Positions 1 to 64,000 of a stretch of 64,000 nt of DNA are shown here, in pieces. Position numbers and translations under genes: made by a program. The DNA lies in assembly GCA_002791275.1 (NCBI GenBank), contig PFWT01000007.1, positions 26,859-90,858 of the forward strand, given 5' to 3'. The notes below the pieces were generated by a model. The model was given only the letters and a program-made list of their open reading frames with translations, did not search any database and had not been told where the DNA came from. Numbering within the stretch: the stretch's first letter is position 1; each line of letters opens with the position of its first letter. Origin of the DNA: Candidatus Uhrbacteria bacterium CG_4_9_14_3_um_filter_41_35 (lineage in GTDB: Bacteria > Patescibacteriota > Patescibacteriia > UBA9934).

Positions 1-796
1 CGCCAGACATATCAATCTTCACTTTTGTCCCCAAACTAGAGCGAAGCTCATCTTCAAGCGCCAAAATATTTGGGTCTTTTTCATTGCTAGCCTTAGCCCT
101 TTTTGATGTAGATCTAACCCTCTCTTCTGCTTCTTTGACCGTGAGCTCTCCAGACAACATCTGGTTAAATAACTCGTGCCGTTTACGCAAGTTATCCTCA
201 CCCAAAAGCGTCTTTGCCTGTGACTTTGAGATATCCTCTTTTTGTAAAGCGTCGAGCATTTCGTCATCAAGCTCGAGTAAACGAATTGTGTTCGCAACTG
301 CCGATCGACTCTTCCCCACTCTCTCTGCCACTTCCTGTTGTGTAAGACTGAACAGATCCGCAAGTGACTTATAGGCTCTTGCCTCTTCAACGGTATTTAG
401 ATCCTGACGCTGAATGTTTTCTATGAGTGCTAACTCCAGCTTTTGCTGATCTGTTGCTGTGCGTACAATCACTGGCACAGCTGAAAGTCCGAGCATTTTA
501 GAAGCTCGCAAACGACGCTCCCCTGCGATAAGCTCGTATCTACCATCACCCACTTCGGTAACCGTAAGCGGTTGCATTATCCCGTGCTCTTTAATAGAGC
601 CAAGCAAATCCTCCAGCGAACTTGGTGAGAAGTACGAACGTGGCTGGTGCGGGTTTGCAACAATAAGTGCTGGGTCAATCTCAGTGATCCCTGAAGACTT
701 AACAATTACATCGGCTTCAGTATTTGGTTCTGGCGCAATTTTTTGTGGAATTAATGCACCGAGTCCTCTACCTAAACCTCCTTGTGGTTTTGTCAT
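1..796 (-). CDS. parB: Chromosome partitioning protein ParB (C-terminus runs off window start)
   Basis: Minus-strand translation from ATG at ~796 gives MTKPQGGLGRGLGALIP...YELIAGERRLRASKMLG, the ParB signature box. It lies immediately downstream of parA. The track ORFs 19..390(-), 84..374(+) and 459..848(+) are other frames across the same DNA. Confidence 0.8.
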   Translation of the reverse strand, partial: MTKPQGGLGRGLGALIPQKIAPEPNTEADVIVKSSGITEIDPALIVANPHQPRSYFSPSSLEDLLGSIKEHGIMQPLTVTEVGDGRYELIAGERRLRASKMLGLSAVPVIVRTATDQQKLELALIENIQRQDLNTVEEARAYKSLADLFSLTQQEVAERVGKSRSAVANTIRLLELDDEMLDALQKEDISKSQAKTLLGEDNLRKRHELFNQMLSGELTVKEAEERVRSTSKRAKASNEKDPNILALEDELRSSLGTKVKIDMSG

Positions 797-802
797 AATA
801 TT

Positions 803-1567
803 TTATAGCTGTTCACGGTTCAAAAACTCGATCGCTAATCTTTCATAAGACTTATTTGCTTTGGAGGTTGGATCGTAGTGCAAAATAGTCTTACCAAAAC
901 TTGGGGCTTCTGCTAAGCGAATACTCCTAGGAATTACTGAGCGAAAGATTTTTTCTGGGAAATGTTTGTAGAGTTCCTGCAAAACTTGGTTCGAAAGTCG
1001 TGTGCGTGCATCAAACATTGTAATCACCGCCCCCATTATTTCGAGCTCTGGTTTGATGGATTGTTTTACTAGCTCAACAGTTTTCATAAGTTGCCCTAGT
1101 CCTTCGAGTGCAAAATATTCTGCCTGTACAGGAATTAGGACCGAATCAGCAGCCACCATACCGTTTATAGCCAGCAGACCAAGGGACGGTGGATTATCGA
1201 TTATAATATAATCATAATTGTTACGAACCTCGAGTAACGCATTGTGGAGTTTACGTTCCCGACTTAGTTCATTAACGAGCTCTACCGAAGCCCCGGCCAG
1301 GTTTGGGTTTGCAGCTAAAACGTGCAAGCCATCGTGATCAGTTTTTTGAACTAGATCAAGCGCACTTTTTAGCCCAGCCATCGCCTCATAAGTCCCTTCA
1401 AGTCCCTGAGTATCTAGTCCAAGTCCACTCGAAGCATTCCCTTGAGGGTCTAAATCTACAAGTAAAACAAATTTTCCCAGATTCGCTAAATGAGCCGCTA
1501 AATTGACGGAAGTTGTGGTTTTGCCCACGCCACCTTTTTGATTAACCACTGATACTACATGTGCCAT
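803..1567 (-). CDS. parA: ParA/Soj chromosome partitioning ATPase
   Basis: Deviant Walker A VVNQKGGVGKTTTSVNLA. The track ORF starts at a TTG at 1621; the internal ATG (MAHVVSV...) at ~1567 fits ParA length better. Confidence 0.85.
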   Translation of the reverse strand: MAHVVSVVNQKGGVGKTTTSVNLAAHLANLGKFVLLVDLDPQGNASSGLGLDTQGLEGTYEAMAGLKSALDLVQKTDHDGLHVLAANPNLAGASVELVNELSRERKLHNALLEVRNNYDYIIIDNPPSLGLLAINGMVAADSVLIPVQAEYFALEGLGQLMKTVELVKQSIKPELEIMGAVITMFDARTRLSNQVLQELYKHFPEKIFRSVIPRSIRLAEAPSFGKTILHYDPTSKANKSYERLAIEFLNREQL

Positions 1568-1624
1568 AATGAGAATATTATAACAAAAAAATGCGCTAAG
1601 CCAAAGCACAGCGCATTTCAAAGT

Positions 1625-2287
1625 CTATCTTTGAACGTGCCTGTACATTAATATTTTTGAGATTGTTATGAGCGGCACTGCAACCACAATCCCGATTATC
1701 GATATCCCTGAAATATAAGAGCCACCAGATTCAACAATTTTCACCAGAAACAGATCCCACTTTGCTCCATTGGTCAATTCCTTACTTTTACTTAGCGCTT
1801 CGATTGGACCCATATTTTTATCAACAACCAAAATTGGTGCCCACATAAACATAAGTCCGAGAACGATCCCAGGAATTATAAAAAACATTATTCCCGCAAT
1901 CACCATTGCAGAGTACAAAAACATCACTGTAAAAAATGAAAAGATTTTTTTGTATTCCAAAAATAAATCCCCCACCTTCGCTTTATCATGATCGACAATA
2001 TTAAGTACTAATTTAATCCAACCAGCCGATATGATCGTTAGCAGCGCAACTAGTGCAATCACCAGGATTGCAGATAGTACAAAGAATGACCAAGCTGGAA
2101 AATAACTTGAATTAACTAGTCCCAACATCAGAGCATACACGGCAAAAACCCCTAAAAAAGAGGCTGAAGTTGCCATAACACTTAAAATTAAGGTAGACCA
2201 ATTGTCTTTAAAGTGACCCCAGGCTTTTCCGAGGATTTTATCGATGTAGAAATTGAAAAATGAATTATTGTATATTTCTTTAGACAT
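1625..2287 (-). CDS. Hypothetical polytopic membrane protein
   Basis: 220-aa ORF with about five hydrophobic helices. No recognisable catalytic motif. Confidence 0.5.
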   Translation of the reverse strand: MSKEIYNNSFFNFYIDKILGKAWGHFKDNWSTLILSVMATSASFLGVFAVYALMLGLVNSSYFPAWSFFVLSAILVIALVALLTIISAGWIKLVLNIVDHDKAKVGDLFLEYKKIFSFFTVMFLYSAMVIAGIMFFIIPGIVLGLMFMWAPILVVDKNMGPIEALSKSKELTNGAKWDLFLVKIVESGGSYISGISIIGIVVAVPLITISKILMYRHVQR

Positions 2288-2410
2288 ACCGCTGTATATT
2301 AATAATTATATGTACTTTGAGTTGTATTAAGTTAATACAATTAAACCATTTTATACCCAAAATAGCCAGAGTGGCTTGACAAATTCCTCTAACTTTACTA
2401 TTATTCTCCT

Positions 2411-2486
<76 letters not shown>

Positions 2487-2488
2487 AA

Positions 2489-2519
2489 AACACACATGAT
2501 TTGCCATGTGTGTTTTTAT
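2489..2519. terminator. Bidirectional intrinsic terminator hairpin
   Basis: acacacatg-atttgc-catgtgtgt followed by TTTTTATTT on the + strand and by a T-run on the minus strand. It sits between the tRNA 3' end and the convergent ABC permease gene. Confidence 0.5.
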
Positions 2520-2531
2520 TTATCCACAAGT

Positions 2532-3767
2532 CTATTCGTATCTAAGCGCATCAACTGGTTCTAGTTTTGCTGCCCGCTGAGCTGGATACAGGCCAAAAAC
2601 CACGCCCACAATAGTCGCCACACCAACCCCCATCAGCACAGCAGTTAACGGGATAGTAGCCATCCAACCATCGACATATTTTGAAGCCACATAACCACCA
2701 CCGAGCGACAATACTGCTCCAAGTAGAACTCCGATTATTCCACCAATCATTGTTAACAAAACTGCCTCAAATAAAAATTGGACTAAAATTTCCTTGTAAG
2801 TTGCACCGACCGATTTTCGTAAACCTATTTCTTTTGTTCGCTCAGTAACTGAAACTAACATAATATTCATAATACCGATCCCCCCGACCACCAGTGATAT
2901 AGCTGCAATCGATGCTAGAAGTATCGAGAGCACATTTCCAACAACCCCAATAATTTCAACAGCATCGCTTTGCGATGACACTAAAAAATCATCTTTCGCG
3001 GTGTCGCCCGCTGGATTATCTAGATTGTGTGAGTCTCGCAAAAGCCACCTTGCTTCGTCTTTTGTGTATTCAATATTACCGTCCTTTGCCCTACCTGTTA
3101 AATAATTCACATAGGTATCCCCCACCAAATCTCGTTGTACAGAAGTAACTGGTAATGCCACCTGCATATCTAAATTCTGAAAAAACCTAGTACCCTGATC
3201 TGCCATAACACCGATTACTCGATAAGGAGTGTTCTTAATCCTTATTCTTTGGCCTACCGGATTTCTATCTCCAAACAAATCTTTGGCAATCTCGCTACCG
3301 AGTACTGCGACTTTTGCACCGGATTCAAAATCGGTTTTTGTAATAAATGAGCCAAGCGCCACATTTGCTGGAAAAATATTCAGGTACTGATCGGTAACAC
3401 CAGCTATTTGTGAAAACTGGCTTTCCTGCTCGAATGTTACGGTTGTTGTAATATAAATACCAGCGTCAACAGCTGAAAAAATACCACTATTAACCCAAGC
3501 TTTGTAGTCCTTTAAATCAATCGTTTGTTCCACAAATGGATCTGGCGGACCACTAGTTGCAGTACCAGAACTCGGCTCTGCAAAAACTAAGTCTGCGCCT
3601 AAATCAGCCACCTGATTCAAAATCAATCCCTCTGCACTTCTACCAATAGAGAGCATCAAAATCACCGAGGAAATTCCAATTACGATTCCCAGAATAGTCA
3701 AAAAAGCCCGCGATTTATTTCTCGTGAGGGAGCTGGCTGAAGTTTCAATTAGGTCGGAAAATTTCAT
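2532..3767 (-). CDS. ABC transporter permease, FtsX/MacB family
   Basis: 411 aa: N-terminal TM, large periplasmic domain, three C-terminal TMs. Lies adjacent to the ATPase and the adaptor. Confidence 0.8.
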   Translation of the reverse strand: MKFSDLIETSASSLTRNKSRAFLTILGIVIGISSVILMLSIGRSAEGLILNQVADLGADLVFAEPSSGTATSGPPDPFVEQTIDLKDYKAWVNSGIFSAVDAGIYITTTVTFEQESQFSQIAGVTDQYLNIFPANVALGSFITKTDFESGAKVAVLGSEIAKDLFGDRNPVGQRIRIKNTPYRVIGVMADQGTRFFQNLDMQVALPVTSVQRDLVGDTYVNYLTGRAKDGNIEYTKDEARWLLRDSHNLDNPAGDTAKDDFLVSSQSDAVEIIGVVGNVLSILLASIAAISLVVGGIGIMNIMLVSVTERTKEIGLRKSVGATYKEILVQFLFEAVLLTMIGGIIGVLLGAVLSLGGGYVASKYVDGWMATIPLTAVLMGVGVATIVGVVFGLYPAQRAAKLEPVDALRYE

Positions 3768-3768
3768 A

Positions 3769-4488
3769 TTATTTTCTAAAACTTTCGGTCCGTCTTTTCT
3801 TTACCAAGGTATCTGAAACTATTTCACCATCCCTAACCCTCACAATTCGCTTCGCAAATTCAGCTGCCTCTTCTTCGTGCGTTACCATTATAATTGTTCG
3901 CCCCTGATCGTTTAGTTTTTGGAAAATTTTAAGCACCTCTAAACCAGAATTTGTATCTAAATTTCCCGTTGGTTCGTCTGCGCAAATTATTCCAGGTTCA
4001 TTCACCAAAGCCCTTGCGATTGCTACACGTTGACGCTCACCCCCTGAAATTGTGTTGGCTTTAAAATCTAAACGATGTTCCATCCCCACTTCTTTTAATG
4101 CCTTGATTGCCCGTTTTTTTCGTTCAATTTTTGGAATCTTAGCGTAGATCATTGGTAGCGACACGTTTTCAAGTACAGTTGAACCAGCAAGTAAGTTAAA
4201 AAATTGAAAGACAAAACCAACTTCATCGCGACGCATCACCGCAAGTTCATCATTAGTTAATTTTGCAACATTTTTTCCTTTAAAATAATATTCTCCTGCG
4301 CTCAGGTGATCTAAAAAACCAATAATATGCATTATAGTTGATTTTCCAGATCCAGACGGACCCATGATTGCCACAAACTCCCCTTCATCAACTTTTAAAT
4401 CAATCGCGCGCAAAACTGAAGTTACCACGTCTCCATTTGTAAATTCCCGCTCAACTTTTTTTAGTTCTACAAAAGGTTTACTTTTCAT
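3769..4488 (-). CDS. ABC transporter ATP-binding protein (MacB/LolD-like)
   Basis: Walker A GPSGSGKST, ABC signature LSGGERQRVAIARAL, Walker B IICADEPTGNLD. The track start is a TTG at 4506; the ATG at ~4488 (MKSKPF...) is preferred. Confidence 0.85.
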   Translation of the reverse strand: MKSKPFVELKKVEREFTNGDVVTSVLRAIDLKVDEGEFVAIMGPSGSGKSTIMHIIGFLDHLSAGEYYFKGKNVAKLTNDELAVMRRDEVGFVFQFFNLLAGSTVLENVSLPMIYAKIPKIERKKRAIKALKEVGMEHRLDFKANTISGGERQRVAIARALVNEPGIICADEPTGNLDTNSGLEVLKIFQKLNDQGRTIIMVTHEEEAAEFAKRIVRVRDGEIVSDTLVKKRRTESFRK

Positions 4489-4489
4489 A

Positions 4490-6325
4490 CTAAAGGATAG
4501 ATACAATTATCTCCTCCCCCTCGTTAAGACCCGACAAAATTTGCACAAATCCACCGTCAGCAAACAAACCAGTAACTACAAGAATTTCTTTATAGTTATC
4601 TTGATCCTTGATTCGAACAACTGTTTCTCCATTATCATTTTTCAATATTGCCCGCCGAGGAATGTACACAGCGTTAGCTAGATTTTCGGTTTCAATTAAG
4701 ATATTTGCCGTCATTCCTGGTTTTAAATCTGTAAGATTGCCAGCGTTCAAAAATATATCTACTTCGTAATAAATAACCCCCTCAATTTCTTTTTGTGCCG
4801 GATTAATTGCGCCAACATAACCATCAAATACTGAACTGTCGGAAAATGCATCAAAAGTTATCTTGACTTTGTCTTTTAGGGAAACCTTTGAAATGTCTGA
4901 CTCCGCTATGTTTGCGACTACTTTAAACTGATCATCATCGGTTGTTTGAACAACAAATACTGGCGTTTGTTGACTCACTTGTTCCCCAACCTTTGCGTTC
5001 ACTGCAGTTACCCTACCACTGATTGGGGCGATAATTTGAGCTTTTTCAAGTCTTGCTTTTGAAGCATCAAGATCAGCTTTAGCCCGGGCCACATCTGCCC
5101 TAAAAGTCGCTAAATCAACAGTTCGTGGATTAGCTTCAATCTCGCCTAGCGAAGCCTGCGCTTTTTCAAGTTCAGCTTTTCTTAAAGTCACACTCGAATC
5201 TGCAATACTGGTATTGCTTAACTGATTAGAAAGTGCTCGCTCGTACGCTTGTTTTGCTTTTGACAGAGCGTTAACAGCGTTGTTTTCTAAAATATTTGCG
5301 TCTAGCGAACTACTTAAAAAATTCTGCTTCACGGTTAAAAAATTTGATTCTTCAGTTTGAATTGTATTTCGCGCCAAGTCAATACTAGCCTTATAACCCT
5401 GCAAATCTGCGGTCGTAAAATCGATCGTGTTTGCTGTTGTCGCGTCAAGAACTTGTCTCGTATATAGAAGCAAAATTGAAGTATTGTGAAGAGCTCCTTC
5501 TACTATTAAAGCTCCGTTTTGAATTTCTTCATCTGTATTGTTAGCCGAGAGTTCAAATACAATTTCCTCCGCCTGATCACGTGATACCTGAGCTGAGCTA
5601 AAAGCGCGCTCAGCAAAACCCAATTTATTTGGATTCAGCGCAGATAGGTAGGGGTAAAAATTAGTGTTAATGATAGTATTTTCAACACCAAGAATTTCAT
5701 CCGCATCTGCCATAGTGCCGCGAACATCTATAATTGCAGATTTAAGTGCGTTTGTATAATTCTCCCGAGCTTCTCTAAGGTTCAAAATATTTTTTGCTTT
5801 AGTATCCTCAAGTTCGCTTTTTGCAGTTTCAAGAGTAACTAAAGCCTCAGACACATTCGATTTTTCGATAATTTTTGTATTTTCAAGATCGGTCTCACTA
5901 GCCTGTAAGTTTGCCTCTGCCACTGAAACACTAGAAAAAACAACGGCAACAGACTCATTAGTAGCTCCGGCCAACTCTTGATTTAACTTAGCGTTAGCAA
6001 TCGCTAGCTGTTGCTCTGAAGCTCGAACTTCAGCTTTTAAATCAGTCGCGGTTAAAACCGCTAGTATATCTCCAGATTCAACGATATCACCCACCTCAAA
6101 ACTAATTCCATCAACCGTACCCGCAGTTTCGAAAGATAAGTCCACTTTTTGTATAGAAGTTAAATCACCAGACGCATCAACGGTTTGCATTAAATCACCT
6201 TTTTGAACCTGATAAAAAATATAGTTTTCTTTCGGATTTTTCTTAAGAGAAAAAATTAACGTAATTGCAATCAAAAATATGATCAGAGTAGCAATCCAAA
6301 ACCATTTGTTTTTTAGTAGCTTCAT
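4490..6325 (-). CDS. HlyD/MacA-family periplasmic adaptor with very long coiled-coil
   Basis: N-terminal TM (WFWIATLIIFLIAITLIF), about 350 aa of heptad-rich Ala/Glu/Leu coiled-coil, and a C-terminal beta-barrel/lipoyl-like domain. The track start at 6457 overlaps a tRNA; the internal ATG at ~6325 (MKLLKNKWFW) is used. Confidence 0.7.
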   Translation of the reverse strand: MKLLKNKWFWIATLIIFLIAITLIFSLKKNPKENYIFYQVQKGDLMQTVDASGDLTSIQKVDLSFETAGTVDGISFEVGDIVESGDILAVLTATDLKAEVRASEQQLAIANAKLNQELAGATNESVAVVFSSVSVAEANLQASETDLENTKIIEKSNVSEALVTLETAKSELEDTKAKNILNLREARENYTNALKSAIIDVRGTMADADEILGVENTIINTNFYPYLSALNPNKLGFAERAFSSAQVSRDQAEEIVFELSANNTDEEIQNGALIVEGALHNTSILLLYTRQVLDATTANTIDFTTADLQGYKASIDLARNTIQTEESNFLTVKQNFLSSSLDANILENNAVNALSKAKQAYERALSNQLSNTSIADSSVTLRKAELEKAQASLGEIEANPRTVDLATFRADVARAKADLDASKARLEKAQIIAPISGRVTAVNAKVGEQVSQQTPVFVVQTTDDDQFKVVANIAESDISKVSLKDKVKITFDAFSDSSVFDGYVGAINPAQKEIEGVIYYEVDIFLNAGNLTDLKPGMTANILIETENLANAVYIPRRAILKNDNGETVVRIKDQDNYKEILVVTGLFADGGFVQILSGLNEGEEIIVSIL

Positions 6326-6381
6326 AGATAAATGAATTATACTCTTTTTTAAGTTATACTTAAAATTTTCCACAAACAAAA

Positions 6382-6407
6382 AACTTCCGAAAATTCGGAA
6401 GGTTTTT
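6382..6407. terminator. Intrinsic terminator hairpin 3' of the tRNA pair
   Basis: cttccgaa-aa-ttcggaag flanked by T-runs on both strands. Confidence 0.45.
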
Positions 6408-6483
6408 GGTGACTGAGGAGGGAGTTGAACCCTCGACCTCGGGCTTATGAGTCCCACGCTCTAACCAACTGAGCTACTCAGTC
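6407..6483 (-). tRNA. tRNA with CAU anticodon (elongator Met or lysidine-modified Ile2)
   Basis: Reverse complement GACTGAGTAGCTCAGTTGGTTAGAGCGTGGGACTCATAAGCCCGAGGTCGAGGGTTCAACTCCCTCCTCAGTCACCA. The 7-bp acceptor stem pairs perfectly and the anticodon loop is CTCATAA. Confidence 0.8.
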
Positions 6484-6515
6484 ATATTTTATTCTACTCT
6501 GCCATTAAAACAGAT

Positions 6516-6600
6516 TGGTGCCGCGGGCGGGAATCGAACCCGCATGGGTTTCCCCACACGATTTTGAGTCGTGCGCGTATACCAGTTCCGCCACCGCGGC
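6516..6600 (-). tRNA. tRNA-Leu (anticodon CAA)
   Basis: Reverse complement GCCGCGGTGGCGGAACTGGTATACGCGCACGACTCAAAATCGTGTGGGGAAACCCATGCGGGTTCGATTCCCGCCCGCGGCACCA. Long variable arm typical of Leu; anticodon loop CTCAAAA. Confidence 0.85.
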
Positions 6601-6704
6601 ATAAAATGTGCGATTAGAATATCAAATATATATGATTTCGTCAACAATTATCTAGTCAGCTAAATCTTTCAATATTTCTAGAAAAATGCTATACTTTTCG
6701 CATT

Positions 6705-7169
6705 ATGACACTAAGTACCCACACAGCCATTGGCGCAATTATTGGCTTTAGCTTCGGTAACCCTATAGTTGGTTTCATTCTTGGTTTTATTTCACATTTT
6801 TTAGTGGATATGATCCCACATGGAGATAGTGAAATCGCAGATCAATACAAGGTTCAAAAAGTAAACGTCAAAAAAATTCTAGCCTACATGATGATCGACG
6901 CCGTAACTGCAATAATTTTGATCGTCACACTTTTTGAAACCCGCTCAGCTGATAATACCGCTGTTCTCGGAGCTTCAATAGCTGGAAGTGTTCTTCCTGA
7001 CCTACTTGTTGGAATTTACGAAGTAACCAAATCTAAATATCTACTTTGGTTCAACAGACTTCACTTCTTTTTCCATGACTACTTCATTATCAAGTATCAC
7101 GACATCAAACTCCCCTACTCACTTCTTGGTCAGTTCATCTTCATCTTCTTGGTTTTTAAGACAATTTAA
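6705..7169 (+). CDS. Small membrane protein, possible membrane-bound metal-dependent hydrolase (DUF457-like)
   Basis: 154 aa, 4-5 TM segments, HFLVDMIPHGD motif. Only plus-strand gene in the first 48 kb. Confidence 0.4.
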   Translation: MTLSTHTAIGAIIGFSFGNPIVGFILGFISHFLVDMIPHGDSEIADQYKVQKVNVKKILAYMMIDAVTAIILIVTLFETRSADNTAVLGASIAGSVLPDLLVGIYEVTKSKYLLWFNRLHFFFHDYFIIKYHDIKLPYSLLGQFIFIFLVFKTI

Positions 7170-7657
7170 AAAAGAACTTCGGACCCCAAACTGCCAATGG
7201 TCATAATCACCCCAGCCACAACCACACCAGAAGCAATCCCGATAAACGCATACTTAACCGGCACCTTGAGTGCAATTGCTGAAAGTGTAGCTGTCCAAAG
7301 ACCGGTTAGTGGCAGAGGTATTGCTGTAAACAGAAATAATGCGAGCGCTCCATAGCGCGCGTATTTTTTTTCAACTTTATTATGCGCCCGACTAACCGCG
7401 TTGTCTATTATTCTAGTGAGCCATGGCGTATGCTTTTTTGATAATTTTCGAAGCTGATCAAGACCATAGTACAGAGGAAAAAATGGAACCAGATTACCAA
7501 GTACCGCTAAGCCAAAAGCATTATAGGGGTTAACTCCCCAGACACGAATCGCCACCGGAATCGTTAGCCTAAGTTCTGTGATCGGAAAAGCTGATAAAAT
7601 AAAAGTTGCAAGTTCCGGTGAGAATTGGGAAAAATATTGAAAAATAGCTTCAGTCAT
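7166..7657 (-). CDS. Hypothetical membrane protein
   Basis: 163 aa with about four TM helices. Confidence 0.45.
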   Translation of the reverse strand: MTEAIFQYFSQFSPELATFILSAFPITELRLTIPVAIRVWGVNPYNAFGLAVLGNLVPFFPLYYGLDQLRKLSKKHTPWLTRIIDNAVSRAHNKVEKKYARYGALALFLFTAIPLPLTGLWTATLSAIALKVPVKYAFIGIASGVVVAGVIMTIGSLGSEVLF

Positions 7658-7662
7658 AAATA

Positions 7663-8646
7663 TTATGGTTTTTGTGGCCAGCTGAAGACCTTAAATGCCC
7701 ACGCAGCTAAACCCTTGGCTTCATTTACTCGCGCATCTTTACTTTCAGCCCCCATCACAACAACGTGCACAGCGTCACCCTCTCGATCAATTGTTGTAAC
7801 TAGAACATAACCCGCCTGAGGCAAATAACCAGTCTTACCACCCACGATTTTGTAGCTACCCTCGTTCAAGTAACTGGCTAATAATTTGTCGGTATTTTCT
7901 ATCGTAATTACCTGACCACTATTTTGAACTATCTGGATCGACTCTGAAGTCATATATTTTTTCAAAATTGACTTCGTTTCCGCAGTCTCAAGAAGTTTTA
8001 TTAGATCAGTTGCGGTCGAGGTATTCGTTGCATCTATCCCCGTTGGGTCTGTAAAAATAGTTGAGTTCATGCCAAAGTCCTTGGCTTTTTCGTTCATCTT
8101 CTGAACAAAAACCTCCTTACTCATTCCCGAAAATCTAGCCAGTGATTCCGTAGCAGTGTTGTCTGAACCTACTAAACTCGCTGCTAAAACATCTTCGAGT
8201 TTTAAAGGATCGTAGAAGGCAAGGTAAATTCTACCTCCGGTCACCAAATCCAAGCTCGGATCTAGTGAAACTAACCGGGTTAGATCTGGTTCAGTGTCTA
8301 GGAACACAAGAGCACTCATAAGCTTCGTAACGCTCCCGATAGGCCTAACGTCATTTGGATGCTTAGCTAGCAAAACCATTCCACTGGCACTGTCTACAAC
8401 AAGGGCGCTATGTGCTGTTGTTACAATACCGTAAGAATCTGTATCAATTTTGACTGGAAAATCTCTTTCAACTCGTTCCTCGGCAATTGGCAAGAAGTTA
8501 GTTGGAATAGATAGTTCTTGACCAGAAAACTGTGCGGACTCAAAACTACCAGCGCCAGCAATCCATTCAAGATATGCAGCGTCAGCAGGTAGTATTTGGA
8601 TCATTGCAATAGCAAAAATCGCTTGTCCGATCAGTTTCATAAGCAT
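7663..8646 (-). CDS. D-alanyl-D-alanine carboxypeptidase (peptidase S11, PBP5/6-like)
   Basis: Signal peptide; the three S11 motifs are present: SVTK (SxxK), SDN and KTG (GGKTGYL). Confidence 0.75.
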   Translation of the reverse strand: MLMKLIGQAIFAIAMIQILPADAAYLEWIAGAGSFESAQFSGQELSIPTNFLPIAEERVERDFPVKIDTDSYGIVTTAHSALVVDSASGMVLLAKHPNDVRPIGSVTKLMSALVFLDTEPDLTRLVSLDPSLDLVTGGRIYLAFYDPLKLEDVLAASLVGSDNTATESLARFSGMSKEVFVQKMNEKAKDFGMNSTIFTDPTGIDATNTSTATDLIKLLETAETKSILKKYMTSESIQIVQNSGQVITIENTDKLLASYLNEGSYKIVGGKTGYLPQAGYVLVTTIDREGDAVHVVVMGAESKDARVNEAKGLAAWAFKVFSWPQKP

Positions 8647-8649
8647 AAA

Positions 8650-9234
8650 CTACTCCTCATCTTCTTTAACCACCTCCTCAGTCTTCTCTCCAACCAAAAG
8701 GTTTTCAAGCATCTGACTAATCTTTGCATTATGGTGTAGACTCTCGTAATCTGGAAGCTCCTCAACACCATGCAAACCAAGGTGGCGTAACATTTCTGTT
8801 GAAAGCGTAAAAACATTTTGCATCCGAATTTCGTCTTCACGTTCCACAATAAGACCGCGCATTAGCAAATTTCTCAAGATTACCGAACAGTTAACCCCGC
8901 GAATATATTCTATTTCTGGCTTTGTCATTGGCCCTCTATAAGCCACAATTGTGAGTGTTTCAAGTTGTGGTTTTGTGAGTTCAGACTCTGTCTCCTCTTT
9001 ACTCATCGAACTTAAGATGTCGGCAAAATTTGGATTTGTACCAAGCTCCACTGCTCCGTTTGCCACAATGACGTGAATACCTGAGGTTTTAATATTTCTA
9101 AAAACCTTTAAGTCATTAATTTCATTTTCAATCTCTGTTTCTTTTAGACCCAAAATCTTCCCGAGCTTATGAAAAGAAACCGGTCTTGCTGATAGTAAAA
9201 GGATTGATTCAATTTTAGCTTGAGTTTCGTTCAT
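8650..9234 (-). CDS. scpB: Segregation and condensation protein B
   Basis: Winged-helix motif LETLTIVAYRGPMTKPEIEYIRGV. Overlaps scpA by 4 nt. Confidence 0.8.
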   Translation of the reverse strand: MNETQAKIESILLLSARPVSFHKLGKILGLKETEIENEINDLKVFRNIKTSGIHVIVANGAVELGTNPNFADILSSMSKEETESELTKPQLETLTIVAYRGPMTKPEIEYIRGVNCSVILRNLLMRGLIVEREDEIRMQNVFTLSTEMLRHLGLHGVEELPDYESLHHNAKISQMLENLLVGEKTEEVVKEDEE

Positions 9235-9935
9235 ATTTTTTCAATTGCAATGTCGTTATCATCTTTTTGTGTAGCTCTAACCACTTGCCGTCTCACAAGC
9301 TCAAGTAAAGCCAAAAAGCTCACTACCACGTCTGGTTTACTTTTTGCACTTCTAACTATTTCTTTAAATGTCATCGAGGCACGGGTAGTAATCACACTTG
9401 TGAGTTCCTTTAACTTTTCTTCGATAGATTGCACCCTCTCGATACTGGCTTGCGACAATGCAAAAAAAGGTGCCAAGCGTTTCAACACCCAACCAAAAGC
9501 TAAATGTAGACTTTCGGCAGTAGCATTTGCCGGAATTACAAAACGTACCTCTTCCTCTTTCTTTTCGATTCTCGATCTTGGCTGTTTAAATATATAACCA
9601 GCTTCCTTAAAACATTCTTCAATGCGCTCCGCAGCTTCAACGAAAATACGATAAGCTCTTAGTTGTTCTTCGAGTGTTGTTAAGCCTTCCTCCTCTTCAT
9701 CGATTCTAAGGTACGGCATTAATTCCCGACTTTTTACGTATATGAGGCGCGAAGCCACAACCAAAAAATCAGCAAGCTCATCGCCTGGGACTTCCGCTTT
9801 ATCAAGATACGCTAAATAATCATCTGCAATCTTTGCAAGCGACACCTCTTTGATTTCCAAGGCCTTTTTATCCAGTAACTCCAGTAATAATCCTAGTGGA
9901 CCTGAAAACGATTCCTGTTCAACAGCGAATGTCAT
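9231..9935 (-). CDS. scpA: Segregation and condensation protein A (kleisin)
   Basis: 234 aa. N-terminus FSGPLGLLLELLDKKALEIKEVSLAKIADDYLAYL is typical of ScpA. Confidence 0.8.
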   Translation of the reverse strand: MTFAVEQESFSGPLGLLLELLDKKALEIKEVSLAKIADDYLAYLDKAEVPGDELADFLVVASRLIYVKSRELMPYLRIDEEEEGLTTLEEQLRAYRIFVEAAERIEECFKEAGYIFKQPRSRIEKKEEEVRFVIPANATAESLHLAFGWVLKRLAPFFALSQASIERVQSIEEKLKELTSVITTRASMTFKEIVRSAKSKPDVVVSFLALLELVRRQVVRATQKDDNDIAIEKI

Positions 9936-10065
9936 AATACAGCCATTTTAGCACAGAATGAATAACAAAAGAAAGTTTGTTTAGCGCGTCTTAACAAATA
10001 ACTCAAGCCTATTTCTAGAGTGAAAATCAAAATACCCTATAATTAGGGTATTTTGATTTCTTGGG

Positions 10066-11463
10066 TTAAATATCTAGCTTAATATGCACATCCTGAAGTG
10101 CTGTACTTGGCATTGCGCTTGGTGCATCCATCATATGATCGCGTGCGTTTCCGTCCTTTGGAAAGACGATCACTTCTCGGATATTTGGCTCATTTTGTAA
10201 TATCGCAACAATTCGATCCATTCCAAAGGCAATTCCTCCATGAGGTGGTGCGCCATATTCAAAAGCTTTCAACATATGACCGAACTGATCATTGATTTGC
10301 TTTTCTGAATGCCCGATGATTTCAAGCACTGATTTGAGTGCCTCGGGTCGGTGATTTCGAATAGACCCACCACCAATTTCAAAACCGTTCAAACAAATAT
10401 CGTACTGTGTTGTAATAATCTCCCCAATATTTTCCTTATTGAGCAGCTCTTGCATCTGATCAGGTTTCGGTGCACTGAAAGGATTATGCGTAAATGTCCA
10501 ATGACCATCCCCACCTTTTTCAAAGAAAGGAAAGTCCACCACCCAACAAAACGCTAATAAATTTGGATCGTTTTTATCCGCTCGAATATCCGGACGGTCT
10601 GTACCATATTTTTTCATAGCCTCAGCATAAGAAATGCGTGGGAATGGTTTTTCCTGAATTTTCTTGTTAGGGTACAGCGTCTCCACTGTTTCAATGAGTA
10701 ATCGCTCAATAACATCCATTACATCTTCTTGCTCCACAAAACTCATCTCTAAGTCCATCTGTGTAAACTCCGGCTGACGATCGCCACGCTGGTCTTCGTC
10801 TCTAAAACATCGAGCCATCTGGTAATAACGTTCAACTCCCGCCACCATCAGCAACTGCTTAAACTGTTGCGGTGACTGTGGTAGTACGTAAAATGTTCCT
10901 TCGTGCAGTCTTGAAGGCACCATAAACTCACGAGCACCTTCTGGGGTTCCTTTGGTTAGCATCGGTGTCTCAACTTCCACGAACTGCTCCTTATCAAGAA
11001 AACCACGCATGTACTGAAAAATTGAATTTCTCATCCGTAAGTTCTTAGCCATACGCTCGGTTCGAAGATCCAAATATTTATATTTCATACGTGAATCCTC
11101 ACCAATACCAAAAGTGTCTTTATCAAGTTCAAACGGTGGAGTTTTTGCTTCATTTAAAACTTTAATGTTTTTTGCAAGCAGTTCAACTGTACCGGTGATA
11201 ATTTTATTATTCACCTGCTTGGCACTTCTAGTCTGCACAACTCCCTCTATTTCAACCACCCATTCTGATCGCAGTGAACTGGCAACAGCATAACCCTCCT
11301 CGCCAAGATCACTAGGCACTGCCACGATTTGGAGCAATCCGTCTTTGTCGCGAAGATCGAAAAAGATAACTTTTCCCATATCTCGCCTAGCATGAATCCA
11401 ACCTGCCACTTTTACTGTTTCTCCGGCCTTTAAAACCGTTTCCGATGTAAATATTCTGCGCAT
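10066..11463 (-). CDS. aspS: Aspartate--tRNA ligase, short form lacking the bacterial GAD insertion
   Basis: N-terminal OB fold; class II motif 2 FRDEDQRGDRQPEFTQMDLEMSF; motif 3 GMDRIVAIL. Only 465 aa, against ~590 aa for typical bacterial AspRS. Confidence 0.8.
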   Translation of the reverse strand: MRRIFTSETVLKAGETVKVAGWIHARRDMGKVIFFDLRDKDGLLQIVAVPSDLGEEGYAVASSLRSEWVVEIEGVVQTRSAKQVNNKIITGTVELLAKNIKVLNEAKTPPFELDKDTFGIGEDSRMKYKYLDLRTERMAKNLRMRNSIFQYMRGFLDKEQFVEVETPMLTKGTPEGAREFMVPSRLHEGTFYVLPQSPQQFKQLLMVAGVERYYQMARCFRDEDQRGDRQPEFTQMDLEMSFVEQEDVMDVIERLLIETVETLYPNKKIQEKPFPRISYAEAMKKYGTDRPDIRADKNDPNLLAFCWVVDFPFFEKGGDGHWTFTHNPFSAPKPDQMQELLNKENIGEIITTQYDICLNGFEIGGGSIRNHRPEALKSVLEIIGHSEKQINDQFGHMLKAFEYGAPPHGGIAFGMDRIVAILQNEPNIREVIVFPKDGNARDHMMDAPSAMPSTALQDVHIKLDI

Positions 11464-11538
11464 AACCGATAGTTTAATGTTGTCGCACCTTAAGGACGCG
11501 CAACCCCTTTTTAATTTTATATTAACAATACTCCTACA

Positions 11539-12348
11539 TTACACGCTTTCTGGCTGGAATTCAAGCTCAACATCCGCCAAGATTCCCTCCCAAAATGGCC
11601 TATCATATCTACCAGGTAAGTGAAACGAAACTAAATCATGGACCATATTTGCAAACGACTCCATATGAACACCAGATAGCGCCAGGCGAATTAGGTCCTC
11701 GTATCTTGAGTCTCTTGCAAAGCGAAGTAATTTTATAACATCGTCCTCAATATTTCTCGCTGTAAACCATTCCTCTTTATCTGCACTCACACAGTCTGAA
11801 CAAACTAGACCACCCTTTCCTGCGTGCCACCTAAAATCAGATGGCGCAATTTCATTTCTACAAGCTAAACAGTTTACAAGTTCAACATCGTAACCCGATC
11901 GCTTCATTAGTTTTAACAAAAAAGCCCCTAGTAAAAATGTCGATCGAGTTGCGCTAAAATCTCTGCCTACATTTAAAAAACTTAGCCAATCAACTAAATC
12001 TTGATAAGAAGCCTGATCATCCGTCAATTCATGCGTATATCTATTTAGCAAAATTAACGATGACTGAGCTAGTAGTCGAGTACTAAGTTCATTACTGATT
12101 TTTTTAAAAGTAAACTGTCGATCAACCGAGATAACCGTTGTGCTGTGCTGCCCCCTTATTATTTCAACGTCCACAACAGCAAACGGTTCCAGATGACTGG
12201 CAAGCTTCGCAAGTCCTTTTTGCGCCCCTCGACCTATAATCTCAAGCTTTCCGTGTGTTGGTGTTAAAATATTATAAGCTCGGTCCGCCTCCCTTACTGG
12301 CACAACTGTCAAAACGATACCTTCTGTTTTTATTGACGACCAACTCAT
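11539..12348 (-). CDS. recO: DNA repair protein RecO
   Basis: N-terminal OB-fold region plus Cys4 zinc finger (CLACRNE...CSDC). ~269 aa. Confidence 0.65.
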   Translation of the reverse strand: MSWSSIKTEGIVLTVVPVREADRAYNILTPTHGKLEIIGRGAQKGLAKLASHLEPFAVVDVEIIRGQHSTTVISVDRQFTFKKISNELSTRLLAQSSLILLNRYTHELTDDQASYQDLVDWLSFLNVGRDFSATRSTFLLGAFLLKLMKRSGYDVELVNCLACRNEIAPSDFRWHAGKGGLVCSDCVSADKEEWFTARNIEDDVIKLLRFARDSRYEDLIRLALSGVHMESFANMVHDLVSFHLPGRYDRPFWEGILADVELEFQPESV

Positions 12349-12386
12349 AGTTCAAATTCTTCAAAAAGAAATAATTAGAAATTAAT

Positions 12387-12794
12387 CTAATTATTATCAA
12401 AATAGCTCTGTAAAATCAGCATCGCAGAAAGTGCATCTTCCTCTGCTTCAGCTCCATATTCAGATTTTAAACGTTGGCTTTCGGCCGATGTAAATCGCTC
12501 GTCAACTTCGTGAACGACAACGCCAGAAGCAACCCGTAAATTTTCTATAAACTTTTTCGTGATATCGAGTTGATCAGAAGAATAATCACCTGATTTTAGA
12601 GGCACTCCAACTACTACTTCATCCACGCCTTCAGCATTTATTAACTTCAAAACCTCGTTAACACCTTCAACACCCTCCTGCCCTTTTGTCTTCTTAAGAT
12701 AAAGCACCTCAACCGGCATCGCCACCTTTGTTTCACTGTCACCAAGCGCTATTCCAATTTTCCGTAAGCCAAAGTCAATACCAATATATCGCAT
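12387..12794 (-). CDS. ruvX: Holliday junction resolvase-like protein RuvX/YqgF
   Basis: MRYIGIDFGLRKIGIALGD N-terminus; 135 aa. Confidence 0.8.
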   Translation of the reverse strand: MRYIGIDFGLRKIGIALGDSETKVAMPVEVLYLKKTKGQEGVEGVNEVLKLINAEGVDEVVVGVPLKSGDYSSDQLDITKKFIENLRVASGVVVHEVDERFTSAESQRLKSEYGAEAEEDALSAMLILQSYFDNN

Positions 12795-12795
12795 A

Positions 12796-13302
12796 CTATT
12801 CTATATTTTCATTAACGTTCGGCATGTTCTGAGCCTCCTCTGAACCTGGAATTACTAAATGCGCTGCATCTGGTTGAGCTATGAAGTCTGGTCTAACAAC
12901 CTCTTCATTCACCTTCACTGGTAAATCTTTCATTGTTTCGTAAACTTTATCACCGTTATCTGCGTGCAATAAAGTGATATACATATAACCTGGCAACATC
13001 TCTTGCTCCAGATTAATTACAATATCCGAATGCTCCCCTGCTTCCAAATACTCGGATGTTCCGATGATATCCGCCGGTGATCTACCAAGTGCTTCGTGAA
13101 TGGTAATAAAGCCAGGCGCTGCCAGAGAAGCACTTAAAGTAACGGTATTTAACGTATTTTGATCAGAAACTGTAATTAAACCACCACCAACATCAACTGG
13201 TCTGTAAGGCAAAACCTTTTCGTTGCTTGAACTTAAGAAGAAAAATCCAGCCGCAACCAAAAAGCCAACAATACCAAGTAAATACAATAAATCTTTTTTC
13301 AT
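12796..13302 (-). CDS. Hypothetical N-terminally anchored protein
   Basis: 168 aa; signal-anchor LLYLLGIVGFLVAAGFFFL followed by a soluble domain. Confidence 0.45.
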   Translation of the reverse strand: MKKDLLYLLGIVGFLVAAGFFFLSSSNEKVLPYRPVDVGGGLITVSDQNTLNTVTLSASLAAPGFITIHEALGRSPADIIGTSEYLEAGEHSDIVINLEQEMLPGYMYITLLHADNGDKVYETMKDLPVKVNEEVVRPDFIAQPDAAHLVIPGSEEAQNMPNVNENIE

Positions 13303-13322
13303 ACTAACTGAATATACCTTAT

Positions 13323-14099
13323 TTAGATTTTTACTTCTGGTAGTGGCGTTAGAATTTCGTAGCCAGCCTCGGTAACCGCGACTGTCACTTCAAAGTGACT
13401 AGCGTCCGAACCGTCTTCAGTTACAATCGTCCAACCGTCTTCATCTGTTGCGATTTCTTTAGAACCTGTTGTAACCGTCGGTTCAATCGCTAAACACATC
13501 CCCTTTTTAATCTTTACTTTTGGAAACTGTTTTGTTTTGTAGTTAGGAATATGCGGATACTCATGCACAGCATGACCTACACCGTGGCCAACTAAAGCCT
13601 CGATTATCCCGTACTTTTTTGTGTCTACCGCAGACTCAACCGCTGTTCCAATATCCGAAATAAATGCTCCTGGCTTAATCACTTCAAGACCTGCATAAAG
13701 TGAATCTCTCGTGGTTCGCAGTAATGCCTTCCGTTCTTTACTGATATTGCCGATCGGTACCGTAACTGCCATATCTGTTGCTAAATTATGTAGCCAGAGT
13801 CCAATGTCGAGTCCAACAATGTCGCCCTCTTCAAGCACAATATCACGCTCACCTATACCGTGAACGATCTCATCATTTTTTGAAATGCAAAGAGTAGATG
13901 GGAATGGATCAGCACCACCGTAGCCCTTAAACGAGGGTACACCACCGCCTGCGCGAATAACACGTTCAGCTTCAGCGTCTAGCTCTCGCATAGTAACACC
14001 TGGTTTTGCCATATCTACTGCAGACTGTAGAGCCTTTGAAAGCAAGGCGCCTCCCTCGCGCATTTTCGCTATTTCATCGTCTGTTTTAATAAGTGCCAT
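13323..14099 (-). CDS. map: Methionine aminopeptidase type I
   Basis: 258 aa with the M24 fold residues (D..D..H..E..E pattern) and typical length. Confidence 0.9.
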   Translation of the reverse strand: MALIKTDDEIAKMREGGALLSKALQSAVDMAKPGVTMRELDAEAERVIRAGGGVPSFKGYGGADPFPSTLCISKNDEIVHGIGERDIVLEEGDIVGLDIGLWLHNLATDMAVTVPIGNISKERKALLRTTRDSLYAGLEVIKPGAFISDIGTAVESAVDTKKYGIIEALVGHGVGHAVHEYPHIPNYKTKQFPKVKIKKGMCLAIEPTVTTGSKEIATDEDGWTIVTEDGSDASHFEVTVAVTEAGYEILTPLPEVKI

Positions 14100-14111
14100 A
14101 GTGAATCTTAG

Positions 14112-14666
14112 CTAGATTACAAGTGCTTCTTCTATCCGCTCTTCAACCTCTTCCATTGTTCCCATTCCGTCGATGACTTTTAACACACCTTGCGACTTAA
14201 ATAGTTCAAGGACTGGTTTTGTTTCTTCTTCGTAAATTTCAAGTCTGCGTTTAATCTGCTCTGGTTCGTCATCTGCTCTCTTTTCAATATCAGCTCGACG
14301 CGCTAGTCGACGCATTGACTCGTCAAGCGGAACATTGATTAATATAACCGCTGTTGGCATATCAAAAGCTTTAAAAGCATTGTATTGCTCAACGTTCCGA
14401 GGATAGCCGTCCAAAATATAACCGTCCTGCGCATCCGCTTGTTCTAGTCTTTTCTTAAGAATTCTTAAAGCGAGTTCATCTGAAACAAGCTCTCCATCCT
14501 CATAAATGACTTTTGAGATCTCTTTGCCAAGCTCACCACCTTCAGTAATCTGATCCCGAAGCAATTGCCCCATAGACAATGCTGGAATACCTAATTTTTG
14601 ACTTAACCTTGTTGCCTGAGTTCCTTTACCGCTTCCCTGAGGTCCAGCAATAAGTATCTTCTGCAT
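14112..14666 (-). CDS. adk: Adenylate kinase (short type)
   Basis: P-loop GPQGSGKGTQA; 184 aa. Confidence 0.9.
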   Translation of the reverse strand: MQKILIAGPQGSGKGTQATRLSQKLGIPALSMGQLLRDQITEGGELGKEISKVIYEDGELVSDELALRILKKRLEQADAQDGYILDGYPRNVEQYNAFKAFDMPTAVILINVPLDESMRRLARRADIEKRADDEPEQIKRRLEIYEEETKPVLELFKSQGVLKVIDGMGTMEEVEERIEEALVI

Positions 14667-14668
14667 AA

Positions 14669-14908
14669 TTATTTTTCCGATTCAAACATATTATTTAAAA
14701 TATCTCTTCTGTGGCTACTACTAATTAGGTAAGCAGCTTCAAGATGCCTAAGTACATTATCAACATCCCGAGGACCAATCAAGCCCAGGCGGCGAGATAG
14801 AATAATAATTGCTGATTCAACAAGTTTTCTCTGATAAGTATTCATTCCTATCCGGTAGATCACTCGTTGAATAGCGCTTTCGTTAAAAGATTTTCTTTGT
14901 TCTGCCAT
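14669..14908 (-). CDS. Hypothetical 79-aa protein between secY and adk
   Basis: ORF packed tightly between conserved genes. No recognisable motif. Confidence 0.35.
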   Translation of the reverse strand: MAEQRKSFNESAIQRVIYRIGMNTYQRKLVESAIIILSRRLGLIGPRDVDNVLRHLEAAYLISSSHRRDILNNMFESEK

Positions 14909-14977
14909 ATGCTATAGTATAGCTATTTTTTAAAACTTTTGAAACAAAAGAACAGACCTGAGTCCGTTCTTTTATGT

Positions 14978-16241
14978 TTAATACTGTCGCATTGTGATCT
15001 GAGATTCAATCTGTTTAATCATGTCGATAACCACCGCCACGATAATTAAGATACTTGCTCCGCCGACCACCAAATTCTGTTGACCAGTGAAGGCCTGAAC
15101 AATAAGCGGTAAAACCGCAATACCACCCAAGAATACTGCACCAGTTAACAAAATCCTGTTTTTTACCCAGTTTAGATAATTGGCTGTTTGTTCACCTGGT
15201 CGAATTCCAGGAATAAAGCCACCCTGTTTTTGTAAATTCTCCGCCACCTGTTCTGGTTTGAAAACCACAGACGCGTAGAAAAATGTGAAGGTAAATACTA
15301 GCAAGAAGTAGAGAACTCCATAGAATACTCCATTTCCGAAAAGTTGCAGTACAAACGTTGCAGCATTTCTCAAGAATTCAGTTCTAGCTTCAAGGAAGAA
15401 CTGTGCAATTAGTGGCGGGAAAACAATGATAGCAATTGCGAAAATGATTGGAATCATTCCACCCATATTTATTCGTAACGGCAAATGTGACATTACTTTT
15501 CCAGCCCCACCTCGTGCATACTGAACTGGGATATTTCGTTGCCCTTCATTAATAATTACCACGGTAACCACGGTTACCAATGTTAATAAAACGAAGAGTA
15601 AAATATCACCTAAAGAATCACGTGTATATGTTGAAGCTACTTGCTGAAGGAAGGTTGGGAATCCGGAAATAATTCCAGCTAGAATCATAATTGAAATACC
15701 GTTTCCAACTCCTCGTTCGCTAATTAGCTCACCAATCCACATCAAGAAAATCGTTCCAGCGGTCATAGAAATGAGCGCAACGATTAGGCCAAAACCTGAT
15801 AGATCAAAACTTGCTGTACTTCCAAGAACACCTCCAAGCCCCTGCTGACTGAAGATTGAAATTAGACCATAACCCTGAACAAGTGCTAACGGCACGGTTG
15901 CAAGACGAGTCCATCTGTTAATCTTCTGTCGACCAGATTCTTCTTTTTGCATCTCCTCAATTTGAGGAAAAATCATCCCAAGAAGCTGAAAAATAATCGA
16001 ACTTGTGATGTAAGGAGCAATTCCCATTGCCACAATCGAGAAATTCTCAAGTGTTCCACCTGAAAACACGTTTAGAAGCCCAAGAAATTGGTTAGAATTT
16101 AAAAACTCAGCCAATCCTGCAGGATTTATACCAGGAACAGTAATATGAGCAGCTACTCGAAATATTGTTAGAGCAAAAAGAATGTAGAATAAACTATTTC
16201 TGAGCTCTTTTGTTTTCCAAATACGCTTAATAGTATCCATG
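14978..16241 (-). CDS. secY: Preprotein translocase subunit SecY
   Basis: 10-TM protein with conserved SecY segments (GISIMILAGI, plug region). The internal ATG (MDTIKRIWK) at ~16241 is preferred over the track start at 16300. Confidence 0.9.
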
Positions 16242-16352
16242 TTCATAAATGATTCTATACTAGGTCTAGTTAGTAGGTTAAAGTTTACAACTTTACGCAC
16301 CGGTTAAGAAACGCGAAGTGGATAACTGAAACCTACTGTCTCTACCCTTTTA

Positions 16353-16790
16353 TTAAGCAATAATCTCTCCGCCAGCTTTCAAGATCTTTTCCGCAGCACT
16401 CTTTGAAACTAAACATCCTTGAACCTTAACAGCGATAGTAATTTCACCGTTTCCAAGAATCTTAACCCCATCCTTTGCCTCTCGAACAAGACCTGACTTT
16501 TCAATTTTCTTTGGTGTAAGCACATCTCCAACCTTAAAGCTCTTTTCAATAGCTGAAAGATTTATAACGCCATTCTTAGCATGTGGAGATTTGAATCCTC
16601 GAAGTTTTGGTGTTGAAAGAACTGTCTTCTTCATTCCAAGTCTTTTCAGACCACCAACTCCTGATCGAGATTTCTGTCCTTTCTGCCCACGTCCAGCAGT
16701 TGTTCCAGTTGAACCTAAACCACGACCAACTCGTTTTTTAAGTTTCTTTGAACCTTTTTTTGGTTGTAAATTATGGAGTGTAATTGTCAT
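16353..16790 (-). CDS. rplO: 50S ribosomal protein L15
   Basis: MTITLHNLQPKKGSKK..RVGRG. Confidence 0.9.
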   Translation of the reverse strand: MTITLHNLQPKKGSKKLKKRVGRGLGSTGTTAGRGQKGQKSRSGVGGLKRLGMKKTVLSTPKLRGFKSPHAKNGVINLSAIEKSFKVGDVLTPKKIEKSGLVREAKDGVKILGNGEITIAVKVQGCLVSKSAAEKILKAGGEIIA

Positions 16791-16798
16791 ATATTAGC

Positions 16799-17488
16799 TT
16801 AAGCCTTAGCTTCTACTGTTTTCTCCTCTTTTACCATTACAACCTTCTCCTCTACATCCTTAAAAGAACGCAAAGCGGCAAATGTAGCCTTGGCAATATT
16901 AATTTTGTTGCTTGATCCTAAAATCTTTGAAACAGCATTTGGTACTCCAGCAAGCTCAAGAACCAATCGCACAGCTCCGCCAGATTTAAGTCCGGTTCCT
17001 TCTGGTGCTGGTTTTAGCATAACCTTTGCAGCTCCAGACTTCACCAAGATTTCATGAGGAATTGTTTCGTTGTAAATTGGTACGGTTACAAGGTTTTTCT
17101 TTGCCTGACTGAATGCCTTTTCAACAGATTGGGCAACGTCAACTCCCTTTGCAACTCCCATTCCAACTCGACCCTTCTTATCACCGATAATAAGACAAGT
17201 TCGGAAACGCATTCGTTTTCCACCTTTAGTCACACGAGTAACTCGAGCTAAGTCTAGGATTTTCTGTTCAAATTCTCGAACTTCCCGAGGCTTTTGTTCT
17301 CGTCGACCCTTTCGACCAGCGCCAGTTCCACGTTGATCTCCAGCTTTTCGGTGATCTCCAGCTTTTCTCTGATCACCAGACTTTCGCTGATCCCCAGTCT
17401 TTCGGTGGTCTCCAGCTTTTCTCTGATCACCAGTTTTTCGCTGATCCCCGGTCTTGTGAGTAACCTTTTTATTTGTAGTATTTTCCAT
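16799..17488 (-). CDS. rpsE: 30S ribosomal protein S5 with ~60-aa N-terminal hexapeptide-repeat extension
   Basis: C-terminal 165 aa is canonical S5 (dsRBD + S5 C-domain). N-terminus carries seven copies of K(T/A/S)GD(Q/H)R. Confidence 0.85.
   Translation of the reverse strand: MENTTNKKVTHKTGDQRKTGDQRKAGDHRKTGDQRKSGDQRKAGDHRKAGDQRGTGAGRKGRREQKPREVREFEQKILDLARVTRVTKGGKRMRFRTCLIIGDKKGRVGMGVAKGVDVAQSVEKAFSQAKKNLVTVPIYNETIPHEILVKSGAAKVMLKPAPEGTGLKSGGAVRLVLELAGVPNAVSKILGSSNKINIAKATFAALRSFKDVEEKVVMVKEEKTVEAKA
17330..17457 (-). repeat. 18-nt tandem repeat (x7) inside the rpsE 5' region
   Basis: gatctccagcttttcggt / gatcaccagactttcgct ... units seen directly in the DNA. They encode the KTGDQR hexapeptide array. 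Confidence 0.7.
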
Positions 17489-17491
17489 AGA

Positions 17492-17851
17492 CTAAAATTC
17501 TAAACCACCTTCTCGCGCACCCTCTGCTAGAGATTTTACACGACCGTGATATTGATAAGATCCTCTATCAAAAACTACTGTCTTGATACCAGCAGCGATT
17601 GCCAACTTAGCAATTTCTGCTCCAACTAGGCCAGCAATTTCAACTGGTTTCTTGCCCTTTGTATCAACCTTCAAATCTGAAGAAGAAACAAGAGTTTTTC
17701 CAGCTACATCATCAATTGCCTGAACAGAAATATGTTTAGCAGTTCGAAAAACTGACAATCTAGGACGTAGAGAGGTACCCTGAACACGAGCACGTGTTCG
17801 GTTTGCCCTTCTAAATTTACTTTCGTGTTTTTGTTTTATTGAAGTTGTCAT
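17492..17851 (-). CDS. rplR: 50S ribosomal protein L18
   Basis: 119 aa; typical L18 with RLSVFRT motif. Confidence 0.9.
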   Translation of the reverse strand: MTTSIKQKHESKFRRANRTRARVQGTSLRPRLSVFRTAKHISVQAIDDVAGKTLVSSSDLKVDTKGKKPVEIAGLVGAEIAKLAIAAGIKTVVFDRGSYQYHGRVKSLAEGAREGGLEF

Positions 17852-17856
17852 AGAGA

Positions 17857-18404
17857 TTAATCAGATTTCGCTGCCTTACCTACCTTTCGGCGGATCACCT
17901 CATCGGTGTATCTAAAACCTTTTCCTTTATACGGTTCTGGTTTCTTAAGTGATCGAATTTCTGAAGCAACTTTTCCTACAAGCTGTTTATCAATTCCAGC
18001 AATTGTAAGTACTAAACCTTCAAGACTTGCGTTGATTCCTTCTGGAAGTGCGTATCGTACTTCATGAGAAAATCCAAGACTCATAACAAGAACGGCACCG
18101 TCTAGGTTCATTTTAAAACCAACTCCGTTCAATTCAAGTTTTTTGCTCCAACCAGTCACAACTCCTTCAACCATATTCTGTAGAAGAGCGCGCATAGTTC
18201 CCCAAATAGCACCATTATTCTCGTTTAAAAGAGTAACGATAAGTGCATCACCAGAACCTTCAATTGTTTCCTGCTTTACTTCTGTTTGTGGGTTAATTGT
18301 TACCTTAAGTTCTCCTTTTGGACCTTTAACAATCACCTCAGAGTCTGAGATAGTTGCGGTCACTCCTTCTGGGAGGAAAACTGGTTTTTTTCCGATTCTT
18401 GACA
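17857..18404 (-). CDS. rplF: 50S ribosomal protein L6
   Basis: MSRIGKKPV start (internal to the track ORF); two L6 repeats. Confidence 0.9.
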
Positions 18405-18406
18405 TA

Positions 18407-18799
18407 TTAGTATATTTCGCAAATAACCTCTCCGCCAAGACTTCGCTTTCGAGCTTCCCCGTTAGTCATAAGTCCGTTAGGAGTTGAGATAATAGCAAGT
18501 CCCATACCAGAAAGAACTCGAGACAATTCGCTTGACTTCACGTAAACGCGTCGTCCTGGTTTACTTATTCTTTTAACTGATGAGATTGCTGGCACTTTTC
18601 CATCAAACTTAAGGTTGATGTACAAAGTTTTTCTCACTCCATCAGTTTCTTCTTTTACTGTTTCAACATACCCTTCACTTTCCAAGATTTTTGCAAGTGC
18701 AAATTTAATCTTTGATGAAGGCATCTCAATGAGGCGCTTTCCAACCATGGAAGCGTTCCGGATACGTGTTAACATGTCTGAAATTGGATCTGTCATCAT
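18407..18799 (-). CDS. rpsH: 30S ribosomal protein S8
   Basis: MTDPISDMLTRIRNA start (internal Met). Confidence 0.9.
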   Translation of the reverse strand: MMTDPISDMLTRIRNASMVGKRLIEMPSSKIKFALAKILESEGYVETVKEETDGVRKTLYINLKFDGKVPAISSVKRISKPGRRVYVKSSELSRVLSGMGLAIISTPNGLMTNGEARKRSLGGEVICEIY

Positions 18800-18803
18800 A
18801 AAT

Positions 18804-18989
18804 TTACCAACTTGCTTTTTTAATACCTGGAACCTCACCGCGACTAGCTAACTCTCTAAAACAAATACGACATGTGCCAAAAGCTCTCATAAAGTATCTA
18901 TTTCGTCCGCATTTCCAGCAACGGTTAACTTTTCGAGACATGAATTTTGGCTTTCTTAAAGATTTTGCAATTTGATTCTTTTTTGCCAT
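18804..18989 (-). CDS. rpsN: 30S ribosomal protein S14, zinc-binding Z type
   Basis: 61 aa with CWKCGRN..CRIC zinc ribbon. Confidence 0.9.
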
Positions 18990-18990
18990 A

Positions 18991-19539
18991 TTATTTCACA
19001 ATCTTTTTAGTAAATGGAAACCCTAGAGCCTCAAACAGTGCAATACCTTCCTCATGAGTTTTAGCTGTTGTAGTAATATTCACCTGCAATCCGTGTAAAG
19101 CATCTGCTCCATCCGCGTGAATTTCTGGAAAAGCTACATGTTCTTTGAATCCGTAGCTAAAGTTACCATCTTTGTCAACTGCTTTAAGTGGAATACCCTG
19201 GAAGTCTCTGATACGTGGAAAAATTACGCTTACCAATTTCTCGATAAAGCTCCACATTCGTGCACTTCTTAAAGTAACCATTGCTCCTACCGGCATCCCT
19301 TCACGAACCTTGAAACCAGCAATTGATTTTCTAGCCTTAGTTACCACAGGCTCTTGCCCTGAAATACGTCGAATAGTATTTTGCAATGTTTCGATAAATT
19401 TAGCATCGCGCTTTACTGAAAGACCTGAGTTGATAGTAACCTTAAGAATCTTTGGTGTTTCCAAGATATTCTTTCGCTCAAGTTTAGTTCTGAGCTGAGG
19501 TGTAATCTCGTTTTTAAATTTTTCTTGTAGATTACTCAT
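18991..19539 (-). CDS. rplE: 50S ribosomal protein L5
   Basis: [16 protein letters not shown]... typical L5. Confidence 0.9.
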
Positions 19540-19540
19540 A

Positions 19541-19858
19541 TTATTCAAGATCTTCATGACCTTTCTTGGTCTTTAATACACGTACTTTCTGATTCTTTCC
19601 TTCCTTGTCTAGAGTTTTATATCCAACTCGTCCAACACCATTCTTTCCTGACACTTGAACATTTGAAATATGAATTGGAGCATTATACTCAATTCGCTGT
19701 CCAGGTTGGTCACCTCGCTTCTTTAGGTGCTTAAAAGTTTTATTGATATTTTCTACGACAACTGTTTGTAACTTAGGAAATACTTGGATAACTTTTCCAG
19801 TTTTACCTTTGTCTCTTCCCGCAGTGATGCGTACGTTGTCTCCAGTTTTTACTTTCAT
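19541..19858 (-). CDS. rplX: 50S ribosomal protein L24
   Basis: MKVKTGDNVRITAGRDKGKTGKV, KOW motif. Confidence 0.9.
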   Translation of the reverse strand: MKVKTGDNVRITAGRDKGKTGKVIQVFPKLQTVVVENINKTFKHLKKRGDQPGQRIEYNAPIHISNVQVSGKNGVGRVGYKTLDKEGKNQKVRVLKTKKGHEDLE

Positions 19859-19866
19859 ACAATTAT

Positions 19867-20238
19867 TTATAGCACCTCAGGAGCAAGAGAAATGATCTTC
19901 TGAAAACCAGCGCCACGTAATTCACGTGCGATAGGTCCAAAGATTCGAGTACCCTTAGGTTCCTTGTTGTCACGGTTAATAATCACAGCTGCATTTTCGT
20001 CAAATCTGATATAAGATCCGTCCTTTCGGCGAGTCTCTTTCACCTGACGAACAATTACAGCGTGCACAATGTCACTCTTTTTTACGTTCGAGTGAGGCAC
20101 TGCTTCTTTTACAACAGCGGTTACAACATCTCCGATACGAGCGTATCGTTTCTTATATCCGCCGAGTACGCGAATAACCATAAGCTTTTTAGCTCCAGAG
20201 TTATCAGCCACTTTTAACATTGATAAGTGTTGTAACAT
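19867..20238 (-). CDS. rplN: 50S ribosomal protein L14
   Basis: [18 protein letters not shown] start (internal Met at ~20238). Confidence 0.9.
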
Positions 20239-20239
20239 A

Positions 20240-20494
20240 TTATGCTTGTTTAACGATTCTCCATCTCTTTCCTTTTGAAAGTGGTCGAGTTTCTTCAATA
20301 GTTACTAAATCTCCAGTCTTAGCCTCATTTTCTTCATCATGAGCCTTGTACCGTTTGCTGATAGTGTATCGTTTTAGGTACTTTGAGTGGATTACCGTTC
20401 GGTCAACTTTAACAACGACGGTTTTGTCCATCTTGTCAGAAACAACTTCACCTTTCAGTCGTCGTCTTTTACTTTGTATTGTTTTCTCTGTCAT
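20240..20494 (-). CDS. rpsQ: 30S ribosomal protein S17
   Basis: 84 aa; [18 protein letters not shown]. Confidence 0.9.
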
Positions 20495-20504
20495 ATTGAC
20501 CGAA

Positions 20505-20723
20505 TTACTTAATTACCTCCTCTTTTGAGTCAGTCTTACCACTTGCACTTGCGATAGCAGTCTGCAACTTGGCAATAGTTTTCTTTGAATTACGAAGTGC
20601 GCGAACATTTTTAAGCTGATTGATAGAAACTTTTAACTGTAAGTCGTAGAGATTTCCACGCTCTTCAGAAAGCATCTTTGTCAGTTCGTTTACGCCTTTT
20701 GTTTCTAGTTCTTTATATTCCAT
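20505..20723 (-). CDS. rpmC: 50S ribosomal protein L29
   Basis: 72 aa helical protein in the canonical position between L16 and S17. Confidence 0.85.
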
Positions 20724-20724
20724 A

Positions 20725-21138
20725 TTACATGCGTATTACAAACTTAGTTTTCATCGGAAGTTTGTGCTGAGCAAGACGAAAAGCTTCTCGAGCCTGTTCT
20801 TCATCAACACCATCCATTTCAAACATTACAGTACCAGCCTTTACTGGAGTCATGTAATAATCAACAGATCCCTTTCCAGTTCCCATTCCGCTTTCAGCAC
20901 CATGGTTTGTGATTGGGTGATCTGGAAATAGTCGAATCCAGATTTTACCTCCTCTTTTTACGTGACGAGTCATAGCTCGTCGAGCAGCTTCGATCTGACG
21001 AGCTGTTACCCATGACTCAGTCATAGCTTTAAGTCCGTACTGACCAAACGCAACTTCAGTTTTCTGTGTCGCAAGACGGTCGCCTTTTGTTCGGCGCTTG
21101 TGCTGCTTGCGATATTTCATTTTTTTTGGCATCAACAT
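20725..21138 (-). CDS. rplP: 50S ribosomal protein L16
   Basis: [16 protein letters not shown]. Confidence 0.9.
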
Positions 21139-21159
21139 ATGCTCTATCTAATGTTACGT

Positions 21160-21855
21160 TTAGCGTTCTCGTCGCCGAGGTTTTTCAATCTTCTTCACAT
21201 TGCTTACTGCTTCTCCCTCAAAAACCTCTCCCTTGTAAATCCAAACTCTTACTCCGATAGCTCCCCAAATAGTTCGGGCAGTAATTCGAGCAAAGTCTAC
21301 ATCCGCTCTAAGGTTATGAAGAGGAATACTTCCTTCAGAAATAGTTTCAGTTCGAGCAATTTCTGCACCGTTTAGACGTCCACAAACAGTGATTTTTACT
21401 CCTTTAGCGCCCGCTTTAATAACTCGTTCTCGAGCCATTTTCATACTTCGTCTGAAAGGCATTCGTTTTTCAACTTCCTGTGCAATCTGTTGTCCAACAA
21501 CGCTTGCAGAAAGTGCTGGTTGAGCAATCTCCTGAATATTCAAGTTGATTGTAACTCTCCTGCCTCTGAAAAACTCTTTTTGAATTTTAGTTTTCAATTC
21601 TTCAATTCCAGCTCCAGCTCGACCAATGATAAATCCTGGTTTTGCTGAAGTAATAGTGATGCTTAGCTTATTTGAATTTCGATCGATAATAATCGAATCA
21701 ACACTAGCGTCCTTTAGAGTTGTCTTTAAATATTCACGAATTTGTACATCTTCTTTTAGAGAAGAAACATAATTCTTTCGAGATGCAAACCATTTTGAAT
21801 CCCAAGTATAAATTGTGTTCAATCGGAATAGTTTTGGGTGAATCTTTTGGCCCAT
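21160..21855 (-). CDS. rpsC: 30S ribosomal protein S3
   Basis: MGQKIHPKLFRL; KH domain. Confidence 0.9.
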   Translation of the reverse strand: MGQKIHPKLFRLNTIYTWDSKWFASRKNYVSSLKEDVQIREYLKTTLKDASVDSIIIDRNSNKLSITITSAKPGFIIGRAGAGIEELKTKIQKEFFRGRRVTINLNIQEIAQPALSASVVGQQIAQEVEKRMPFRRSMKMARERVIKAGAKGVKITVCGRLNGAEIARTETISEGSIPLHNLRADVDFARITARTIWGAIGVRVWIYKGEVFEGEAVSNVKKIEKPRRRER

Positions 21856-21858
21856 AGG

Positions 21859-22311
21859 TTAACTTTTAGTTTCTACCTTATTAGCAGTTTCTTTCTTTGC
21901 CTTTGGTGTAGTTTTTTTAGCTACAGGCTTTTTTTCTTCAACTTTTGTCTCTACTACTTTTTCAACATCTCCCTTTTTAGCTTTAGGTCCAACCGCAACT
22001 GTAATGTGACTTAGTCGCTTTCGAATTGCAGCTGCTCGACCCTGAGCTCGTGGCATGAATCTGTGGATTGTTGGTCCTTCACTAACTGACGCAACTACTA
22101 CAGTGTAGCCAGTTGTATCAAGGTTGAAGTTATTTTGTGCGTTAGCGATTGCTGAGTTTAGTACTTTTAGTACTGGTTCAGCAGCAGCTTTTCTTGAAAA
22201 CTGTAACTGCTTCTGTGCTTCAACGATGCTAAGACCTCTGATCAGATCAACCACTAGACGAGTCTTTCGTGGAGACATGTGAATATATTTTGCTGTTGCT
22301 TGTACATTCAT
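21859..22311 (-). CDS. rplV: 50S ribosomal protein L22 with Lys-rich C-terminal tail
   Basis: L22 core plus ~40-aa K/E-rich C-terminal extension. Confidence 0.9.
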   Translation of the reverse strand: MNVQATAKYIHMSPRKTRLVVDLIRGLSIVEAQKQLQFSRKAAAEPVLKVLNSAIANAQNNFNLDTTGYTVVVASVSEGPTIHRFMPRAQGRAAAIRKRLSHITVAVGPKAKKGDVEKVVETKVEEKKPVAKKTTPKAKKETANKVETKS

Positions 22312-22316
22312 ATATT

Positions 22317-22592
22317 TTATCGCTTAACGTCAGCTGTTTTACCGCTGTGACGAACAAATTTTCGTGTAGGTGCAAATTCTCCAAGCTTGTGACCAACCAT
22401 ATCTTCTACAACTGTAACGTTCACAAAGTCTTTTCCTGTGTGCACTGCGAAAGTAAATCCAATCATCTGTGGAGTAATTGAAGATGCTCTTGCCCAAGTT
22501 TTGATTACATTTTTGTCACCAACCTTAAGCTTGCTCACCTTCTTCATGAGCTTTTCGTCTACGTATGGTCCTTTTTTTAAACTTCTAGACAT
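22317..22592 (-). CDS. rpsS: 30S ribosomal protein S19
   Basis: [12 protein letters not shown]. Confidence 0.9.
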
Positions 22593-22616
22593 AATTTATA
22601 GCTTTAGCTGGTAGCT

Positions 22617-23459
22617 TTACTTCTTCTTTTTATGATTTCGACGTCTGATAATTAGCTTATCTCCTGGTTGCTTTCTTCGTGTCTTTACACCAAGAGCTGG
22701 CTTACCAGTAGGTGTCTTAGGACGTTTAAGTCCGATAGGGTTGCTTCCTTCTCCTCCTCCGTGAGGGTGATCAACCGGGTTCATAACCTTTCCACGAACT
22801 GTTGGACGAATACCTCGATTTCGAGATCGACCAGCTTTTCCCCAACGGATCAATCGCCAATCTGGGTTTGAAACGTTTCCGATTGAAGCCATACAGTTCT
22901 TAAGAACCATACGTACTTCACCTGATGGAAGTTTAACAGTTGCCCATTTTCCTTCAATTGCGAGAAGTGTTGCGCTTGCTCCAGCCCCTCTAACCATCTG
23001 TCCACCCTTTCCAGGTTGAAGCTCGATGTTGTAAATATTCATTCCCTCTGGAATTTTTTCAAGTGGGAATCGACATCCTGGGTTTGGATCTCCTTTTTCT
23101 TCTGAAACAATAATTGTACTTCCAACCTCCACACCCTGAGGTGCGAGCATGTATCGTTTTTCTCCATCAGCGTAAGCAATCAGAGCTAGACGTGCTCCTC
23201 GGTTTGGATCGTATTCAATAGTTTGAACTATTGCTGGAATCTCTAGTTTATCGAACTTCCAGTCGATCAAACGAATGTGTCGTCTTGATCCACCCCCTTT
23301 GTGTCGAACACTAATTTTTCCATTCATTGCTCGACCAGCACGTTGCTTTTTGTGTGTAGTCAAACTTTTTAGCGGACGCTTTGAAGTAACGTCATCGAAA
23401 GTCTGGACGCTAGATTTTCGGCGTCCTGGTGTAGTTGGTTTATATACTCGAATTCCCAT
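22617..23459 (-). CDS. rplB: 50S ribosomal protein L2
   Basis: 280 aa with GGG..HPHGGGEG motif. Confidence 0.9.
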   Translation of the reverse strand: MGIRVYKPTTPGRRKSSVQTFDDVTSKRPLKSLTTHKKQRAGRAMNGKISVRHKGGGSRRHIRLIDWKFDKLEIPAIVQTIEYDPNRGARLALIAYADGEKRYMLAPQGVEVGSTIIVSEEKGDPNPGCRFPLEKIPEGMNIYNIELQPGKGGQMVRGAGASATLLAIEGKWATVKLPSGEVRMVLKNCMASIGNVSNPDWRLIRWGKAGRSRNRGIRPTVRGKVMNPVDHPHGGGEGSNPIGLKRPKTPTGKPALGVKTRRKQPGDKLIIRRRNHKKKK

Positions 23460-23467
23460 ATTGACTT

Positions 23468-23917
23468 TTAGATTCCTTCAAAGATATCGACTTTAGTTCC
23501 CTTTGCAAGAGAAATAAGAGCCTTTTTATAATCCTGACGCTTTCCACTCATTCGACCAAATGTAACAGCCTTTCCGCGAACATTGATCATGTTCACTCTG
23601 ATTGGTGTAACTTTGTAAAGCTCTCTGAACGCATTTCTTACTTCAATTCTGTTAGCACCAGGCGCTACTTTAAAAGTAAGAATATTAGCGTCTGACAACT
23701 GAGCAGTTTTTTCAGAGACAATTGGTGAAATGATAGTTGAAGTTGCTTTCTTTGAGATCATTCTCACAGCTTTCTTTTCAACTTTAGTTTCTGTTTTTTT
23801 TGCTACTGTTTTTTTTGTTGTTTTTTTAACGCTCTTCTGATCGTCAGCAGTCTTTTTTGTAACACTGCTTTTTGGAACGTTTTCTTTTTCTTTATTAAAT
23901 CTATCTAGCATTCCCAT
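23468..23917 (-). CDS. rplW: 50S ribosomal protein L23 with Lys-rich N-terminal extension
   Basis: C-terminal ~95 aa is canonical L23. The start was chosen at the Met just after the rplD stop. The N-terminal ~55 aa is K/T-rich. Confidence 0.8.
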   Translation of the reverse strand: MGMLDRFNKEKENVPKSSVTKKTADDQKSVKKTTKKTVAKKTETKVEKKAVRMISKKATSTIISPIVSEKTAQLSDANILTFKVAPGANRIEVRNAFRELYKVTPIRVNMINVRGKAVTFGRMSGKRQDYKKALISLAKGTKVDIFEGI

Positions 23918-23918
23918 A

Positions 23919-24548
23919 TTAAGCAGTGTAAGTTTCCTTAATAACGTCGATAGCTTCCTTTGATACGAATAGGTATTCATACTTTGCAAGGTCTCGAGCA
24001 TTTAAACTTCGCGCACTAATTGATCGGGTCTTTGGCAAGTTTGAAGCAGCACGAATTGTGTTCAAATCATTTCCAGTTGTTACAATAAGAGCTGATCGAC
24101 CATCACCAGGCAATGCCTTTCGCATTTGCGCAAGTGAAGAAGTCTTTGCTTCAACATCATATGCATCGAGTGTAACAAGTTTATCTGATAAAACTTTATC
24201 AGATAGCATCATCAAAATTGCATTTCGTCGCAATTTTTTATTTACCTTCTTGCTAAAATTTCTAGCAGCAACTGGTCCGAAAGTTACTCCTCCACCTGAC
24301 CAAATCGGTGATCGACTAGATCCGTGACGAGCTCGTCCAGTTCCTTTTTGCTTCCAAGGTTTCTTACCTCCTCCGCGTACCTCAGAACGATCTTTTGTTT
24401 GTGCGTATCTAACTCTGCTATTAGCTAGCTGAGCAGTAATTACTTCGTGAACAACATATGGTTTAACCGCAACAGCAAAAAGCTCGTCAGGAAGTGCGAT
24501 CTTTCCAGAGTTGGTTCCATCTGTCTTATATAGTGTTACTTCTGCCAT
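23919..24548 (-). CDS. rplD: 50S ribosomal protein L4
   Basis: 209 aa typical L4. Confidence 0.9.
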   Translation of the reverse strand: MAEVTLYKTDGTNSGKIALPDELFAVAVKPYVVHEVITAQLANSRVRYAQTKDRSEVRGGGKKPWKQKGTGRARHGSSRSPIWSGGGVTFGPVAARNFSKKVNKKLRRNAILMMLSDKVLSDKLVTLDAYDVEAKTSSLAQMRKALPGDGRSALIVTTGNDLNTIRAASNLPKTRSISARSLNARDLAKYEYLFVSKEAIDVIKETYTA

Positions 24549-25159
24549 ACATTTCCTTCAGTTGACATTAACTTAACAAAACTGCCTCGAGCTCCTGGAA
24601 CAGCACCTTTTACAGCAACAATGTTCCGAGCAGTATCTACGTTTACAATTTCTAGGTTCTTAACAGTAGTCTGGTCTCCTCCCATTCGACCTCCCATTTT
24701 AGTTCCCTTAAACACTCTTTGAGGACCACCTGCACCAATTGATCCAGGCATACGAAGCTGATCTTTGTGTCCGTGACTGGCAGGTCCTCCCTTAAAACCG
24801 TGTCTTTTAACAACACCTTGGAAGCCTTTTCCCTTTGAAACACCAACAACGTTGATCTTTTCTCCAGCACTGAATAAATCTACTCCGATAATCTGACCTC
24901 TTTCTAGAGTCTCGTCTTTATTAACTGCTACCTCTGCTACGAAAGCAAATGTACCCAGTCCTTTCCACTCCTCTCGTTGTGGTTTATTGACGCTCTTCTT
25001 TGAGCCAAAGCCTATAACCTTAGTGTTTACACCTTGGGCATTAACTTTTAAAGCTGCTATTACGTTTGGACCAGCTTCAATTAAAGTTACAGGAACAACC
25101 GTTCCATCTTCTTTGAAGAGCTGAGTCATCTCTATTTTTTTTCCTAATAGGACTTTCAT
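24536..25159 (-). CDS. rplC: 50S ribosomal protein L3
   Basis: MKVLLGKKIEMTQLF. Confidence 0.9.
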   Translation of the reverse strand: MKVLLGKKIEMTQLFKEDGTVVPVTLIEAGPNVIAALKVNAQGVNTKVIGFGSKKSVNKPQREEWKGLGTFAFVAEVAVNKDETLERGQIIGVDLFSAGEKINVVGVSKGKGFQGVVKRHGFKGGPASHGHKDQLRMPGSIGAGGPQRVFKGTKMGGRMGGDQTTVKNLEIVNVDTARNIVAVKGAVPGARGSFVKLMSTEGNVWQK

Positions 25160-25479
25160 ATTTTATGAAATTCGTTAGATAAACTGGTGCAAATCTTATT
25201 TTGATATGCAAAAAACCAGAAGTCACAAAACATCACAAAAATTGATGTTTAGCGGCTTCTAGCCCTAAAATCGCTTGAAGATTGTAGGTAAATTGTAATT
25301 TGTTAATAAAAACGGCTTCCTTTCATTCTCTCTCGAAGCTTCGAGAAGGTTTTCCCTCCAGCTAAACTGGACGGATCTTTCTTCTCGGTTCGATCCAAGA
25401 ACCTGTTGTTGGGTTATGACCCTGCGATTTTCGGCATAACCGAGAATCGACGGGTCACAACCCGATAGATACTCTTTTA
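25160..25479 (-). promoter_or_regulatory. 320-nt structured intergenic region between rpsJ and rplC (attenuator, internal promoter or leader)
   Basis: On the minus-strand RNA, directly after the rpsJ stop: a nested ~21-bp hairpin (GGGUUGUGACCCG...CGGGUCAUAACCC enclosing CGAUUCUCGG/CCGAAAAUCG), then GGUUC..GAACC, a perfect palindrome UCUCGAAGCUUCGAGA and a U-run. An AT-rich ~170 nt follows before the rplC ATG. Confidence 0.4.
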
Positions 25480-25815
25480 CTACATTTTGATCTCGATGTC
25501 TACCCCAGCTGGCAAGTTGAGTGTCATCATAGCGTCAACAGTGCTTTCAGTTGGACTAATAATGTCGATCAAACGCTTATGAACTCGCATTTCAAACTGG
25601 TCACGAGACTTTTTATGTACGAAAGTTGACTTGTTTACAGTGAATATTCTCTTCTCTGTTGGAAGAGGTACTGGACCAAGAACTTTTGCACCACTACGTT
25701 CAGCAGTCTTAATGATAGTTTCTGTAGCGCTATCAATAATCTTGTGATCGTATGCTCGAATTTTGATTCGAATTCTCTGATTTGTATCTTCGGTTTTTTT
25801 GGCTTCTTCTACCAT
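25480..25815 (-). CDS. rpsJ: 30S ribosomal protein S10
   Basis: [16 protein letters not shown] core. Internal Met start chosen; a short N-terminal extension is possible. Confidence 0.9.
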
Positions 25816-25879
25816 AAAGGACAATTTTTTAAGCAAGAAAGGAAAAGGTCTTAAGCGACCTTTTCCTTAATTGGCTTTC

Positions 25880-27058
25880 TTATTCAATAATCTTTGTTAC
25901 AACTCCAGCTCCAACTGTTCGTCCACCTTCTCGGATAGCAAATCTCATTTGCTCTTCCATAGCAACTGGTTGGATTAGTTGGATTTCAAGGTTAACTGTG
26001 TCTCCAGGCATAACCATCTCTGTTCCCTCAGGAAGAGCAGTTACATCACCGGTAACGTCAGTTGTTCGAATGTAGAACTGTGGCTTATAACCCTTAAAGA
26101 ATGGCTTGTGTCGTCCACCTTCCTCTTTTGTAAGAGAGTAAACCTCAGCCATAAACTTTGTGTGTGGCTTTACAGAACCAGGCGCAGCAAGCACCATACC
26201 TCGAAGAACGTCCTCCTTCTTAATACCTCGAAGAAGTAGTCCAGCGTTGTCTCCTGCCATACCTTTATCTAGGTTCTTGTTGAACATTTCGATTCCGGTA
26301 ACAACAGTCTTTTGTGTGTCTCGAATTCCAACGATTTCAACTTCATTGTTCAAGTTGATAATTCCTCGTTCAATTCGTCCAGTAACCACGGTTCCTCGAC
26401 CTTCAATTGAGAAAACGTCCTCGATTGGAAGTAGGAATGGCTTATCAGTATCTCGTACTGGAGTAACAATATATTCATCTAGAGCTTTTACAAGTTCTTT
26501 GATTGAATTTACAGCTGACTCCTCTCCTTCGATAGCCTTAAGAGCTGATCCTCGGATGATAGGTGTTTCGTCACCTGGGTACTCATACTGTTTCAAAAGG
26601 TCTCGGATTTCCTCTTCAACAAGGTCAACAAGTTCTGGGTCATCAACCATGTCAATTTTGTTAAGGAAAACCACAATCTGAGGCACTCCAACCTGACGTG
26701 CAAGAAGAATGTGCTCACGTGTTTGTGGCATTGGACCGTCTGCTGCTGATACAACCAAGATTGCACCATCCATCTGAGCCGCACCAGTGATCATGTTCTT
26801 AACATAATCGGCGTGACCTGGACAGTCAACATGGGCGTAGTGTCGTGTTTCTGACTCGTACTCAACGTGCGATGTTGAGATTGTAATTCCACGCTCTCGT
26901 TCTTCAGGAGCGTTGTCAATCTGACTAAATTCCTTTTTCTGTCCTGACGGAGAGAAAAGAGAAGAAAGAGCAGCAGTAAGGGTAGTCTTACCGTGGTCAA
27001 CGTGACCAATTGTTCCCACGTTAACGTGAGACTTTGAGCGATCAAACTGTTCTGCCAT
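25880..27058 (-). CDS. tuf: Elongation factor Tu
   Basis: [19 protein letters not shown] motifs; 392 aa. Confidence 0.95.
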
Positions 27059-27114
27059 ATTAGTATTAATATTAGGGTAATTCCCTTTTTTTTACTTATT
27101 AAGTAAGTGGGGAG

Positions 27115-27143
27115 AGTATAACAAAAAGCTGGAAATATTGCAA
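27115..27143 (-). promoter_or_regulatory. Candidate sigma70-type promoter for tuf
   Basis: On the minus strand: TTGCAA-17 nt-TATACT, about 55 nt upstream of the tuf ATG. Confidence 0.35.
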
Positions 27144-27175
27144 GTCTTAGCCGTGGATTACGGTCATAAATAAAA

Positions 27176-27212
27176 AAATGCTAAGTTTTTTGCTAACGTT
27201 AGCATTTTTTAT
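27176..27212 (-). terminator. Intrinsic terminator after the upstream inserted genes
   Basis: On the minus RNA: AUGCUAA-loop-UUAGCAU followed by U7; palindrome gctaacgttagc. Confidence 0.5.
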
Positions 27213-27232
27213 GTGTAAAAAATGTTTTAGTT

Positions 27233-27823
27233 CTATTCAATTGGTTCTAAATAAAATTGTTCTTCATTATCGAACTCAGCAGGTAGTATTTCTGAAGATT
27301 TTTTATTTTTTAACTCCTCAAGTACAACATCCTTCTCTGGTTCGTAAACTTTTTCTTGAATAAGCGGAGCAAATATAGCTTCAGGCAATTCAAGATCCTC
27401 ATCTTCAAAATGTTCTTCTGCCACCATTTCCCTTTTTGCTTTCATTCTTTGCTCTAATTCGTTGGTATGTTCATTGTCAGTTCTCTTTTCAGTTTGAGGC
27501 TGTTCAGTCACGAGACTGTGAGGATTTTCATTAATCTGGATTTCAGGTTCAAATTCATCAAAATTATTATTATTCATATACATCTCATCCTGAAAATCTT
27601 CTTCTGAAACCATACAGCAATTTTCCTGGTCATTTCGTCCACAACAACTTTCACCTTTTGAGCAAGTGTTATTTGATTCTCCAGAAATCAAATCGAACAT
27701 TAATTCATAGTCATCAAGACCCATGATTACCATTGGTTCTTCATCCCCCTCCCCAGCTACAATCAAACGATCACCCGTCCGTTCAGCTAAGCGAATTAAT
27801 CTTTTTAGATTCTTTTCATTCAT
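27233..27823 (-). CDS. Highly acidic hypothetical protein with Cys cluster
   Basis: 196 aa, ~30% Asp/Glu. Motif CSKGESCCGRNDQENCC. Confidence 0.55.
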   Translation of the reverse strand: MNEKNLKRLIRLAERTGDRLIVAGEGDEEPMVIMGLDDYELMFDLISGESNNTCSKGESCCGRNDQENCCMVSEEDFQDEMYMNNNNFDEFEPEIQINENPHSLVTEQPQTEKRTDNEHTNELEQRMKAKREMVAEEHFEDEDLELPEAIFAPLIQEKVYEPEKDVVLEELKNKKSSEILPAEFDNEEQFYLEPIE

Positions 27824-27898
27824 ACGCTCCTATCTTATCCTATTTTATATTGTGGTCAAGTAAAAAAAGAGCCTGCGAAATTAATCGCAGGCTAAAAC

Positions 27899-28900
27899 TC
27901 ACGTTTGGTCGTAAACAACTTCCGACACGAAGTCGGCTTGAATCTCAGGATCTGACGGACGCTTACAGAGTGCAAAAAGCACAATCTGGAGTGCAGACCT
28001 TGTGTCCTGCGCAAGGTCGTAACCGTCATTTCTGACGACTTCCATGAGTGCCGGCGGAGTCGCATACTGTTCAAGCATTGCGCTTACCATCTCGGGTTCG
28101 AGATTCTCGACCCTAACAAGCCGAAAAGCCTCCCGCAACAGCTCAGTTTGGTGGTTGTGTGCTTTTCTGGCGTAGCTAGCTGAGTCTAGACACCTCCAAG
28201 AAAAGACCTCCTCAGACCAAGTAAACAGCTGGGAAATGAAGCCCAGAATCTCCTGACGGCGCCGTTCGCCCGTCTCTTGTTCGAGACTTAGCAGACCATT
28301 TACGGTCCGCAACCGATGACCCGAGTCTTCGACCTTGAGGCGAATAAAACGTTCAACCTCTGCGGTATGACCGTCAATTTCTGCCAAGGCTCCAATCAGC
28401 GCTTTTCCGGAGAAAAACCGTAAGTCTTCCGAGGTTGGCAGTTCCCGACGCTCCAGTTCACTGTCGGACATCACCAGCTTCAGAAACTCAAGGCGTGCAA
28501 GTGTGGAATCGCGGATTGCCTCAGTGAGCGCTTCGACCGGTTTTCTAACCTGATCGAGCTCATACTGAAGATTCTGACAATTCTGCCTCTCCGCATCCAG
28601 TCGTTTCTGAATATGCTCAGTCTCTTTTTGAGCATTGTTCAGCTCCGATTCAAGCCCGTTTGCCTCTTCCGAGAAAAGGCTAACTTGACTGAAAATAACT
28701 TGTAAGAGATGAGTTAGAAACGCGAGACTGAGCAGTCCAAAGAGTGCTGAAGAGCCAAGCAACAGCATGTCGGTCGTCTCAAAAACCCGATGATAGGTAC
28801 TCATTATGAGGCCAGTCGTCGAGATGACCCACATGAACACCAGAACAGACCCCGTCAAGATTTGATTTCTTGAAATAGTTTCAATTTCCCTGTGTTCCAT
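27899..28900 (-). CDS. Hypothetical membrane-anchored coiled-coil protein (elevated GC)
   Basis: Two N-terminal TM helices, ~80-aa coiled coil (ELNNAQKETEHIQKRLDAERQNCQNLQYELDQ), C-terminal globular domain. Local GC is ~50%. Confidence 0.55.
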   Translation of the reverse strand: MEHREIETISRNQILTGSVLVFMWVISTTGLIMSTYHRVFETTDMLLLGSSALFGLLSLAFLTHLLQVIFSQVSLFSEEANGLESELNNAQKETEHIQKRLDAERQNCQNLQYELDQVRKPVEALTEAIRDSTLARLEFLKLVMSDSELERRELPTSEDLRFFSGKALIGALAEIDGHTAEVERFIRLKVEDSGHRLRTVNGLLSLEQETGERRRQEILGFISQLFTWSEEVFSWRCLDSASYARKAHNHQTELLREAFRLVRVENLEPEMVSAMLEQYATPPALMEVVRNDGYDLAQDTRSALQIVLFALCKRPSDPEIQADFVSEVVYDQT

Positions 28901-29326
28901 GATGAACCTCCATAATTAAAAGAACGAAGCAACGAGTTTTTCACAAAATCGTGTTATTGTCAATATAGCCAATAAACAAAGAACATAGCAGATTTGCTAT
29001 GTTCAATTAATAAACTGATCTATTCGTTTTAGTTCGGTCGAGTATACTAAACGTTGACGCCATTGTGATTTTGAATATTCAAGCCTAGTTCCAACGCTCA
29101 CCATACCATTTTTTCATACCACTCACGCTGATCATCTTCGATTTCAATTCTACGCTTTAATTTTTCAGGCATACTAAATTGTAACAAGCCATTTTCTTGT
29201 AACTTAAATCTGAAAACTACGTCAATTTTTTTCATTCACTTCACACAAAGTTTTAACTAGTAAAAGTGGATTTTTCACATTATTCAATTATCTGCACTAC
29301 TACAAAAATAACGATCAGGCGCACCA

Positions 29327-31333
29327 CTATTTCAAGCGCGTAATGACAAGTGAATGAGCCGCTTCACCTTCGCCCAATTCTAACTCATTACCTTGCTCAT
29401 ATTTTTTATTTCTTTCGTCTTCTTCATAAACATCATCCAAAGAATTTATATATGTTCTCTCACCTTTTTGAAATTTGTAGGAGATGATTCCCTGTTCCTT
29501 GAACGCAATCAATGCTCGATTTAACCCTTCATTATCAAATCCATCCCCGTACCCACCAAAATACGCATTTTTATTAATTGGGCCGATGATGTACTTTCCG
29601 CCGATTTTTAGATACGGAAGGGCACATTCAATATTGCGCGAAAAACCTTCTTGACCTAAGAATTCACCTTCATGCATCCAAACACTTGTTAAGGCAAGAA
29701 TCCTGTCTTGAGGTTCTATGCTCGGAAAATCAAAAGGGAAAAACCCGTGGAGAGCGATAGACTTATTAGGTTGCCGAAAAAAGTGCGTGCGCGACCACGC
29801 GATTTCCAGGTCCCCAAGGTACTGATTGAGTGTTTTTGATGTAAGTGAAATGCCTATTCCTTCCAATCGTTCTTTCTCTTTAACAAGTTGAGGAAAAAGC
29901 GTTTCTCCATACGTGGTGAGTTGTTCAAAACGAGACACAAATTCTTCCAGAGTTTTACGTGTCCGAAGCGAAACTGGAAATCCGGGAACGGACACACCAA
30001 AATCTCTATCGTTGGAATTTAGCCGGAAGTTCCAAAGAGTATCTGTTTCAGGATTTTCCTGGTCGTAAAAAACGAGCCAATCGAAATAAATATCTTCCAT
30101 TTCTCTTACACCTTTTGTAACTCTTGCATGTGATGTAGCGTTTGGTAGCTCGGAAAGCCAGTATTTTAATCTACCTATTTTTCTATTTACTTCATTATCG
30201 TGCACACGTAAATATTCCACAGGCAAGGCTTCGGTATATTTTGACCACTGCTCAACAAATTCCCCCCAAGCCTCGTGGTTGCCCAAACTGTCAATTTGCT
30301 GCTGTTTTGTTTCAAAGAAAACAGTTATATTTTTTTCCAAATTCTGATATGCGTTATTTGTTTTAAAGTACGAGATAACCTCTTCTCTTGAGAGTGTTGG
30401 ATTATCCTTCGAAATGATTTCAATTTTTCTCTCGTTATACGTTTCCGCGTTCACACCTAGCATGTTATACAATTCTTTCGCATCATTCATTGTCCACGAT
30501 CCATCTATGAATTTTTTTGCGCGACGACGTAATTCAGATAACTGTCCGTGAGCCTTTGTATCATTAAATGCACCTGTTGCAATTGTGGTCGCAAGCTCAT
30601 CACAAGCATGAATAACATCTTGAACGAAATCCTTATAAACATTTCCGTCTTTTGGCGTAAATTGCGGCCCAAAAATGACACCTTCAAGTGCACGGATATC
30701 TTCAAAATATAGGTTTTCTAACCAATTATTCGTTCCTGTCTCTGATGATCCGGAAATATAGGCGCTCAAAACAGGAGGAAGTAATTCACTCGCGTACTCG
30801 TATTCCACAATCGTCGCGCGCTCTCGATCGATCGCCGTAAACGGATCCCCGATCACCGCAATATCCGCATTGGGAGGGAAAACATCTTCCGGAGGAAGTT
30901 TAAAAAGTTCCGGGTGCATAAAAGCCGGTCGAGACTTTACAATCTTTGTTCCTTCAGAAACTTCCTTCATCCACTGCTCTACAAAAACGTCCGGAAGTGC
31001 AACAGTTTCGATGATCATATTGGAGTACTGATCTCTATAATACCCCATTCGATCTTCACCTAATTCGAATGTAATAAAATCAGTATCCGTATGTCCATTT
31101 CGGCCATTTTGAAAGGTAATTTGAATCGCATAAAGCTCCCCATTCATACCGACAACTTCGGAACCGGGAACAGTGTGTGTATTCACACGACCACCGATCT
31201 CAAAAACCTGAGAAAGTTCCCGCAAGCGTGTTTCAATCGATCGTGCGGTGTGTAGACCTTCTCTCTTTGTGGCAAGTAATTCCTCTCTCAAGGTTTCCAA
31301 TTGTTCTTTTTTGAGCTGTTTTGCCTCTTGCAA
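29327..31333 (-). CDS. Large hypothetical soluble protein (668 aa)
   Basis: Long ORF with uniform coding bias and an N-terminal coiled coil. No motif I can assign. The start is a TTG just after an in-frame stop. Confidence 0.6.
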   Translation of the reverse strand: MQEAKQLKKEQLETLREELLATKREGLHTARSIETRLRELSQVFEIGGRVNTHTVPGSEVVGMNGELYAIQITFQNGRNGHTDTDFITFELGEDRMGYYRDQYSNMIIETVALPDVFVEQWMKEVSEGTKIVKSRPAFMHPELFKLPPEDVFPPNADIAVIGDPFTAIDRERATIVEYEYASELLPPVLSAYISGSSETGTNNWLENLYFEDIRALEGVIFGPQFTPKDGNVYKDFVQDVIHACDELATTIATGAFNDTKAHGQLSELRRRAKKFIDGSWTMNDAKELYNMLGVNAETYNERKIEIISKDNPTLSREEVISYFKTNNAYQNLEKNITVFFETKQQQIDSLGNHEAWGEFVEQWSKYTEALPVEYLRVHDNEVNRKIGRLKYWLSELPNATSHARVTKGVREMEDIYFDWLVFYDQENPETDTLWNFRLNSNDRDFGVSVPGFPVSLRTRKTLEEFVSRFEQLTTYGETLFPQLVKEKERLEGIGISLTSKTLNQYLGDLEIAWSRTHFFRQPNKSIALHGFFPFDFPSIEPQDRILALTSVWMHEGEFLGQEGFSRNIECALPYLKIGGKYIIGPINKNAYFGGYGDGFDNEGLNRALIAFKEQGIISYKFQKGERTYINSLDDVYEEDERNKKYEQGNELELGEGEAAHSLVITRLK

Positions 31334-31958
31334 TTCTTTGTCTGTTTCTTCTAAAACGGAATCAAAAATCGTTTAATATCTTGTTTTGGCATCCTTCGTC
31401 CCATTCCTTCTTGTAGCATATATAAATCAACAACGTTTATTAACTTATTCTCAAACTTTTAGTGCAACTAAATTACGTGGTTTCAAGAATCTGGCGCAAC
31501 GAGTTCATTAAATTGTTCATCAGGCTGTAGAATCCGATAGCCACTCGTGGGCGGTCGTTTAGTTGTCTCTGTACTCGTTGCATTTCTCTTGTAGATATTG
31601 TATCAAAGTCTGTTCCTTTTAGGAAATACTAACGGATCAATCCGTTCGTGTGTTCGTTTGTGCCATGTTCCCATAGGCTTCCTGGATGAGCGAAGAAAAC
31701 TTGAATACCTATATCCCACATTCTATACTCAATGCATCACCGAAAACGAAAAAGTATAAAAAGACACGGATTTGCAATATATGTCAAATTTGGGCAAATA
31801 AAACCCTATGTGTGAAAAAGCATTAACTTGTTTAAACAGGGATAAAATCGAATTTCGTGTGAAACGTTAGCAAAGCCATCGTAAGATGACCAGGATATTA
31901 AACAAATCACAACGCTATTAACCTGAAGCACATTGCCTCGCAGAAATTTTATACTAAT

Positions 31959-32354
31959 TTATGAACAAATTGGAAATAATCCGTATTGAATAGTTGTCTT
32001 TATAAATAATCCCCAGAATAAAATCAAAAGTATGATTCCAAGTCCGGTAGATACATTCCATGCGACTTTTGCCTCTTGTCGAATCTGATTTTTCCAAGAT
32101 TCATCAATTAACCTTGTTACTGATTGATTCATTAATTTGATTCTTTGCTCTATCAAATCTTCTCCATATTCCTTCGCTGAATAACGCGAACTTAAAAAAA
32201 GCATGATAATCGGAGCGCTAAGAAATATGCTTTGTCCATAAATTTCTACAAAACACAGACTTACATGTAGCTGAAATATAACTATCGGCAAAAACAAATA
32301 GATCAAATAACCTATTAATACATTTTTTGTTTCGAACTTTCTTTTCTTATTCAT
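31959..32354 (-). CDS. Small hypothetical membrane protein
   Basis: ~131 aa with three TM helices, immediately upstream of fusA. Confidence 0.4.
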   Translation of the reverse strand: MNKKRKFETKNVLIGYLIYLFLPIVIFQLHVSLCFVEIYGQSIFLSAPIIMLFLSSRYSAKEYGEDLIEQRIKLMNQSVTRLIDESWKNQIRQEAKVAWNVSTGLGIILLILFWGLFIKTTIQYGLFPICS

Positions 32355-32407
32355 ACTCAATCAAGTATATATAAAAAAATAGCCTATTGGCTATTTTTTT
32401 TCGGTAA

Positions 32408-34504
32408 TTAACCGTTTCGTTTTTCAATAATTTCTTTAGCAACATTGCTTGGCACCTCTTTGTATTCTGAGAATGACATTGAGTAGCTAGCTCGTCCCTG
32501 AGTAAGTGATCGAAGTCCTGTTGCGTATCCGAACATTTCTGCAAGTGGAACCTGCGCTTTTACTGTTTTTACAGTACCGCGCTCGCCCATTTCCTGAATC
32601 TGTGCTCGTTTTCCGTTCAAATCTCCAACAACTGTTCCCATGAAATCTTCCGGAGTTACAACCTCAACATCCATTACCGGTTCCAAAATTACTGGGTTGG
32701 CCTTTCTAGCAGCTGCTTTGAAAGCCATTGAACCTGCCATTTTGAAGGCTGATTCGTTTGAGTCAACATCGTGGTATGAACCGTCAAAAACAGTTACCCG
32801 AATATTGATAAGCGGATATCCAGCAAGAATTCCACGGTCCATTGCTTCCTGAGCTCCCTTCGAAATCGGAGTGATATATTCTTTTGGAATTGAACCTCCC
32901 TTTGTTTTGTCTAGGAACTCATAGTTGACAACTTTTCCATCCTCATCCTCTTCAGTAATTGGTTCAATCTTGAGCCAAGCGTGTCCATATTGTCCACGTC
33001 CTCCAGACTGTTTAACGTATTTTCCTTCAGCTTCAGCTTCCATTCTAATTGTTTCTCGGTAGCTAACCTGAGGTCGTCCAACGTTAACGCTTACCCCATA
33101 TTCTCGCATCATTCGATCAACGATAATTTCTAGGTGAAGCTCTCCCATTCCTGAAACAATAGTTTGCATCGTTTCCTCATCTGTTCGAACTCTGAAAGTT
33201 GGGTCTTCTTCTGCAAGCTTTGATAGAGCCATCGACATCTTTTCTTGGTCAGCCTTTGTTTTTGGCTCGAGTGCAAGAGAGATAACCGGCTCTGGGAAGT
33301 TGATTGACTCTAGGATAATTGGGTGTGCAGGATCTGAAAGTGTGTGTCCTGTAATTGTTTCTTTTAGTCCTACTGCAGCTGCGATTTCTCCAGCGTGAAT
33401 CTCTGAAACGTCTTCTCGAGAGTTAGCGTGAAGACGCACGATTCGGGAAATTCTTTCTTTCTTACCTGTTGTTGCGTTCAAAACGTAACTTCCAGCAGAC
33501 AAAGTTCCTGAATAAACTCTAAAGAAAGTAAGCTTTCCAACGAATGGATCAGCTGCAATTTTGAAAGCAAGCGCTGCAAATGGAGCCTTGTCTGTAGCTT
33601 CTCGTGTAATTACAAGGTCTTTATTTGCAGGATCAAATCCTTCAACTGGTGGTACGTCTAGTGGTGATGGCAAGAAGTCGATAACAGCGTCAAGCATCAT
33701 CTGTACTCCTTTGTTTTTTAGAGCAGATCCACAAAGAATTGGGAAAATATCCAAATTAATTGTTGCTTTTCGAAGAATTTTCTTCAGTACATCAATTTCA
33801 ATTTCTTCTCCAGACAAAAATTTCTCCATTAACGCTTCATCATTTTCAACAATAGCCTCAACAAGACTTGTTCGGTACTCTTCAGCCTTTTTCTTGTACT
33901 CATCTGGAATTTCGATTTCATCAATAACTTTTCCTTCTTCATCTCGGTACATGAAAGCTTTCATTTTTAGAAGGTCGATAATACCTTCAAACCCACCTTC
34001 AGTTCCAATTGGAAGCTGAATTGGGTAAGCCTTCTTTGTTAAACGATCTGAAATAGACTGAACGTCTTTGTAAAAATCAGCGCCAGTTCGATCCAACTTG
34101 TTAATGTAACAAATTCTTGGAACATTGTATTTATCAGCCTGGTGCCAAACAGTCTCAGACTGAGGTTCTACACCAGCAACACCGTCAAAAACTGTAACTC
34201 CACCGTCTAAAACTCGTAGGGAACGTTCAACTTCTACAGTGAAGTCAACGTGTCCCGGAGTATCGATAATGTTAATTCGATGATCTTTCCAAAAACAAGT
34301 AGTCGCAGCCGAAGTGATAGTAATACCACGTTCCTGCTCCTGCTCCATCCAGTCCATTTCAGCGTTTCCTTCATGAACTTCACCGATTTTGTGTTTTTTT
34401 CCTGTGTAGAAAAGCACGCGCTCAGTAGTTGTTGTTTTACCAGCGTCAATGTGGGCAATAATTCCAATGTTACGAACGCGGTCTAGTGGATATTCACGGG
34501 ACAT
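32408..34504 (-). CDS. fusA: Elongation factor G
   Basis: [24 protein letters not shown] motifs; 698 aa. Confidence 0.95.
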
Positions 34505-34609
34505 ATGTGATTTTTGTAATAGGTTAAGAAAAATGAAAAAAAGTTATGGTTTTAGGTTAGTTCTGAGTGAAGCACTCTTTTAACCTTCAGCCCATAACTT
34601 TTTCCTAAT

Positions 34610-35080
34610 TTAGCGTCTTGCAAAATGAGCGAAAGCTCGGTTAGCCTCAGCCATTCGTTGAACGTCTTGTTTCTTTTTAATTGTTGCTCCTTCGTTGTTT
34701 GCAGCTGAGATAATTTCCTCTGCAAGTTTACCAGCCATTGGTTTACCTTTTTTAGCCCGTGCTGCAACCAGTAACCATCTGTAAGCAAGTGCATGACGTC
34801 TGTCTCCTCGAACTGGCACTGGAATCTGGTAGTTAGCTCCTCCAACGCGTTTTGATTTAACCTCAATTGCTGGAGTAATGTTCTTTAGTGCAGTTTCGAA
34901 AACTTGCATTGCTGGTTTTTCTGTTTCTTTTTCGATTAAAGCAAGTGCATCGTAAACAACACGTTCTGCGATTGTTTTCTTACCATCCATCATTACGTAG
35001 TTGATAAGCTTTGTAATTAAAACATTCCCGTATTTTGCATCGGGAGGCAATATTCTTTTTTTGGCTTGTTTTCCACGCAT
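34610..35080 (-). CDS. rpsG: 30S ribosomal protein S7
   Basis: 156 aa typical S7. Confidence 0.9.
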   Translation of the reverse strand: MRGKQAKKRILPPDAKYGNVLITKLINYVMMDGKKTIAERVVYDALALIEKETEKPAMQVFETALKNITPAIEVKSKRVGGANYQIPVPVRGDRRHALAYRWLLVAARAKKGKPMAGKLAEEIISAANNEGATIKKKQDVQRMAEANRAFAHFARR

Positions 35081-35196
35081 ATTTCTTATAGTTAAGTCTC
35101 CGCTAACTTCCTACCGTGGAAGGTAGTACTCGGAGTTTAATAATTCTTGAAATAGGAAAAGGTTTTGGCTTTACCGCTACCTTTAGCCCATTTCGG

Positions 35197-35616
35197 TTAT
35201 TTCTTTGGTTTCTTGACTCCGTATTTTGAACGAGATTGATTTCGTCCATCCACACCAGCAGAGTCATAACGACCACGAACGATGTGGTAACGAACTCCAG
35301 GAAGATCTTTAACACGACCGCCTCTAATCATAACGATTGAGTGCTCCTGCAAGTTGTGACCCTCGCCTGGGATATATCCGTTAACTTCAGTGCCGTTTGA
35401 AAGTCGCACACGTGCTACTTTTCGAAGCGCTGAGTTCGGTTTCTTAGGTGTCATGGTAAAAACCCTAACACATACTCCCCGTTTGAACGGTGAGCCTTTT
35501 CTTAGTGAAGTCTGCTTCCGGTGAAGCGTATCAAGGGTGTACTGCATCGCAGGAGACTTTGATTTTGTACTCTTGCTCTGACGTCCCTTTCTAATCAATT
35601 GATTTATGGTAGGCAT
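35197..35616 (-). CDS. rpsL: 30S ribosomal protein S12
   Basis: [12 protein letters not shown] start (internal Met); [10 protein letters not shown] loop. Confidence 0.9.
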
Positions 35617-35692
35617 AAGTGGCAGTAATGTATCACGAAGTAAAAAAATCGTCAACAGATCATGAGTGAACTTAGCATAATTCATTTTTTCT

Positions 35693-37942
35693 CTACTCCA
35701 AGCCAAGTTCTGTTCTTAAATTATTAGCCTCCTCCACATCTACTTCTATTAGCATTTCAAGGGCTTTATTTACAGCAAAAGACTCCCTTGCCTCATTAAA
35801 AATTGCTGTGCCCGCTCTTAAAACCTGGGTATTCGTTTGAAACGACGACATTGTTTTTACAGTATAGTCTAAAATTTCAGTATCGTGATCTCCTTTTTTG
35901 TATCTCTCAGCTAAAATTGGTAGTAAACGAGCGTCCCCGTTTACGAGCAAGCCCATTTCTTCAATTTTATGAAGCTTTTTAAAAGCTATCTCAAACTCAG
36001 ACATTGATGCGTAAGCTAAAACATACTGAAATTCGAGCGCAACTCTTTGTTCGTAAAATGTTCTGGAAAAAGCAGGTAGTCTATCCATTGCTGTTTGATA
36101 ATAAGTTAGTGCTTGTTCTGGGTTCGAGCGCGCTAACTCAATATCACCAAGCGTAACGTACGATTCTGGTCGATTCGGAGCTAGAAGTTTTGCATAATTA
36201 GAAAATTGTTCAGATTTTAATAGATAACCATGATCGTAATAACTAAGTAGTTCAAAAGCTGATCCAGCGCTATAGTTGATTCTATAATTATTTGGGTGCT
36301 CGGTGGCAGATTCTTCCAGTTCAGTTGTAACTATTTTTAATATTTGTTCAGACTCAGGCGAGTGTCGTTGCTCCTTCTTCTCTGAAGCTCGAAGTTCAAT
36401 AAAAATGTTACTCATTACATCAGCAGTTACAAACGATCTGTGTTTTACAGCTTGTTCAACAAAATTTAAGGCTCCGCCGGATTGTTTTCGGATCAGAATT
36501 ATCGCCTCACTTCCAGCAATTACAGTCTGATACGGATAAATACAGAGATACAGTTGAATAGGGATAAGTAAAATACCCGCAGAGATAAAGTGGACCAAGC
36601 GTAATTTAAGTTGAGGAAATTCAAAGTTCACAGCTGAGGTTATGTTTTTTAACTCTACGTCTTTAGTTAAAAATGCCGAGTATGCAAATAATACATACAG
36701 TGTGATACTTGAAGAAAATAGATCGAACAAGAAAAATAATTGAACAAGTGAAGCTATGAACAAAATAATTAAAAGCCGAGTTGCTAATCTATCGTGTTTT
36801 GTAGTTTGTTTTTCTGAATGATAAAATAGCGTGCTAATAATTGAAGACCACATCAGTACCCAGAACACAAAACCCACCAGCCCCAAATCGACTAATATTT
36901 CTAGCATTCCATTATGAACACGATCAAACCAAGGTTCGTTTAGATAAACACCACCGATATTTGTGGTAAAATGCTTATCGAAAACTGGAGAAAATGTGTT
37001 ATGTCCAAAACCAAAAATTGGTTTCTCCAGAAACGCCTCTCCCGCTACTTTCCAAGAAAAAAACCTATCTTGATTTTTATCACTATAATAAATCCGCTTA
37101 ATTATATAAGAAGCGTTTGGTTCAAGCTGGGATCTAATATTTGGCACTCGCATCACAATAAATGACGAGATGCTTAAAACAACAATTAAAATTAAAGCAC
37201 CGACCAAAATTTGTTTCCGAGGCTTTTTTTCTTCGAACACTAAAAATATAGTTTCTAGAATTCCTGCTGTTAGCGAGGCTAAAAAACTTGCTCGACTAAC
37301 TGTTAGGAATAGTGCAAATAGCGTTATCAGGGAACTGATACTTAAAATCAATCGATTCTGCCAGATTTTTTCTTTAATTAAAAAATATATTGAAAGAAAA
37401 AAATGTGGCAGTAAATACTGAGCAAAAAATAACGGATTATCAAAAACCGAACCGAAGCGATGATCATTATTTAATATCATTTGCGCACCTGACCAGTCAG
37501 AAATTGATTTTAACGAAAACATTACGGAAATTAAAAGCGATGTTTTCAACAAAATCAACCAATCCTTCTTTTTAAAAACCGAAACTAGACTTGAAAATAA
37601 CAACCAAAAAAATATATAACTAAGCACCCCCATCATTCTTTCCTTCGTCCCCCAAAATGATGTTAGAGGATCTATACTTATAAATAAATTTACTACAAGG
37701 ATGAGGGTAAAACCTGTAAGAGTTAGTGCTACCGGATGACCAATTTTTAGTCGGTATTCATTATTTGCAAGCGCTAGAAGCACCCAAGCTAAACTCATAA
37801 CGCTAACTACGCCGTAAAAATAGCTCGCCCTAACAACCGTTAAATCACTAACAAGTTTTACTGAAACCAACATCGGCGTGAGCAAAACTAAGAATGCACA
37901 CGCCAAAATGATATTTTTAAGCCACTTTTCTTTAAAGTCCAC
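35693..37942 (-). CDS. O-antigen ligase/polymerase (Wzy_C)-like polytopic membrane protein with C-terminal TPR domain
   Basis: ~12 TM helices in the first 430 aa with a large loop typical of the Wzy_C/O-antigen-ligase family; C-terminal ~300 aa of TPR-like helical repeats. GTG start 2 nt after the upstream stop. Confidence 0.6.
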
Positions 37943-37944
37943 AA

Positions 37945-40209
37945 TTAATTTTGATCGATATAAGAATCCCCTGCACTCAAGCCAAACTCAGTACTCATAA
38001 AATCTGCATACTGAGGATCTGTGGTTTTAACAATGTTTACAATTGACTGAACCGCTGTGTCGTCACCAGCTGCGTGATAGAGTACCGCTCTTGCGTGTAG
38101 TACTTTTGAGTGATCACGATAAACAGTCCAAATTCTGTCGACAATACTTATTGCAAGAGGCAAATCCATTTTTTTGTCATAATTATTGGCAATATCGGAA
38201 GCAATTCTTGGGTCACCGTAAATTGGATAACCACTCTTAGCAGCATCCATTAACACCGAGAAAGCAAGTTCATGATCGTGTTTTTCAAAAAAAGCAGACG
38301 CTGCCCGTACCCGAATCTCCCCTGAAAGAGCTGGCATTTTTCCCGCACGTTTTCCCGCATCAAGCAGATAACTCAGAGCTTCGTCTGGTTGATATTTAAC
38401 TAGGGCGATTTCAGCCAACTCCTGATACGCTTCTGTTCGATATGGACCAAACTGGATTGCAGTTTTCGCCAGTTCCTTCGCGTGATCAAGTCTGCTCGCG
38501 TCTGAAAAACTGAGCCAGCGGTTTACTTCAGCAGCAAAAATATATGAGCGGTAATCGTTCGGGTTGTTTTGTATTTGAATTTCAAATTGATCCGCAAGTA
38601 TGGTTAAATACCTCTCCATTGCTGGGGATTCATCGCCAATTTTTGCCCGGTTTGAAATTGCGTCGTGGGCAAAGAAAGTTAGTTCGTCATTTATATGCGT
38701 TTTATACTTAAGCGATTTTTCGTACAGTGAAACTGCCGTATCTAAATCACCTGATGACACAGCCAAAACACCTTTTGCGTTTAGTGAGCTCTGATAAAAA
38801 GGTAAGAATGTATACATGTACATTACATACGCCATTGGTAGAATGACTAGTAGTGACAACAGACCAGCATATTTATGGCTTAAAATTTTCATCTCACGAC
38901 CTGAAGCTTTAAAAGCTATTTTATCGTTATACAAAAATGCCAAAAAGCCAAAGAGCGACATTAGTCCAGGTAGAGTATTTGGCGTGTGAAATAAGAACAT
39001 TAAGTTCGTTATTTGACTCATAAAAAACGCAAACAAAACAATAAATATAATTTTTTTTGATTGATCCGTTTCAGTTAAACTCATTTTCAAAGATAACCAC
39101 AGTGTTGTTCCCCACAGATAAACGTAGCCAGAAAATCCGACAACACCCGTTAGAACCAGCATTTCGATAAATTGGTTGTGGACTTTGTCGTACCAAGTGT
39201 CCATTAAACTACCGTGAAAATTTGCTCGATCAATGTACAGGTTCCCTGGGATAACGAAGTTTTCAAGTCCCCAACCAAAAATTGGACGATCCATAAAACC
39301 CTGGAGCCCAATGTCCCAAACCTCAAATCTATCATTACCTAAATCAGAATAGACCATTCGTGAAATCACAAACGGCAGCTGATCCTTTACCGCGTCTTTA
39401 ACTGGTGCCGATCTAAGTAAAGCGAATGAGCCAATTATTACTGAAAAAATGGCAAGGGTTGCAAAGATAACACCAAAACGCGCTTTTCCTGTTAGGAAAG
39501 TTGCGGCGAGTAAGAGAAATCCAACAAATAGTGCCACTGCAAGTCCGAGTAATGGTCCGCGACTGGCTGAAAGAAGTAGCGCTATAATATTTACAGCAAT
39601 TGAAAATCCGTAAAATGCCTGCATTTTTCTCTCATCTTCCTTAAGCAAAAGAATTAAAGCAACGAATACCCCTACCAAAGCAAATACCCCAAGAAAAATT
39701 GGGTTACCCATTACTGAACTAATTCTTTTTTCAGCCAAACCATTCATCTGCATAAAACCAAAGAAGGACGCAACCAGAGCGGCGATATTGCTGGTAAAAA
39801 AGAAGGTCTTCCACTCTTTCCAGGTTTTGAAAACTGAAACCAGGATAAGAAAAAAGCTGAAATAGTGTAGATACTGAAATACCCCTGTCATTCTTGAACT
39901 TGAAGAAAAAAAGGAATTTGAAATATTTATACTAAATGGGAGCGTTATTAAAAGTGTGCAGAGAAATAAAATGACCGCATGAACCATTGGATTTCGTAAA
40001 TTCGGTCGATAGTCAGGAAAACGAGCTACTAAAATAATAAACGCCGCGACCATGATCTCAACAAATATCTGGATTAGCGAGGATTTTGAATAAAGGAATG
40101 GAAAATATGAATGTTGAGTAACAACAAGCGGTGACAAAATAGTTAACAACGCCGAGCCGGTTATTATTGCTAGTAATGTTTCTTTAAGCGAGAAGTCCAA
40201 CATTTTCAT
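37945..40209 (-). CDS. O-antigen ligase (Wzy_C)-like + TPR membrane protein, paralog
   Basis: Same architecture as 35693..37942, with shared segments ([11 protein letters not shown] / RGPLLGLAVA; FGWG/FGFGHN). Confidence 0.6.
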   Translation of the reverse strand: MKMLDFSLKETLLAIITGSALLTILSPLVVTQHSYFPFLYSKSSLIQIFVEIMVAAFIILVARFPDYRPNLRNPMVHAVILFLCTLLITLPFSINISNSFFSSSSRMTGVFQYLHYFSFFLILVSVFKTWKEWKTFFFTSNIAALVASFFGFMQMNGLAEKRISSVMGNPIFLGVFALVGVFVALILLLKEDERKMQAFYGFSIAVNIIALLLSASRGPLLGLAVALFVGFLLLAATFLTGKARFGVIFATLAIFSVIIGSFALLRSAPVKDAVKDQLPFVISRMVYSDLGNDRFEVWDIGLQGFMDRPIFGWGLENFVIPGNLYIDRANFHGSLMDTWYDKVHNQFIEMLVLTGVVGFSGYVYLWGTTLWLSLKMSLTETDQSKKIIFIVLFAFFMSQITNLMFLFHTPNTLPGLMSLFGFLAFLYNDKIAFKASGREMKILSHKYAGLLSLLVILPMAYVMYMYTFLPFYQSSLNAKGVLAVSSGDLDTAVSLYEKSLKYKTHINDELTFFAHDAISNRAKIGDESPAMERYLTILADQFEIQIQNNPNDYRSYIFAAEVNRWLSFSDASRLDHAKELAKTAIQFGPYRTEAYQELAEIALVKYQPDEALSYLLDAGKRAGKMPALSGEIRVRAASAFFEKHDHELAFSVLMDAAKSGYPIYGDPRIASDIANNYDKKMDLPLAISIVDRIWTVYRDHSKVLHARAVLYHAAGDDTAVQSIVNIVKTTDPQYADFMSTEFGLSAGDSYIDQN

Positions 40210-40217
40210 ATTTCAAA

Positions 40218-40871
40218 TTAAAAACAATACGCACCAACTAGTGAATTACAGATAAATAATGATGGCCCTGTTATAAAACCAAATACATTAAAATTGGAAA
40301 CAATGGAAACCAGAACCAGCATCATTAATATTTGTGAGCCGTATTGCATAATGATATTGCGGGCAGGTGCTAACGATGATCGATCCGGAATTGCCTCTAT
40401 AAGTTTTGAACCGTCAAGTGGCGGGATTGGGATTAGGTTGAAGAATAGTAGCGAAAGATTGACCATCGTTAACAGCTTCAAGAAGATAATCAGTAAATTA
40501 AAATCCGGTAAGCTGGCTACATCAATAAAAAATCTTGCGCCTAGTCCAGTAATTATTGCTAGTAGAAGATTTGAAATTGGCCCAGCGAGCGCTATGTGCA
40601 CTGCGTCAACTTTTGGATTTTTTAAGTTGTAAGGATTAAACATCACCGGTTTTGCCCAACCAAAACCTAGAAAAAGTAACATCAAAAAACCAAACGGATC
40701 GATGTGCGCTAACGGATTTAGTGTTAGTCGGCCCATATTTTCGGCAGTGTGGTCGCCTTTTTTGTAACTAATATATGCGTGAGCAAATTCATGAACTGTA
40801 AGCGCGATTAAAATAACAAGAAGCCAAATAATGGCGAGTTCAGGTGCGTGTAAAAATAAATCAAATATCAT
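40218..40871 (-). CDS. Site-2 protease family (peptidase M50) zinc metalloprotease
   Basis: HEFAHAY (HExxH) in a TM helix plus NLIPIPPLDG motif; 217 aa, about six TMs. Confidence 0.7.
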   Translation of the reverse strand: MIFDLFLHAPELAIIWLLVILIALTVHEFAHAYISYKKGDHTAENMGRLTLNPLAHIDPFGFLMLLFLGFGWAKPVMFNPYNLKNPKVDAVHIALAGPISNLLLAIITGLGARFFIDVASLPDFNLLIIFLKLLTMVNLSLLFFNLIPIPPLDGSKLIEAIPDRSSLAPARNIIMQYGSQILMMLVLVSIVSNFNVFGFITGPSLFICNSLVGAYCF

Positions 40872-40971
40872 AGGTATTACTTATGGATGTGGGCATTTTA
40901 ACTTATAAATAAAAATACCGCCAATTACTTGATGGTATTTTAAGCTAAAACTAATATTGGAACATTAATTA

Positions 40972-41988
40972 TTATTGAGCAATTGCGGTTACTATAGCTG
41001 CTACAGAACATGTCCCGCTCACACCAGAATTCGGAATCTGAATCCCAAAATAAGCACTATCAGTTGGGGCAGAGTTTTCATTCGTTCTATGTTGCATCCA
41101 ACCAAGGCCAGTTGAAGTTTCAAAATTTAGATCTTGATTTGTCGTTGAAAAAGACGTTGTTAGTAGCTCGTAAATATTGTCATTTGTGCCAAATCTTTGA
41201 TTCGAAACCGGAATATTTGCTGAGCCAGGACCATCACAGGTCATTACAGCTGAGCTTGCTTGGATAGTCATATCAGCATCACTATTTCCATAAAGAGTAC
41301 CTAGCACAGAAATACCAGCCTGAGTTGCACCAAGTGACATCTGACCATAACTAATTGTTGACGAACCAAAGTTCATGGATAGAACTATATTTTTTGTAAA
41401 TGATGATGTAGCTGTTCCGGTTAAGGCAGTTGAGTCGTAAGCAATACCACTTAATTCCCAGTACGAAGGCGGGTAATCATTTGAGTCCATCCAGTATTCA
41501 AGGAGTGCACTACACTTATACCAAGCTGAAGTAGCGCCTTCTGTAAAATCTAGAGTGCAGGCAGAAATTCCACCCGTAGTTTGACCATCATAATTTGAAT
41601 AACAGTAATTACCGTCCTTTTCAGCAGCTGTATCACAATCAACAAGCGTTTTAGTATTTGGAATAACAGTATGATGAAACATCGCAACCCTCGCTTCTGC
41701 GATATCACCGTTACCGTTTAAATCCGAAATTTTCATGAACACATCAACCGGTGTTTGTGTGTTGGCGGAGCCGGTTACACCATTCAAACCTGTATACGGA
41801 TTACAGGAAGTCGCCCCTCCACTTGGACAGAGCTTTATCACGTCTATTGTTGGCGAAACCTGAGTGATCTGAACTGATGTTGTCTCCGTTTGTGAACGCG
41901 TTAGAACCAATGCAATAATAACAAACAAACCGATAAGCATTAATAAGCCTCCTGATATCCAATTAACTAAGTTATTGTCTTTTGTCAT
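40972..41988 (-). CDS. Paralog 1 of a tandem family: N-terminally anchored, Cys-containing secreted ~338-aa protein
   Basis: N-term MTKDNNLVNWISGGLLMLIGLFVIIALVL-TRSQTE. Conserved blocks VLSMNFGSSTISYGQMSLGATQAG, DGNYCY, AWYKC..EYWMD, C-terminus GVSGTCSVAAIVTAIAQ. Confidence 0.6.
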   Translation of the reverse strand: MTKDNNLVNWISGGLLMLIGLFVIIALVLTRSQTETTSVQITQVSPTIDVIKLCPSGGATSCNPYTGLNGVTGSANTQTPVDVFMKISDLNGNGDIAEARVAMFHHTVIPNTKTLVDCDTAAEKDGNYCYSNYDGQTTGGISACTLDFTEGATSAWYKCSALLEYWMDSNDYPPSYWELSGIAYDSTALTGTATSSFTKNIVLSMNFGSSTISYGQMSLGATQAGISVLGTLYGNSDADMTIQASSAVMTCDGPGSANIPVSNQRFGTNDNIYELLTTSFSTTNQDLNFETSTGLGWMQHRTNENSAPTDSAYFGIQIPNSGVSGTCSVAAIVTAIAQ

Positions 41989-42000
41989 ATATATTTAATA

Positions 42001-43011
42001 TTATTGAGCTACAGTTAAAATCGTTGCCGTTACTGAACAGGTTCCGCTTACGCCAGTACTTGGAATTTGAATACCGAAATAAACTGAGTCGGCTGGGTTG
42101 GTCGTTTCACTGGTTCGTGCAATTAATTTATTATCATTTGGATTATTTTCGAAATCCAAATCTTGAGCAGACGTCGAAAGTGCGCTCGCTAAAAGTTCGT
42201 AAGTATTATTATCTGTACCGAATCTTTGATTTAAAACTGGAATGTTTGCCGAACCCGGACCATTACAGCTCATTACGGCTGAGTTTGACTGAATTGTCAT
42301 ATCGGCATCGCTATTTCCGTAAAGAGTTCCGAGCACAGCAACACCCGCCTGCGTTGCGCCGAGCGACATTTGACCATAACTAATTGTTGATGAGCCGAAG
42401 TTCATTGACAGGACCGAGGTGTTTTCAAAAGTCGAACCTGTAATCAGAGAAGTTGATGTGGCAGTATCATAAATAACAGCGTCGATATTCCATGTTTGAC
42501 TTGAGTACTTTGAAAGTGGATCGGTTGCATCCATCCACGACTGTAAAGTTACACGACAACGCCACCAAGCTGAAGTAATACCTTCGGCTGAGTCAAAAAC
42601 ACAAGCATCTACCCCGCCCAATGTTTGATTATAAACATTGTTATAGCAATAATTTCCATCAACATTATTTGAACCCGCACAAGCGGCTGGACCGCCTATG
42701 CCAGACCGATACAGTGTTGTTTCAACTTTCGAAATATCACCATAGCCGTTTGGATCCGTAACTTTTACAAGCACATCCATTGCCTTGGGTGCGTTAGCAT
42801 TCCCAAGATAATCCGATATCTGCGGACACGATGTAGCAAGGCCAGTGTCACACAATTTAACAGAGGCCAAAGTAGGAGCCTGCTGACTAACCGAAACGGA
42901 AGTAGTCTCAGTTTGCGATTTTACCACCGCCAGCGCAATGATAATCAGTACTGCAATCACGATTAGCAGTGCACCAACAAACCAACTTAGAAATTCACTA
43001 TTTTTTTTCAT
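42001..43011 (-). CDS. Paralog 2 of the tandem anchored secreted-protein family
   Basis: Same blocks, including AWWRCRVTLQSWMDATD; ends GVSGTCSVTATILTVAQ. Confidence 0.6.
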   Translation of the reverse strand: MKKNSEFLSWFVGALLIVIAVLIIIALAVVKSQTETTSVSVSQQAPTLASVKLCDTGLATSCPQISDYLGNANAPKAMDVLVKVTDPNGYGDISKVETTLYRSGIGGPAACAGSNNVDGNYCYNNVYNQTLGGVDACVFDSAEGITSAWWRCRVTLQSWMDATDPLSKYSSQTWNIDAVIYDTATSTSLITGSTFENTSVLSMNFGSSTISYGQMSLGATQAGVAVLGTLYGNSDADMTIQSNSAVMSCNGPGSANIPVLNQRFGTDNNTYELLASALSTSAQDLDFENNPNDNKLIARTSETTNPADSVYFGIQIPSTGVSGTCSVTATILTVAQ

Positions 43012-43018
43012 ATAATAA

Positions 43019-44038
43019 TTATTGAGCTACGGATAAAATTGTGGCAGTTACTGAGCAGTTTCCGCCAACACCTTCACTGGGTATTTTAATACCAAAGTAA
43101 ACGTAATCAGACGGATTTGTGGTTTCGCTAGTTCTTGCGATTAACTTGTTGTCGTTTGCATCACTTTCAAAATCTAGATCCTGTGGTGCTGTAGAAAGCG
43201 CGCTAGCCAAAAGTTCGTATGCAACATCGTTAGTGCCAAAACGTTGATTTTCAACCGGAATAAAACCTGAGCCTTGGCCATCACAAGTCATCAGTGAGGC
43301 ATTCGCCTGAATTGTCATATCGGCATCTGTGTTACCATATAAAGTTCCAAGCACCGCCACCCCTGCGCTTGTGGCGTTTAGCGGAAGCTGACCGTAATTA
43401 ATGGTCGATGAACCAAAGTTTATGGAGAGTACAGAAGCATTTTCAAAAGTTGCCATTTTCCAAATACTATTCAGGGCCGAATCCTGAGCCCAAGCCTGGA
43501 TTTGCCAATTTTCCGTTGGGTATTTTGACTGATCATCCGTGGCGTCCATCCATGGTTCGAACGTTACAGTACATTTCCACCAGGCTGCAGATGCAGTGTC
43601 GCTCGAATCAAATACGCACTGAGAGATACCTGCATTGTTGCCAAAATTGATATTATTATAGCAATAATTACCGTCCTTATTACCGTTCACTGAAGCATTC
43701 ATACATTGCGCCAGTGGAATTGCGCTTCTATGAACTGAAATGCGAAGACTTGCAATGTCATTATAACTATTTCCGTCTGTAATTTTTGCCCAAACATCAG
43801 CCTGCGTTTGTGTATTTGGACTGCCCACAAAAGTTGAGAGTGCCGTGCAGTTAGTACCAGCCACATCGTTAGCTGGACACAATTTTACAAGATTAAGTAT
43901 AGGTCTTGACTGGGCCACAACTACCGTCGATGTATCTGCTTGCGATTGTAGTAAAGCAAACGAAAGAATGACAAGTAGTCCTATCAGAACTAATGTCCCC
44001 GCGACAACCCAAGAGGTATCTTTCGTTTTTAAAAGCAT
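43019..44038 (-). CDS. Paralog 3 of the tandem anchored secreted-protein family
   Basis: Same blocks, including AWWKCTVTFEPWMDATD; ends GVGGNCSVTATILSVAQ. Confidence 0.6.
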   Translation of the reverse strand: MLLKTKDTSWVVAGTLVLIGLLVILSFALLQSQADTSTVVVAQSRPILNLVKLCPANDVAGTNCTALSTFVGSPNTQTQADVWAKITDGNSYNDIASLRISVHRSAIPLAQCMNASVNGNKDGNYCYNNINFGNNAGISQCVFDSSDTASAAWWKCTVTFEPWMDATDDQSKYPTENWQIQAWAQDSALNSIWKMATFENASVLSINFGSSTINYGQLPLNATSAGVAVLGTLYGNTDADMTIQANASLMTCDGQGSGFIPVENQRFGTNDVAYELLASALSTAPQDLDFESDANDNKLIARTSETTNPSDYVYFGIKIPSEGVGGNCSVTATILSVAQ

Positions 44039-44042
44039 ACAA

Positions 44043-45062
44043 TTACTGCGCGACCGAAAGAATGGTTGCTGTTACCGAGCAAGTTCCACTAACACCCGAA
44101 TTTGGAATTTGGATACCAAAGAAGACAGAATCAGTTGGGTTAGCAGTTTCACTAGTTCGAGCCAATAATTTATTACCGTTCGCCGAGGTTTCAAAATCTA
44201 GATCTTGCGCAAAAGTAGTGAGTGAACTTGCAAGGAGCTCATAAACAACGTCATCTGTGCTGAATTTTTGATTACCAACTGAAATACTAGACGAGCCAGG
44301 ACCATCACAAGCCATGGAGTTTACGTTAGCCTGAATTGTCATATCAGCGTCGCTGTTTCCATACAGCGTGCCAAGGACTGCCACCCCAGCCTTGGTTGCT
44401 CCGAGCGACATCTGACCATAACTAATTGTTGTTGAACCAAAATTCATTGAAAGGACTGAGGTATTTTCGAAAGTAGCAAGTTTCCAATTATTATTTGAAA
44501 CCGAGTCTTGGGCCCATGACTGAATCATCCAGTTTTCTGCCGAATATTTTGAAAGGGCGTCTGTTGCATCCATCCATGGTTCAAAGGTGATCGTACATTT
44601 CCACCAGGCAGTCGTAGCACTCACACTTGAAACAACAGTGCAGGCAGTGATACCAGCGTCGTTACCGAAGCTCATATTGTTATAACAAAAATTGCCGTCT
44701 TTGTGACCGTTCACCGATGCGTTCATACAACTGGCCAACGGAATTCCACTTCTGTGAACCGATGTAGTGAGTCTGGTCACATCTCCGTAACCATTGAGAT
44801 CAGTAACGTTAAGCCAAATGTCTGCCTGCGTTTGCGCGTTCGGACTACCTAAAAAATTAGCGATGCCTAAACAATCAACTCCAGCAGGATCGTTAAACGC
44901 ACAGAGCTTCACAGAATTAATTGCTGGTGCGACCTGACTAACCTGAACCGAGGCGATTTCTGCTTGTGATTTTGTTAGAACTATTGCACTAATGATAAAT
45001 AAACCAATAAGAAGTAGCGCACCCCCTAGCACCCAATTCATTAGACTATTTTCTTGCGTCAT
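44043..45062 (-). CDS. Paralog 4 of the tandem anchored secreted-protein family
   Basis: Same blocks; ends GVSGTCSVTATILSVAQ. Confidence 0.6.
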   Translation of the reverse strand: MTQENSLMNWVLGGALLLIGLFIISAIVLTKSQAEIASVQVSQVAPAINSVKLCAFNDPAGVDCLGIANFLGSPNAQTQADIWLNVTDLNGYGDVTRLTTSVHRSGIPLASCMNASVNGHKDGNFCYNNMSFGNDAGITACTVVSSVSATTAWWKCTITFEPWMDATDALSKYSAENWMIQSWAQDSVSNNNWKLATFENTSVLSMNFGSTTISYGQMSLGATKAGVAVLGTLYGNSDADMTIQANVNSMACDGPGSSSISVGNQKFSTDDVVYELLASSLTTFAQDLDFETSANGNKLLARTSETANPTDSVFFGIQIPNSGVSGTCSVTATILSVAQ

Positions 45063-45208
45063 AATACTTTTTTTAACTCAAATATTTAATCTAATTATAG
45101 CAAACTATTTTATTAATTTCTTTTCTTATTAACAGATAAATAAATTTTCGAGTCAAACTTAAAGCCACCCATTAATGGATGGCTTTAAACTTTTTTTCCT
45201 CCGTTATA

Positions 45209-45415
45209 CTATCTAATGTCTACTTTTGTTGAAAGAGTTTCAGTTGGAATAAATACTGACATTTCAACTTCGGATGATCCGGCTTCTTCTGTTCTAACAG
45301 GTGCAGGAGACGGTGCAACGATTACACTGTTCTGACCTGATGCAAGAGAGATCACCAACCAAGCAGTCAATAAAGTAACAACAACGGCAAGGATTGACAG
45401 AATATTGTTATTCAT
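45209..45415 (-). CDS. Small hypothetical membrane protein (68 aa)
   Basis: Single TM helix. Lies between paralogs 4 and 5. Confidence 0.3.
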   Translation of the reverse strand: MNNNILSILAVVVTLLTAWLVISLASGQNSVIVAPSPAPVRTEEAGSSEVEMSVFIPTETLSTKVDIR

Positions 45416-45436
45416 AAATCTCGCGTTAAATGTTAT

Positions 45437-46468
45437 TTAGTGATTAATTGCTGCCAAAGTTGCTGCTACAGTACATGTTCCACTAACTCCAGATGCAGGA
45501 ATACCGATTCCAAAAAATACAGTATCTGATGGAGCAACAGTTTCACTTGTTCGAGCCAACAGCTCATTATCATTAACATTAACCTCAAAGTCAAGATCCT
45601 GTGGTGAGTTTGAAAGTGCACTTGCAAGTGCTTCGTAAGCACTATCGCTTGTTCCAAATCTCTGATTAGCAACTGGGATATTTGCGCTACCTACTCCGTC
45701 ACAAGTCATAACTGCTGAGTTAGCTGCGATTGTCATATCTACGTCTGAGTTTCCCTGAGCTGTTCCCAAAACTGAGACACCAGCTTTAGTTGCACCAAGA
45801 GACATTGGACCATAGCTAATTGTTGATGATCCGAAGTTCATCGAAAGAACTGTGTTATTTCTGAATGTTGAAGGATTTACTGAGATACCAGTGTTGCTTT
45901 GCGAGTCAACAACTATCGCATCCATAGCCCAGTTTTCTGCTGCAAAGTTTGATGAAGGGTCGGTTGCATCCATCCAGTACTGAAGTGTTACATCACACTT
46001 CCACCAAGCTGATGTTGTACTTACAATATCATTTTGAGCACATGAAAGAATTCCTCCTGAAGTTTGTCCATCGTAGTTTGAGTAACAGCTGTTTCCGTCA
46101 TACTCAGATCCAGCACCAATCGAACCGGTGTTACAAGCCGCTAGTCCAACTGAGCTTCGATAAAGTGATCCACCAACTGAAGCGATATCACCGTAACCGT
46201 TAGCATCCGAAACCTGAACAAACAAATCCATCTCTGTTGATGTAGTGTTTGCACCGGTAAACTCTGACACACCAACACATGAGCCTACTGCTACTGCTTC
46301 GTTGATACAAAGTTTTACTGCATCAACTGTTGGTGTAGCCTGAGTAATCTGAACGGTTGTTGTTTCTGTTTGAGATCTAGTTAGCACCAAAGCGATGATA
46401 ACAAAGAGCCCGATGAGGAGCAATGCGCCTCCAAGCACCCAGTGGGTGGCATTGTTTTCTTGAGCCAT
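45437..46468 (-). CDS. Paralog 5 of the tandem anchored secreted-protein family
   Basis: Same N-terminal anchor (HWVLGGALLLIGLFVIIALVL-TRSQTE) and blocks; ends GVSGTCTVAATLAAINH. Confidence 0.6.
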   Translation of the reverse strand: MAQENNATHWVLGGALLLIGLFVIIALVLTRSQTETTTVQITQATPTVDAVKLCINEAVAVGSCVGVSEFTGANTTSTEMDLFVQVSDANGYGDIASVGGSLYRSSVGLAACNTGSIGAGSEYDGNSCYSNYDGQTSGGILSCAQNDIVSTTSAWWKCDVTLQYWMDATDPSSNFAAENWAMDAIVVDSQSNTGISVNPSTFRNNTVLSMNFGSSTISYGPMSLGATKAGVSVLGTAQGNSDVDMTIAANSAVMTCDGVGSANIPVANQRFGTSDSAYEALASALSNSPQDLDFEVNVNDNELLARTSETVAPSDTVFFGIGIPASGVSGTCTVAATLAAINH

Positions 46469-46679
46469 AAAAATATTTTCTATTTTTAATTAATTTTTAT
46501 AAAAATATTATACCACCTTTCAGAATTTTATTTATAACTTTAAAGTGATATTGTCCACAGGTCATCCGGCTTACTATCGTTAATGCTTTCTTCAGTAACA
46601 GAATCTGGAATTTTTTTTGCGTCTGTACTAATTTTTACATCAGTAGTTTCTAAAATATTTTTTACCGGATTAGTTTTAG

Positions 46680-48413
46680 TTATAGGTGTTTGAACTGGTG
46701 TTTGAACTGGTGTTTGAACTGGTGTTTGAACTGGTGTTTGAACTGGTGTTTGAACTGGTGTTTGAACTGGTGTTTGAACTGGTTTTGAACTGGTGTTTGA
46801 ACTGGTGTTGTTACTTGTGGTATCTGAGGTTGTAGAGGAGATGGAGATGCTGGTATTTGTGTAGTTCCAAAAGAGGCAGAACCTAAAGGATTAGCTTCAA
46901 CCGTCACACCTTCGGACTGAGCACTCGTGCGGTCTTTGTCGCTAATTGTTCCATCTTGGTTTGAGTCAATTGTTACCGTTGCCGTAATCCAAGTGCCCAC
47001 AGTTAAAGTGTTTGATGCTGGCACAAACTGCCAGGCTACACCCTCCAGTTTTGTGGTTCCGATGATCACTTTGTTGGCGTAAATATTTATCACCGATCCA
47101 ACCTTCCCTGAACAAGTACCTGTAATAACTGGGCTGTTACTAAATATCGGTGAGTTAACCACCGGTGGTTCCACTTGTTTTCTTTTCCTAAAGAAGAACC
47201 AGAGAATACCAAAAGCGAGCAACACTATTAGTGAAATTAGTAGTGTCCAAATATACCCCCATTTATCGGCAGGCAGTACCTCGGCAACCGCAAGCGATTT
47301 AGCTGTAACGTTAACATTCAAATTTTGTGTATTTGAAACTTTATTTCCAAACTCTACATAACCCACCATTTTGTAATCACCTTCATTTGAAAATTCAGTG
47401 AAAGAACGAAAAGTTGTGATCTCGTCTCTACCAACAGAAAAAGATTTTCCTACCAAGGTATCTAGAAGTTGATCGTCGGCTGAATAAATTTCGATTATCA
47501 TTCGGCTAAGAACCGGGATGGTTCCAGTATTTCTAAAAGTTCCAAGCATCACCACCTGTTCGTTTGGTGCGTAACTGTCCTTTGAAGCCGAGAACGAAGA
47601 AAGCTCACCACTTTGTTTTAAAGTTCCGGGTGAAAAAACTTGTAGATCTTCTGTGGTTGCAAAAACCACTTCTCCGCCAACCAAGAATTTAATCTCACCT
47701 TTATACTGACCAGCTGGTAGTTTTGATTCAAAGTCTACTAACTCTGACCTGGTCTCCCCCGGTCGCCAAGGTCCGATTTTTTTACCATCAAACGTTTCGG
47801 TTGTAATTAAATTTCCGCTACCTGCGTCAAAAAAACTAACCGTTATTTCGTCCGGTCGCCACTCCGTATTTCCATTATTCACCACCTGAAAACCTAAAAT
47901 AATAGACAGAAGCTCTTCAGTCTGTGGGAAGTTTACATTTGTAATATCAAAGTCAATTACCTGCTTATCTGAAACTGAAAAGTCGAGCATTAGCTGCACA
48001 CCACGTCGCAAAATCGTTCCAGCTCCTTTATCCACCCCACCCTCACCAGTTTGTGGTAAAAATAACACTTTTGCATTATAACTTCCGATCGCTGCCTCTT
48101 TTGGTAAAATTGAAAACTGGTACGGAACAATTGTTACACCTTGTGGAAAAGTAATCATGTCTGGTCCCTCAAGAAATCGGGCATCTTGACCTTGAAATTC
48201 AACCGCAAAAGTTTCCGCAGTTGGTCCTTCGTTACGCAAAATATTTACAGTTACCACCTGACCATATTCCCGAGTAATATCGTTTACAACAACAGACGGT
48301 GGTGAAATTCCCAGAGTTGCGAAAGCGAAATTTGGCGCCAGGAATAAAAAAGCTCCCAAAAGCATTGTGCATAACCTGAAAAAATTTCTAAATTTTAATT
48401 TTTCCCCCAACAT
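46680..48413 (-). CDS. Secreted family-B protein: signal peptide + GISPPSV motif + C-terminal TM + Ig-like tail + repeat C-terminus
   Basis: Signal peptide MLLGAFLFLAPNFAFA|TLGISPPSV. TM WGYIWTLLISLIVLLAFGILWFFF then basic RKRK. C-terminal ~110-aa beta-rich domain, then a (TPVQ)n/(FKHQ)n repeat tail. Confidence 0.6.
   Translation of the reverse strand: MLGEKLKFRNFFRLCTMLLGAFLFLAPNFAFATLGISPPSVVVNDITREYGQVVTVNILRNEGPTAETFAVEFQGQDARFLEGPDMITFPQGVTIVPYQFSILPKEAAIGSYNAKVLFLPQTGEGGVDKGAGTILRRGVQLMLDFSVSDKQVIDFDITNVNFPQTEELLSIILGFQVVNNGNTEWRPDEITVSFFDAGSGNLITTETFDGKKIGPWRPGETRSELVDFESKLPAGQYKGEIKFLVGGEVVFATTEDLQVFSPGTLKQSGELSSFSASKDSYAPNEQVVMLGTFRNTGTIPVLSRMIIEIYSADDQLLDTLVGKSFSVGRDEITTFRSFTEFSNEGDYKMVGYVEFGNKVSNTQNLNVNVTAKSLAVAEVLPADKWGYIWTLLISLIVLLAFGILWFFFRKRKQVEPPVVNSPIFSNSPVITGTCSGKVGSVINIYANKVIIGTTKLEGVAWQFVPASNTLTVGTWITATVTIDSNQDGTISDKDRTSAQSEGVTVEANPLGSASFGTTQIPASPSPLQPQIPQVTTPVQTPVQNQFKHQFKHQFKHQFKHQFKHQFKHQFKHQFKHL
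46685..46803 (-). repeat. 12-nt tandem repeat (ggtgtttgaact, ~10 units) with one 11-nt unit
   Basis: Eight perfect units, then ggttttgaact (11 nt), then one more unit. Reverse-complement frames encode VQTP or FKHQ. Confidence 0.75.
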
Positions 48414-48659
48414 AATCTTATAAATTTTTATCAGTATTAATTTTATCTGATTTTGTGTCGTTTTCGTTTTTGCAAATTTCACAATTTTGTTTGCGACTTT
48501 TCTGTTCAGAAACAAACGCAAAAACCAAAGTTGCTACAAAAAACCCTACAAAAAAACCTTGTATCAAAGTTGAACTTATCATAACACCAATCTCTATTCT
48601 CATTAACTTTTGGACAGCTTGCAGTCCTAAAATAATGTTTTCCATGATATTATTATACC

Positions 48660-49205
48660 ATGCCTCTAGTTGCTATAAAATATATCGCCAACTCATTCGC
48701 TTTGTTACTGTTCATAACTATACTCGGCGGATTTTTACATTTCTTCATTATTGAGTTTACAGAGATCAACGGTGTTTCAATGGAACCCACCTATATTGAT
48801 ACGCAAAAAGTAATTATCAATAAGATAACCCCGCTCCTCACACCACTCAAACGCGGAGAAACTGTAAGTTTGTTTGATGAATATCGCGAGCTCCTGCTCA
48901 TTAAACGTGTTGTTGGCCTGCCCGGTGAACAAATTGTGATTCGTGATGGCGCTGTATATGTTCGAGATCAGTTTGGGAATGAAAATATTTTAACCGAACC
49001 GTATATTCAAAATTCTGTGCTCACAAAACCAAAAATTGGGAACGAAGAGCTCTACCCAATTCTTGGTCCGCACGAATATTTTGTTCTAGGTGATAACCGT
49101 GGCCGAAGTACAGACTCCCGCATTTATGGCTCAGTTGATCGATCGCAAATTGTTGGTGTTGTCTTCCCTATTCCTTTCGCTTCTTCATCGCGAGCACAAA
49201 ACTAA
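48660..49205 (+). CDS. lepB: Signal peptidase I
   Basis: N-terminal TM; catalytic Ser box GVSMEPT, Lys box LIKRVVGLPGE, box E GDNRGRSTDSR. Confidence 0.8.
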   Translation: MPLVAIKYIANSFALLLFITILGGFLHFFIIEFTEINGVSMEPTYIDTQKVIINKITPLLTPLKRGETVSLFDEYRELLLIKRVVGLPGEQIVIRDGAVYVRDQFGNENILTEPYIQNSVLTKPKIGNEELYPILGPHEYFVLGDNRGRSTDSRIYGSVDRSQIVGVVFPIPFASSSRAQN

Positions 49206-50025
49206 CTACGTATAAAAATATTAGTACCGACGAACCAATCAAAATATAGTCAATTGTTTTATCCCTCTTCAAAACTGAAAGAGGGAATTTATTTTCAGAA
49301 ATTTTTTCACCATCGTGCAAAACTTCTACTGTTAGTGTGTAATCACCGGCTTTTAGCCGAAAATCTTCAGAAATTTTAGTGACGCTCGGTGGAAGAGAAA
49401 CTAGCGTCCCTTCATTCACTGCCAAAACGTCACCCGCACCATTAGTTAACTCAGACTTGTAACTTATTCCGGTCAAATAATCAGAAGCTGGGTTCATTAA
49501 ATTGTAAGAAATATTCACTGCGGAAGCAATAACACCACTGTCGATTCTCTTTGCAAAATCCTGAGCGTGCGGAGCGTTTTGCATTACAAAATTATGATAG
49601 TCAGCGGTATTTAAAACAGAGAGGTGTAAATTTCCGCTCACTCCTAGAAAAAACATTACTCCCGGCTGTGTCATTACTGATTTTGAAGATTGAACAAACT
49701 GAATTTGTTTATCGTAAGTACCAGGCGCGAGATCTTGCGCGTCTACCTCAAATGTAAACGGAACCATTGTTTCACCGGTCTCAAAACTAACGTTTTTGCC
49801 ATTTACAAAATTTACATATGGCGAATCCTCTGTTTGAACTTCAAGCAGCTCTGGTTTTTGTGATTGGTCACGTAAAACATTGTACTTTACAATATTTTTT
49901 TCACCTTCTTTTACCGTTGAGTACACAGACGGTGGTGAAATTCCGTACGAAATCGCCTGCACTGGTTGTACATTTAAAATCAGTACTGAAAAAATAAATA
50001 GCAGTAAAGTTCCTCGCTTAATCAT
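49168..50025 (-). CDS. Secreted family-B paralog (285 aa)
   Basis: Signal peptide ...LNVQPVQA|ISYGISPPSV; C-terminal TM ILIGSSVLIFLYVVSFVLA + KKRKE. Confidence 0.55.
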   Translation of the reverse strand: MIKRGTLLLFIFSVLILNVQPVQAISYGISPPSVYSTVKEGEKNIVKYNVLRDQSQKPELLEVQTEDSPYVNFVNGKNVSFETGETMVPFTFEVDAQDLAPGTYDKQIQFVQSSKSVMTQPGVMFFLGVSGNLHLSVLNTADYHNFVMQNAPHAQDFAKRIDSGVIASAVNISYNLMNPASDYLTGISYKSELTNGAGDVLAVNEGTLVSLPPSVTKISEDFRLKAGDYTLTVEVLHDGEKISENKFPLSVLKRDKTIDYILIGSSVLIFLYVVSFVLAMKKRKE

Positions 50026-50029
50026 AGTT

Positions 50030-51322
50030 TTAGATTACCTCTATATTAGCTCCAATTGCTCTAAGTTTACCATACAAATCCTCGTAGCCTCGCTCCAAAT
50101 GATCAACGCCATCAATAACCGAGGTGCCCTTAGCCGCAAGCGCTGCTGCAACGTAAGCAAGACCAGCACGGATATCAGGAACTGTCATATTTTGCGCAGT
50201 GAGTTTCGAAGGCCCGTTAATCACGGCCGACTGCTGATAGTGCATATGTCTAAACCGTCCCTGCACCTGATCTGGTAGGTATTCAATGTGGATGTCCGCC
50301 CCCATCTTATTTAGAGTTTCTGTGTATTTAAACCGATCTTCCAGCACAGTTTCGTGAACGATTGATTGACCCTCAGCCTGGGTGAGTGCCACCACAAACG
50401 GTTGTTGCCAGTCAGTTGAGAACCCTGGCGCTGTGTCGGTTGTAATTGTTACTGGTTTATATTTCTCTGCACCTTTGAACAAAATACCGTCATCGCGAAC
50501 CTCATAAACACCACCAATTTGGCGAACAGCGTTTAAGAACGTGATCATGTGGTCTTGCCGAGCGCCCTCGCAAAAAATCTCTCCGCGAGTAGCAAGCGCA
50601 ATCGACGCATAAGACGCTACTTCTAACCGGTCCGGCAAAATTTCGTGTTCGCAACCGTGCAATTTTTCAACACCAATAATTGTAATGTTGCGTCCAGCAC
50701 CAAGCTCAATGATCGCCCCCATTTTCTGAAGCATCATAATCATGTCAATAATCTCCGGCTCGATTGCTGCGTTTTTAATCTCCGTCTTACCCTGCGCTAA
50801 AACGCCGGCATAAATAATTGTTTCAGTTGCTCCAACTGACGGATAACCAAGTTCAACCGACGCCCCCTTGAGGCGACCATTCACCTTGAAGTGCCAGCCA
50901 GCTTCATCTTCTGTGAACTCCGCCCCCATTCTCTGCAGAGCGTCCACATGAAAGTTAACTGGTCGCGGACCAATTTTGTCGCCACCCACTCGCGTAACGT
51001 GTGCCTCGCCTGCTCTGTGGAGTAACGGCGCTGCCAGCAAAATTGATAGTCGATTTTTTCGTGACTGTTCCAAAGTTGAAGTTGAAGTAATCTCTTTGGT
51101 TTGTGTAGTAAAAGTGTGATCGTGCAGTTCAGTTTTTGCGCCAATCATTTCAAGGAGCTCGCGCGCAATTTCGTATTCTTGATTCAAGGGAACATTGCGA
51201 AGCATAACCTCCTTGTCTGTGAGTAAGGTCGCGATCAACTGTTTTGAAACAGCATTTTTTGCTCCCGCAATTTTAACTCGACCCTTAAGTGGCGCACCTC
51301 CTGTAATTCGTAGTTCTCGCAT
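50030..51322 (-). CDS. murA: UDP-N-acetylglucosamine 1-carboxyvinyltransferase
   Basis: MRELRITGGAPLKGRVKIAGAKNA; EPSP-synthase-fold length of ~430 aa. Confidence 0.9.
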   Translation of the reverse strand: MRELRITGGAPLKGRVKIAGAKNAVSKQLIATLLTDKEVMLRNVPLNQEYEIARELLEMIGAKTELHDHTFTTQTKEITSTSTLEQSRKNRLSILLAAPLLHRAGEAHVTRVGGDKIGPRPVNFHVDALQRMGAEFTEDEAGWHFKVNGRLKGASVELGYPSVGATETIIYAGVLAQGKTEIKNAAIEPEIIDMIMMLQKMGAIIELGAGRNITIIGVEKLHGCEHEILPDRLEVASYASIALATRGEIFCEGARQDHMITFLNAVRQIGGVYEVRDDGILFKGAEKYKPVTITTDTAPGFSTDWQQPFVVALTQAEGQSIVHETVLEDRFKYTETLNKMGADIHIEYLPDQVQGRFRHMHYQQSAVINGPSKLTAQNMTVPDIRAGLAYVAAALAAKGTSVIDGVDHLERGYEDLYGKLRAIGANIEVI

Positions 51323-51424
51323 AAAACAGGTTAATATTCTAATCCTTCTTATTATAGTGATATTCACAGCTTATCATATTTCAGAACAAAAAAAAGACCC
51401 TGGGTGCGTACCCAGGGTCACCAA

Positions 51425-52780
51425 TTACTGCGTTTTCCAGTAGAGCATCATCGCATGACGCTCCTTCGAGTCCCACGACAGCCTTGGCCACCAAAGTGGA
51501 CAAAGGTAGTCAAAGAGTTGCGCAGCTTGGTAGGTGCTATGTCGATCACCACCAGTTGAGGTTTGAGTTGAGAGGTATTCGCGAGCGGTGGTCACGATTT
51601 GCTCAACTCGACTGGCAATTATTCGATTGTCGTACTCAATCTGCCTGGTAAACCGCCCGATTGTCTTAGTGTCCCAATAGTCCCTGTGACTATTCTTGTT
51701 AACGCCACCGGGATCAGGGATTTTTTCGAGCGGTCCGGTCCAAATACGCTTATGCGTGTACTCACTGAAAAACTCGGCATCGGACTTTGTGGCTGCTCGT
51801 CTAGTTCCGGTGCGTCCAACAACCGAAACAACGATGTACATCCAGCCACCACGATCCGCCACAGCCTTCTTTGACGAACCTTGAACGCAGTAACGCTCCT
51901 TCTTTTCCACGGCACGTTCCAGACTCTTGTCTCGACTAACGTGCCGAATTTCCCAGATCTCGTCGTCGATCTCGACAGTTCGCAGTTCCCACAGCTCTTT
52001 TTCTTCATGAACTGTTAGACCCTGAAGACGCATCTCATGAGCTTTTCTTTTGTCTTCAGGAATACCTGAACCAGCTTCAACTAATTCACGTTCGAGTTGC
52101 TCGGCAGACTCCTTGATCGACTGTCGAAGATCAAGCGCGGCTCGATGTGCTTCCGCCTTTGATTCAAAAAACAGTGGTTGTCCAAGCGCTCGGCTTGAGT
52201 TTGCAGGGTTGGTTTCAATCACGATCCAGAGCTTCACAAACTGGCCAGTAAACATTTTACGTAGCGCAATTTCTTCGATTTGCGAGAGATTCTCAGCAAC
52301 ATCCGCCTCTGACTCAACTACATCCCAAGAAAGTAGCTGGAGCGCAAACACAAACGATCGTTGCGCCTCTTCTCTAGTCCTAATGTCCTGCTCGGACAAT
52401 TCCGGACTATCCGGAACTGTTGCCATTTTGAACAAGCGAATTGGCTCAAGAGCAACCTGTACTGGTCCAAAAGAATCAAGCGCTGAAAAACGTTGCTTGA
52501 GCGGACCTGTAATTAGGCTATTGAAGTACTTTCGTGACTGATCGATCTTTCGTTGCAGGTCCTTGTAAAACTCGTTCGCACCCATCGCGGCAACTAACGA
52601 TTCTTCCCCGCGATACTCCCGATTCACTTGGCAAAACGCCATAAACAGTGCGACCTTCTTACAGGTTGCTCGCTTCTCAAGTGTCATTTCATAGAGCTCC
52701 CGCATCCTCATTACAAGGGGCACGAACTCTGTAAAACTAATGAAATGCTCTTCTTTATCCGGATAAAAGTAACCCGTCAT
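51425..52780 (-). CDS. Hypothetical protein (451 aa), elevated GC
   Basis: Long ORF at ~52% GC in a ~40% GC background. No assignable motif. Confidence 0.55.
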   Translation of the reverse strand: MTGYFYPDKEEHFISFTEFVPLVMRMRELYEMTLEKRATCKKVALFMAFCQVNREYRGEESLVAAMGANEFYKDLQRKIDQSRKYFNSLITGPLKQRFSALDSFGPVQVALEPIRLFKMATVPDSPELSEQDIRTREEAQRSFVFALQLLSWDVVESEADVAENLSQIEEIALRKMFTGQFVKLWIVIETNPANSSRALGQPLFFESKAEAHRAALDLRQSIKESAEQLERELVEAGSGIPEDKRKAHEMRLQGLTVHEEKELWELRTVEIDDEIWEIRHVSRDKSLERAVEKKERYCVQGSSKKAVADRGGWMYIVVSVVGRTGTRRAATKSDAEFFSEYTHKRIWTGPLEKIPDPGGVNKNSHRDYWDTKTIGRFTRQIEYDNRIIASRVEQIVTTAREYLSTQTSTGGDRHSTYQAAQLFDYLCPLWWPRLSWDSKERHAMMLYWKTQ

Positions 52781-52919
52781 TTTGTACCTCTCTTGTTAAA
52801 AAGAACCGTCCTTGTTATGGATCTAAGCAATTTTTGAGCTTTTAGTCAATACTCAGATTAACTAAAAACACGTTAAAAAGTATATTTTGAACGTATTTTA
52901 GTACTGGACTATGATTAAT

Positions 52920-53873
52920 CTATATCGCCGTTATAATCCCGCCGCTTGTACAGGTACCTGAAATACCAGTGTTTGGCACCAAAATCGACCAGTAAATTTC
53001 ATCAAACGACCTGTTCTTAGTTGTTCTTTGTGGCAAATTCACTGCCCGATATTTCACAGCTTCAATATTTAACGCATCCGAAGTTTCACTTTTCTCCATT
53101 TCGTTGTACGTTCCAGACGTCACATCAATCCTTTGTGCTGAAACCGGAATTATTCCCCGGTCACAAACCATATCTTCAAAACGAACTTGCAAATCAGCGT
53201 CTACATTACCTATATTTTCGATAATAGCTGGCTCGGTAGCTGTACGTGATTCACCTGGATAAAGCTCACCGTAATCAATAACTTCAGGTAATGCCAGTTG
53301 AAGCAGTGTTTCCACCTCGTTAACATAGCTTCCATGCACCACTTGATCGTTGATTGTGTTTTGAAGCGCTATCTTCATCTGCCAATTTTGATCTACGTAT
53401 TTTGAACGACTGCCAACAGTTGCATCCATCCAGTACTCAAACCTTACCTTACAAAGTAAGGTACCACCCAGCGCTGATTGTGGCGTAAAGTAACAATCAT
53501 TATTTTCCGTTGAAAGCCGATAACAATTTTGCGGATCCGAAGTGCAGTTTTCGCCAGTCTCGAGTCCTGAGCGGTAAAAAACAATATCAGTTTCCCCAAT
53601 CTCTCCCACACCATTTAAATCTTCAAGGTCAGCAATTATATAGTAAGTTGTCGTAGTGCCACCAGTCAAAGTTATTGAGTTCACATTTCCGTCTTCTTTG
53701 AGACCAGTACGGTTAATGGCTATTGTTTTAACTTGAGAGGGATGATCGCGAATAATGATAATGGCGGAAGTTGCATTAGTTTTTAAAAATGGTAGCAGTA
53801 GCAAAAAACTAAAAATCAAAATCACGAGTGAAATTATTATTGGTAACCTGTAGCGCTCTATAAAATTTTGCAT
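52920..53873 (-). CDS. Divergent sixth member of the anchored Cys-containing secreted family
   Basis: N-terminal TM (LPIIISLVILIFSFLLLLPF). Shares CKVRFEYWMDAT and the C-terminal GISGTCTSGGIITAI with paralogs 1-5. Confidence 0.5.
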   Translation of the reverse strand: MQNFIERYRLPIIISLVILIFSFLLLLPFLKTNATSAIIIIRDHPSQVKTIAINRTGLKEDGNVNSITLTGGTTTTYYIIADLEDLNGVGEIGETDIVFYRSGLETGENCTSDPQNCYRLSTENNDCYFTPQSALGGTLLCKVRFEYWMDATVGSRSKYVDQNWQMKIALQNTINDQVVHGSYVNEVETLLQLALPEVIDYGELYPGESRTATEPAIIENIGNVDADLQVRFEDMVCDRGIIPVSAQRIDVTSGTYNEMEKSETSDALNIEAVKYRAVNLPQRTTKNRSFDEIYWSILVPNTGISGTCTSGGIITAI

Positions 53874-53878
53874 ATACT

Positions 53879-55363
53879 TTACACGGTAACTATCACAATG
53901 TTCGAGTAGTCACTTTGTTTATCTTTTAAATTAACCACTCCGTCGTGGTTTGCGTCAACCCGAACACTAGCAATGACCTGCGCGCCGATTGAAAGTGTAT
54001 TCGCTGGCACGTTAATTGCCCAAATTCCGTGCCCCACCATTGTTAAACCGAGTGAAACACCGTTTACTATAACTTCAATTAAAGCCCCATCTTTTTCGAT
54101 TGAAGTCCCGGTAATCTGCGGTGAAGTTATTCTGATTGGTGTATTTATCTTTGGTGGCTTCGTGTACACCGCCTTTTTATGTACCGCTACAAACAGTCCT
54201 ATGAACATGAGCAACAAAGCAGACAAAATAATCAGCAAATAATTTATAGTTTTTTCTATTATAGGGCTCGCAATTGCAAGATCTGAAGTTTTGGTTTCAG
54301 AAGTTCTGTTACCATATTCAACATAAGATAAAATCCGAAATTCACCTTGGTCGGTCATTGGGAGTATCTGATTAAATGTAACTGTCTCCCCTATCGAAAC
54401 TTTGATTGGTTCTGTTTTTAAAATATCAACAATCGACTCACCATCATAAACCTCGGTCACCATATTGGCAAAATAACTGGTTTCGCCGTTATTAGTGAAA
54501 ATTGCGTTAAACTGTACTAGCTCACCAGACGTATAACTTGTTTTGTCAAAAATAACCGAACTCAAAACCCCAGATTGTTTTAATACTCCCGTACCATAAA
54601 TTTCGAAATTGCTTGTTGTTGTATCCGTCTTGTCTTTATATTGAAAGTCAACAACCAGTGTATACTCACCACGATTCAAGGTTGAAAAGAGGTCGATTAT
54701 GTGAGTGTGAGTTTCGCCAGGTTCGGTAAATTCGAGATCTGACCCCGAGACAATTTTTTCTTCAATTAACCTACCTCTATTATTAAAAAGTGAAGCCGTT
54801 ATAAAATCTGGCTTCCAGTTCAGGTTTCCGTTATTTTTGATTGTATAGTTAATAAACAATGGTAAACCCTCCTCCGTTTGGATTGGTGTCATTTTTATTA
54901 CCTCGTAGTCGAGCTTTTCAGTATTTGAAACAGTAAAATGTATCTGCAAAGTAACACCACCTAAAACATTTACCGCACCTAAATGGGCATTGTTCTGATT
55001 TGCAGGCTGTATTCCTATAAAGTCTATTTCAGCAGAATAATCACCGTTTGTAAGTGAACTGGCTATAATTTGAAATTTATATACCAGCTGGCTTTCGCCC
55101 GCTTCAAAAGATATTTGCTCTGCACCTTTTATAAAAGACTTGGCATCACCTCTAAATTCAACCTTAACCGCCGACGCTTTTGAAACATCACCACTGCGCG
55201 TTAAAATTACTTGGTCGTTGTGTGGGACGTCATTTAAGATATCGTGACTTATAATTTCTGCTGGTGACACCCCTATTCCTGCAAAAGCAAAACTAGGCGC
55301 ACAAACAATTAGTGACGATAATAATATAATTACGTAAAAAAATATTCCCCCTTTATTTCTCAT
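53879..55363 (-). CDS. Secreted family-B paralog (494 aa)
   Basis: Signal peptide ...CAPSFAFA|GIGVSPAEI; TM INYLLIILSALLLMFIGLFVAV + HKK. C-terminal Ig-like tail homologous to the 46680 protein (ITSPQITGT.. / VITGTCSGKVG..). Confidence 0.6.
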   Translation of the reverse strand: MRNKGGIFFYVIILLSSLIVCAPSFAFAGIGVSPAEIISHDILNDVPHNDQVILTRSGDVSKASAVKVEFRGDAKSFIKGAEQISFEAGESQLVYKFQIIASSLTNGDYSAEIDFIGIQPANQNNAHLGAVNVLGGVTLQIHFTVSNTEKLDYEVIKMTPIQTEEGLPLFINYTIKNNGNLNWKPDFITASLFNNRGRLIEEKIVSGSDLEFTEPGETHTHIIDLFSTLNRGEYTLVVDFQYKDKTDTTTSNFEIYGTGVLKQSGVLSSVIFDKTSYTSGELVQFNAIFTNNGETSYFANMVTEVYDGESIVDILKTEPIKVSIGETVTFNQILPMTDQGEFRILSYVEYGNRTSETKTSDLAIASPIIEKTINYLLIILSALLLMFIGLFVAVHKKAVYTKPPKINTPIRITSPQITGTSIEKDGALIEVIVNGVSLGLTMVGHGIWAINVPANTLSIGAQVIASVRVDANHDGVVNLKDKQSDYSNIVIVTV

Positions 55364-55584
55364 AACTAAAATTATTATAACCTTTTAGCTATAAAGGCGA
55401 AAGCTTGATTGTTTTAACAAAACAATCTCCGCAAATAGATAGCTATTCTGTCTAAAATTTAACTTCGGAACTAGAGTATTAACAGTTGCAGATTTTTCTA
55501 GCTAAATAAGTTTGTACCAAAAACAAATATTAGAAATAAATGAGGGTGTTAAAACACCCTCGAGAAACTTTTTACGTTTTTGCC

Positions 55585-56778
55585 TTACCACGCTGGACAG
55601 TGATAAGCCCGCTGAACGCTGTTGTAGTCCGTGGGACCGTTACCGTTCACGTCGTAGTAAAGGAACTGTTGAACACTACAGTCACGAGCCGGCGTTCGCT
55701 TCGAGATGTCGGCGTAGGTGTGGATGTAGCCAAAGACAGCGCTGTTTGGCTGAACGAAGTGACGCCAGTACTCCGGCGCAAAGCCACTTTGCGGGTTGGG
55801 ACCCACGTAAGCAAAGCCGTTCACCCACACGGTTTCGTCATCCTTCGCCGGAAATACTTGGCAGTATTCCGGCGCCATTGACGAGTTCGTGTTGATGTAC
55901 TGGTTGATCACCTCCCGCCCCTCCTGATAGAAGGGGTAGCTCTGCACCGCCATCGACTGACTGATCGCGTAGAGCTTGACGGCCGTGAGCGTCGAGGCGT
56001 AGTTCTGCATATCCATACAGATCAGAATCCGGTTATCCTCCGTGAGACTGGATGGATCCGTGGGCTCGTTCAGAACCAAATCCGTCCCCGGATCTTCGAC
56101 CTCGGGTGGCGGACCCTGCTCCCAGACCGGGAGCAGGGAACCGTAAACGTTGCCCTCCACCAATCCGCAGACCATATTTTCGGTCGACAAAGTCTTCTGA
56201 AGACCAGCGTTCACATCCTGCGCACGGATCGAAAGCCCCTCCACACTGGTACCATAAGTACCGTCCCTCGAGGCATCGCCACGGTGACGGCCGATGTGCA
56301 CGTGATCGCCAGTCGAGGAACCTGTGGTACCTTCGATACCAATCAGGTCCCCCATATCGATCCATCGGCCGTCCTCGGTGTCCGCGCGCTTCAGATGCGC
56401 CAGAATGATGTAGGTACCATCGCCGAGGTCAATGTTCACGTGAATTCCGAACCCGCTATCGAGATCGGTGTGAACGTACGCCGTACCGGAAATCGGCGCG
56501 TACACGCTGAGATCCATATCGTTTGGCGTATCAAGATCCACGTCGTGCATAGTGGAGTCGTAGTGGTGCGAATAGCTACCAAACGGCCCCTGCACGCACT
56601 GCAAGCGAACACCGTGGGCGAAGGGCATATGAACAACAACACTGTCCTGACCACCGAAGTGGTCAGTATCGTAGCTCATAGGCACCACCTCACCAGCCGT
56701 GAACCAACTCGGCGTACAGCCGTGTTGCAAAGACAGGATCAGCAAAAGAACAGACACACGAAACAACTTGGTAAGCAT
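55585..56778 (-). CDS. Secreted M23 (LytM-type) metallopeptidase, high-GC, likely horizontally acquired
   Basis: Signal peptide MLTKLFRVSVLLLILSLQHGC. M23 motifs HxxxD (HHYDSTMHDVD) and ILAHL...GDLIGIEGTTGSSTGDHVHIG. GC ~58% against ~40% in flanking genes. Confidence 0.75.
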   Translation of the reverse strand: MLTKLFRVSVLLLILSLQHGCTPSWFTAGEVVPMSYDTDHFGGQDSVVVHMPFAHGVRLQCVQGPFGSYSHHYDSTMHDVDLDTPNDMDLSVYAPISGTAYVHTDLDSGFGIHVNIDLGDGTYIILAHLKRADTEDGRWIDMGDLIGIEGTTGSSTGDHVHIGRHRGDASRDGTYGTSVEGLSIRAQDVNAGLQKTLSTENMVCGLVEGNVYGSLLPVWEQGPPPEVEDPGTDLVLNEPTDPSSLTEDNRILICMDMQNYASTLTAVKLYAISQSMAVQSYPFYQEGREVINQYINTNSSMAPEYCQVFPAKDDETVWVNGFAYVGPNPQSGFAPEYWRHFVQPNSAVFGYIHTYADISKRTPARDCSVQQFLYYDVNGNGPTDYNSVQRAYHCPAW

Positions 56779-56835
56779 TGTTGCTTCCTTATTGTAATTT
56801 TTGGACGAGATGCAAAGCAGTAATTTGCTAAACAA

Positions 56836-57100
56836 CCTCTTACAGTGTGGGAGTCGTAAATTGTAAGCACTATAAGAGGTTGTTAAGGGGTAGAACAGGT
56901 CGGAAAATAACTCCCCATGTATACTTTCCGACCCACCAAATAGAAACCAGTTCTGCGTAAGTCAGGCGTCTCACTAAACTCATGCCCTTGTTACGGAAGT
57001 CCCAGAAATCTTTTTTTTTGGAAGCCCTTGAATCCGTCTCAGGATTCGGTTGCTGTTACGTCCTAAATATATATTCCAATTATTAAAGGCCTGGGTCAAT
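56836..57100 (-). promoter_or_regulatory. Structured 5' leader of the M23 peptidase gene (candidate riboswitch/ncRNA)
   Basis: Several strong inverted repeats: aacaacctctta..taagaggttgtt (12 bp), ggtcggaaa..tttccgacc, gaatccgtctcaggattc. No ORF. Confidence 0.3.
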
Positions 57101-57778
57101 GAAATCAATCTCTACTTTACGTCAGCTATCATCAACACTTTTGTAAAAGAAAAAAATTTTGTGTTCAGTAGCAAATTACAAAAAAAATTTATTCTTCAAA
57201 TTATTAAGGATTAACCTAAATAATATAACGCAAGCACTTAACAAAATTTATCTTTTAACAAAAAATGAGTTGATACTCATCAACAACTTCTGTTAACAAG
57301 TCCTAAATGTAATTTTAAACTTTACAAATAAATGAACTTAATAACCTTAAAATTAGCAGAAAATCAGAATCTTAAATATTTAGCATAAACAAAAAAACGA
57401 ACAGTGTTCGCTTTTTCTGACCCCAGGTGCGGGTTGTAATTGGTCCTCTGCCACATATGGGCAAACCAGCAATACCTAGCGAGCGTGTAAGACAGTGCCT
57501 AGACGCCGAGCAGTATTTAGGAGAGGCCGCTGGATCCCCGCACGTACACCCTATTTAGGTGGACAGCTAGTCTACGTTAACTCGTCGATGCCTTAGCCCT
57601 TTGCGAAAACACGGATCCTTACAAATTGTAATTGGCCAATTACATATTCCACAACCTGAAGTACCTGTATTATGTCACAATCTACCTTTTCCTCCAAATA
57701 ATTATAAAAACCTCAGCATAATTTAGTAAACAAATAACCAACCAGCAAAACTGGTTGGTTATATAATCATTTGTTAAC

Positions 57779-58246
57779 TTATACTCCTTCTCCGAAGTGG
57801 AATTTGTCTGTCATCTTGTCGTAACCGATCACTTCGCTGTCGTTAAAGAAGCGTTTGATCTCAATTTCTGCAGATTCTACGCTATCTGAAGCGTGGATAA
57901 TGTTTGAGGGTACATTCATTGAAAGATCTGCTCGGATTGTTCCAACATCAGCTTCACGTGGGTTTGTTGAACCAACAATTGCACGAACAACATTCACAAC
58001 ATCTAGTCCTTCAAGAACTAGCGCAACCACTGGAGTTTGCATCATAAATTTCTTCAAATCAGCAAAAAATGGCTTATCTGCAAGGTGTCCGTAGTGCTCA
58101 GTTAGTGTTGCTTCATCAAGAAGAGTTAACTTCATCCCAACCATTTTCAGCCCACGTCGCTCAAAACGAGTGATTACCTCACCCACCAACTCGCGCTGTA
58201 CTGCGTCTGGTTTAATTAATACTAGCGATTTTTGAATGTCTGCCAT
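57779..58246 (-). CDS. ndk: Nucleoside diphosphate kinase
   Basis: LVLIKPDAV..., NIIHASD active-site His region. Confidence 0.9.
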   Translation of the reverse strand: MADIQKSLVLIKPDAVQRELVGEVITRFERRGLKMVGMKLTLLDEATLTEHYGHLADKPFFADLKKFMMQTPVVALVLEGLDVVNVVRAIVGSTNPREADVGTIRADLSMNVPSNIIHASDSVESAEIEIKRFFNDSEVIGYDKMTDKFHFGEGV

Positions 58247-58392
58247 AAGTTATTTTAACTTTGGTTAGTTAGATTTTATTTGATTGCATACTAACAGTTT
58301 ATCCCCGAAAAGGCAAGATGATCTTCGCTTAACTAGCCCAATTATTAGACAGCGGGAGATATTGAGTATAAGCTGTAGTGAAATAATTGATT

Positions 58393-59112
58393 ATGAATGA
58401 AACTAAAATTTCAGTAATAATTCCATCCTACAATCACGCCGACTCCTTGCCTGGTTGTTTTGAATCGCTTTTTACCCAAACCGTCCCAGTTAGAGAAATT
58501 ATCGTAGTTGACGACGGTTCGACTGATAACACTAGTGAAATCGTCAAACCCTATCTCGACCGTGTAAAATACATTTACCAAGAAAACGCTGGTGCTCCAG
58601 CTGCTCGAAATAATGGTTTTAGAAGTAGTACCGGAGAATACGTCATCTTCTGCGACGCCGATGTTATTATGAAGCCAAAGATGCTTGAAATAATGCTAGC
58701 AGAGCTTGAAAAAAATTCTGACATTTCAGTTGCTTATTCAGGTTTCGTTTGGGGTTGGAAAGCTTTCAAAGGTCTGCCCTTTTCCAAAGAACAGTTATTT
58801 AAAATGAATTTTATTCACTCAACCTCTTTAGTTCGTCGAGAAGATTTTCCTCTATTTGATGAGAACGTGAAGCGACTTCAAGACTGGGACCTTTGGCTAA
58901 CGATGACTAAGCAAGGTAAGATGGCAAAATGCGTTTCAGAAGAGCCACTCTTTACCGTGCGCATCGACGGCACCTCACGAATTGGTTCTAGCTGGATACC
59001 GAAAATTATGTATAAACTCCCCTGGCACCTCATCGGTTGGGCACCAAAGCAAGTTTCAAAGTATAAAACTGCGCGCGAGATTCTAAAAAAGAAACACGCT
59101 GAAATCGTCTAA
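58393..59112 (+). CDS. Family 2 glycosyltransferase
   Basis: ISVIIPSYNHADSL...VDDGSTDNT (GT-A DxD region). The track start is a TTG two codons upstream. Confidence 0.8.
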   Translation: MNETKISVIIPSYNHADSLPGCFESLFTQTVPVREIIVVDDGSTDNTSEIVKPYLDRVKYIYQENAGAPAARNNGFRSSTGEYVIFCDADVIMKPKMLEIMLAELEKNSDISVAYSGFVWGWKAFKGLPFSKEQLFKMNFIHSTSLVRREDFPLFDENVKRLQDWDLWLTMTKQGKMAKCVSEEPLFTVRIDGTSRIGSSWIPKIMYKLPWHLIGWAPKQVSKYKTAREILKKKHAEIV

Positions 59113-59146
59113 TTCAGACTTGACAATTAACTATAGTTAATCTAAA

Positions 59147-59180
59147 AAACACCGGTAACACAAAGTTACTGGTGTTTTTT
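59147..59180 (+). terminator. Rho-independent terminator after the GT2 gene
   Basis: aaaaacaccggtaac-acaaa-gttactggtg followed by TTTTTT. Confidence 0.55.
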
Positions 59181-59203
59181 CACAATGAGGAGGAAAATTC
59201 AAA

Positions 59204-60133
59204 ATGGATTCCGAAAACTCGGCTATATGCCCCACTTACCGCCTCTATCAGACCAACCCCTACAACATCGGTACGCTAGTTAATAACGTCTTAGCCGAAC
59301 ATGCTCGGCTTCAGGAGCTCTTCGGAAGAGTACTTCAAACGCCCTCTGTGTATATTCCAGGTCGATTGAAAGGCGTACCTGGCAAGAAGATTCTGCATGC
59401 TTTTACCGAGGTTGGGATTTATGCCCAGGATCTACCGGTCTCGAGCGTGCGGGCTTCGATCATGAACCTAGCCGCAAAAGACATCGCGACCAGGTTTGGG
59501 AGTGAAGCAGTCGTGTTCTTCTTGAACCCGCGCGCCAGTGCTGAACGTCTCGATAACGATGCTGTTCAGCAGGTACTGTCCGCTCTCCGCACCCCCGGTG
59601 TGCATGAAGTTGGAGTCTGGGCTGGTCAAAACCCGCAACACGCCTATGTTGGTGCTGGTTTTGTAGACGCTGGCACCGCATTATATCGCGCTTCGAATCT
59701 GCTCGACCGCCCCTTCGACCCCATCACCGACGACCCCGAGTCTGGCGCGCCAAGCTGGCAAGTCCGTGATCTTGTGTCGAAGGAGTCTTACAACCTCTGC
59801 GGGGCTGAAGACGCACTTCGGAAGTCCGTTTTCCGAAGTCTTGCCATCGTCAGCACGGCTGGCAAGCTTTATGGCAACGACATTATGAGTGGCGGGAACG
59901 ATACCCTCCACTGGTTCAAGCTCACCAGGGCCTGGCTCCTATGGCTCGCGAGCTTCGAGCAAGAACCTGTCGGGCTCTGGCTAAACGAGATTAGTCTTGA
60001 AGCGCGGACGGACAGTTTTAATCACTTCGTCAGAGATCACCTCCGAGGTGTTCACCCTAAGTGGCAAGACGAAGCTGAAAAGGTTGCGCGCGCTATACAG
60101 CTTCTCAACTACGAGGTTTATCTCAAGGCTTAG
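59204..60133 (+). CDS. Hypothetical protein (309 aa), high-GC, likely horizontally acquired
   Basis: ~55% GC ORF directly after a terminator, with its own RBS (aggagga N7 ATG). No assignable motif. Confidence 0.5.
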   Translation: MDSENSAICPTYRLYQTNPYNIGTLVNNVLAEHARLQELFGRVLQTPSVYIPGRLKGVPGKKILHAFTEVGIYAQDLPVSSVRASIMNLAAKDIATRFGSEAVVFFLNPRASAERLDNDAVQQVLSALRTPGVHEVGVWAGQNPQHAYVGAGFVDAGTALYRASNLLDRPFDPITDDPESGAPSWQVRDLVSKESYNLCGAEDALRKSVFRSLAIVSTAGKLYGNDIMSGGNDTLHWFKLTRAWLLWLASFEQEPVGLWLNEISLEARTDSFNHFVRDHLRGVHPKWQDEAEKVARAIQLLNYEVYLKA

Positions 60134-60195
60134 ACTTGTCGAGGCTAAGCCTTACCAATTCTGCCGTATTACCATCCTGGTGCCGCGGCTATTTT

Positions 60196-61062
60196 TTATA
60201 AATCAAACAATTCAACTTGCGGTTCACCGCCGTCTAGCAAAACTCGAATATCACCGTCTTTATCCGTTCTTAAAATTAATGCTCCGATCCGTTTTAATCT
60301 ATCAACAATAATTGGGTGTGGATGACCGTAATCGTTACCCTCTCCCACCGAAATAAGCGCGTAGTTAGGTGTAATTGTATTCAGTAATTCAATAGATGTT
60401 GAAGTAAGACTGCCGTGATGACCAACCTTTAATACATCGATATGAGGCAAATCCTCTAAAATTTGTAGTTCATTTTCATCTTCAAAATCTCCGGTAATCA
60501 ACATATTTGTGTTACCGAAAGTAAACAGCGTTACCACATTTCCGTTGTGAACGTTTGGCAAGCGTTGATCTATTAAATCGAAAGTTGGCCACATCACCTC
60601 AAGCTCAGCTCCAAGACCAAGATCCACTTTCTTCCCAGCCTGCACACCATTCTCTCGACCAGCCTTCAGTGCCTGATAATACTCAAACACGTCTGAACCA
60701 TATTCCTGACCACTATCCCAAACCTCGGCTACATCGTACCTTTCGAGAACTTTCACCAAACCAGTTACGTGGTCAGAGTGTGGGTGCGTGTTGATAATCA
60801 GATCTATACTGTGGTCCCAAAATGGCATAACTGCCGATAGTTTCTCTAATATTTGTCCATCAGGTCCACCATCAATGAGCACCTGTTTGTCTGGCGCGTC
60901 AATAAAAATCGCGTCCCCCTGACCAATATCAAAGACCCAAATAACAATTCTATCATTGTTAAAAGTCGTGCCCGAAGCTGAACTTTGAGCAATGAGTGAG
61001 CCAATAATCAAAATAAGTAGACTTACTATTGCTTTGAAGTTTTTCTGGAAAGTTTGCGCCAT
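60196..61062 (-). CDS. Metallo-beta-lactamase-fold protein corresponding to the ComEC C-terminal domain
   Basis: HxHxDH motif INTHPHSDHVTG, further His/Asp ligands (HHGS, GHPH); N-terminal signal/TM. Confidence 0.7.
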   Translation of the reverse strand: MAQTFQKNFKAIVSLLILIIGSLIAQSSASGTTFNNDRIVIWVFDIGQGDAIFIDAPDKQVLIDGGPDGQILEKLSAVMPFWDHSIDLIINTHPHSDHVTGLVKVLERYDVAEVWDSGQEYGSDVFEYYQALKAGRENGVQAGKKVDLGLGAELEVMWPTFDLIDQRLPNVHNGNVVTLFTFGNTNMLITGDFEDENELQILEDLPHIDVLKVGHHGSLTSTSIELLNTITPNYALISVGEGNDYGHPHPIIVDRLKRIGALILRTDKDGDIRVLLDGGEPQVELFDL

Positions 61063-62354
61063 GTGTAAGCAATTAAGAGTATAGAGAAGATCGTGAGTAA
61101 TAATTTTGTTGATGAAGGAATTAAGATCGTGGCATAAGGCAATTGCGCTAGCGCATCAATCATAATAAGCTCTAAATTCAATAAAGCCCAGGCTGGTGCC
61201 GAAGCGATGTAGGCCAAAACTGGGTTTACATAACTCAAAACCACGGCAATACTGCCAAAAAACATTGTCGCTGGTAAAAATGAAAGTACAAATAAATTGG
61301 CAATTGGCCCCAAAATTGATAGTTGACCGAAACTTAAAAAAATAATCGGTAAGGCAAAAAAGGTTGCTGAAAGCGTTGAAGTAATTGATTCTCTAATTGA
61401 AAAATCTTCGGGGATAAACTTCAGTTTTTGTTCAAGCAGTGGTGCAAAGTAGATAAGCGCGATCGTTGAGAACATTGAGAGCTCAAAGCCGATGTCGTCA
61501 CGCATAAGTCTGGGGTTTATGAAAAGCATCGTACTCGCTGTCACAAGCAGTACATTAACCATGGTTGTTTTCCGGCCAAATTGTTGTGATAGTAAAACTA
61601 AAACCCCCATCACTCCCGCCCGGACAACCGGTGCATCAGCGCCCGCCAAAATTACGTACACAATTATCGACGCCAAAATCAGAGAAAAAGCTCGCGGTCT
61701 GCGTAAACCCAAATAAGTAAGCAGTCCGAACATAATTGCCGAAACAACTGCGACGTTATAACCACTCGCGGCGACGATGTGCGATGTACCGGTGCGTTGA
61801 AATTTTTCGTCCCAGGCGCTCGTAAATCGTTTTTCACCAACCAACAAACCCGCCAAAAGTGAAGCCTGCGGTTCACCGAAAGTTGAGTCCAGGTGTTTAA
61901 TAAAATTTTTGCGGACACTTAGTAGTTTTGTTCTAAAGGTTGGTTTTGCGTAGCCAATTACCAGTGGAGCTTCTTTTAAAAAACAAGTTGCGTAAACGTT
62001 TTTAGAAGCTAGAAATCGATCGTAACGAAAACCATTAAATGGTTCTGGTTTCTCCAAGTTACACCTGAACACAATTTTCTCACCAATCGAAAGCGGTGGA
62101 AAAGCTGGTGATAATATAAGTGTTCGCGCCTCGGAATTTATGCGTTCATCATTTACATGAACATCTCTAAGCGTAATCTTTTGGTAGCGCTCCGTATTCT
62201 CAACCTGCCAGATCTCGCCACTCACCCGTTCCGATGCCTTGTCAAAAATATAAGCACCGTCGCCAGGTTCGCTAAACGCGACTGACCAGATAGCGACACT
62301 AACTAAAAAGATGGAGCAAGTCCATCTCAATATTACTGAACCGGTGGTTGCCAT
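61026..62354 (-). CDS. comEC: ComEC/Rec2 competence channel protein (DUF4131 + competence domain), lacking the lactamase domain
   Basis: N-terminal OB/DUF4131-like region then ~9 TM helices typical of ComEC. Ends 37 nt into the downstream MBL ORF. Confidence 0.7.
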   Translation of the reverse strand: MATTGSVILRWTCSIFLVSVAIWSVAFSEPGDGAYIFDKASERVSGEIWQVENTERYQKITLRDVHVNDERINSEARTLILSPAFPPLSIGEKIVFRCNLEKPEPFNGFRYDRFLASKNVYATCFLKEAPLVIGYAKPTFRTKLLSVRKNFIKHLDSTFGEPQASLLAGLLVGEKRFTSAWDEKFQRTGTSHIVAASGYNVAVVSAIMFGLLTYLGLRRPRAFSLILASIIVYVILAGADAPVVRAGVMGVLVLLSQQFGRKTTMVNVLLVTASTMLFINPRLMRDDIGFELSMFSTIALIYFAPLLEQKLKFIPEDFSIRESITSTLSATFFALPIIFLSFGQLSILGPIANLFVLSFLPATMFFGSIAVVLSYVNPVLAYIASAPAWALLNLELIMIDALAQLPYATILIPSSTKLLLTIFSILLIAYTWRKLSRKTSKQ

Positions 62355-63631
62355 AAACCAATACCGTAAACTTCAAAGCCAAGCTCACGAATTTTTTCGT
62401 GAGGTAAATAATTTTTTCCATCAAATAGCAGAGTGCGATTTAGTTTAGCTTTTACCTCCTGCCATGAAGCTTTTTCAAACTCTGGCCATTCGGTTAAAAC
62501 AAGCAGAGCCTCTGCCCCATTAACCGCCTCCATAGCTGAACCCGAAAAAGTTACCGAGTCGTGGAGCAATTCTTTAGCTCTATCCATACCCTGCGGATCA
62601 AAAACTCGGAGTCTTGCGCCTTCGTCCCGAAGTGCCTGTACAATTCTCATCGCTGGCGAGTGACGAACGTCGTCTGTTCCTTTGTTAAAGGTAAGTCCCC
62701 AAACTGCAAGTTCCCTATCCCGAAGTCCGCCAAGTTTTGTGGAGATTTTATTTACAAATCTGAGCGGTTGTTCGTTATTCACGTGAATAATCGGTGCGAT
62801 CAGCTTTGAGGTGTAGCCCGCTCGCACACCAGCATGGTGAAGTGCTAAAACATCTTTCGGAAAACATGAGCCACCAAAACCAGCCGAAGCTCGTAAAAAC
62901 TTTGAACCAATTCGCGGATCTAGACCCACCGCCTCCTCTATCTTTTTAATATCGCCGCCCATGATATCGGCGATATTTGCGATCTCGTTCATGAACGACA
63001 GGCGTAGCGCAAGCATTGAGTTGGCAGTGTATTTAATCATCTGCGCCGTGTTCACGTTTGTTGCAATCACCGGCGCGTCGATGCCAGCGTGCAAACGGCG
63101 CAAGACAGTTTCCGCGGCCTTACTTTCCGTTCCAATCACAATTCGATCCGGGTGCAGAAAATCCCGAACGCTAGTTCCCTGACGTAAAAATTCAGGGTTT
63201 ATACCGATCTGAATATCATTATTACCCAGCCAAGAATGAAAAGCATCACTCGTGCCTGGTGGCACCGTACTTTTTATTACAACAAGTGTTGAAGCATTAA
63301 TAAGTGGTCCGACCTGGTGCAAAACACGCTCGATATAAGATAAATCGCAAGTACCATCGGAATAGCTCGGTGTTTGCACGCACACAAAAACCACGGCCGG
63401 CTTCTCAGCGAGAGCTTCCTTTAGGTTTGTTGTAAATTTAATTTTCTGCTCAGCTCGACCCTTTTCAACAAGTTCCTGCAATCCCTCCTCAAACATTGGC
63501 AGTTCTCCACGATTCAAAGCATCAACCCGATCCTGTAAGAGATCAACACAAAAAACGTCATGCCCCAAATGTGCAAGACACGCCCCCTGCGTTAGCCCAA
63601 CGTAACCCGTTCCAATTACCGAAATTTTCAT
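62333..63631 (-). CDS. Nucleotide-sugar (UDP-glucose/UDP-ManNAc) 6-dehydrogenase
   Basis: Rossmann GTGYVGL, catalytic Cys motif GGSCFPKD; 432 aa. Confidence 0.85.
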   Translation of the reverse strand: MKISVIGTGYVGLTQGACLAHLGHDVFCVDLLQDRVDALNRGELPMFEEGLQELVEKGRAEQKIKFTTNLKEALAEKPAVVFVCVQTPSYSDGTCDLSYIERVLHQVGPLINASTLVVIKSTVPPGTSDAFHSWLGNNDIQIGINPEFLRQGTSVRDFLHPDRIVIGTESKAAETVLRRLHAGIDAPVIATNVNTAQMIKYTANSMLALRLSFMNEIANIADIMGGDIKKIEEAVGLDPRIGSKFLRASAGFGGSCFPKDVLALHHAGVRAGYTSKLIAPIIHVNNEQPLRFVNKISTKLGGLRDRELAVWGLTFNKGTDDVRHSPAMRIVQALRDEGARLRVFDPQGMDRAKELLHDSVTFSGSAMEAVNGAEALLVLTEWPEFEKASWQEVKAKLNRTLLFDGKNYLPHEKIRELGFEVYGIGLWQPPVQ

Positions 63632-63769
63632 GCCCTTTTCATTATTTAGCTTATTTTAGATAAGCTTATAGACAAAAGCAGTTTCTCGCAAAATCGTAGA
63701 TTAGTCAACCAAACCATAAATTTAGAGGTTTGATCATTACCTGTCACGTAATTAAACTTCTTCGCCGTT

Positions 63770-64000
63770 ATTCACACTAAGCTCGGAATGACAGTTTTGT
63801 TTGTCGTATTTTAATTAGTCGTCCCACACTCATACCGTCATCCTGAAGCTAGCGTCAGATTACGCTGAAGGATCTCATTCGCCCTGTGCTGAACCGGCAT
63901 TTACTTAGTGATTCAGTAATGAGATTCTTCGGTGTGATTCACGTTCACCTCTGAATGACGGTTTGGTTAGATTCTTCGCCGTGGTTCACGCAGGCTCTGG
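63770..64000. repeat. Degenerate ~47-nt tandem repeat running off the window end
   Basis: Units attcttcgCCgtTaTTCACactaagCTCgGAATGACaG / attcttcggtgtgattcacgttcacctctgaatgacggtttggttag / attcttcgccgtggttcacgcaggctctgg. Irregular spacing. Confidence 0.4.

Follow-up and report, generated by a model that had tools for sequence, protein, structure and literature searches.

Probable three-layer accretion of unrelated genes at a transcription-unit boundary between fusA and tuf in a Candidatus Uhrbacteria bacterium

Introduction

In some lineages, unrelated genes are found between highly expressed translation operons, and it has been argued that insertions are neutral only when placed after the end of an operon and before the promoter of the next (Brandis et al., 2019; PMC6735719). 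The fusA-tuf interval of a Candidatus Uhrbacteria bacterium, contained in the 64,000-nucleotide stretch of DNA analyzed here (hereafter, the window), resembles such inserts in two respects, as a block of about 3.4 kb is situated between the terminator of fusA and the promoter of another gene, ORF333, and as relatives carry different cargo at this same junction. It also departs from them, since the junction falls within the classical rpsL-rpsG-fusA-tuf operon, albeit one that a terminator and promoters already divide in this clade; the window comes from CPR bacteria, and theirs were Gammaproteobacteria; and an IS30 mobility scar is found in the window, whereas the Salmonella inserts are without mobility genes. 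An initial annotation of the window had regarded the genes between fusA and tuf as one foreign cassette, with an architecture often seen in uncharacterised phage-defence or envelope-stress modules. Here, we describe the genes, their relatives, and the predicted transcription signals of this interval, and weigh the readings they allow.

Results and discussion

Organization of the fusA-tuf interval

All features described below are on the minus strand. The interval measures 5349 nt and is flanked upstream by conserved fusA (32408..34504), a 698-aa ORF with the NCBI name elongation factor G (EF-G) and with Pfam EF-G domains on identical contigs, and downstream by the conserved tuf ORF (EF-Tu; 25880..27058), beyond which follow rpsJ and rplC. 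As first reported, four same-strand ORFs (131/133, 668, 333, and 196 aa) are found inside, though an IS30 transposase pseudogene and a 45-aa ORF had been overlooked. The same gene order from fusA to tuf also appears, at 100% nucleotide identity, on 24 contigs that were assembled independently, from several samples and with several assemblers, and among which are three Candidatus Uhrbacteria MAGs from Crystal Geyser at NCBI; the six that were checked are all identical (6/6). An assembly chimera at the gap is excluded by this identical arrangement on independent contigs.

Comparison with related loci

Contrary to the premise that they are almost always neighbours, fusA and tuf are seldom adjacent in this clade. 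Among 64 related loci with both genes, the gap varies from 105 to 6726 nt, being under 200 nt in only six, 200–1000 nt in 38, and above 1 kb in 20. In the closest GTDB relatives (L007 and L010), a homolog of the 196-aa protein occurs alone in a gap of ~610 nt, and across 80 related fusA loci there is no trace of ORF133, ORF668, ORF333 (each by tblastn), or the IS30 remnant. The sister contig L087 has the order fusA, a 309-aa homolog of ORF333, a 196-aa homolog (80% identity), and tuf, and is without ORF133, the IS30 remnant, and ORF668. Its flanks closely match those of the window (fusA with 88.5% nucleotide and 97.9% amino acid identity, and the tuf leader with 96% nucleotide identity), though this is one contig of 2.7 kb, and the separation of the two younger layers proposed below depends on it. 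The comparison of str-operon synteny accordingly divides the supposed cassette: ORF133, ORF668, and ORF333 are lineage-specific additions, but ORF196 is conserved in the gap.

Apart from the 196-aa family, the gap contents of the relatives are almost all singletons in an all-versus-all BLAST. Among them are an APH kinase, an NYN-domain protein, and a PMT_2 glycosyltransferase, while many others have no match in Pfam. Unrelated cargo is added on the fusA side of the small gene, at the same fusA-proximal junction, in 13 of 40 relatives, and between the small gene and tuf in 2 of 40. With conserved flanks around differing cargo, an IS30 trace, and deviating GC content in ORF333 (z +2.1) and ORF133 (z −2.7), the fusA-tuf interval is an insertion hotspot at the boundary of already separate transcription units.

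Predicted terminators and promoters

The promoters and terminators in this interval are sequence predictions. Just after fusA, a terminator hairpin with a U-run (32373..32400; MFE −13 kcal/mol, z −5.6) is conserved in L087, L007, and L010, and marks the left breakpoint (~32372) of the window-specific insert. At the right end of the block is a terminator-like hairpin (28981..29004; MFE −13.7 kcal/mol, z −4.5), at about which homology with L087 resumes, and then the promoter and 5'UTR of ORF333 (28901..28975; TATATTGACA..., with a GGAGG ribosome-binding site), which are conserved with L087 (78% identity over 97 nt). ORF333 is followed by an intrinsic terminator (27870..27893) with a 9-bp stem, six GC pairs, and a U-run (MFE −17 kcal/mol, z −6.9), and ORF196 is preceded by a promoter-like site, TTGACC-16-TAAGAT (27832..27859), conserved in L010, L011, and L087. 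After ORF196 there is again a terminator-like hairpin with a U-run (27173..27210; MFE −11.3 kcal/mol, z −4.8), nearly identical in L087, and then comes the promoter-like site of tuf, TTGCAA-17-TATACT with a TG extension upstream (27115..27143), in a stretch of 238 nt that shares 96% identity with L087. Taken together, the four hairpin-plus-U-run terminators fold with z-scores of −4.5 to −6.9. Separately, a seeming duplicate of the intergenic promoter module at both junctions is weak and consists of short AT-rich sequence.

That tuf has its own candidate promoter and that a terminator follows the added genes had already been pointed out, and both signals are indeed predicted. The further idea that the cassette split the operon does not stand, since the fusA terminator and the small-gene promoter are already seen in relatives that lack the insert, and the transcription-unit boundary thus predates the insert.

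The 196-aa protein and its family

ORF196 (27233..27823) belongs to a clade-wide family located just upstream of tuf, a resident since the ancestor that lies outside the insert. Its product comprises a Phd/YefM-like N-terminal domain (residues 4–44), an acidic tail, and a C-terminal EEQFYLEPIE motif, with 53 Asp and Glu residues against 19 Lys and Arg. The earlier description of a very acidic Cys-cluster protein was right as to its acidity and its Cys residues (five), though the cluster is not kept across the family. Members occur in the fusA-tuf gap in 44 of 66 related Patescibacteria loci, and an iterative HMM gathered 40 such gap ORFs. Among 9,669 ORFs searched, the family HMM matched 42 loci plus the window, all in the fusA-tuf gap and on the same strand, and none outside the gap; two further database members share this setting. 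In L087, L094, and L095, tuf is likewise the next gene downstream, and in 38 of 40 loci measured, the stop codon of the small gene is 69–324 nt away from tuf. Moreover, the gene is fixed directly upstream of tuf in Uhrbacteria-, Falkowbacteria-, Kerfeldbacteria-, and Komeilibacteria-like lineages. Rather than being part of a foreign cassette, the 196-aa gene is an ancestral resident paired tightly with tuf across the clade, and its product would be the only component of the interval functionally tied to this location.

Type II antitoxins of the Phd/YefM kind (PF02604) are like the 196-aa family in that the N-terminal ~45 residues align and that, after the folded N-terminal domain, there comes an acidic C-terminal tail, which is probably disordered. 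ORF196 itself scores 23.1 bits (E 6.5e-5) against PF02604, under the gathering score of 29.8, and 16 of 30 family members match at E ≤ 0.01 (best 1.3e-6), all of them likewise below the gathering score. With the family profile, the top five PDB matches are all YefM antitoxins, at weak E-values of 0.2–0.3, and one member was auto-annotated by JGI as a YafN antitoxin. These matches, the JGI label, and the antitoxin-like look of the tail would suit an orphan antitoxin, left over from a degraded toxin-antitoxin module and unrelated to tuf. We nonetheless find this quite unlikely. Unlike in the Phd/YefM antitoxins, no cognate toxin gene (YoeB, Doc, or RelE type) is found beside the homologs in 40 loci, whereas tuf is next in 38 of them; the position upstream of tuf is fixed over a wide clade, in lineages whose EF-G is 65–82% identical to that of the window, and mobile toxin-antitoxin modules do not behave so; every Pfam score stays under the gathering threshold; and two conserved motifs of the family, FYLEPIE at the C-terminus and LTEDELLDKIN in the middle, indicate purifying selection on a distinct function.

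Instead, the 196-aa protein probably has a link with tuf or EF-Tu, acting either as a dimeric regulator with a YefM fold or as a binding partner. A more specific and rather doubtful proposal is that the family would be an undescribed CPR-specific part of the translation apparatus or its regulation, namely, a domesticated Phd/YefM-fold dimer with a docking motif. Such a motif may be (F/Y)Y(L/I)EP(I/V)E, the conserved end of the acidic disordered tail. The protein could bind EF-Tu, or it could bind the ribosomal GTPase-associated region as the acidic tails of stalk proteins do; alternatively, it could autoregulate tuf transcription via its YefM-like DNA-binding domain. Phd is the antitoxin of Doc, a kinase targeting EF-Tu, and a Phd-like protein coupled to tuf would be a suggestive parallel of this relation.

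ORF333, a divergent membrane-anchored coiled-coil protein

ORF333 (27899..28900) is GC-rich, and its product is predicted to combine two TM segments with a coiled coil and, at the C-terminus, a helical domain. A GC content near 50% had been flagged at 27.9–28.9 kb, and our values agree (0.499 against a window gene mean of 0.417, with the same z of +2.1 and a GC3 z of +2.3). The membrane-anchored coiled coil also holds up, with two N-terminal TM-like segments and coiled-coil family matches that are all sub-threshold. ORF333 would be an envelope- or membrane-associated protein. The one homolog known is the 309-aa gene that L087 has at this site (33–36% identity, E 5e-46), in which an aligned ATG supports the predicted 333-aa start. 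No relatives were found in metagenome, viral, or phage scans, and profile searches gave no Pfam or PDB support for remote homology. The UniRef label of HPt protein was rejected, with no Hpt in Pfam at E ≤ 1 and none among PDB profile matches at E ≤ 10. As the two alleles are only ~33% identical despite flanks of 81–98% identity, we infer that the gene either diversified very rapidly or was exchanged by recombination for a distant allele.

The window-specific block and its IS30 remnant

The ~3.4-kb block, which is found in this species only, has its alignment breakpoints against L087 at ~32372 and ~28980–29005, and contains ORF133, a decayed IS30 transposase remnant, ORF668, and the 45-aa ORF. 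ORF133 (31959..32360; gene callers start at the ATG at 32354, for 131 aa) is a small AT-rich membrane-protein ORF with a GC content of 0.308. It had been called a small 3-TM protein, of which two strong hydrophobic segments can be seen, the third being weaker. ORF133 has no match in Pfam, NCBIfam, or PADLOC; it could encode a small membrane protein, or the ORF may be spurious. The 45-aa ORF (29098..29235) is called by some gene finders, and no homologs of it were found.

The IS30-family transposase pseudogene (31474..31706) matches NCBIfam NF033563 (transpos_IS30; E 8.8e-20) at profile positions 213–266 of 267. While these C-terminal 54 positions are recognizable as in IS30-family insertion sequences, the remnant differs from such elements, as it is 5'-truncated to ~77 codons and has an in-frame stop, an intact DDE transposase thus being absent at this site, and as it is without inverted repeats or target duplications. 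In fact, a repeat search of 27100–32450 gave only chance-level short pairs, with no terminal inverted repeats or target-site duplications around either the block or the remnant, and there is no second IS30 copy in the window, nor an intact one. An IS30-associated event would be the likely vehicle of the block, though with the remnant placed in its interior and not at an edge, this role in transfer is only circumstantial.

ORF668 and its methyltransferase-like fold

The 668-aa protein (ORF668; 29327..31333) had been considered to lack any recognizable domain, but profile-profile comparison and an AF2 model searched with Foldseek both revealed a remote class I methyltransferase-like fold. The protein itself has no direct Pfam or NCBIfam match, and its full-length relatives are also without one in Pfam. 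Its family is rare (79 representatives, about 35 of them full-length), and in the contexts examined is confined to CPR-type contigs. All ten of the ~400-aa distant relatives match PF08241 (Methyltransf_11) above the gathering score (21.2 bits), the two families align by hhalign with a probability of 99.8% (E 2.3e-30), and the ~400-aa profile has as its best PDB match the SAM methyltransferase 2p8j (E 0.0034). By sequence, the membership of ORF668 in PF08241 is thus transitive only, through these relatives. Through them, too, its C-terminal stretch HGFFP...QDRILALTSV.MHGWN...LPFLK.GGKYILGP corresponds to the LPf..sFD...RvLkpGG part of PF08241.

In the AF2 model (pLDDT 83, pTM 0.79), the Rossmann-like α/β core is formed by residues ~125–185 and ~525–668. 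Nearly all of the top 50 PDB matches recovered with Foldseek are SAM methyltransferases, and the top ~20 have a probability of 0.9–1.0, though E-values range from 0.014 to 0.1, the target-normalised TM-scores are 0.25–0.42, and the core alone is covered. Structural neighbours include TM1293 (1vlm), TehB (2xvm, 3cgg), Rv0187 (6jcl), COMT, PNMT, and NNMT. As in class I methyltransferases, acidic residues are found at the end of strand 2 (VEYEY). In contrast with these enzymes, a ~330-aa helical insertion interrupts the core of ORF668, which has an N-terminal β domain (~49–112) ahead of it, no direct Pfam match exists, no Foldseek E-value is below 0.014, and motif I reads VIGDPF in place of the GxGxG of the canonical SAM-binding loop (E/DxGxGxG). 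Within the family, this motif is (V/I)(I/V)GDP(Y/F/W)Q, and the residues G162-D163-P164 (VIGDPF/Y-Q-x-C-D) are invariant in 28 of 28 aligned members and in the ~400-aa relatives. On this reading, ORF668 is soluble, with a remote fold of the class I methyltransferase kind and a large helical insertion, and it may or may not bind SAM.

Elongation factors can be substrates of this fold class, as EF-Tu lysine methyltransferases of class I fold exist (e.g., EftM), and ORF668 lies between two elongation-factor genes. It might then be supposed that EF-Tu, EF-G, or a ribosomal component is methylated by ORF668, whose placement next to tuf and fusA would be adaptive and no accident. This seems to us very improbable, given that the family has about 35 full-length representatives and all four contexts examined are unrelated to fusA and tuf, that the placement occurs in one species only and together with an IS30 scar, and that motif I is non-canonical. 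Those four are different housekeeping contexts, with no relatives of ORF333, ORF196, or ORF133 nearby. ORF668 has a native-like composition (GC z −0.2), with no donor found; it may have come from elsewhere in the same genome, and a foreign origin is not required.

One module or independent genes

Four adjacent genes on the same strand, in which a membrane anchor and a coiled coil go together with a large soluble partner and an acidic protein, with an IS30 scar in the block, do invite the view of one acquired module for anti-phage defence or envelope stress. A search of PADLOC-DB v2 gave one sub-threshold match, of ORF333 to LmuB (14.9 bits, E 0.002), in the coiled-coil region only, and ORF333 diverges extremely fast between sister lineages, as do some defence and surface genes. 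We consider such a module extremely improbable. PADLOC-DB v2 returned no family for ORF196, ORF668, or ORF133, no relatives of the gap proteins were found in phage and viral collections, and no signal connects the interval with phage defence. Nor is this a single foreign cassette, as at least two successive layers can be told apart by L087, which has the ORF333 homolog without ORF133, IS30, or ORF668. A four-gene functional architecture is similarly contradicted: ORF668 homologs are solitary in housekeeping neighbourhoods, ORF333 occurs without ORF668, the ORF196 family is without the other three in more than 40 loci, and each unit has a separate predicted terminator. The gap has no Rfam matches. 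Since no co-occurrence of the four genes was found in other genomes, we infer that they would act independently, though a functional link peculiar to this lineage may exist.

Proposed history of the interval

The reading that we prefer, and regard as probable, is that three layers of genes have accreted in the fusA-tuf interval, at a transcription-unit boundary permissive for insertions, and that they do not make up a functional four-gene cassette. The ancestral layer, visible in the relatives, comprises the small Phd/YefM-like gene directly upstream of tuf with a promoter of its own, with fusA ending at a predicted intrinsic terminator and tuf likewise having its own predicted promoter; with these signals, the classical str operon is already cut into separate units. 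The next layer, seen in two lineages, is ORF333, placed between the fusA terminator and the small gene together with its own putative promoter and terminator. The last, seen in this species only, is the ~3.4-kb block, set between the terminator of fusA (~32372) and the promoter of ORF333 (~28980–29005). Consistent with Brandis et al. (2019), DNA arriving between a terminator and the next promoter would have no polar effect on tuf, which would explain why cargo is far more frequent at the fusA-proximal position than on the tuf side.

The polarity of the last step, an insertion in the window rather than a deletion in L087, would follow by parsimony with the outgroups. If only the window and L087 are compared, a single deletion accounts for the difference as parsimoniously as a single insertion, and the native-like GC content of ORF668 and the lack of target-site duplications or inverted repeats marking an insertion might also speak for a whole block ancestral to the Uhrbacteria lineage, parts of which were lost from L087, L007, L010, and others. 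This is unlikely, however, as many independent clean losses would be needed to leave 80 related loci without any trace, and as the breakpoints coincide with a terminator-promoter boundary, a transposase remnant lies within the block, and ORF668 homologs are found at other genomic sites in other CPR genomes.

Conclusions

What looked like a defence-like cassette in an essential operon would be an ordinary accretion of unrelated genes at a pre-existing transcription-unit boundary, and the gene order of model bacteria, with fusA beside tuf, does not apply to the CPR clade studied. For ORF668, we provide the first fold-level annotation of a rare family, with a putative methyltransferase-like core, a large insertion, and a non-canonical cofactor loop, while diversifying selection may act on ORF333, a hyper-divergent membrane protein. 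Lastly, about two thirds of the related genomes sampled pair tuf with a conserved, small, acidic YefM-like protein, and the 196-aa family is a candidate for a lineage-specific EF-Tu-linked factor in organisms with a reduced and unusual translation machinery.

Gene content of the fusA–tuf region

The window represents a population of Candidatus Uhrbacteria from Crystal Geyser. Here, rpsL and rpsG lie 5' of fusA (32408-34504) on the minus strand, with tuf (25880-27058, minus), rpsJ and rplC further downstream. Located in between are ORF133 (31959-32360, minus; gene callers start at the ATG at 32354, giving 131 aa), an IS30-family transposase pseudogene of 77 codons with an in-frame stop (31474-31706; NCBIfam NF033563, E 8.8e-20, profile positions 213-266 of 267), ORF668 (29327-31333, minus), a 45-aa ORF (29098-29235), ORF333 (27899-28900, minus), and ORF196 (27233-27823, minus), the named ORFs being called after their lengths in amino acids. 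The initial annotation had overlooked both the pseudogene and the 45-aa ORF. EF-Tu, EF-G, and the 196-, 333-, and 668-aa proteins match exactly, with consecutive accession numbers, NCBI MAG proteins in three assemblies. Moreover, the same gene order recurs on 24 contigs from several samples and assemblers, six of which were compared and are identical to the window across the region except for one rpsL mismatch, and so the arrangement is real. All contigs carrying it are clonal, which makes strain variation of no use for an analysis of selection.

Directly upstream of rpsL, we noticed a gene for a 749-aa polytopic membrane protein with a Wzy_C (O-antigen ligase-like) domain (35693-37942, minus), the end of which is overlapped by the longest rpsL ORF (169 aa; 35197-35706, minus). 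Gene callers differ on the rpsL start, giving 139, 162 or 169 aa.

The fusA–tuf gap in related Patescibacteria

For comparison, 80 fusA loci were fetched from species-representative genomes of related Patescibacteria (EF-G 65-82% identical to that of the window), a sample that, being one of species representatives, is sparse near the window genome. The initial annotation had started from the premise that fusA and tuf are nearly always contiguous, which fails in this clade, as the two genes are seldom adjacent. In fact, among the 64 loci holding both genes, the gap is below 200 nt in only 6, 200-1000 nt in 38, and above 1 kb in 20 (largest 6.7 kb), and the usual gap of 400-800 nt contains one small same-strand ORF. 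Matches to fusA of about 3 kb in our table of related loci were considered as inteins and rejected, these being tuf cross-matches through the shared GTPase domain. No tblastn match to ORF668, ORF333, ORF133 or the IS30 fragment was found in any of the 80 loci. Of the set proposed as foreign, ORF668, ORF333, and ORF133 are supported as lineage-specific additions at this site, but ORF196, whose family resides in most of the gaps, is not.

An all-against-all comparison showed the cargo of relatives at the same junction to be diverse, unrelated, and made up almost entirely of singletons, with examples including an APH-type kinase, an NYN-domain protein, a PMT_2 glycosyltransferase, and many ORFs with no Pfam match. 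Among such cargo are an APH-family phosphotransferase (L009:12222-13040), a 1007-aa secreted protein on the opposite strand (L063:12142-15165, minus), and two paralogous secreted beta-propeller-like proteins of about 360 aa (L049:3864-4955 and L049:8484-9545) inside a single 6.7-kb gap. Five further loci (L040, L051, L059, L084, and L085) are without the 196-aa family and have the gap filled by a second small family, whose 178-204-aa proteins carry an N-terminal signal or TM segment and a conserved region, ...EYGF...SV(M/L)...E..V(R/K)NS(I/L)S(I/V)...

The ORF196 family and its pairing with tuf

An iterative HMM seeded with ORF196 recovered 40 of the small gap ORFs (E 1e-15 to 1e-36). The loci, about 1.3 Mb in all, contain 9,669 stop-to-stop ORFs of 50 aa or more, and when applied to every one of these, the HMM matched 42 loci plus the window, always inside the fusA–tuf gap and on the same strand, with no match among these ORFs outside the gap. 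Two further database members (P0019 and P0020) also lie between fusA and tuf. The distance from the end of the family gene to tuf is 69-324 nt in 38 of 40 loci, with a median of 165 nt and a value of 174 nt for the window. Of the loci with extra DNA, 13 have it between fusA and the small gene and only 2 between the small gene and tuf. The nearest GTDB relatives, L007 (82% EF-G identity) and L010 (78%), have an ORF196-type gene alone in a gap of about 610 nt. ORF196 is therefore an ancestral resident paired with tuf and stands outside any foreign cassette, and its earlier inclusion as a cassette component is not upheld.

Family alignments reveal a conserved N-terminal domain of about 45-60 residues (consensus ..L.r.I.L..KTGD..IV.d......fVv..L..YE.L), an often present middle motif (LTE(D/E)ELLDKIN.DIA.W), an acidic linker (0.2-0.4 D+E), and, in about half of the members, a conserved extreme C-terminal motif, (F/Y)Y(L/I/F)EP(I/V)E, seen in the window protein as ...EEQFYLEPIE. 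ORF196 is, as first described, very acidic with 5 Cys, though within the family the Cys cluster occurs in a few lineages only, Cys being absent from most members. The N-terminal domain resembles Phd/YefM antitoxins, with PF02604 matching 16 of 30 members at E<=0.01 (ORF196 itself scores 23.1 bits against a gathering score of 29.8), and YefM antitoxins account for all of the top five PDB matches to the family profile, albeit at E 0.2-0.3. A Phd/YefM fold for this domain is therefore likely, if unproven. Unlike toxin-antitoxin modules, none of the family loci has a toxin gene beside the family gene. One member, P0020 (L094:1093-1461), is labeled by JGI as 'PHD/YefM family antitoxin component YafN of YafNO toxin-antitoxin module', yet, as in the rest of the family, its gene has fusA and tuf on either side and its sequence ends in EEQFYLEPI; this label is probably a domain-level over-annotation.

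Layers of the insertion

Searching with ORF196 also revealed an 80%-identical protein on a 2.7-kb sister contig from another sample (L087), with the order fusA 3' end, terminator, 309-aa gene, ORF196 homolog, and tuf start. The 309-aa protein has 33% identity to ORF333 (E 5e-46), and ORF133, the IS30 remnant, and ORF668 were not found on this contig. Pairwise, the fusA 3' ends share 88.5% nucleotide and 97.9% amino acid identity, the ORF196 genes 81% at the nucleotide level, and the ORF196–tuf spacer with the tuf start 96%, while ORF333 and the 309-aa gene, at about 33-36% amino acid identity, are unalignable as DNA. Homology between the two contigs extends through the fusA terminator to about 32372 and restarts at about 28980-29005, shortly before the ORF333 promoter and 5'UTR, which are conserved, and so the window-specific block (ORF133, the IS30 remnant, ORF668, and the 45-aa ORF) measures about 3.4 kb and sits between a terminator and the next promoter. 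A repeat search of the insert boundaries found no inverted repeats, direct repeats or target duplications.

The presence of ORF333 and ORF196 homologs on L087, with ORF133, the IS30 remnant, and ORF668 missing, speaks against the single foreign cassette of about 5 kb originally envisaged. Since ORF668, ORF333, ORF133, and the IS30 fragment are all absent from the 80 related loci, parsimony favors two successive insertions over the many independent deletions otherwise needed, with the separation of layers being drawn from one short sister contig. Accordingly ordered, the small tuf-associated gene is ancestral (layer 0), a fast-evolving membrane-protein gene would have come next and be common to the window and its sister lineage (layer 1), and the species-specific 3.4-kb block, with its IS30 scar and methyltransferase-fold gene, would be the latest addition (layer 2).

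ORF333 and ORF133

The high GC and the membrane anchor described for ORF333 in the initial annotation hold, as its GC is 0.50 where genes of the window average 0.417 (z +2.1), and two TM segments lie at its N-terminus. A coiled-coil region (about 65-150) is assigned from sub-threshold coiled-coil families. Its helical C-terminal region keeps the motifs ERRxLPTxEDxRF and RVENxxPE in the L087 allele, which is likewise GC-rich (0.56). Searching 5.8 billion proteins returned only its own cluster, and no relatives were obtained in two metagenome scans and one viral scan (in which the automatic patterns were poorly chosen), with a hand-made ERRxLPTxEDxRF pattern, or in phage genomes. The UniRef label 'HPt domain-containing' was not reproduced by Pfam or PDB profile searches and was set aside. 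The two alleles, both high in GC, are extremely divergent although the genomes are otherwise similar, a pattern pointing either to diversifying selection or to recombination that replaced an allele. ORF133 has no homologs and is both AT-rich (GC z -2.7) and hydrophobic; it could encode a small membrane protein or could be a spurious ORF.

Elsewhere in the window, three other ORFs are GC-rich outliers: a 416-aa Peptidase_M23 protein (55585-56835, minus; GC 0.55, GC3 z +4.1), and ORFs of 309 aa (59204-60133, plus; GC 0.54) and 451 aa (51425-52780, minus; GC 0.49) with no Pfam match. None is an ORF333 paralog, and judging by composition they may be further horizontally acquired genes.

ORF668

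Direct searches gave no domain match for ORF668, and Pfam, NCBIfam, and PADLOC returned nothing above threshold for any of the four proteins. A word-indexed search found only five homologs (34-38% identity), whereas an exhaustive profile search yielded 79 representatives, about 35 of them full length. Four homolog contexts were examined, all on CPR-type contigs and all in different housekeeping neighborhoods, with none near fusA or tuf and none containing relatives of ORF333, ORF196 or ORF133. The 289-aa downstream neighbor of the homolog at locus L001 was considered as an ORF333 relative forming a conserved pair, and this was ruled out (hhalign probability 0.2%). A PAP2/NTP-transferase/YceG neighborhood, looked for as the ancestral context, is absent from the window. 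Given its native-like composition (GC z -0.2), ORF668 may have been relocated within the genome, with no import necessary.

At its distant end, the profile search reaches proteins of about 400 aa, each matching two separate profile blocks. All 10 tested exceed the Pfam Methyltransf_11 gathering score in the part aligned to ORF668 residues of about 525-590, and profile-profile comparison joins the two families at a probability of 99.8% (E 2.3e-30). Among PDB sequences, the 400-aa family matches the SAM-dependent methyltransferase 2p8j best (E 0.0034), and several other methyltransferases come next; PDB sequence-profile searches with ORF668 itself gave nothing. A first AF2 model from 6 sequences (pLDDT 64) had only meaningless helical-bundle matches and was superseded, as a 28-sequence alignment raised the AlphaFold pLDDT from 64 to 83 (pTM 0.79). 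The resulting model has an N-terminal beta domain (about 49-112) and a beta-alpha-beta core (about 125-185 and 525-668), the halves of which are separated by a helical insertion of about 330 residues. Nearly all top Foldseek matches in the PDB are class I SAM methyltransferases (PNMT, COMT, NNMT, Rv0187, TM1293, and TehB), the top 20 or so having probabilities of 0.9-1.0, though with E values of only 0.014-0.1 and coverage of the core alone. Hence, where no recognizable domain had been noted, the lack of a direct match stands, but a class I methyltransferase fold is well supported by the remote relatives and the model. The ORF668 family differs from class I methyltransferases in motif I, reading (V/I)(I/V)GDP(Y/F/W)Q.CD, with an invariant G-D-P where GxGxG is expected; the support extends to the fold and not to SAM binding or catalysis.

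Transcription units and the insertion site

Transcription units were delineated from predicted terminators and promoters. Hairpin-plus-U-run terminators are predicted after each unit, namely after fusA (32373-32400, z -5.6), at the end of the window-specific block (28981-29004, z -4.5), after ORF333 (27870-27893, z -6.9), and after ORF196 (27173-27210, z -4.8). Promoter-like sites precede ORF196 (TTGACC-16-TAAGAT, conserved in L010, L011, and L087) and tuf (TTGCAA-17-TATACT), the latter agreeing with the tuf promoter proposed earlier. Relatives lacking the insert also have a predicted terminator after fusA and promoter before the small gene, and for this reason the str operon would already have been divided before the insert, which, contrary to the first interpretation, did not split it. 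In Gammaproteobacteria, some lineages have translation operons set apart by small multigene insertions, for which neutrality has been argued only in the stretch from the end of one operon to the promoter of the following one (Brandis et al., 2019; PMC6735719); the window-specific block is likewise placed between a terminator and the next promoter. The terminator-promoter module seems copied at both junctions, with alignment scores above those of all shuffles, though the sequences are short and AT-rich and the copying is suggestive only. Rfam revealed no RNA family at the gathering threshold over the window or at E<=1 over the insert. Between tuf and rpsJ, a 12-bp perfect inverted repeat (25839-25868), terminator-like on both strands, may separate tuf from the S10 operon.

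Within the S10 operon, we observed a 320-nt non-coding spacer between rpsJ and rplC (25160-25479, minus) whose predicted fold is unusually stable (-109 kcal/mol, compared with -70 +/- 5 for shuffles; z -8.0) and which has no Rfam family. A long spacer is found here across the clade (59 loci, 82-552 nt). Alignment with six relatives (L008:15513-15821, L009:19108-19377, L010:14266-14538, L011:14890-15158, L013:10900-11100, and L014:9232-9492) revealed invariant blocks, GAACC.RGAAGAAAGATC ... GAAAACCTTC, along with a stem of 11 bp, RGGCTAGAAG...CTTCTGGYTTTT, that is likewise invariant and has a U-run after it. Inside this stem is a variable hairpin showing compensatory changes, and 10 of 28 predicted pairs are altered on both sides in at least one sequence. 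The stem motif occurs in the spacer of 10 of the 59 loci and only once elsewhere in the loci. The spacer, lying upstream of rplC, is a candidate for a new ribosomal-protein leader or attenuator of Uhrbacteria-like CPR bacteria.

An unlikely defense role, and significance

A four-gene defense or envelope-stress module, as had been suggested from the gene architecture, is very unlikely. PADLOC has no family for three of the four proteins and, for ORF333, only a 14.9-bit match of the coiled-coil region to LmuB. Moreover, each gene is followed by its own predicted terminator, co-occurrence of the four was found nowhere else, and neither ORF668 in phage genomes nor its family in viral contigs gave a match. 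Instead, the fusA–tuf region is a layered insertion at a hotspot, an insertion phenomenon of a known kind, and what is of interest to follow up is the pairing of a conserved YefM-like acidic protein with tuf.

Follow-up and report, generated by a model that had tools for sequence, protein, structure and literature searches.

Does a signal peptidase gene that lies among a family of exported surface proteins serve those proteins in particular, or is it the general enzyme of the cell with no special relation to its neighbours? The question is raised by a locus of Candidatus Uhrbacteria bacterium CG_4_9_14_3_um_filter_41_35, contained in a window of 64,000 nt of contig PFWT01000007.1 (GCA_002791275.1), the window being the whole stretch of DNA that was analysed. 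An earlier note on this DNA had described three open reading frames with a common N-terminal motif, had pointed to a type I signal peptidase (SPase) embedded among them, and had likened the arrangement to SipW-type pairs of peptidase and substrate. The three reading frames, termed P1, P2 and P3, and the SPase gene are all present as described, and the observation as a whole is confirmed. The features of the locus are as follows.

53879 to 55363, minus strand: P3, a P-family protein of 494 aa, with a predicted cut after AFA28, a GVSP motif, three Ig-like sandwich domains, a TM segment at 368-401 and an Ig-like tail.
52920 to 53873, minus strand: divergent array-family paralog of 317 aa, 5 bp downstream of P3, forming a second P+A pair.
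49168 to 50025, minus strand: P2, a short P-family paralog of 285 aa, with a signal, GISPPSV, two beta domains, a C-terminal TM and KKRKE.
48660 to 49205, plus strand: P-type signal peptidase I of 181 aa, anchored by an N-terminal TM, with Ser40 in GVSMEPT, Lys82 in IKRVVGLPGE and box E GDNRGRSTDSR.
48418 to 48645, minus strand: s1, a conserved small membrane protein of 75 aa, beside the module SPase.
46680 to 48413, minus strand: P1, a P-family protein of 577 aa as read in the window; the undisrupted gene would span 46540 to 48413.
46685 to 46809, no strand: tandem repeat within the P1 tail (12-bp unit, 10.5 copies), the third unit of which has lost 1 nt at about 46784.
46540 to 46569, minus strand: out-of-frame remnant (PDDLWTISL and stop), the conserved C-terminal peptide of P1 orthologs.
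45437 to 46468, minus strand: array-family type I protein of 343 aa, with a conserved N-terminal hydrophobic segment, an SQT/SQA site and two Ig-like sandwich domains.
45209 to 45415, minus strand: s2, a conserved small protein of 68 aa, which has a TM at its N-terminus and a twin [ET][ST]V.[IV] motif at its C-terminus.
40972 to 45062, minus strand: four more tandem array-family paralogs (44043 to 45062, 43019 to 44038, 42001 to 43011 and 40972 to 41988).

The SPase gene is, as had been proposed, the sole plus-strand gene of the region (the only real one between about 37.9 and 57 kb), and it is convergent with P2, the 3' ends of the two genes overlapping by 38 bp. On its other side, the s1 start codon lies 14 bp from the SPase start, and the s1 stop codon 4 bp before the start of P1. 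The stop of P1 at 46680 results from a 1-nt deletion within the 12-bp tandem repeat, whose copy number ranges from 2 to 14 among assemblies. In six other assemblies P1 reads through to a C-terminus ending in DDLWTISL, which in the numbering of the window places the stop at 46540-46542.

The P reading frames are true paralogs by tblastn within the window. P1 and P3 are 31% identical over ~500 aa (E 2e-71), while P2 is 30% identical to P1 over the first ~90-117 aa (E 6e-7). With the predicted cut written as a slash, the N-termini read ...NFAFA/TLGISPPSV in P1, ...SFAFA/GIGVSPAEI in P3 and ...PVQA/ISYGISPPSV in P2. Thus, of the shared N-terminus claimed for all three, the GISPPSV-type motif stands in each, but AFA is found only in P1 and P3, P2 having VQA. 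The G(I/V)SP motif lies 2-4 residues past the predicted Sec signal cut, and its G, S and P are invariant or at least 90% conserved across 60 P-family members from two domains of life, which places the motif far beyond chance.

In each of P1-P3 there is a single hydrophobic segment near either end, the C-terminal one being followed, as the note had it, by a basic stretch (RKRKQ, KKRKE or HKKAVYTKPPK). P1 and P3 also share a beta-rich tail after the TM, though at ~90 aa it is shorter than the ~110 aa first claimed. This tail gives an NCBIfam Ca_tandemer match below cutoff (E 2e-6), and in an AF2 model its strands lie at 416-467, with pLDDT of about 60-76. A cytoplasmic tail is present in some members of the P family. 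The AF2 model of a P-family protein comprises a signal helix, three sandwiches and a TM helix, and its Foldseek matches are exclusively tandem Ig/ASH/MG proteins. In this model the GISPPSV-type motif immediately precedes strand A of domain 1. The idea that the motif opens an ASH/PapD-like domain was unsupported, the Pfam ASH/CARDB matches falling in domains 2 and 3 and not in domain 1.

The cutoff of CARDB (PF07705) is passed by P3 at residues 273-360 (25.2 bits vs 22.7), and 21 of the 60 members give CARDB matches at E<=0.01; beyond these domain matches, no named family was found for the 60 members in Pfam. A word-based homolog search with P3 returned only 2 proteins and an exhaustive profile search was needed, which recovered 2,451 cluster representatives at E<=1e-3, 466 of them at E<=1e-30, in CPR bacteria and DPANN archaea. 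Judged by sequence and model together, P1-P3 belong to a large unnamed family of putative bitopic surface proteins, in which a Sec signal predicted to be cleaved is combined with a tandem of two or three Ig-like (CARDB/ASH-like) sandwiches and a C-terminal TM.

The peptidase itself classifies as a bacterial P-type signal peptidase I (MEROPS S26A / TIGR02227) with an intact Ser-Lys dyad, and is predicted to cleave signals. It passes PF10502 (Peptidase_S26) at 110.3 bits (cutoff 22.9) and TIGR02227 at 104.9 (cutoff 47), and its closest PDB relatives are the Gram-positive SPases 4nv4 and SpsB (4wvh), with which the Ser and Lys boxes align. The suggestion that it is SipW-like did not hold: its general-base position is Lys and not the His of the SipW/ER type (Ser-His), and no archaeal/ER-type SPase model was among the NCBIfam matches listed at E<=0.1. 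At 38-45% identity to ordinary SPases of other phyla, the enzyme carries no sequence mark of special specificity.

Such an enzyme might be the housekeeping LepB, the only general SPase of the genome, placed here by inherited gene order or beside its most abundant cargo and bearing no special relation to these substrates. As a P-type SPase it is of the standard kind, none of the catalytic boxes is missing, and CPR genomes are tiny. No second SPase I was found within the 64-kb window, nor one from the source organism among the 120 homologs listed, so that it could be the sole housekeeping enzyme of the cell. In a neighbour-joining (NJ) tree of 131 SPases, which is too crude to settle the matter, the module-linked enzymes are not cleanly monophyletic and do not form one clade. 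That archaeal P homologs need no linked SPase also speaks for this reading.

The gene neighbourhoods of other CPR loci bear on the same question. Of 17 independent CPR loci that are informative, 16 have an SPase I immediately next to the P and array families (the window and L007, L008, L009, L061, L062, L064, L065, L068, L071, L072, L073, L077, L078, L079 and L080), and in all 16 both the SPase and s1 adjoin P and A. The order of the CPR module is short P, SPase, s1, long P, A, s2, (A). P adjoins the array family in all CPR loci examined, s1 adjoins the module SPase in every SPase-bearing one, and a short P paralog like P2 stands beside the SPase in most. The flanks vary among the linked loci: murA/NDK/M50, ATP synthase with rplC, rpoC with purine genes, dnaK/dnaJ/recJ, or PPDK/ftsZ. 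The murA gene, which had been counted as part of the surface-protein locus, is missing from the module outside Uhrbacteria-like loci and is not part of it. The exception to the linkage is L074, where P and s1 are present and no SPase is found on the 8.6-kb contig. In L076/L077 there are two SPases in tandem, of which the 172-aa copy adjoins s1, while the 208-aa generic copy falls in a different NJ clade.

Because this linkage is kept in 16 of 17 loci with unrelated flanks, it supports functional coupling, and the view of the SPase as more than a chance neighbour is upheld. Neutral synteny would not be expected to outlast complete turnover of the flanks while the P proteins are only 26-31% identical; moreover, the SPase is always paired with s1, and in L077 the module-type SPase has a second, generic SPase as its neighbour. 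A purely housekeeping role is, on this balance, unlikely. Instead, it is probable, and we hold this with moderate confidence, that the SPase is a constant component of a conserved cluster of genes that encode Ig-like surface proteins, some membrane-anchored and some secreted, and that it processes these proteins. Literature searches found no description of the module, and its non-peptidase parts matched no named Pfam/NCBIfam family (beyond the CARDB domain matches) and no sequence of a solved structure.

If the SPase has special clients, which of the exported proteins are they? In pairwise comparison of the type I array proteins, the N-terminal hydrophobic segment is 91% identical and the mature part 36%, whereas P-family signals are only ~20% identical and their mature parts 33-35%. 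The array proteins are therefore likelier special clients of the module SPase than the P proteins, as far as sequence conservation can indicate. Within the array proteins, the first Ig domain is variable and the second conserved. Their model has no specific fold relative; a TasA-like fold was rejected, as the model consists of two Ig sandwiches and TasA is absent from its fold matches. A type IV pilin identity was likewise rejected. The class III signal of these pilins is a short basic leader with G/A at -1 and a hydrophobic helix opening the mature protein; in the array proteins the leader MAQENNATH runs into WVLGG, and neither a G/A-F/M site nor a Glu at +5 is present. A search for related loci with a pattern in the N-terminal hydrophobic segment found none. 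The predicted N-terminus of the mature array proteins, ETTSVQITQ, is similar to the twin motif at the C-terminus of s2, which is anchored in the membrane.

The P family is also found in 51 DPANN loci, in at least 24 of which genes adjacent to P match a profile derived from the array proteins of CPR. These archaeal loci have no linked SPase, s1 or s2. GISPPSV had been proposed as a cognate signal in the manner of SipW; however, the motif is equally conserved in these archaeal homologs, which marks it as a feature of the protein and not a cognate tag, and the P-family signals are ordinary and variable. A kinship between the M50 protease of the window and a polytopic HEFGH membrane protein of the DPANN clusters was rejected, HMM similarity not extending past the HExxH turn. 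The sequence data indicate that the P+A core is common to CPR and DPANN, and that the SPase, s1 and s2 joined this core in CPR.

In the mechanism that we propose, the module SPase, possibly together with s1, would cut the N-terminal signals of the exported proteins of the module at the membrane. P proteins would remain held by their C-terminal TM and so form a stalk or platform. The array proteins would be freed from their highly conserved N-terminal segment after SQA/SQT, and could then polymerise, or be presented, at the cell surface to give a fibre or a layer of adhesin. Both CPR bacteria and DPANN archaea are ultra-small episymbiont radiations, thought to be attached to host cells, and to our knowledge little has been established, type IV pili apart, about the machinery by which they attach. 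A broader reading, which we offer as a speculation with the odds against it, is that the module serves to build a surface appendage or adhesin display, as yet undescribed, that CPR and DPANN have in common. In such a structure the array proteins would dock or polymerise through cleavage-exposed strands on a membrane platform of P proteins, a specialised CPR SPase I and s1 would recognise the array N-terminal segment, and long P would link the structure to the cytoplasm through its Ig-like domain and the DDLWTISL peptide. The module is conserved over Parcubacteria-type CPR lineages, and both core families also occur together in DPANN; should the coupling of the SPase be real, its products would be definite candidates for the structures that have been observed at the surface of ultra-small cells.

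Two further accounts of the SPase start from known systems. It might act mainly as an assembly chaperone that binds subunits rather than cutting them, for which there is a precedent in a P-type SPase homolog within a surface-fibre operon, namely the streptococcal SipA/LepA of sortase-pilus islands (PMC4049620), and a peptide-binding cleft could also hold a subunit. Nevertheless, the catalytic Ser and Lys and box E (GDN...S.DSR) are kept in 15 of 15 module-linked CPR enzymes, and Pfam scans of ten genes at 40-57 kb gave no sortase match, which makes such a role very improbable. A SipW/TasA-type system proper, in which a dedicated ER-type SPase would recognise GISPPSV as the cognate signal of fibre-forming substrates, can be dismissed almost outright in spite of a gene arrangement resembling tapA-sipW-tasA, given the enzyme type and the archaeal conservation of the motif described above, the fold of the array proteins, and the lack of any match of P1-P3 and the array to the SipW-dependent signal (NCBIfam) or to Peptidase_M73 of TasA/camelysin (Pfam).

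The preferred reading, a conserved surface-protein cluster with its own SPase, can be set beside several known systems. In the WxL/Csc complexes of Lactobacillales, operons pair an Ig-like signal-peptide protein with a C-terminal TM (DUF916 + DUF3324) with anchorless exported partners, which often occur in several paralogous copies; we know of no SPase described in these loci. P2 and one DPANN homolog give faint WxLIP_HBD matches, but that of P2 reaches 17.2 bits against a cutoff of 28.9, with no DUF916 match and no WxL domain. TraF, which matures conjugative pilin, and the Ni-SOD maturation protease are S26-family enzymes that are also encoded beside one specific substrate. However, the SPase matches their models below threshold (39 vs a cutoff of 100, and 39 vs 63), and the gene context is unrelated.

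SipA/LepA, of the P-type SPase family, is required for the assembly of fibre subunits and, in the S. pyogenes FCT and S. pneumoniae PI-2 islands, is similarly encoded within a cluster of Ig-like fibre-subunit genes (PMC4049620). Its criterion is loss of Ser and Lys in a sortase/LPXTG pilin context, whereas the dyad of the module enzyme is intact in all linked copies. In tapA-sipW-tasA of B. subtilis, the fibre subunit is expressed together with SipW and with TapA, an accessory protein of Ig fold (PMC10151520). The module resembles this operon, and sipW-calY of B. cereus, in that an SPase gene lies among genes for exported proteins of a surface or matrix structure (a putative one in the module), with an Ig-fold accessory adjacent and substrates that bear a distinctive N-terminal signal. 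The use of a cleavage-exposed N-terminal strand in assembly (PMC10151520) would be a further likeness, though for the module it is a proposal. The systems differ in that SipW is of the ER/archaeal type and the module enzyme a bacterial P-type Ser/Lys peptidase, that the module subunits have two Ig domains without TasA/camelysin similarity, and that the accessory family of the module has three Ig domains and a C-terminal TM, accompanied by two small membrane proteins. The analogy with a SipW-type pair drawn in the earlier note thus survives in the conserved linkage across CPR loci, but not in enzyme type or cognate motif. If the coupling of the SPase to its neighbours is real, the module would add to SipW-TasA and the SipA-dependent pili a third type of surface assembly that is linked to a peptidase.

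The SPase gene, which encodes a signal peptidase I, is the only one on the plus strand in its region, as the earlier note had observed; all other substantial ORFs from ~37.9 to 57 kb lie on the minus strand. The features considered here are as follows.

40972..46468, minus strand, five tandem genes of the array (A) family, a second exported family
45209..45415, minus strand, small gene s2
46540..46569, minus strand, segment for the DD(L/M)WTISL peptide
46680..48413, minus strand, P1, a P-family gene
46685..46809, 12-bp tandem repeat encoding VQTP units in the P1 tail
48418..48645, minus strand, small gene s1
48660..49205, plus strand, SPase
49168..50025, minus strand, P2, a P-family gene
52920..53873, minus strand, a further array-family gene
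53879..55363, minus strand, P3, a P-family gene

The window is matched by GCA_002795965.1 (Candidatus Uhrbacteria bacterium CG_4_10_14_0_2_um_filter_41_7; CPR/Patescibacteria) and by several JGI/ENA metagenome contigs. P1, P2 and P3 are real paralogs, as had been proposed: in tblastn within the window, P1 and P3 are 31% identical over ~500 aa (E 2e-71), and P2 is ~30% identical to P1 over its first 90-117 aa (E 6e-7). The alignment confirms the relationship, although the AFA| ending of the signal peptide, noted earlier for all three, is shared by P1 (...AFA|TLGISPPSV) and P3 (...AFA|GIGVSPAEI) but not by P2 (...VQA|ISYGISPPSV). All three carry a single hydrophobic segment at either terminus, the C-terminal one being followed, as previously described, by a basic stretch (RKRKQ, KKRKE or HKKAVYTKPPK). 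The Ig-like tail attributed to two of the paralogs is likewise borne out, as a beta-rich domain of ~90 aa in P1 and P3 that matches the NCBIfam model Ca_tandemer below cutoff (E 2e-6); in an AF2 model of P3, strands of this tail occupy residues 416-467. Since they follow the transmembrane (TM) segment and its basic stop-transfer, these Ca_tandemer-like tails (P3, 53879..54163; P1, 46899..47174) are predicted to be cytoplasmic, an unusual site for such a domain.

The P1 stop codon at 46680 arises because the third unit of the 12-bp repeat has lost 1 nt, a deletion that truncates the protein in the window. In six other assemblies from the same population (L001-L006) the repeat encodes (VQTP)n in 2 to 14 copies, and P1 is ~55 residues longer, ending in ...KPDDLWTISL. 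The missing tail is still present out of frame in the window, where the restored stop would be 46540-46542. Either misassembly or a phase-variation-like switch may account for the deletion. Long P-family proteins end, after a Pro-rich linker, in the conserved, acidic-hydrophobic peptide DD(L/M)WTISL, which is predicted to lie on the cytoplasmic side and is also encoded at L007:2500-2544, L008:11730-11773 and L009:11370-11413 (contigs with related loci). In appearance it is a short docking motif, perhaps for some cytoplasmic partner.

A word-indexed search found almost no homologs of the P family. An exhaustive profile search recovered 2,451 cluster representatives, mostly of ~400 aa, at E<=1e-3, and 466 of them pass E<=1e-30. 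In a 60-member alignment the Gly of the GxSP motif (GISPPSV in P1 and P2) is invariant, while Ser and Pro reach at least 90% conservation, the predicted AXA cut falling 0-4 residues upstream. The P3 model (pLDDT 72) starts with a signal helix, continues through three beta-sandwich domains to a TM helix (368-401) and closes with a small beta domain at the C-terminus. Its Foldseek matches are solely generic tandem Ig/ASH/macroglobulin proteins. Pfam matches among the 60 members (CARDB in 21, DUF7507 in 14, ASH in 5) fall on domains 2 and 3, with none on the first domain, and a PDB profile search found no sequence relative of the family with a solved structure. A subfamily of ~400 aa, with the motif GVSPxxxxFxxVLRGGYAE, belongs to DPANN archaea (Woesearchaeota, Pacearchaeota, Diapherotrites, Altiarchaeota and Nanohaloarchaea); thus, the P family is present in two domains of life. 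Matches also occur in a Chloroflexia MAG (L047), a Methanoregulaceae MAG (L059) and a Campylobacterales MAG (L055), with the P gene broken into several short ORFs in L047 and L059; these may reflect mis-binning, pseudogenes or transfer.

The signal peptidase matches PF10502 at 110 bits and TIGR02227 at 104.9 bits (cutoff 47). Among proteins of solved structure it is closest to the Gram-positive enzymes 4nv4 and SpsB (4wvh), with which its Ser box (GVSMEPT) and Lys box (IKRVVGLPGE) align. By its sequence the enzyme is a bacterial P-type signal peptidase I. No ER/archaeal-type model was listed in the model search; it is therefore not SipW-like, and the analogy drawn earlier with SipW does not hold. 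Ser, Lys and box E are kept in 15/15 module-linked peptidases, which to judge from these retained catalytic residues are enzymes. No other signal peptidase gene lies within the 64-kb window, and none from the window's organism was among the 120 homologs listed; the enzyme may be either a dedicated or a housekeeping one. The linked peptidases do not all form one clade in an NJ tree. In the loci L076 and L077 two peptidase genes stand in tandem (L076:11714-12589; L077:10987-12147): one of 172 aa, adjoining s1, scores 172 bits on a profile of the linked peptidases, whereas one of 208 aa reaches 115 bits and belongs to a different NJ clade. At least this lineage therefore has both a module-type and a generic enzyme.

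The coupling of the peptidase to surface-protein genes, inferred earlier from the window, is borne out across CPR lineages. On the contigs of five P-family homologs 26-31% identical to P1/P3, an S26 peptidase gene stands beside P in all five, and in the reverse direction, starting from two SPase homologs, P and A genes adjoin both (L064 and L065). The flanks of these loci vary.

L008, L009: Uhrbacteria-like flanks (NDK, murA, M50, rpsL)
L061: ATP synthase operon, rplC
L062: rpoC, purine genes
L064: dnaK/dnaJ, recJ
L065: Nomurabacteria; near PPDK and ftsZ

A P-family-seeded metagenome scan, annotated with purpose-built HMMs, added 14 further loci. The peptidase gene is present in every one with enough flank (L068, L069, L071, L072, L073, L076/L077, L078, L079 and L080), the exception being L074, whose 8.6-kb contig holds P and s1 and no SPase; L067, L070 and L075 were not counted, as their contigs end too near the P gene. 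With near-identical contigs taken once, the peptidase stands beside module genes in 16 of 17 informative CPR loci. The conserved CPR order is short P, SPase, s1, long P, A, s2 and (A), in which s1, a membrane protein, adjoins the peptidase in every case and s2 follows the first A gene. The divergent start codons of SPase and s1 are 14 bp apart (window 48645..48660; likewise L007 826..841 and L008 9779..9794), and the promoter of each must lie within the coding region of the other. murA, which had been counted as part of the locus, accompanies the module only in Uhrbacteria-like loci, as do a 451-aa ORF and the M50 gene, and so drops out of it.

That Peptidase_M50 (site-2 protease) gene, 40218..40871, directly follows the array, as in L008 and L009 and not in other CPR lineages. 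Just downstream, 35693..40209 encodes two adjacent ~750-aa polytopic proteins, one of which (37945..40209) has a Wzy_C (O-antigen-ligase-like) domain; in L077, too, such a pair adjoins the module.

SPase, s1 and s2 occur within ~8 kb in none of the 51 DPANN loci. A CPR-only array profile matches genes directly adjoining P in at least 24 of these 51, and therefore P and A are a gene pair common to both domains. The pair occurs twice in the window, as P1 followed by the array and as P3 followed by 52920..53873. The DPANN P gene lies within large clusters of secreted proteins (L010-L060, e.g. L036:91-14970 and L013:5592-17170) that also hold a recurrent ~200-aa protein, winged-helix-regulator-like by eye, coiled-coil proteins and a polytopic membrane protein with an HEFGH motif, to which the window M50 protein has no HMM similarity. 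Ten proteins scanned from these clusters gave no credible Pfam match (all E>0.004, below cutoff).

In array proteins the first domain varies and the second is conserved, as are several cysteines. An AF2 model (pLDDT 83) has a helix at the N-terminus (residues 7-32) together with two Ig-like sandwiches. No specific fold relative turned up for it, TasA is absent from its fold matches, and a profile search found no PDB sequence relative. One homolog, P0167 (452 aa), carries 'GENxGWIxF'-type repeats as an N-terminal extension before the Ig domains.

The signals of the two families differ. P-family signal peptides share ~20% pairwise identity, against 33-35% for the mature part, and are ordinary; the GxSP motif cannot be a tag for the peptidase, because archaeal homologs that lack a linked enzyme conserve it just as well. 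Among type-I array proteins (window 40972..46468; array-family alignment A9), the hydrophobic stretch at the N-terminus (WVLGGALLLIGLFVIIALVL) is ~91% identical, against 36% for the mature parts; the corresponding values in a broader CPR set are 50% and 34%. Cleavable signal peptides are not typically so conserved. After this stretch comes a conserved (R/K)SQ(A/T)|(E/D) site, in agreement with the -3/-1 rule. SipW substrates are known for a signal of specific sequence whose peptidase is encoded next to it; on this comparison that pattern would belong to the array family and not to the P family. Of the dedicated secretion and processing pair proposed earlier, the gene coupling stands, but neither the likeness to SipW, nor the part given to the motif, nor the inclusion of murA does.

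The domain architecture and homology, the class of the enzyme and the linkage of the genes are shown; beyond them we infer a mechanism in which the peptidase, perhaps with s1, would mature the exported proteins of the module. P proteins would stay anchored through their C-terminal TM segment as an Ig-domain stalk, and cleaved array proteins would be displayed at the surface or polymerise there. In the model, the stretch predicted to form the mature N-terminus of array proteins (ETTSVQITQ, TSATVTN) is unstructured; the twin C-terminal motif of s2 resembles it. The s2 protein has an N-terminal TM segment and, at its end, [ET][ST]V.[IV] in two copies; its genes are found in L007-L009, L061, L062, L064, L065 and L071. 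Speculatively, and by analogy, the likeness is reminiscent of the strand complementation described for TasA/TapA (PMC10151520).

A literature search found no description of a CPR P/A/SPase module. Streptococcal SipA has lost both catalytic residues (PMC4049620), whereas the linked peptidases keep Ser and Lys (15/15), and SipA-dependent sortase pili combine an inactive peptidase with sortases. The tapA-sipW-tasA operon has another peptidase class and another subunit fold. WxL/Csc complexes have a similar anchor-protein architecture, although the similarity is only sub-threshold and they are not known to include a signal peptidase. Set beside these systems, we rate the module as a peptidase-linked surface-protein operon whose client families are unnamed and whose distribution across CPR and DPANN is unusual.

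Follow-up and report, generated by a model that had tools for sequence, protein, structure and literature searches.

A GC-rich M23 peptidase gene of Candidatus Uhrbacteria belongs to a native family with a family-wide third-position offset and a structured 5' leader RNA

The question raised by this locus is whether an unusually GC-rich peptidase gene, lying in an otherwise GC-poor stretch of a Candidatus Uhrbacteria genome, was taken up from an organism of high GC content in another phylum, as the original prediction proposed, or owes its composition to something else. Across the window, by which we mean the whole 64-kb stretch of DNA analysed, GC content is 0.410, and 65 of the 66 long open reading frames (ORFs) have a mean GC3 of 0.34 (sd 0.07). 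The remaining ORF, at 55585..56835 on the minus strand, has a GC content of 0.551 (GC1 0.56, GC2 0.41, GC3 0.676) and ranks first of the 66 for GC3 (z = 4.9), which bears out the third-position bias that had been described. The value of about 58% GC first given for this gene holds for the core of the ORF, where 200-nt windows from 55600 to 56700 give 0.55-0.605, the figure for the whole ORF being slightly lower. In windows of the same size, GC falls to 0.27-0.33 in the spacer downstream of the gene and is 0.22-0.32 at 57000-57400. As had also been suggested, this composition gives rise to spurious ORFs, of 127, 113, 118 and 179 aa on the plus strand and of 110 aa in another minus-strand frame; the antisense ORFs over the gene are composition artefacts. 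In being a gene-sized block whose GC content and codon usage are strongly unlike those of the genome, the locus resembles the compositional genomic islands associated with horizontal gene transfer.

The true coding sequence is shorter than the mechanically defined ORF. Gene callers applied to 24 contigs, together with all homologues, take the ATG at 56778 as the start; the coding sequence is then 55585..56778 (minus strand; 397 aa plus stop), and its product is identical to PIQ67538.1/PJA46868.1, titled ‘M23ase beta-sheet core domain-containing protein’. The N-terminal extension that begins at the TTG at 56835 (56779..56835, minus strand) is spurious and non-coding, and this TTG falls within a conserved RNA hairpin, hairpin 2 of the leader described below. 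At the other end of the gene, a hairpin resembling an intrinsic terminator lies at 55542..55561 (minus strand), 24 nt past the stop codon.

Sequence and structure comparisons agree that the product is an M23 peptidase with a signal peptide, as originally proposed. Pfam Peptidase_M23 (PF01551) matches residues 108-186 of the 416-aa ORF at 45.9 bits, above its cut-off of 28.7 bits (E 6e-12), and PHROG and NCBIfam peptidase models also match; M23 was the sole domain detected with Pfam, which returned no lytic transglycosylase, CHAP or NlpC-P60 domain. The M23 (LytM/LasA-like) metallopeptidase domain, delimited by Pfam, the AF2 model, Foldseek and conserved columns, spans residues ~45-225 (56104..56646, minus strand), over which the AF2 pLDDT is 94-98, and the top Foldseek matches in the PDB, at probability 1.0, are LytM, EnpA, Csd1/2, LasA and lysostaphin. 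Residues H71, D79/D81/D83, H128 and H159-x-H161 are invariant in the family. The motifs GDH159VH161 and AH128L, at least 90% conserved across 99 homologues, align with the LytM/TagE motifs, so that the fold, the HxH motif and the catalytic His are shared with the LytM/lysostaphin and LasA-type M23 endopeptidases (PF01551; PDB 2b13, 4zyb, 6smk, 3it5). At ~180 residues the domain is also close in size to those of LasA and beta-lytic protease (185 aligned columns). It differs from the LytM/LasA-type structures in being just 15-27% identical to them and, apparently, in its first zinc motif, which seems to depart from the standard HxxxD: the segment SH71HYDSTMH78D79VD81LD83 contains no H-x3-D, and the invariant H71 and D79/D81/D83 instead give a LasA-like long spacing, H78 being variable in the family (Y/F/H). 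The window protein is further set apart from these enzymes by its putative lipoprotein anchor and by an unrelated C-terminal module.

The putative anchor lies within a signal peptide read from the sequence at 56716..56778 (minus strand; MLTKLFRVSVLLLILSLQHGC), which ends in a lipobox-like ...LQHG-C21. Its G-C pair is near-invariant across the 99 homologues, and the AF2 model has an N-terminal helix at residues 2-18. In MLTKLFRVSVLLLILSLQHG-C21, positions -3 and -2 (Q and H) deviate from the classical L-[AS]-[GA]-C. The product is thus a predicted membrane-anchored (lipoprotein-type) zinc endopeptidase. Beyond the peptidase domain, residues ~226-397 (55588..56103, minus strand) form an acidic/Pro-rich linker and a rare Cys-containing C-terminal module, with pLDDT below 45 and no Pfam match to the module. 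An exhaustive search of 1.84 billion representatives with this module gave four matches only: a fragment at locus L003, P0003, and two giant proteins bearing 6-9 tandem copies of the unit at residues ~308-385. A metagenome scan with the module returned the window's own sequence alone, and a profile search for further short-form members the L003 fragment alone.

Where, then, are the relatives of this protein found? EF-Tu, EF-G and L2 of the window match those of Candidatus Uhrbacteria MAGs from Crystal Geyser exactly, which confirms the earlier reading of the genome as a member of the CPR. A search of 5.8 billion proteins with the M23 protein recovered 98 homologues with E values between 1e-253 and 1e-35, the next match being at E 1e-4; every close homologue with a named lineage belongs to the Uhrbacteria, Patescibacteria or Parcubacteria, and none of the close matches is actinobacterial. 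Among 185,579 GTDB species we found 80 loci, all with titles of these same three groups or with generic or apparently wrong titles and the same gene order; the label ‘uncultured Gammaproteobacteria’, carried by many of the titles, was taken as mistaken on the sole ground that gene order matches that of named Uhrbacteria. The proposed acquisition from a high-GC donor such as an actinobacterium is contradicted by these data. A recent transfer from another phylum, for example from an actinobacterial host, with the composition of the donor retained, would fit the sharp, gene-sized GC island and the position of the window gene outside the usual operon of its family. Against it stand the absence of any homologue from outside the Patescibacteria between E 1e-253 and 1e-35, the placing of all 80 GTDB species-representative loci within the Uhrbacteria/Patescibacteria family, the lack of phage or plasmid matches to the M23 protein, and, as set out below, the same GC excess in syntenic, co-inherited orthologues at 74 of 78 loci. 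We regard such a transfer as very improbable. Since the family shares its high GC in a native syntenic position in other Uhrbacteria, high GC is uninformative about foreign origin; the M23 family is native to Candidatus Uhrbacteria and their Patescibacteria relatives, and its GC-richness is no mark of foreign origin.

That native position is the head of an operon. In about 60 of the 80 loci the M23 homologue is the first gene of a conserved chromosomal type IV secretion system (T4SS)-like operon with the order M23-c2-c0-c0-c3-c5-c6-c12, which encodes, besides the M23 protein, a membrane protein of ~960 aa, two proteins of ~420 aa, a TraC-like protein, a VirB4/TraG-type ATPase and a ComF-like protein. 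Of these, c5 is a TraG/VirB4 P-loop protein, c3 has a weak, sub-threshold match to TraC_F_IV (E 0.007), and c12 has weak, sub-threshold Pribosyltran and zinc-ribbon matches that are consistent with ComF. The operon agrees with the published Patescibacteria T4SS, including its linkage to comF in the class ABY1, and Peptidase_M23 domains are present among Patescibacteria VirB1-like proteins (PMC12102498). In Ca. Southlakia epibionticum, peptidase and lysozyme genes adjoin virB4, and the peptidase by virB4 is essential for epibiotic growth (PMC12102498). Monoderm conjugative systems likewise carry wall hydrolases, namely PrgK of pCF10, TraG of pIP501 and CwlT of ICEBs1 (PMC12102498), and members of the M23 family resemble these in that their genes lie, in a monoderm cell, within an MPF-FATA-like cluster that includes VirB4. 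They differ in having no lytic transglycosylase or CHAP domain and in that the M23 gene leads the operon, and the window copy differs further in being detached from any T4SS gene. Because no VirB4, TraG or VirB6-like gene is present in the 64-kb window, the link of the window copy to a T4SS is by homology only. The M23 protein would be likely to cut peptidoglycan cross-links locally, so that this envelope machine can assemble or act; alternatively, it may cleave the wall at the site of contact with the host.

The compositional peculiarity extends across this family. Relative to the local background, GC3 of the M23 gene is raised by a mean of 0.21 and is higher at 74 of 78 loci (Wilcoxon p 5e-14), and across the 78 loci it follows the background with a slope near one (M23 GC3 = 0.95 x background + 0.23; r 0.67). 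The excess is even along the M23 coding sequence and gone 150 nt downstream; operon neighbours deviate from the background by no more than 0.04 in either direction, and the adjacent operon gene by -0.016 (62 loci). All codon positions are shifted, GC1 by about +0.05, GC2 by about +0.06 and GC3 by +0.21, with A depleted and C enriched at third positions across the family. The window copy shows this clearly: its coding sequence has a GC3 of 0.69, with A in just 5% of third positions by codon table (AAA 0/6, GCA 0/22, GGA 2/36, ACA 2/28), and TTA, CTA and TCA are nearly missing. Between M23 distances and the distances for VirB4, c3 and c2, rho is 0.63-0.70, compared with 0.74-0.77 between the controls; nearest neighbours agree in 28 of 44 cases versus 31 of 44 for a control, and the mean M23 distance is 0.50 versus 0.27 for VirB4. 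GC-richness is a persistent, gene-bounded trait of the M23 family that has been kept through largely vertical descent. Here the likeness to islands of transferred DNA ends: syntenic orthologues carry the same offset in 74 of 78 genomes with a slope of ~1 against host GC, and an offset that tracks its host is just the reverse of what a fixed donor signature would show while it ameliorates. The slope of ~1, the lack of regression to the mean and the congruent phylogeny led us to reject serial transfer from a common GC-rich pool.

As for what holds the offset in place, we tentatively favour selection acting directly on the mRNA or coding sequence, through codon choice, strong avoidance of A-ending codons and a very stable mRNA, while putting its probability somewhat below even; we rate serial transfer and a mutational process acting regionally as less likely causes. 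The excess of mRNA structure in the M23 gene (z -4.75) does not set it apart from the controls, whose values overlap with it (-1.1 +/- 2.0; EF-Tu -4.3). GC-biased gene conversion at a recombination hot spot, lifting the GC of this gene in every lineage, would explain why all three codon positions are shifted, as under general GC pressure, and would suit a surface-exposed, fast-evolving protein (0.50 versus 0.27 for VirB4) whose vicinity holds other extreme-GC3 ORFs that are fast-evolving small lipoproteins. Conversion tracts are nevertheless hard to reconcile with the data, because the GC3 excess stops at the ends of the M23 gene, leaving the adjacent operon gene at -0.016 in the 62 loci; moreover, the phylogenetic signal of M23 is almost as congruent with its neighbours as that of the controls, and the third-position change is asymmetric, A being far more depleted than T. 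We therefore consider gene conversion unlikely. The scarcity of TTA, CTA and TCA could also reflect a real overlapping antisense gene preserved by the depletion of A-ending codons, as might the long antisense ORFs found in the window (up to 179 aa) and in 11-12 relatives (cluster c9, median 339 aa). Such ORFs are an expected by-product of high GC3, though, and the antisense frame of the window is split into several pieces. Since every A-ending codon is avoided, beyond the three that make antisense stops, we reject this reading, the least credible of those considered here.

Within the family, the window copy is itself unusual. It is solitary, lying between ndk and a gene for a CARDB-like surface protein that has no homologues besides itself and one 24% match, and it belongs to a rare, short type whose C-terminal module differs, an architecture found in just three other contigs. 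The gene occupies the same place in 24 of 24 contigs with an identical ndk, of which two were seen in full and 22 were reported as similar places, all from one population. Its nearest relative, at L003, is 64% identical overall and 76% in the M23 domain, and L004 is 45% identical. A rare short architecture together with a GC3 excess in the upper tail (+0.35, fifth of 78) would be compatible with an ancient duplication, or a transfer within the lineage, in which the short form and its leader moved from the head of another Uhrbacterium's T4SS operon to the place beside ndk, perhaps becoming a second copy; a somewhat GC-richer donor would then account for part of the extreme GC3. In keeping with such a history, L003 and L004 head T4SS-like operons, have IS200-like Y1 transposases next to them and lie on contigs with a GC content of 0.44-0.47, the leader is conserved together with L003, and the bin COY25 holds both the short form and the long T4SS-linked form. 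That bin may nonetheless be a mixture, because cleaner MAGs (PIQ, PJA) do not list the long form, and the excess in the window is only 1.3 sd above the family mean. The gene is moreover fixed in the 24 contigs without insertion scars, no meaningful flanking direct repeats, integrase or tRNA being found near it, and a nearest relative only 64% identical argues that nothing recent has happened at this locus. On balance, a move of this kind is a minority possibility, roughly one that we would expect to prove wrong three times as often as right.

Upstream of the gene lies a structured RNA. The full 5' untranslated leader, of ~300 nt (56779..57075, minus strand), was delimited by conservation with the region upstream of L003; identity is ~80% over the aligned region (to ~57130), compared with 64% for the protein. 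It contains a Shine-Dalgarno (SD) sequence, AAGGAAG, at ~56786-56792, and at its 5' edge a consensus scan placed a putative promoter-like site, TTGATT-18-AATAAT (57079..57108, minus strand), whose -35-like TTGA is conserved with L003. The core of the leader (56824..56940, minus strand), defined by covariance models and single-sequence folds, consists of two hairpins and is ~90% identical to L003, with compensatory changes. Hairpin 1 has the apical loop GGGGAGU; hairpin 2 has CUC/GAGG at the base of its stem and a loop with GACUCCC, which is complementary to loop 1. In at least 22 loci, covariance models place the leader immediately before an M23 gene, and 22 of the 23 matches at E<=0.011 are directly upstream of M23 on the same strand. 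The alignment used for counting had been fitted to the model; in it, pairing is present in 91.8% of cells, compared with 55% when shuffled and 43-48% when slid, and both partners have changed in 30 of the 31 pairs. Folding single sequences gives the structure again, and RNAalifold gives 65 pairs in two sequences, eight of them compensatory; with a sequence-only alignment, RNAalifold recovered the loop-loop pairing alone and missed the covarying stems. The M23 leader is a conserved structured RNA, supported by covariation and fixed upstream of one gene family. Rfam 15 gave no match in the window at the gathering score or at E<=1 and none at the gathering score in seven related loci. A known-RNA scan of the 1-kb spacer found nothing real, and its one match, of a miRNA model to the hairpin, was dismissed as chance.

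Cis-regulatory leaders of wall-hydrolase genes include the ydaO/c-di-AMP riboswitch and the NLPC_P60 motif of Rfam, and other translational switches act by sequestering the SD sequence. The M23 leader resembles these in that a conserved, structured 5' UTR precedes a gene for a peptidoglycan hydrolase, and one of its loops, made of pyrimidines, is complementary to the SD; it differs in its two long hairpins, whose apical loops are complementary to each other. We suggest that the leader probably controls expression of the M23 gene post-transcriptionally; the CUCCC of one loop is complementary both to the GGGGAG loop of the leader and to the downstream SD.

Other ORFs in the window also deviate in composition, as first noted, though less than the M23 ORF: GC3 is 0.59 at 59204..60133, 0.53 at 27899..28900 and 0.49 at 51425..52780. 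None of the three could be identified with Pfam, PADLOC, PHROG or NCBIfam, and a defence-system or phage identity was discarded when PADLOC, PHROG and NCBIfam gave no match. A broader, speculative reading, to which we give about as little credence as to gene conversion, is that Uhrbacteria control a small set of surface-lipoprotein genes (the T4SS-linked M23 gene and the small acidic lipoproteins near it) by a post-transcriptional system of their own. In these genes GC3 would be kept ~20 points above the genome, and A-ending codons near nil, by selection acting on the mRNA, special decoding and the ability to withstand A/U-specific RNases being two examples of what might be selected. M23 would additionally be gated by its leader, whose kissing loops, an SD mimic (GGGGAG) and an anti-SD (CUCCC), would compete with the real ribosome-binding site. 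If this were true, composition would mark a host-interaction regulon and not foreign DNA.

Taken together, a native Uhrbacteria M23 family with a family-wide GC3 offset and leader-controlled expression is the explanation that we consider probable overall; we found no report of either the GC3 pattern or the leader in the literature. The family would be a predicted peptidoglycan-cutting component heading a Patescibacteria T4SS-like operon, and cultivated relatives reportedly cannot grow as epibionts without that machine (PMC12102498). The gene-bounded GC3 offset tracks the host genome and is common to neighbouring lipoprotein genes. In these reduced genomes, a native gene family can thus carry a strong compositional island as a stable trait, and therefore calls of horizontal transfer and of gene flow from host to symbiont that are based on GC or codon usage can be wrong. 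The covarying leader, for its part, offers a testable handle on the regulation of wall cutting in organisms as yet uncultured.

The ORF called mechanically at 55585..56835 on the reverse strand has a GC content of 0.551 and a GC3 of 0.676 in a window of 41.0% GC overall, and is its top GC3 outlier (z = 4.9; the other 65 long ORFs have a mean of 0.34, sd 0.07), so that the compositional anomaly described in the original prediction is real. Measured over 200 nt at a time, GC reaches 0.55-0.605 between 55600 and 56700 and drops to 0.22-0.33 in the flanking spacers on both sides. The A share at third positions (A3) is 0.053 vs 0.31 in the background, and the codons AAA, GCA, ATA, CTA, TTA and AGA are never used. 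The antisense and alternative-frame ORFs said to overlie the gene exist (110-179 aa), and its identification as an M23 peptidase was right, the Pfam Peptidase_M23 match exceeding the curated cut-off. The TTG start at 56835 is part of a conserved RNA hairpin, and the true initiation codon is ATG 56778, used by gene callers on 24 contigs, by NCBI and by UniProt, which gives a protein of 397 aa. The guess that the genome belongs to the CPR was likewise borne out: EF-Tu, EF-G and L2 from the window are identical to proteins of the Candidatus Uhrbacteria Crystal Geyser MAGs CG_4_10_14_0_2_um_filter_41_7 and CG_4_9_14_3_um_filter_41_35 (NCBI lineage Patescibacteria group; Parcubacteria group; Ca. 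Uhriibacteriota).

Among 5.8 billion proteins searched, 98 homologues had E values from 1e-253 to 1e-35, followed by a gap until 1e-4, and every lineage-named match among them is from Uhrbacteria or the 'Patescibacteria group'. A scan of GTDB with one genome per species (185,579 species) found 88 loci, 80 of which were kept; their records name Uhrbacteria, Patescibacteria or Parcubacteria, or else bear generic or unexpected titles, including 'uncultured Gammaproteobacteria' and one 'Kapaibacterium'. Since the oddly titled loci share their gene order with the named ones, we regard these titles as wrong or as placeholders. The title 'uncultured Gammaproteobacteria bacterium' is attached to loci L008-L011, L014-L016, L035, L075 and others, and 'Candidatus Kapaibacterium sp.' to L027; many TPA co-assembly MAGs with the Uhrbacteria-type M23/T4SS order have been titled Gammaproteobacteria, among them the 1.0-Mb 'chromosome' OZ246408.1. 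No homologue was detected by tblastn in 50,697 phage and 72,556 plasmid records, and no actinobacterial relative of comparable similarity was present among the 5.8 billion proteins or the 185,579 GTDB species. With its lineage-named homologues all Uhrbacterial or Patescibacterial, and with the family sharing the GC excess, the proposal that the gene came from another phylum, for example from an actinobacterial donor, is not supported.

Across the 80 GTDB loci, homologue GC exceeds that of the ~20-kb flanks by 0.097 on average. Measured against ORF-level backgrounds, delta GC3 (M23 gene minus local background) has a mean of +0.21 and is positive at 74/78 loci (Wilcoxon p 5e-14), exceeding 0.15 in 59; the window gene, at +0.35, ranks 5th of 78, ~1.3 sd over the family mean. 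At 54 of 71 loci, no more than one local ORF exceeds the M23 gene in GC3. No such excess is seen in the conserved neighbours (clusters c2, -0.016; c0, -0.002; c3, +0.014; the VirB4-like c5, +0.023; SerRS, +0.006). Within the coding sequence the excess is even (signal +0.18, M23 domain +0.21, later parts +0.19 to +0.22), and it is gone within 150 nt downstream, sharp gene boundaries that disfavour regional GC-biased conversion as the process raising M23 GC. Third positions in the family are depleted in A (0.096 vs 0.209 in the background) and enriched in C (0.40 vs 0.23). To our knowledge, as far as our searches reached, this family-wide, gene-bounded excess has not been described before.

GC3 of the M23 gene follows that of its background (GC3(M23) = 0.95 x GC3(background) + 0.23, r 0.67), and M23 pairwise distances rise with the VirB4, c3 and c2 distances (rho 0.63-0.70; 0.74-0.77 for controls), with nearest-neighbour agreement about as frequent as for the control gene. 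The M23 gene is thus co-inherited with its operon, yet its GC3 is raised by a constant amount whatever the host. Had the gene kept a fixed donor signature, or been exchanged from a common pool, the slope should fall below 1 and the trees should disagree; serial transfer as the source of the offset is accordingly disfavoured by the regression slope and the congruent trees. Given operon co-inheritance and a constant offset, high GC is a trait of the family and cannot be read as a sign of foreign origin.

An antisense gene maintaining the depletion of A-ending codons is disfavoured because the avoidance covers all A-ending codons, and ordinary expression-linked codon bias because the ribosomal-protein genes of the window are biased in the opposite direction at third positions. 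With these explanations, conversion and serial transfer all disfavoured, selection on the M23 coding sequence or mRNA is our tentative choice, held at somewhat less than even confidence. In the one direct test of such selection, the folding energy of the M23 mRNA against synonymous-codon shuffles (z = -4.75) is indistinct from that of controls (mean -1.1, sd 2.0; EF-Tu -4.3). Lipobox-type N-termini are strongly enriched among the other ORFs of these loci with delta GC3 >0.2 (17/58 vs 9/857, odds ratio 39); most of these encode small acidic lipoproteins that evolve fast and share one syntenic position, and so may represent only one more independent family. Such genes, of 200-290 aa, recur between M23 and the giant c4 gene in L006-L085, with a GC3 of 0.8-0.94, up to +0.54 over background and more extreme than M23 (for example L009:7560-8240, L075:5832-6467 and L070:4241-4942).

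The window gene is preceded by a conserved structured RNA. The ~330 nt upstream are ~80% identical to the corresponding region of the relative L003, and more than 90% so in the two-hairpin core (56824..56940, reverse strand), a conservation stronger than that of the M23 protein, with compensatory changes in the hairpin stems. A covariance model was built from these two leaders and rebuilt in two rounds with added copies; the final round, run over both strands of 1.36 Mb, gave 23 matches at E <= 0.011, of which 22 lie on the M23 strand and end 15-80 nt upstream of the M23 start, as do 6/7 of the matches new in that round. In an alignment that is itself fitted to the model, 91.8% of cells pair (55% when shuffled, 43-48% with slid partners), and 30/31 pairs change on both sides, with a covariation score of 0.80 vs 0.22. 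Because of this fitting, each sequence was also folded singly, which reproduced both long hairpins. Their apical loops, GGGGAG(U) in hairpin 1 and GA(C/U)UCCC in hairpin 2, are mutually complementary, the only pairing recovered from a sequence-only alignment, and the true Shine-Dalgarno sequence (GGAG-type) lies 25-50 nt downstream. Judging from these sequences, the leader may switch translation, its CUCCC loop pairing with either the Shine-Dalgarno mimic or the real one. The leader matched no Rfam 15 family, and our literature search, as far as it went, found no earlier description of a conserved two-hairpin M23 leader RNA.

Between ndk and the leader, a ~300-nt GC-rich stretch (~0.53; 57391-57730, reverse strand) contains a good promoter-like site (TTTACT-18-TATAAT, 57730-57701) and a terminator hairpin of its own (57417-57391). 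It has no convincing ORF, Rfam match or conservation in L003, and a folding z-score of only -0.96; either a small RNA peculiar to the species or what remains of a gene may lie here. Three other ORFs have elevated GC3, at 59204-60133 (forward, 0.59), 27899-28900 (reverse, 0.53) and 51425-52780 (reverse, 0.49). They encode cytoplasmic-looking or two-TM hypothetical proteins found in the same Uhrbacteria MAGs, have no Pfam, PADLOC, PHROG or NCBIfam identity, and show an A3 depletion (0.19) milder than that of M23. A large surface-protein array surrounds the M23 gene, consisting of six paralogous ~320-340-aa membrane-anchored Thr/Ser-rich proteins without a Pfam match (40972-46468 and 52920-53873, reverse) and two larger related proteins (46680-48521 and 53879-55363, reverse), the latter with a CARDB match and essentially no homologues among 5.8 billion proteins. 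At 35693-40209 (reverse), two adjoining ~750-aa Wzy_C (O-antigen ligase-like) proteins, one also with TPR, are followed by an M50 peptidase fragment.

In the AlphaFold 2 model the M23 domain (aa 45-225) is confidently predicted (pLDDT 94-98) and resembles LytM, EnpA, Csd1/2, LasA and lysostaphin structures. H159-x-H161 and H128 are conserved in the family, and the first zinc motif is non-standard, an invariant H71 with D79/81/83, a long spacing like that of LasA. The signal peptide with its terminal G-C21 hardly varies between homologues, pointing to a lipoprotein. Matches to the C-terminal module (aa ~250-397) are very scarce, 4 in 1.84 billion representatives. Two of these are giant proteins, P0138 (2400 aa) and P0139 (1315 aa), in which the ~80-aa unit is repeated 6-9 times in tandem; both are beta-helix/NosD-type proteins with EF-hand-like motifs, a hint that the module may serve calcium-dependent binding or adhesion.

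In ~60/80 loci M23 is followed by a polytopic membrane protein of ~960 aa and a pair of proteins of ~420 aa each. Next come a product of ~230 aa, whose TraC match is weak and sub-threshold, a P-loop ATPase of the TraG/VirB4 type (650 aa), one further protein of ~185 aa and lastly a ComF-like candidate, whose phosphoribosyltransferase and zinc-ribbon matches are weak and sub-threshold but consistent with ComF. Close upstream of M23 there is often SerRS, with a gene for a giant Cys-rich protein beyond it. IS200-like Y1 transposase (or REP-associated tyrosine transposase-like) genes of two families (c8, c11) directly adjoin M23 in many loci (L003, L004, L006, L009, L010, L013, L022, L030 and others). 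The operon matches the chromosomal, relaxase-less, MPF-FATA-like T4SS of Patescibacteria, which is linked to comF in class ABY1 and among whose VirB1-like proteins M23 domains are found; in Ca. Southlakia, a peptidase adjoining virB4 is essential for epibiotic growth (PMC12102498).

The window protein is a short form, otherwise represented in full only by P0003, P0004 and a frameshifted L003 gene. P0003 (L004; 45% identical) is first in a T4SS operon and adjoins a Y1 transposase, P0004 (L005) is 44% identical with native GC, and the L003 gene (64% identical overall, 76% in the M23 domain) is followed by a VirB6-like gene. Two of these three are GC3-rich relative to their own contigs (L003 0.54, L004 0.66; contigs 0.44-0.47 GC). 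The gene of L003, the closest relative (L003:1834-3037), is broken into two ORFs of 275 and 121 aa on a contig of 1.96x coverage, probably by a sequencing frameshift rather than as a pseudogene. The window gene lies between ndk and the CARDB-like surface-protein gene, a position held in 24/24 contigs read, with no T4SS genes in the 64-kb window and no flanking repeats, tRNA or integrase at the gene. The gene may have come to this place long ago by relocation, duplication or transfer within the lineage, though this is less likely than not. One bin lists both the window gene and a long T4SS-linked paralogue, but that bin may be mixed. The window gene is native to Uhrbacteria; it encodes a predicted M23 lipoprotein and represents a short-form, solitary variant of a T4SS-linked family.
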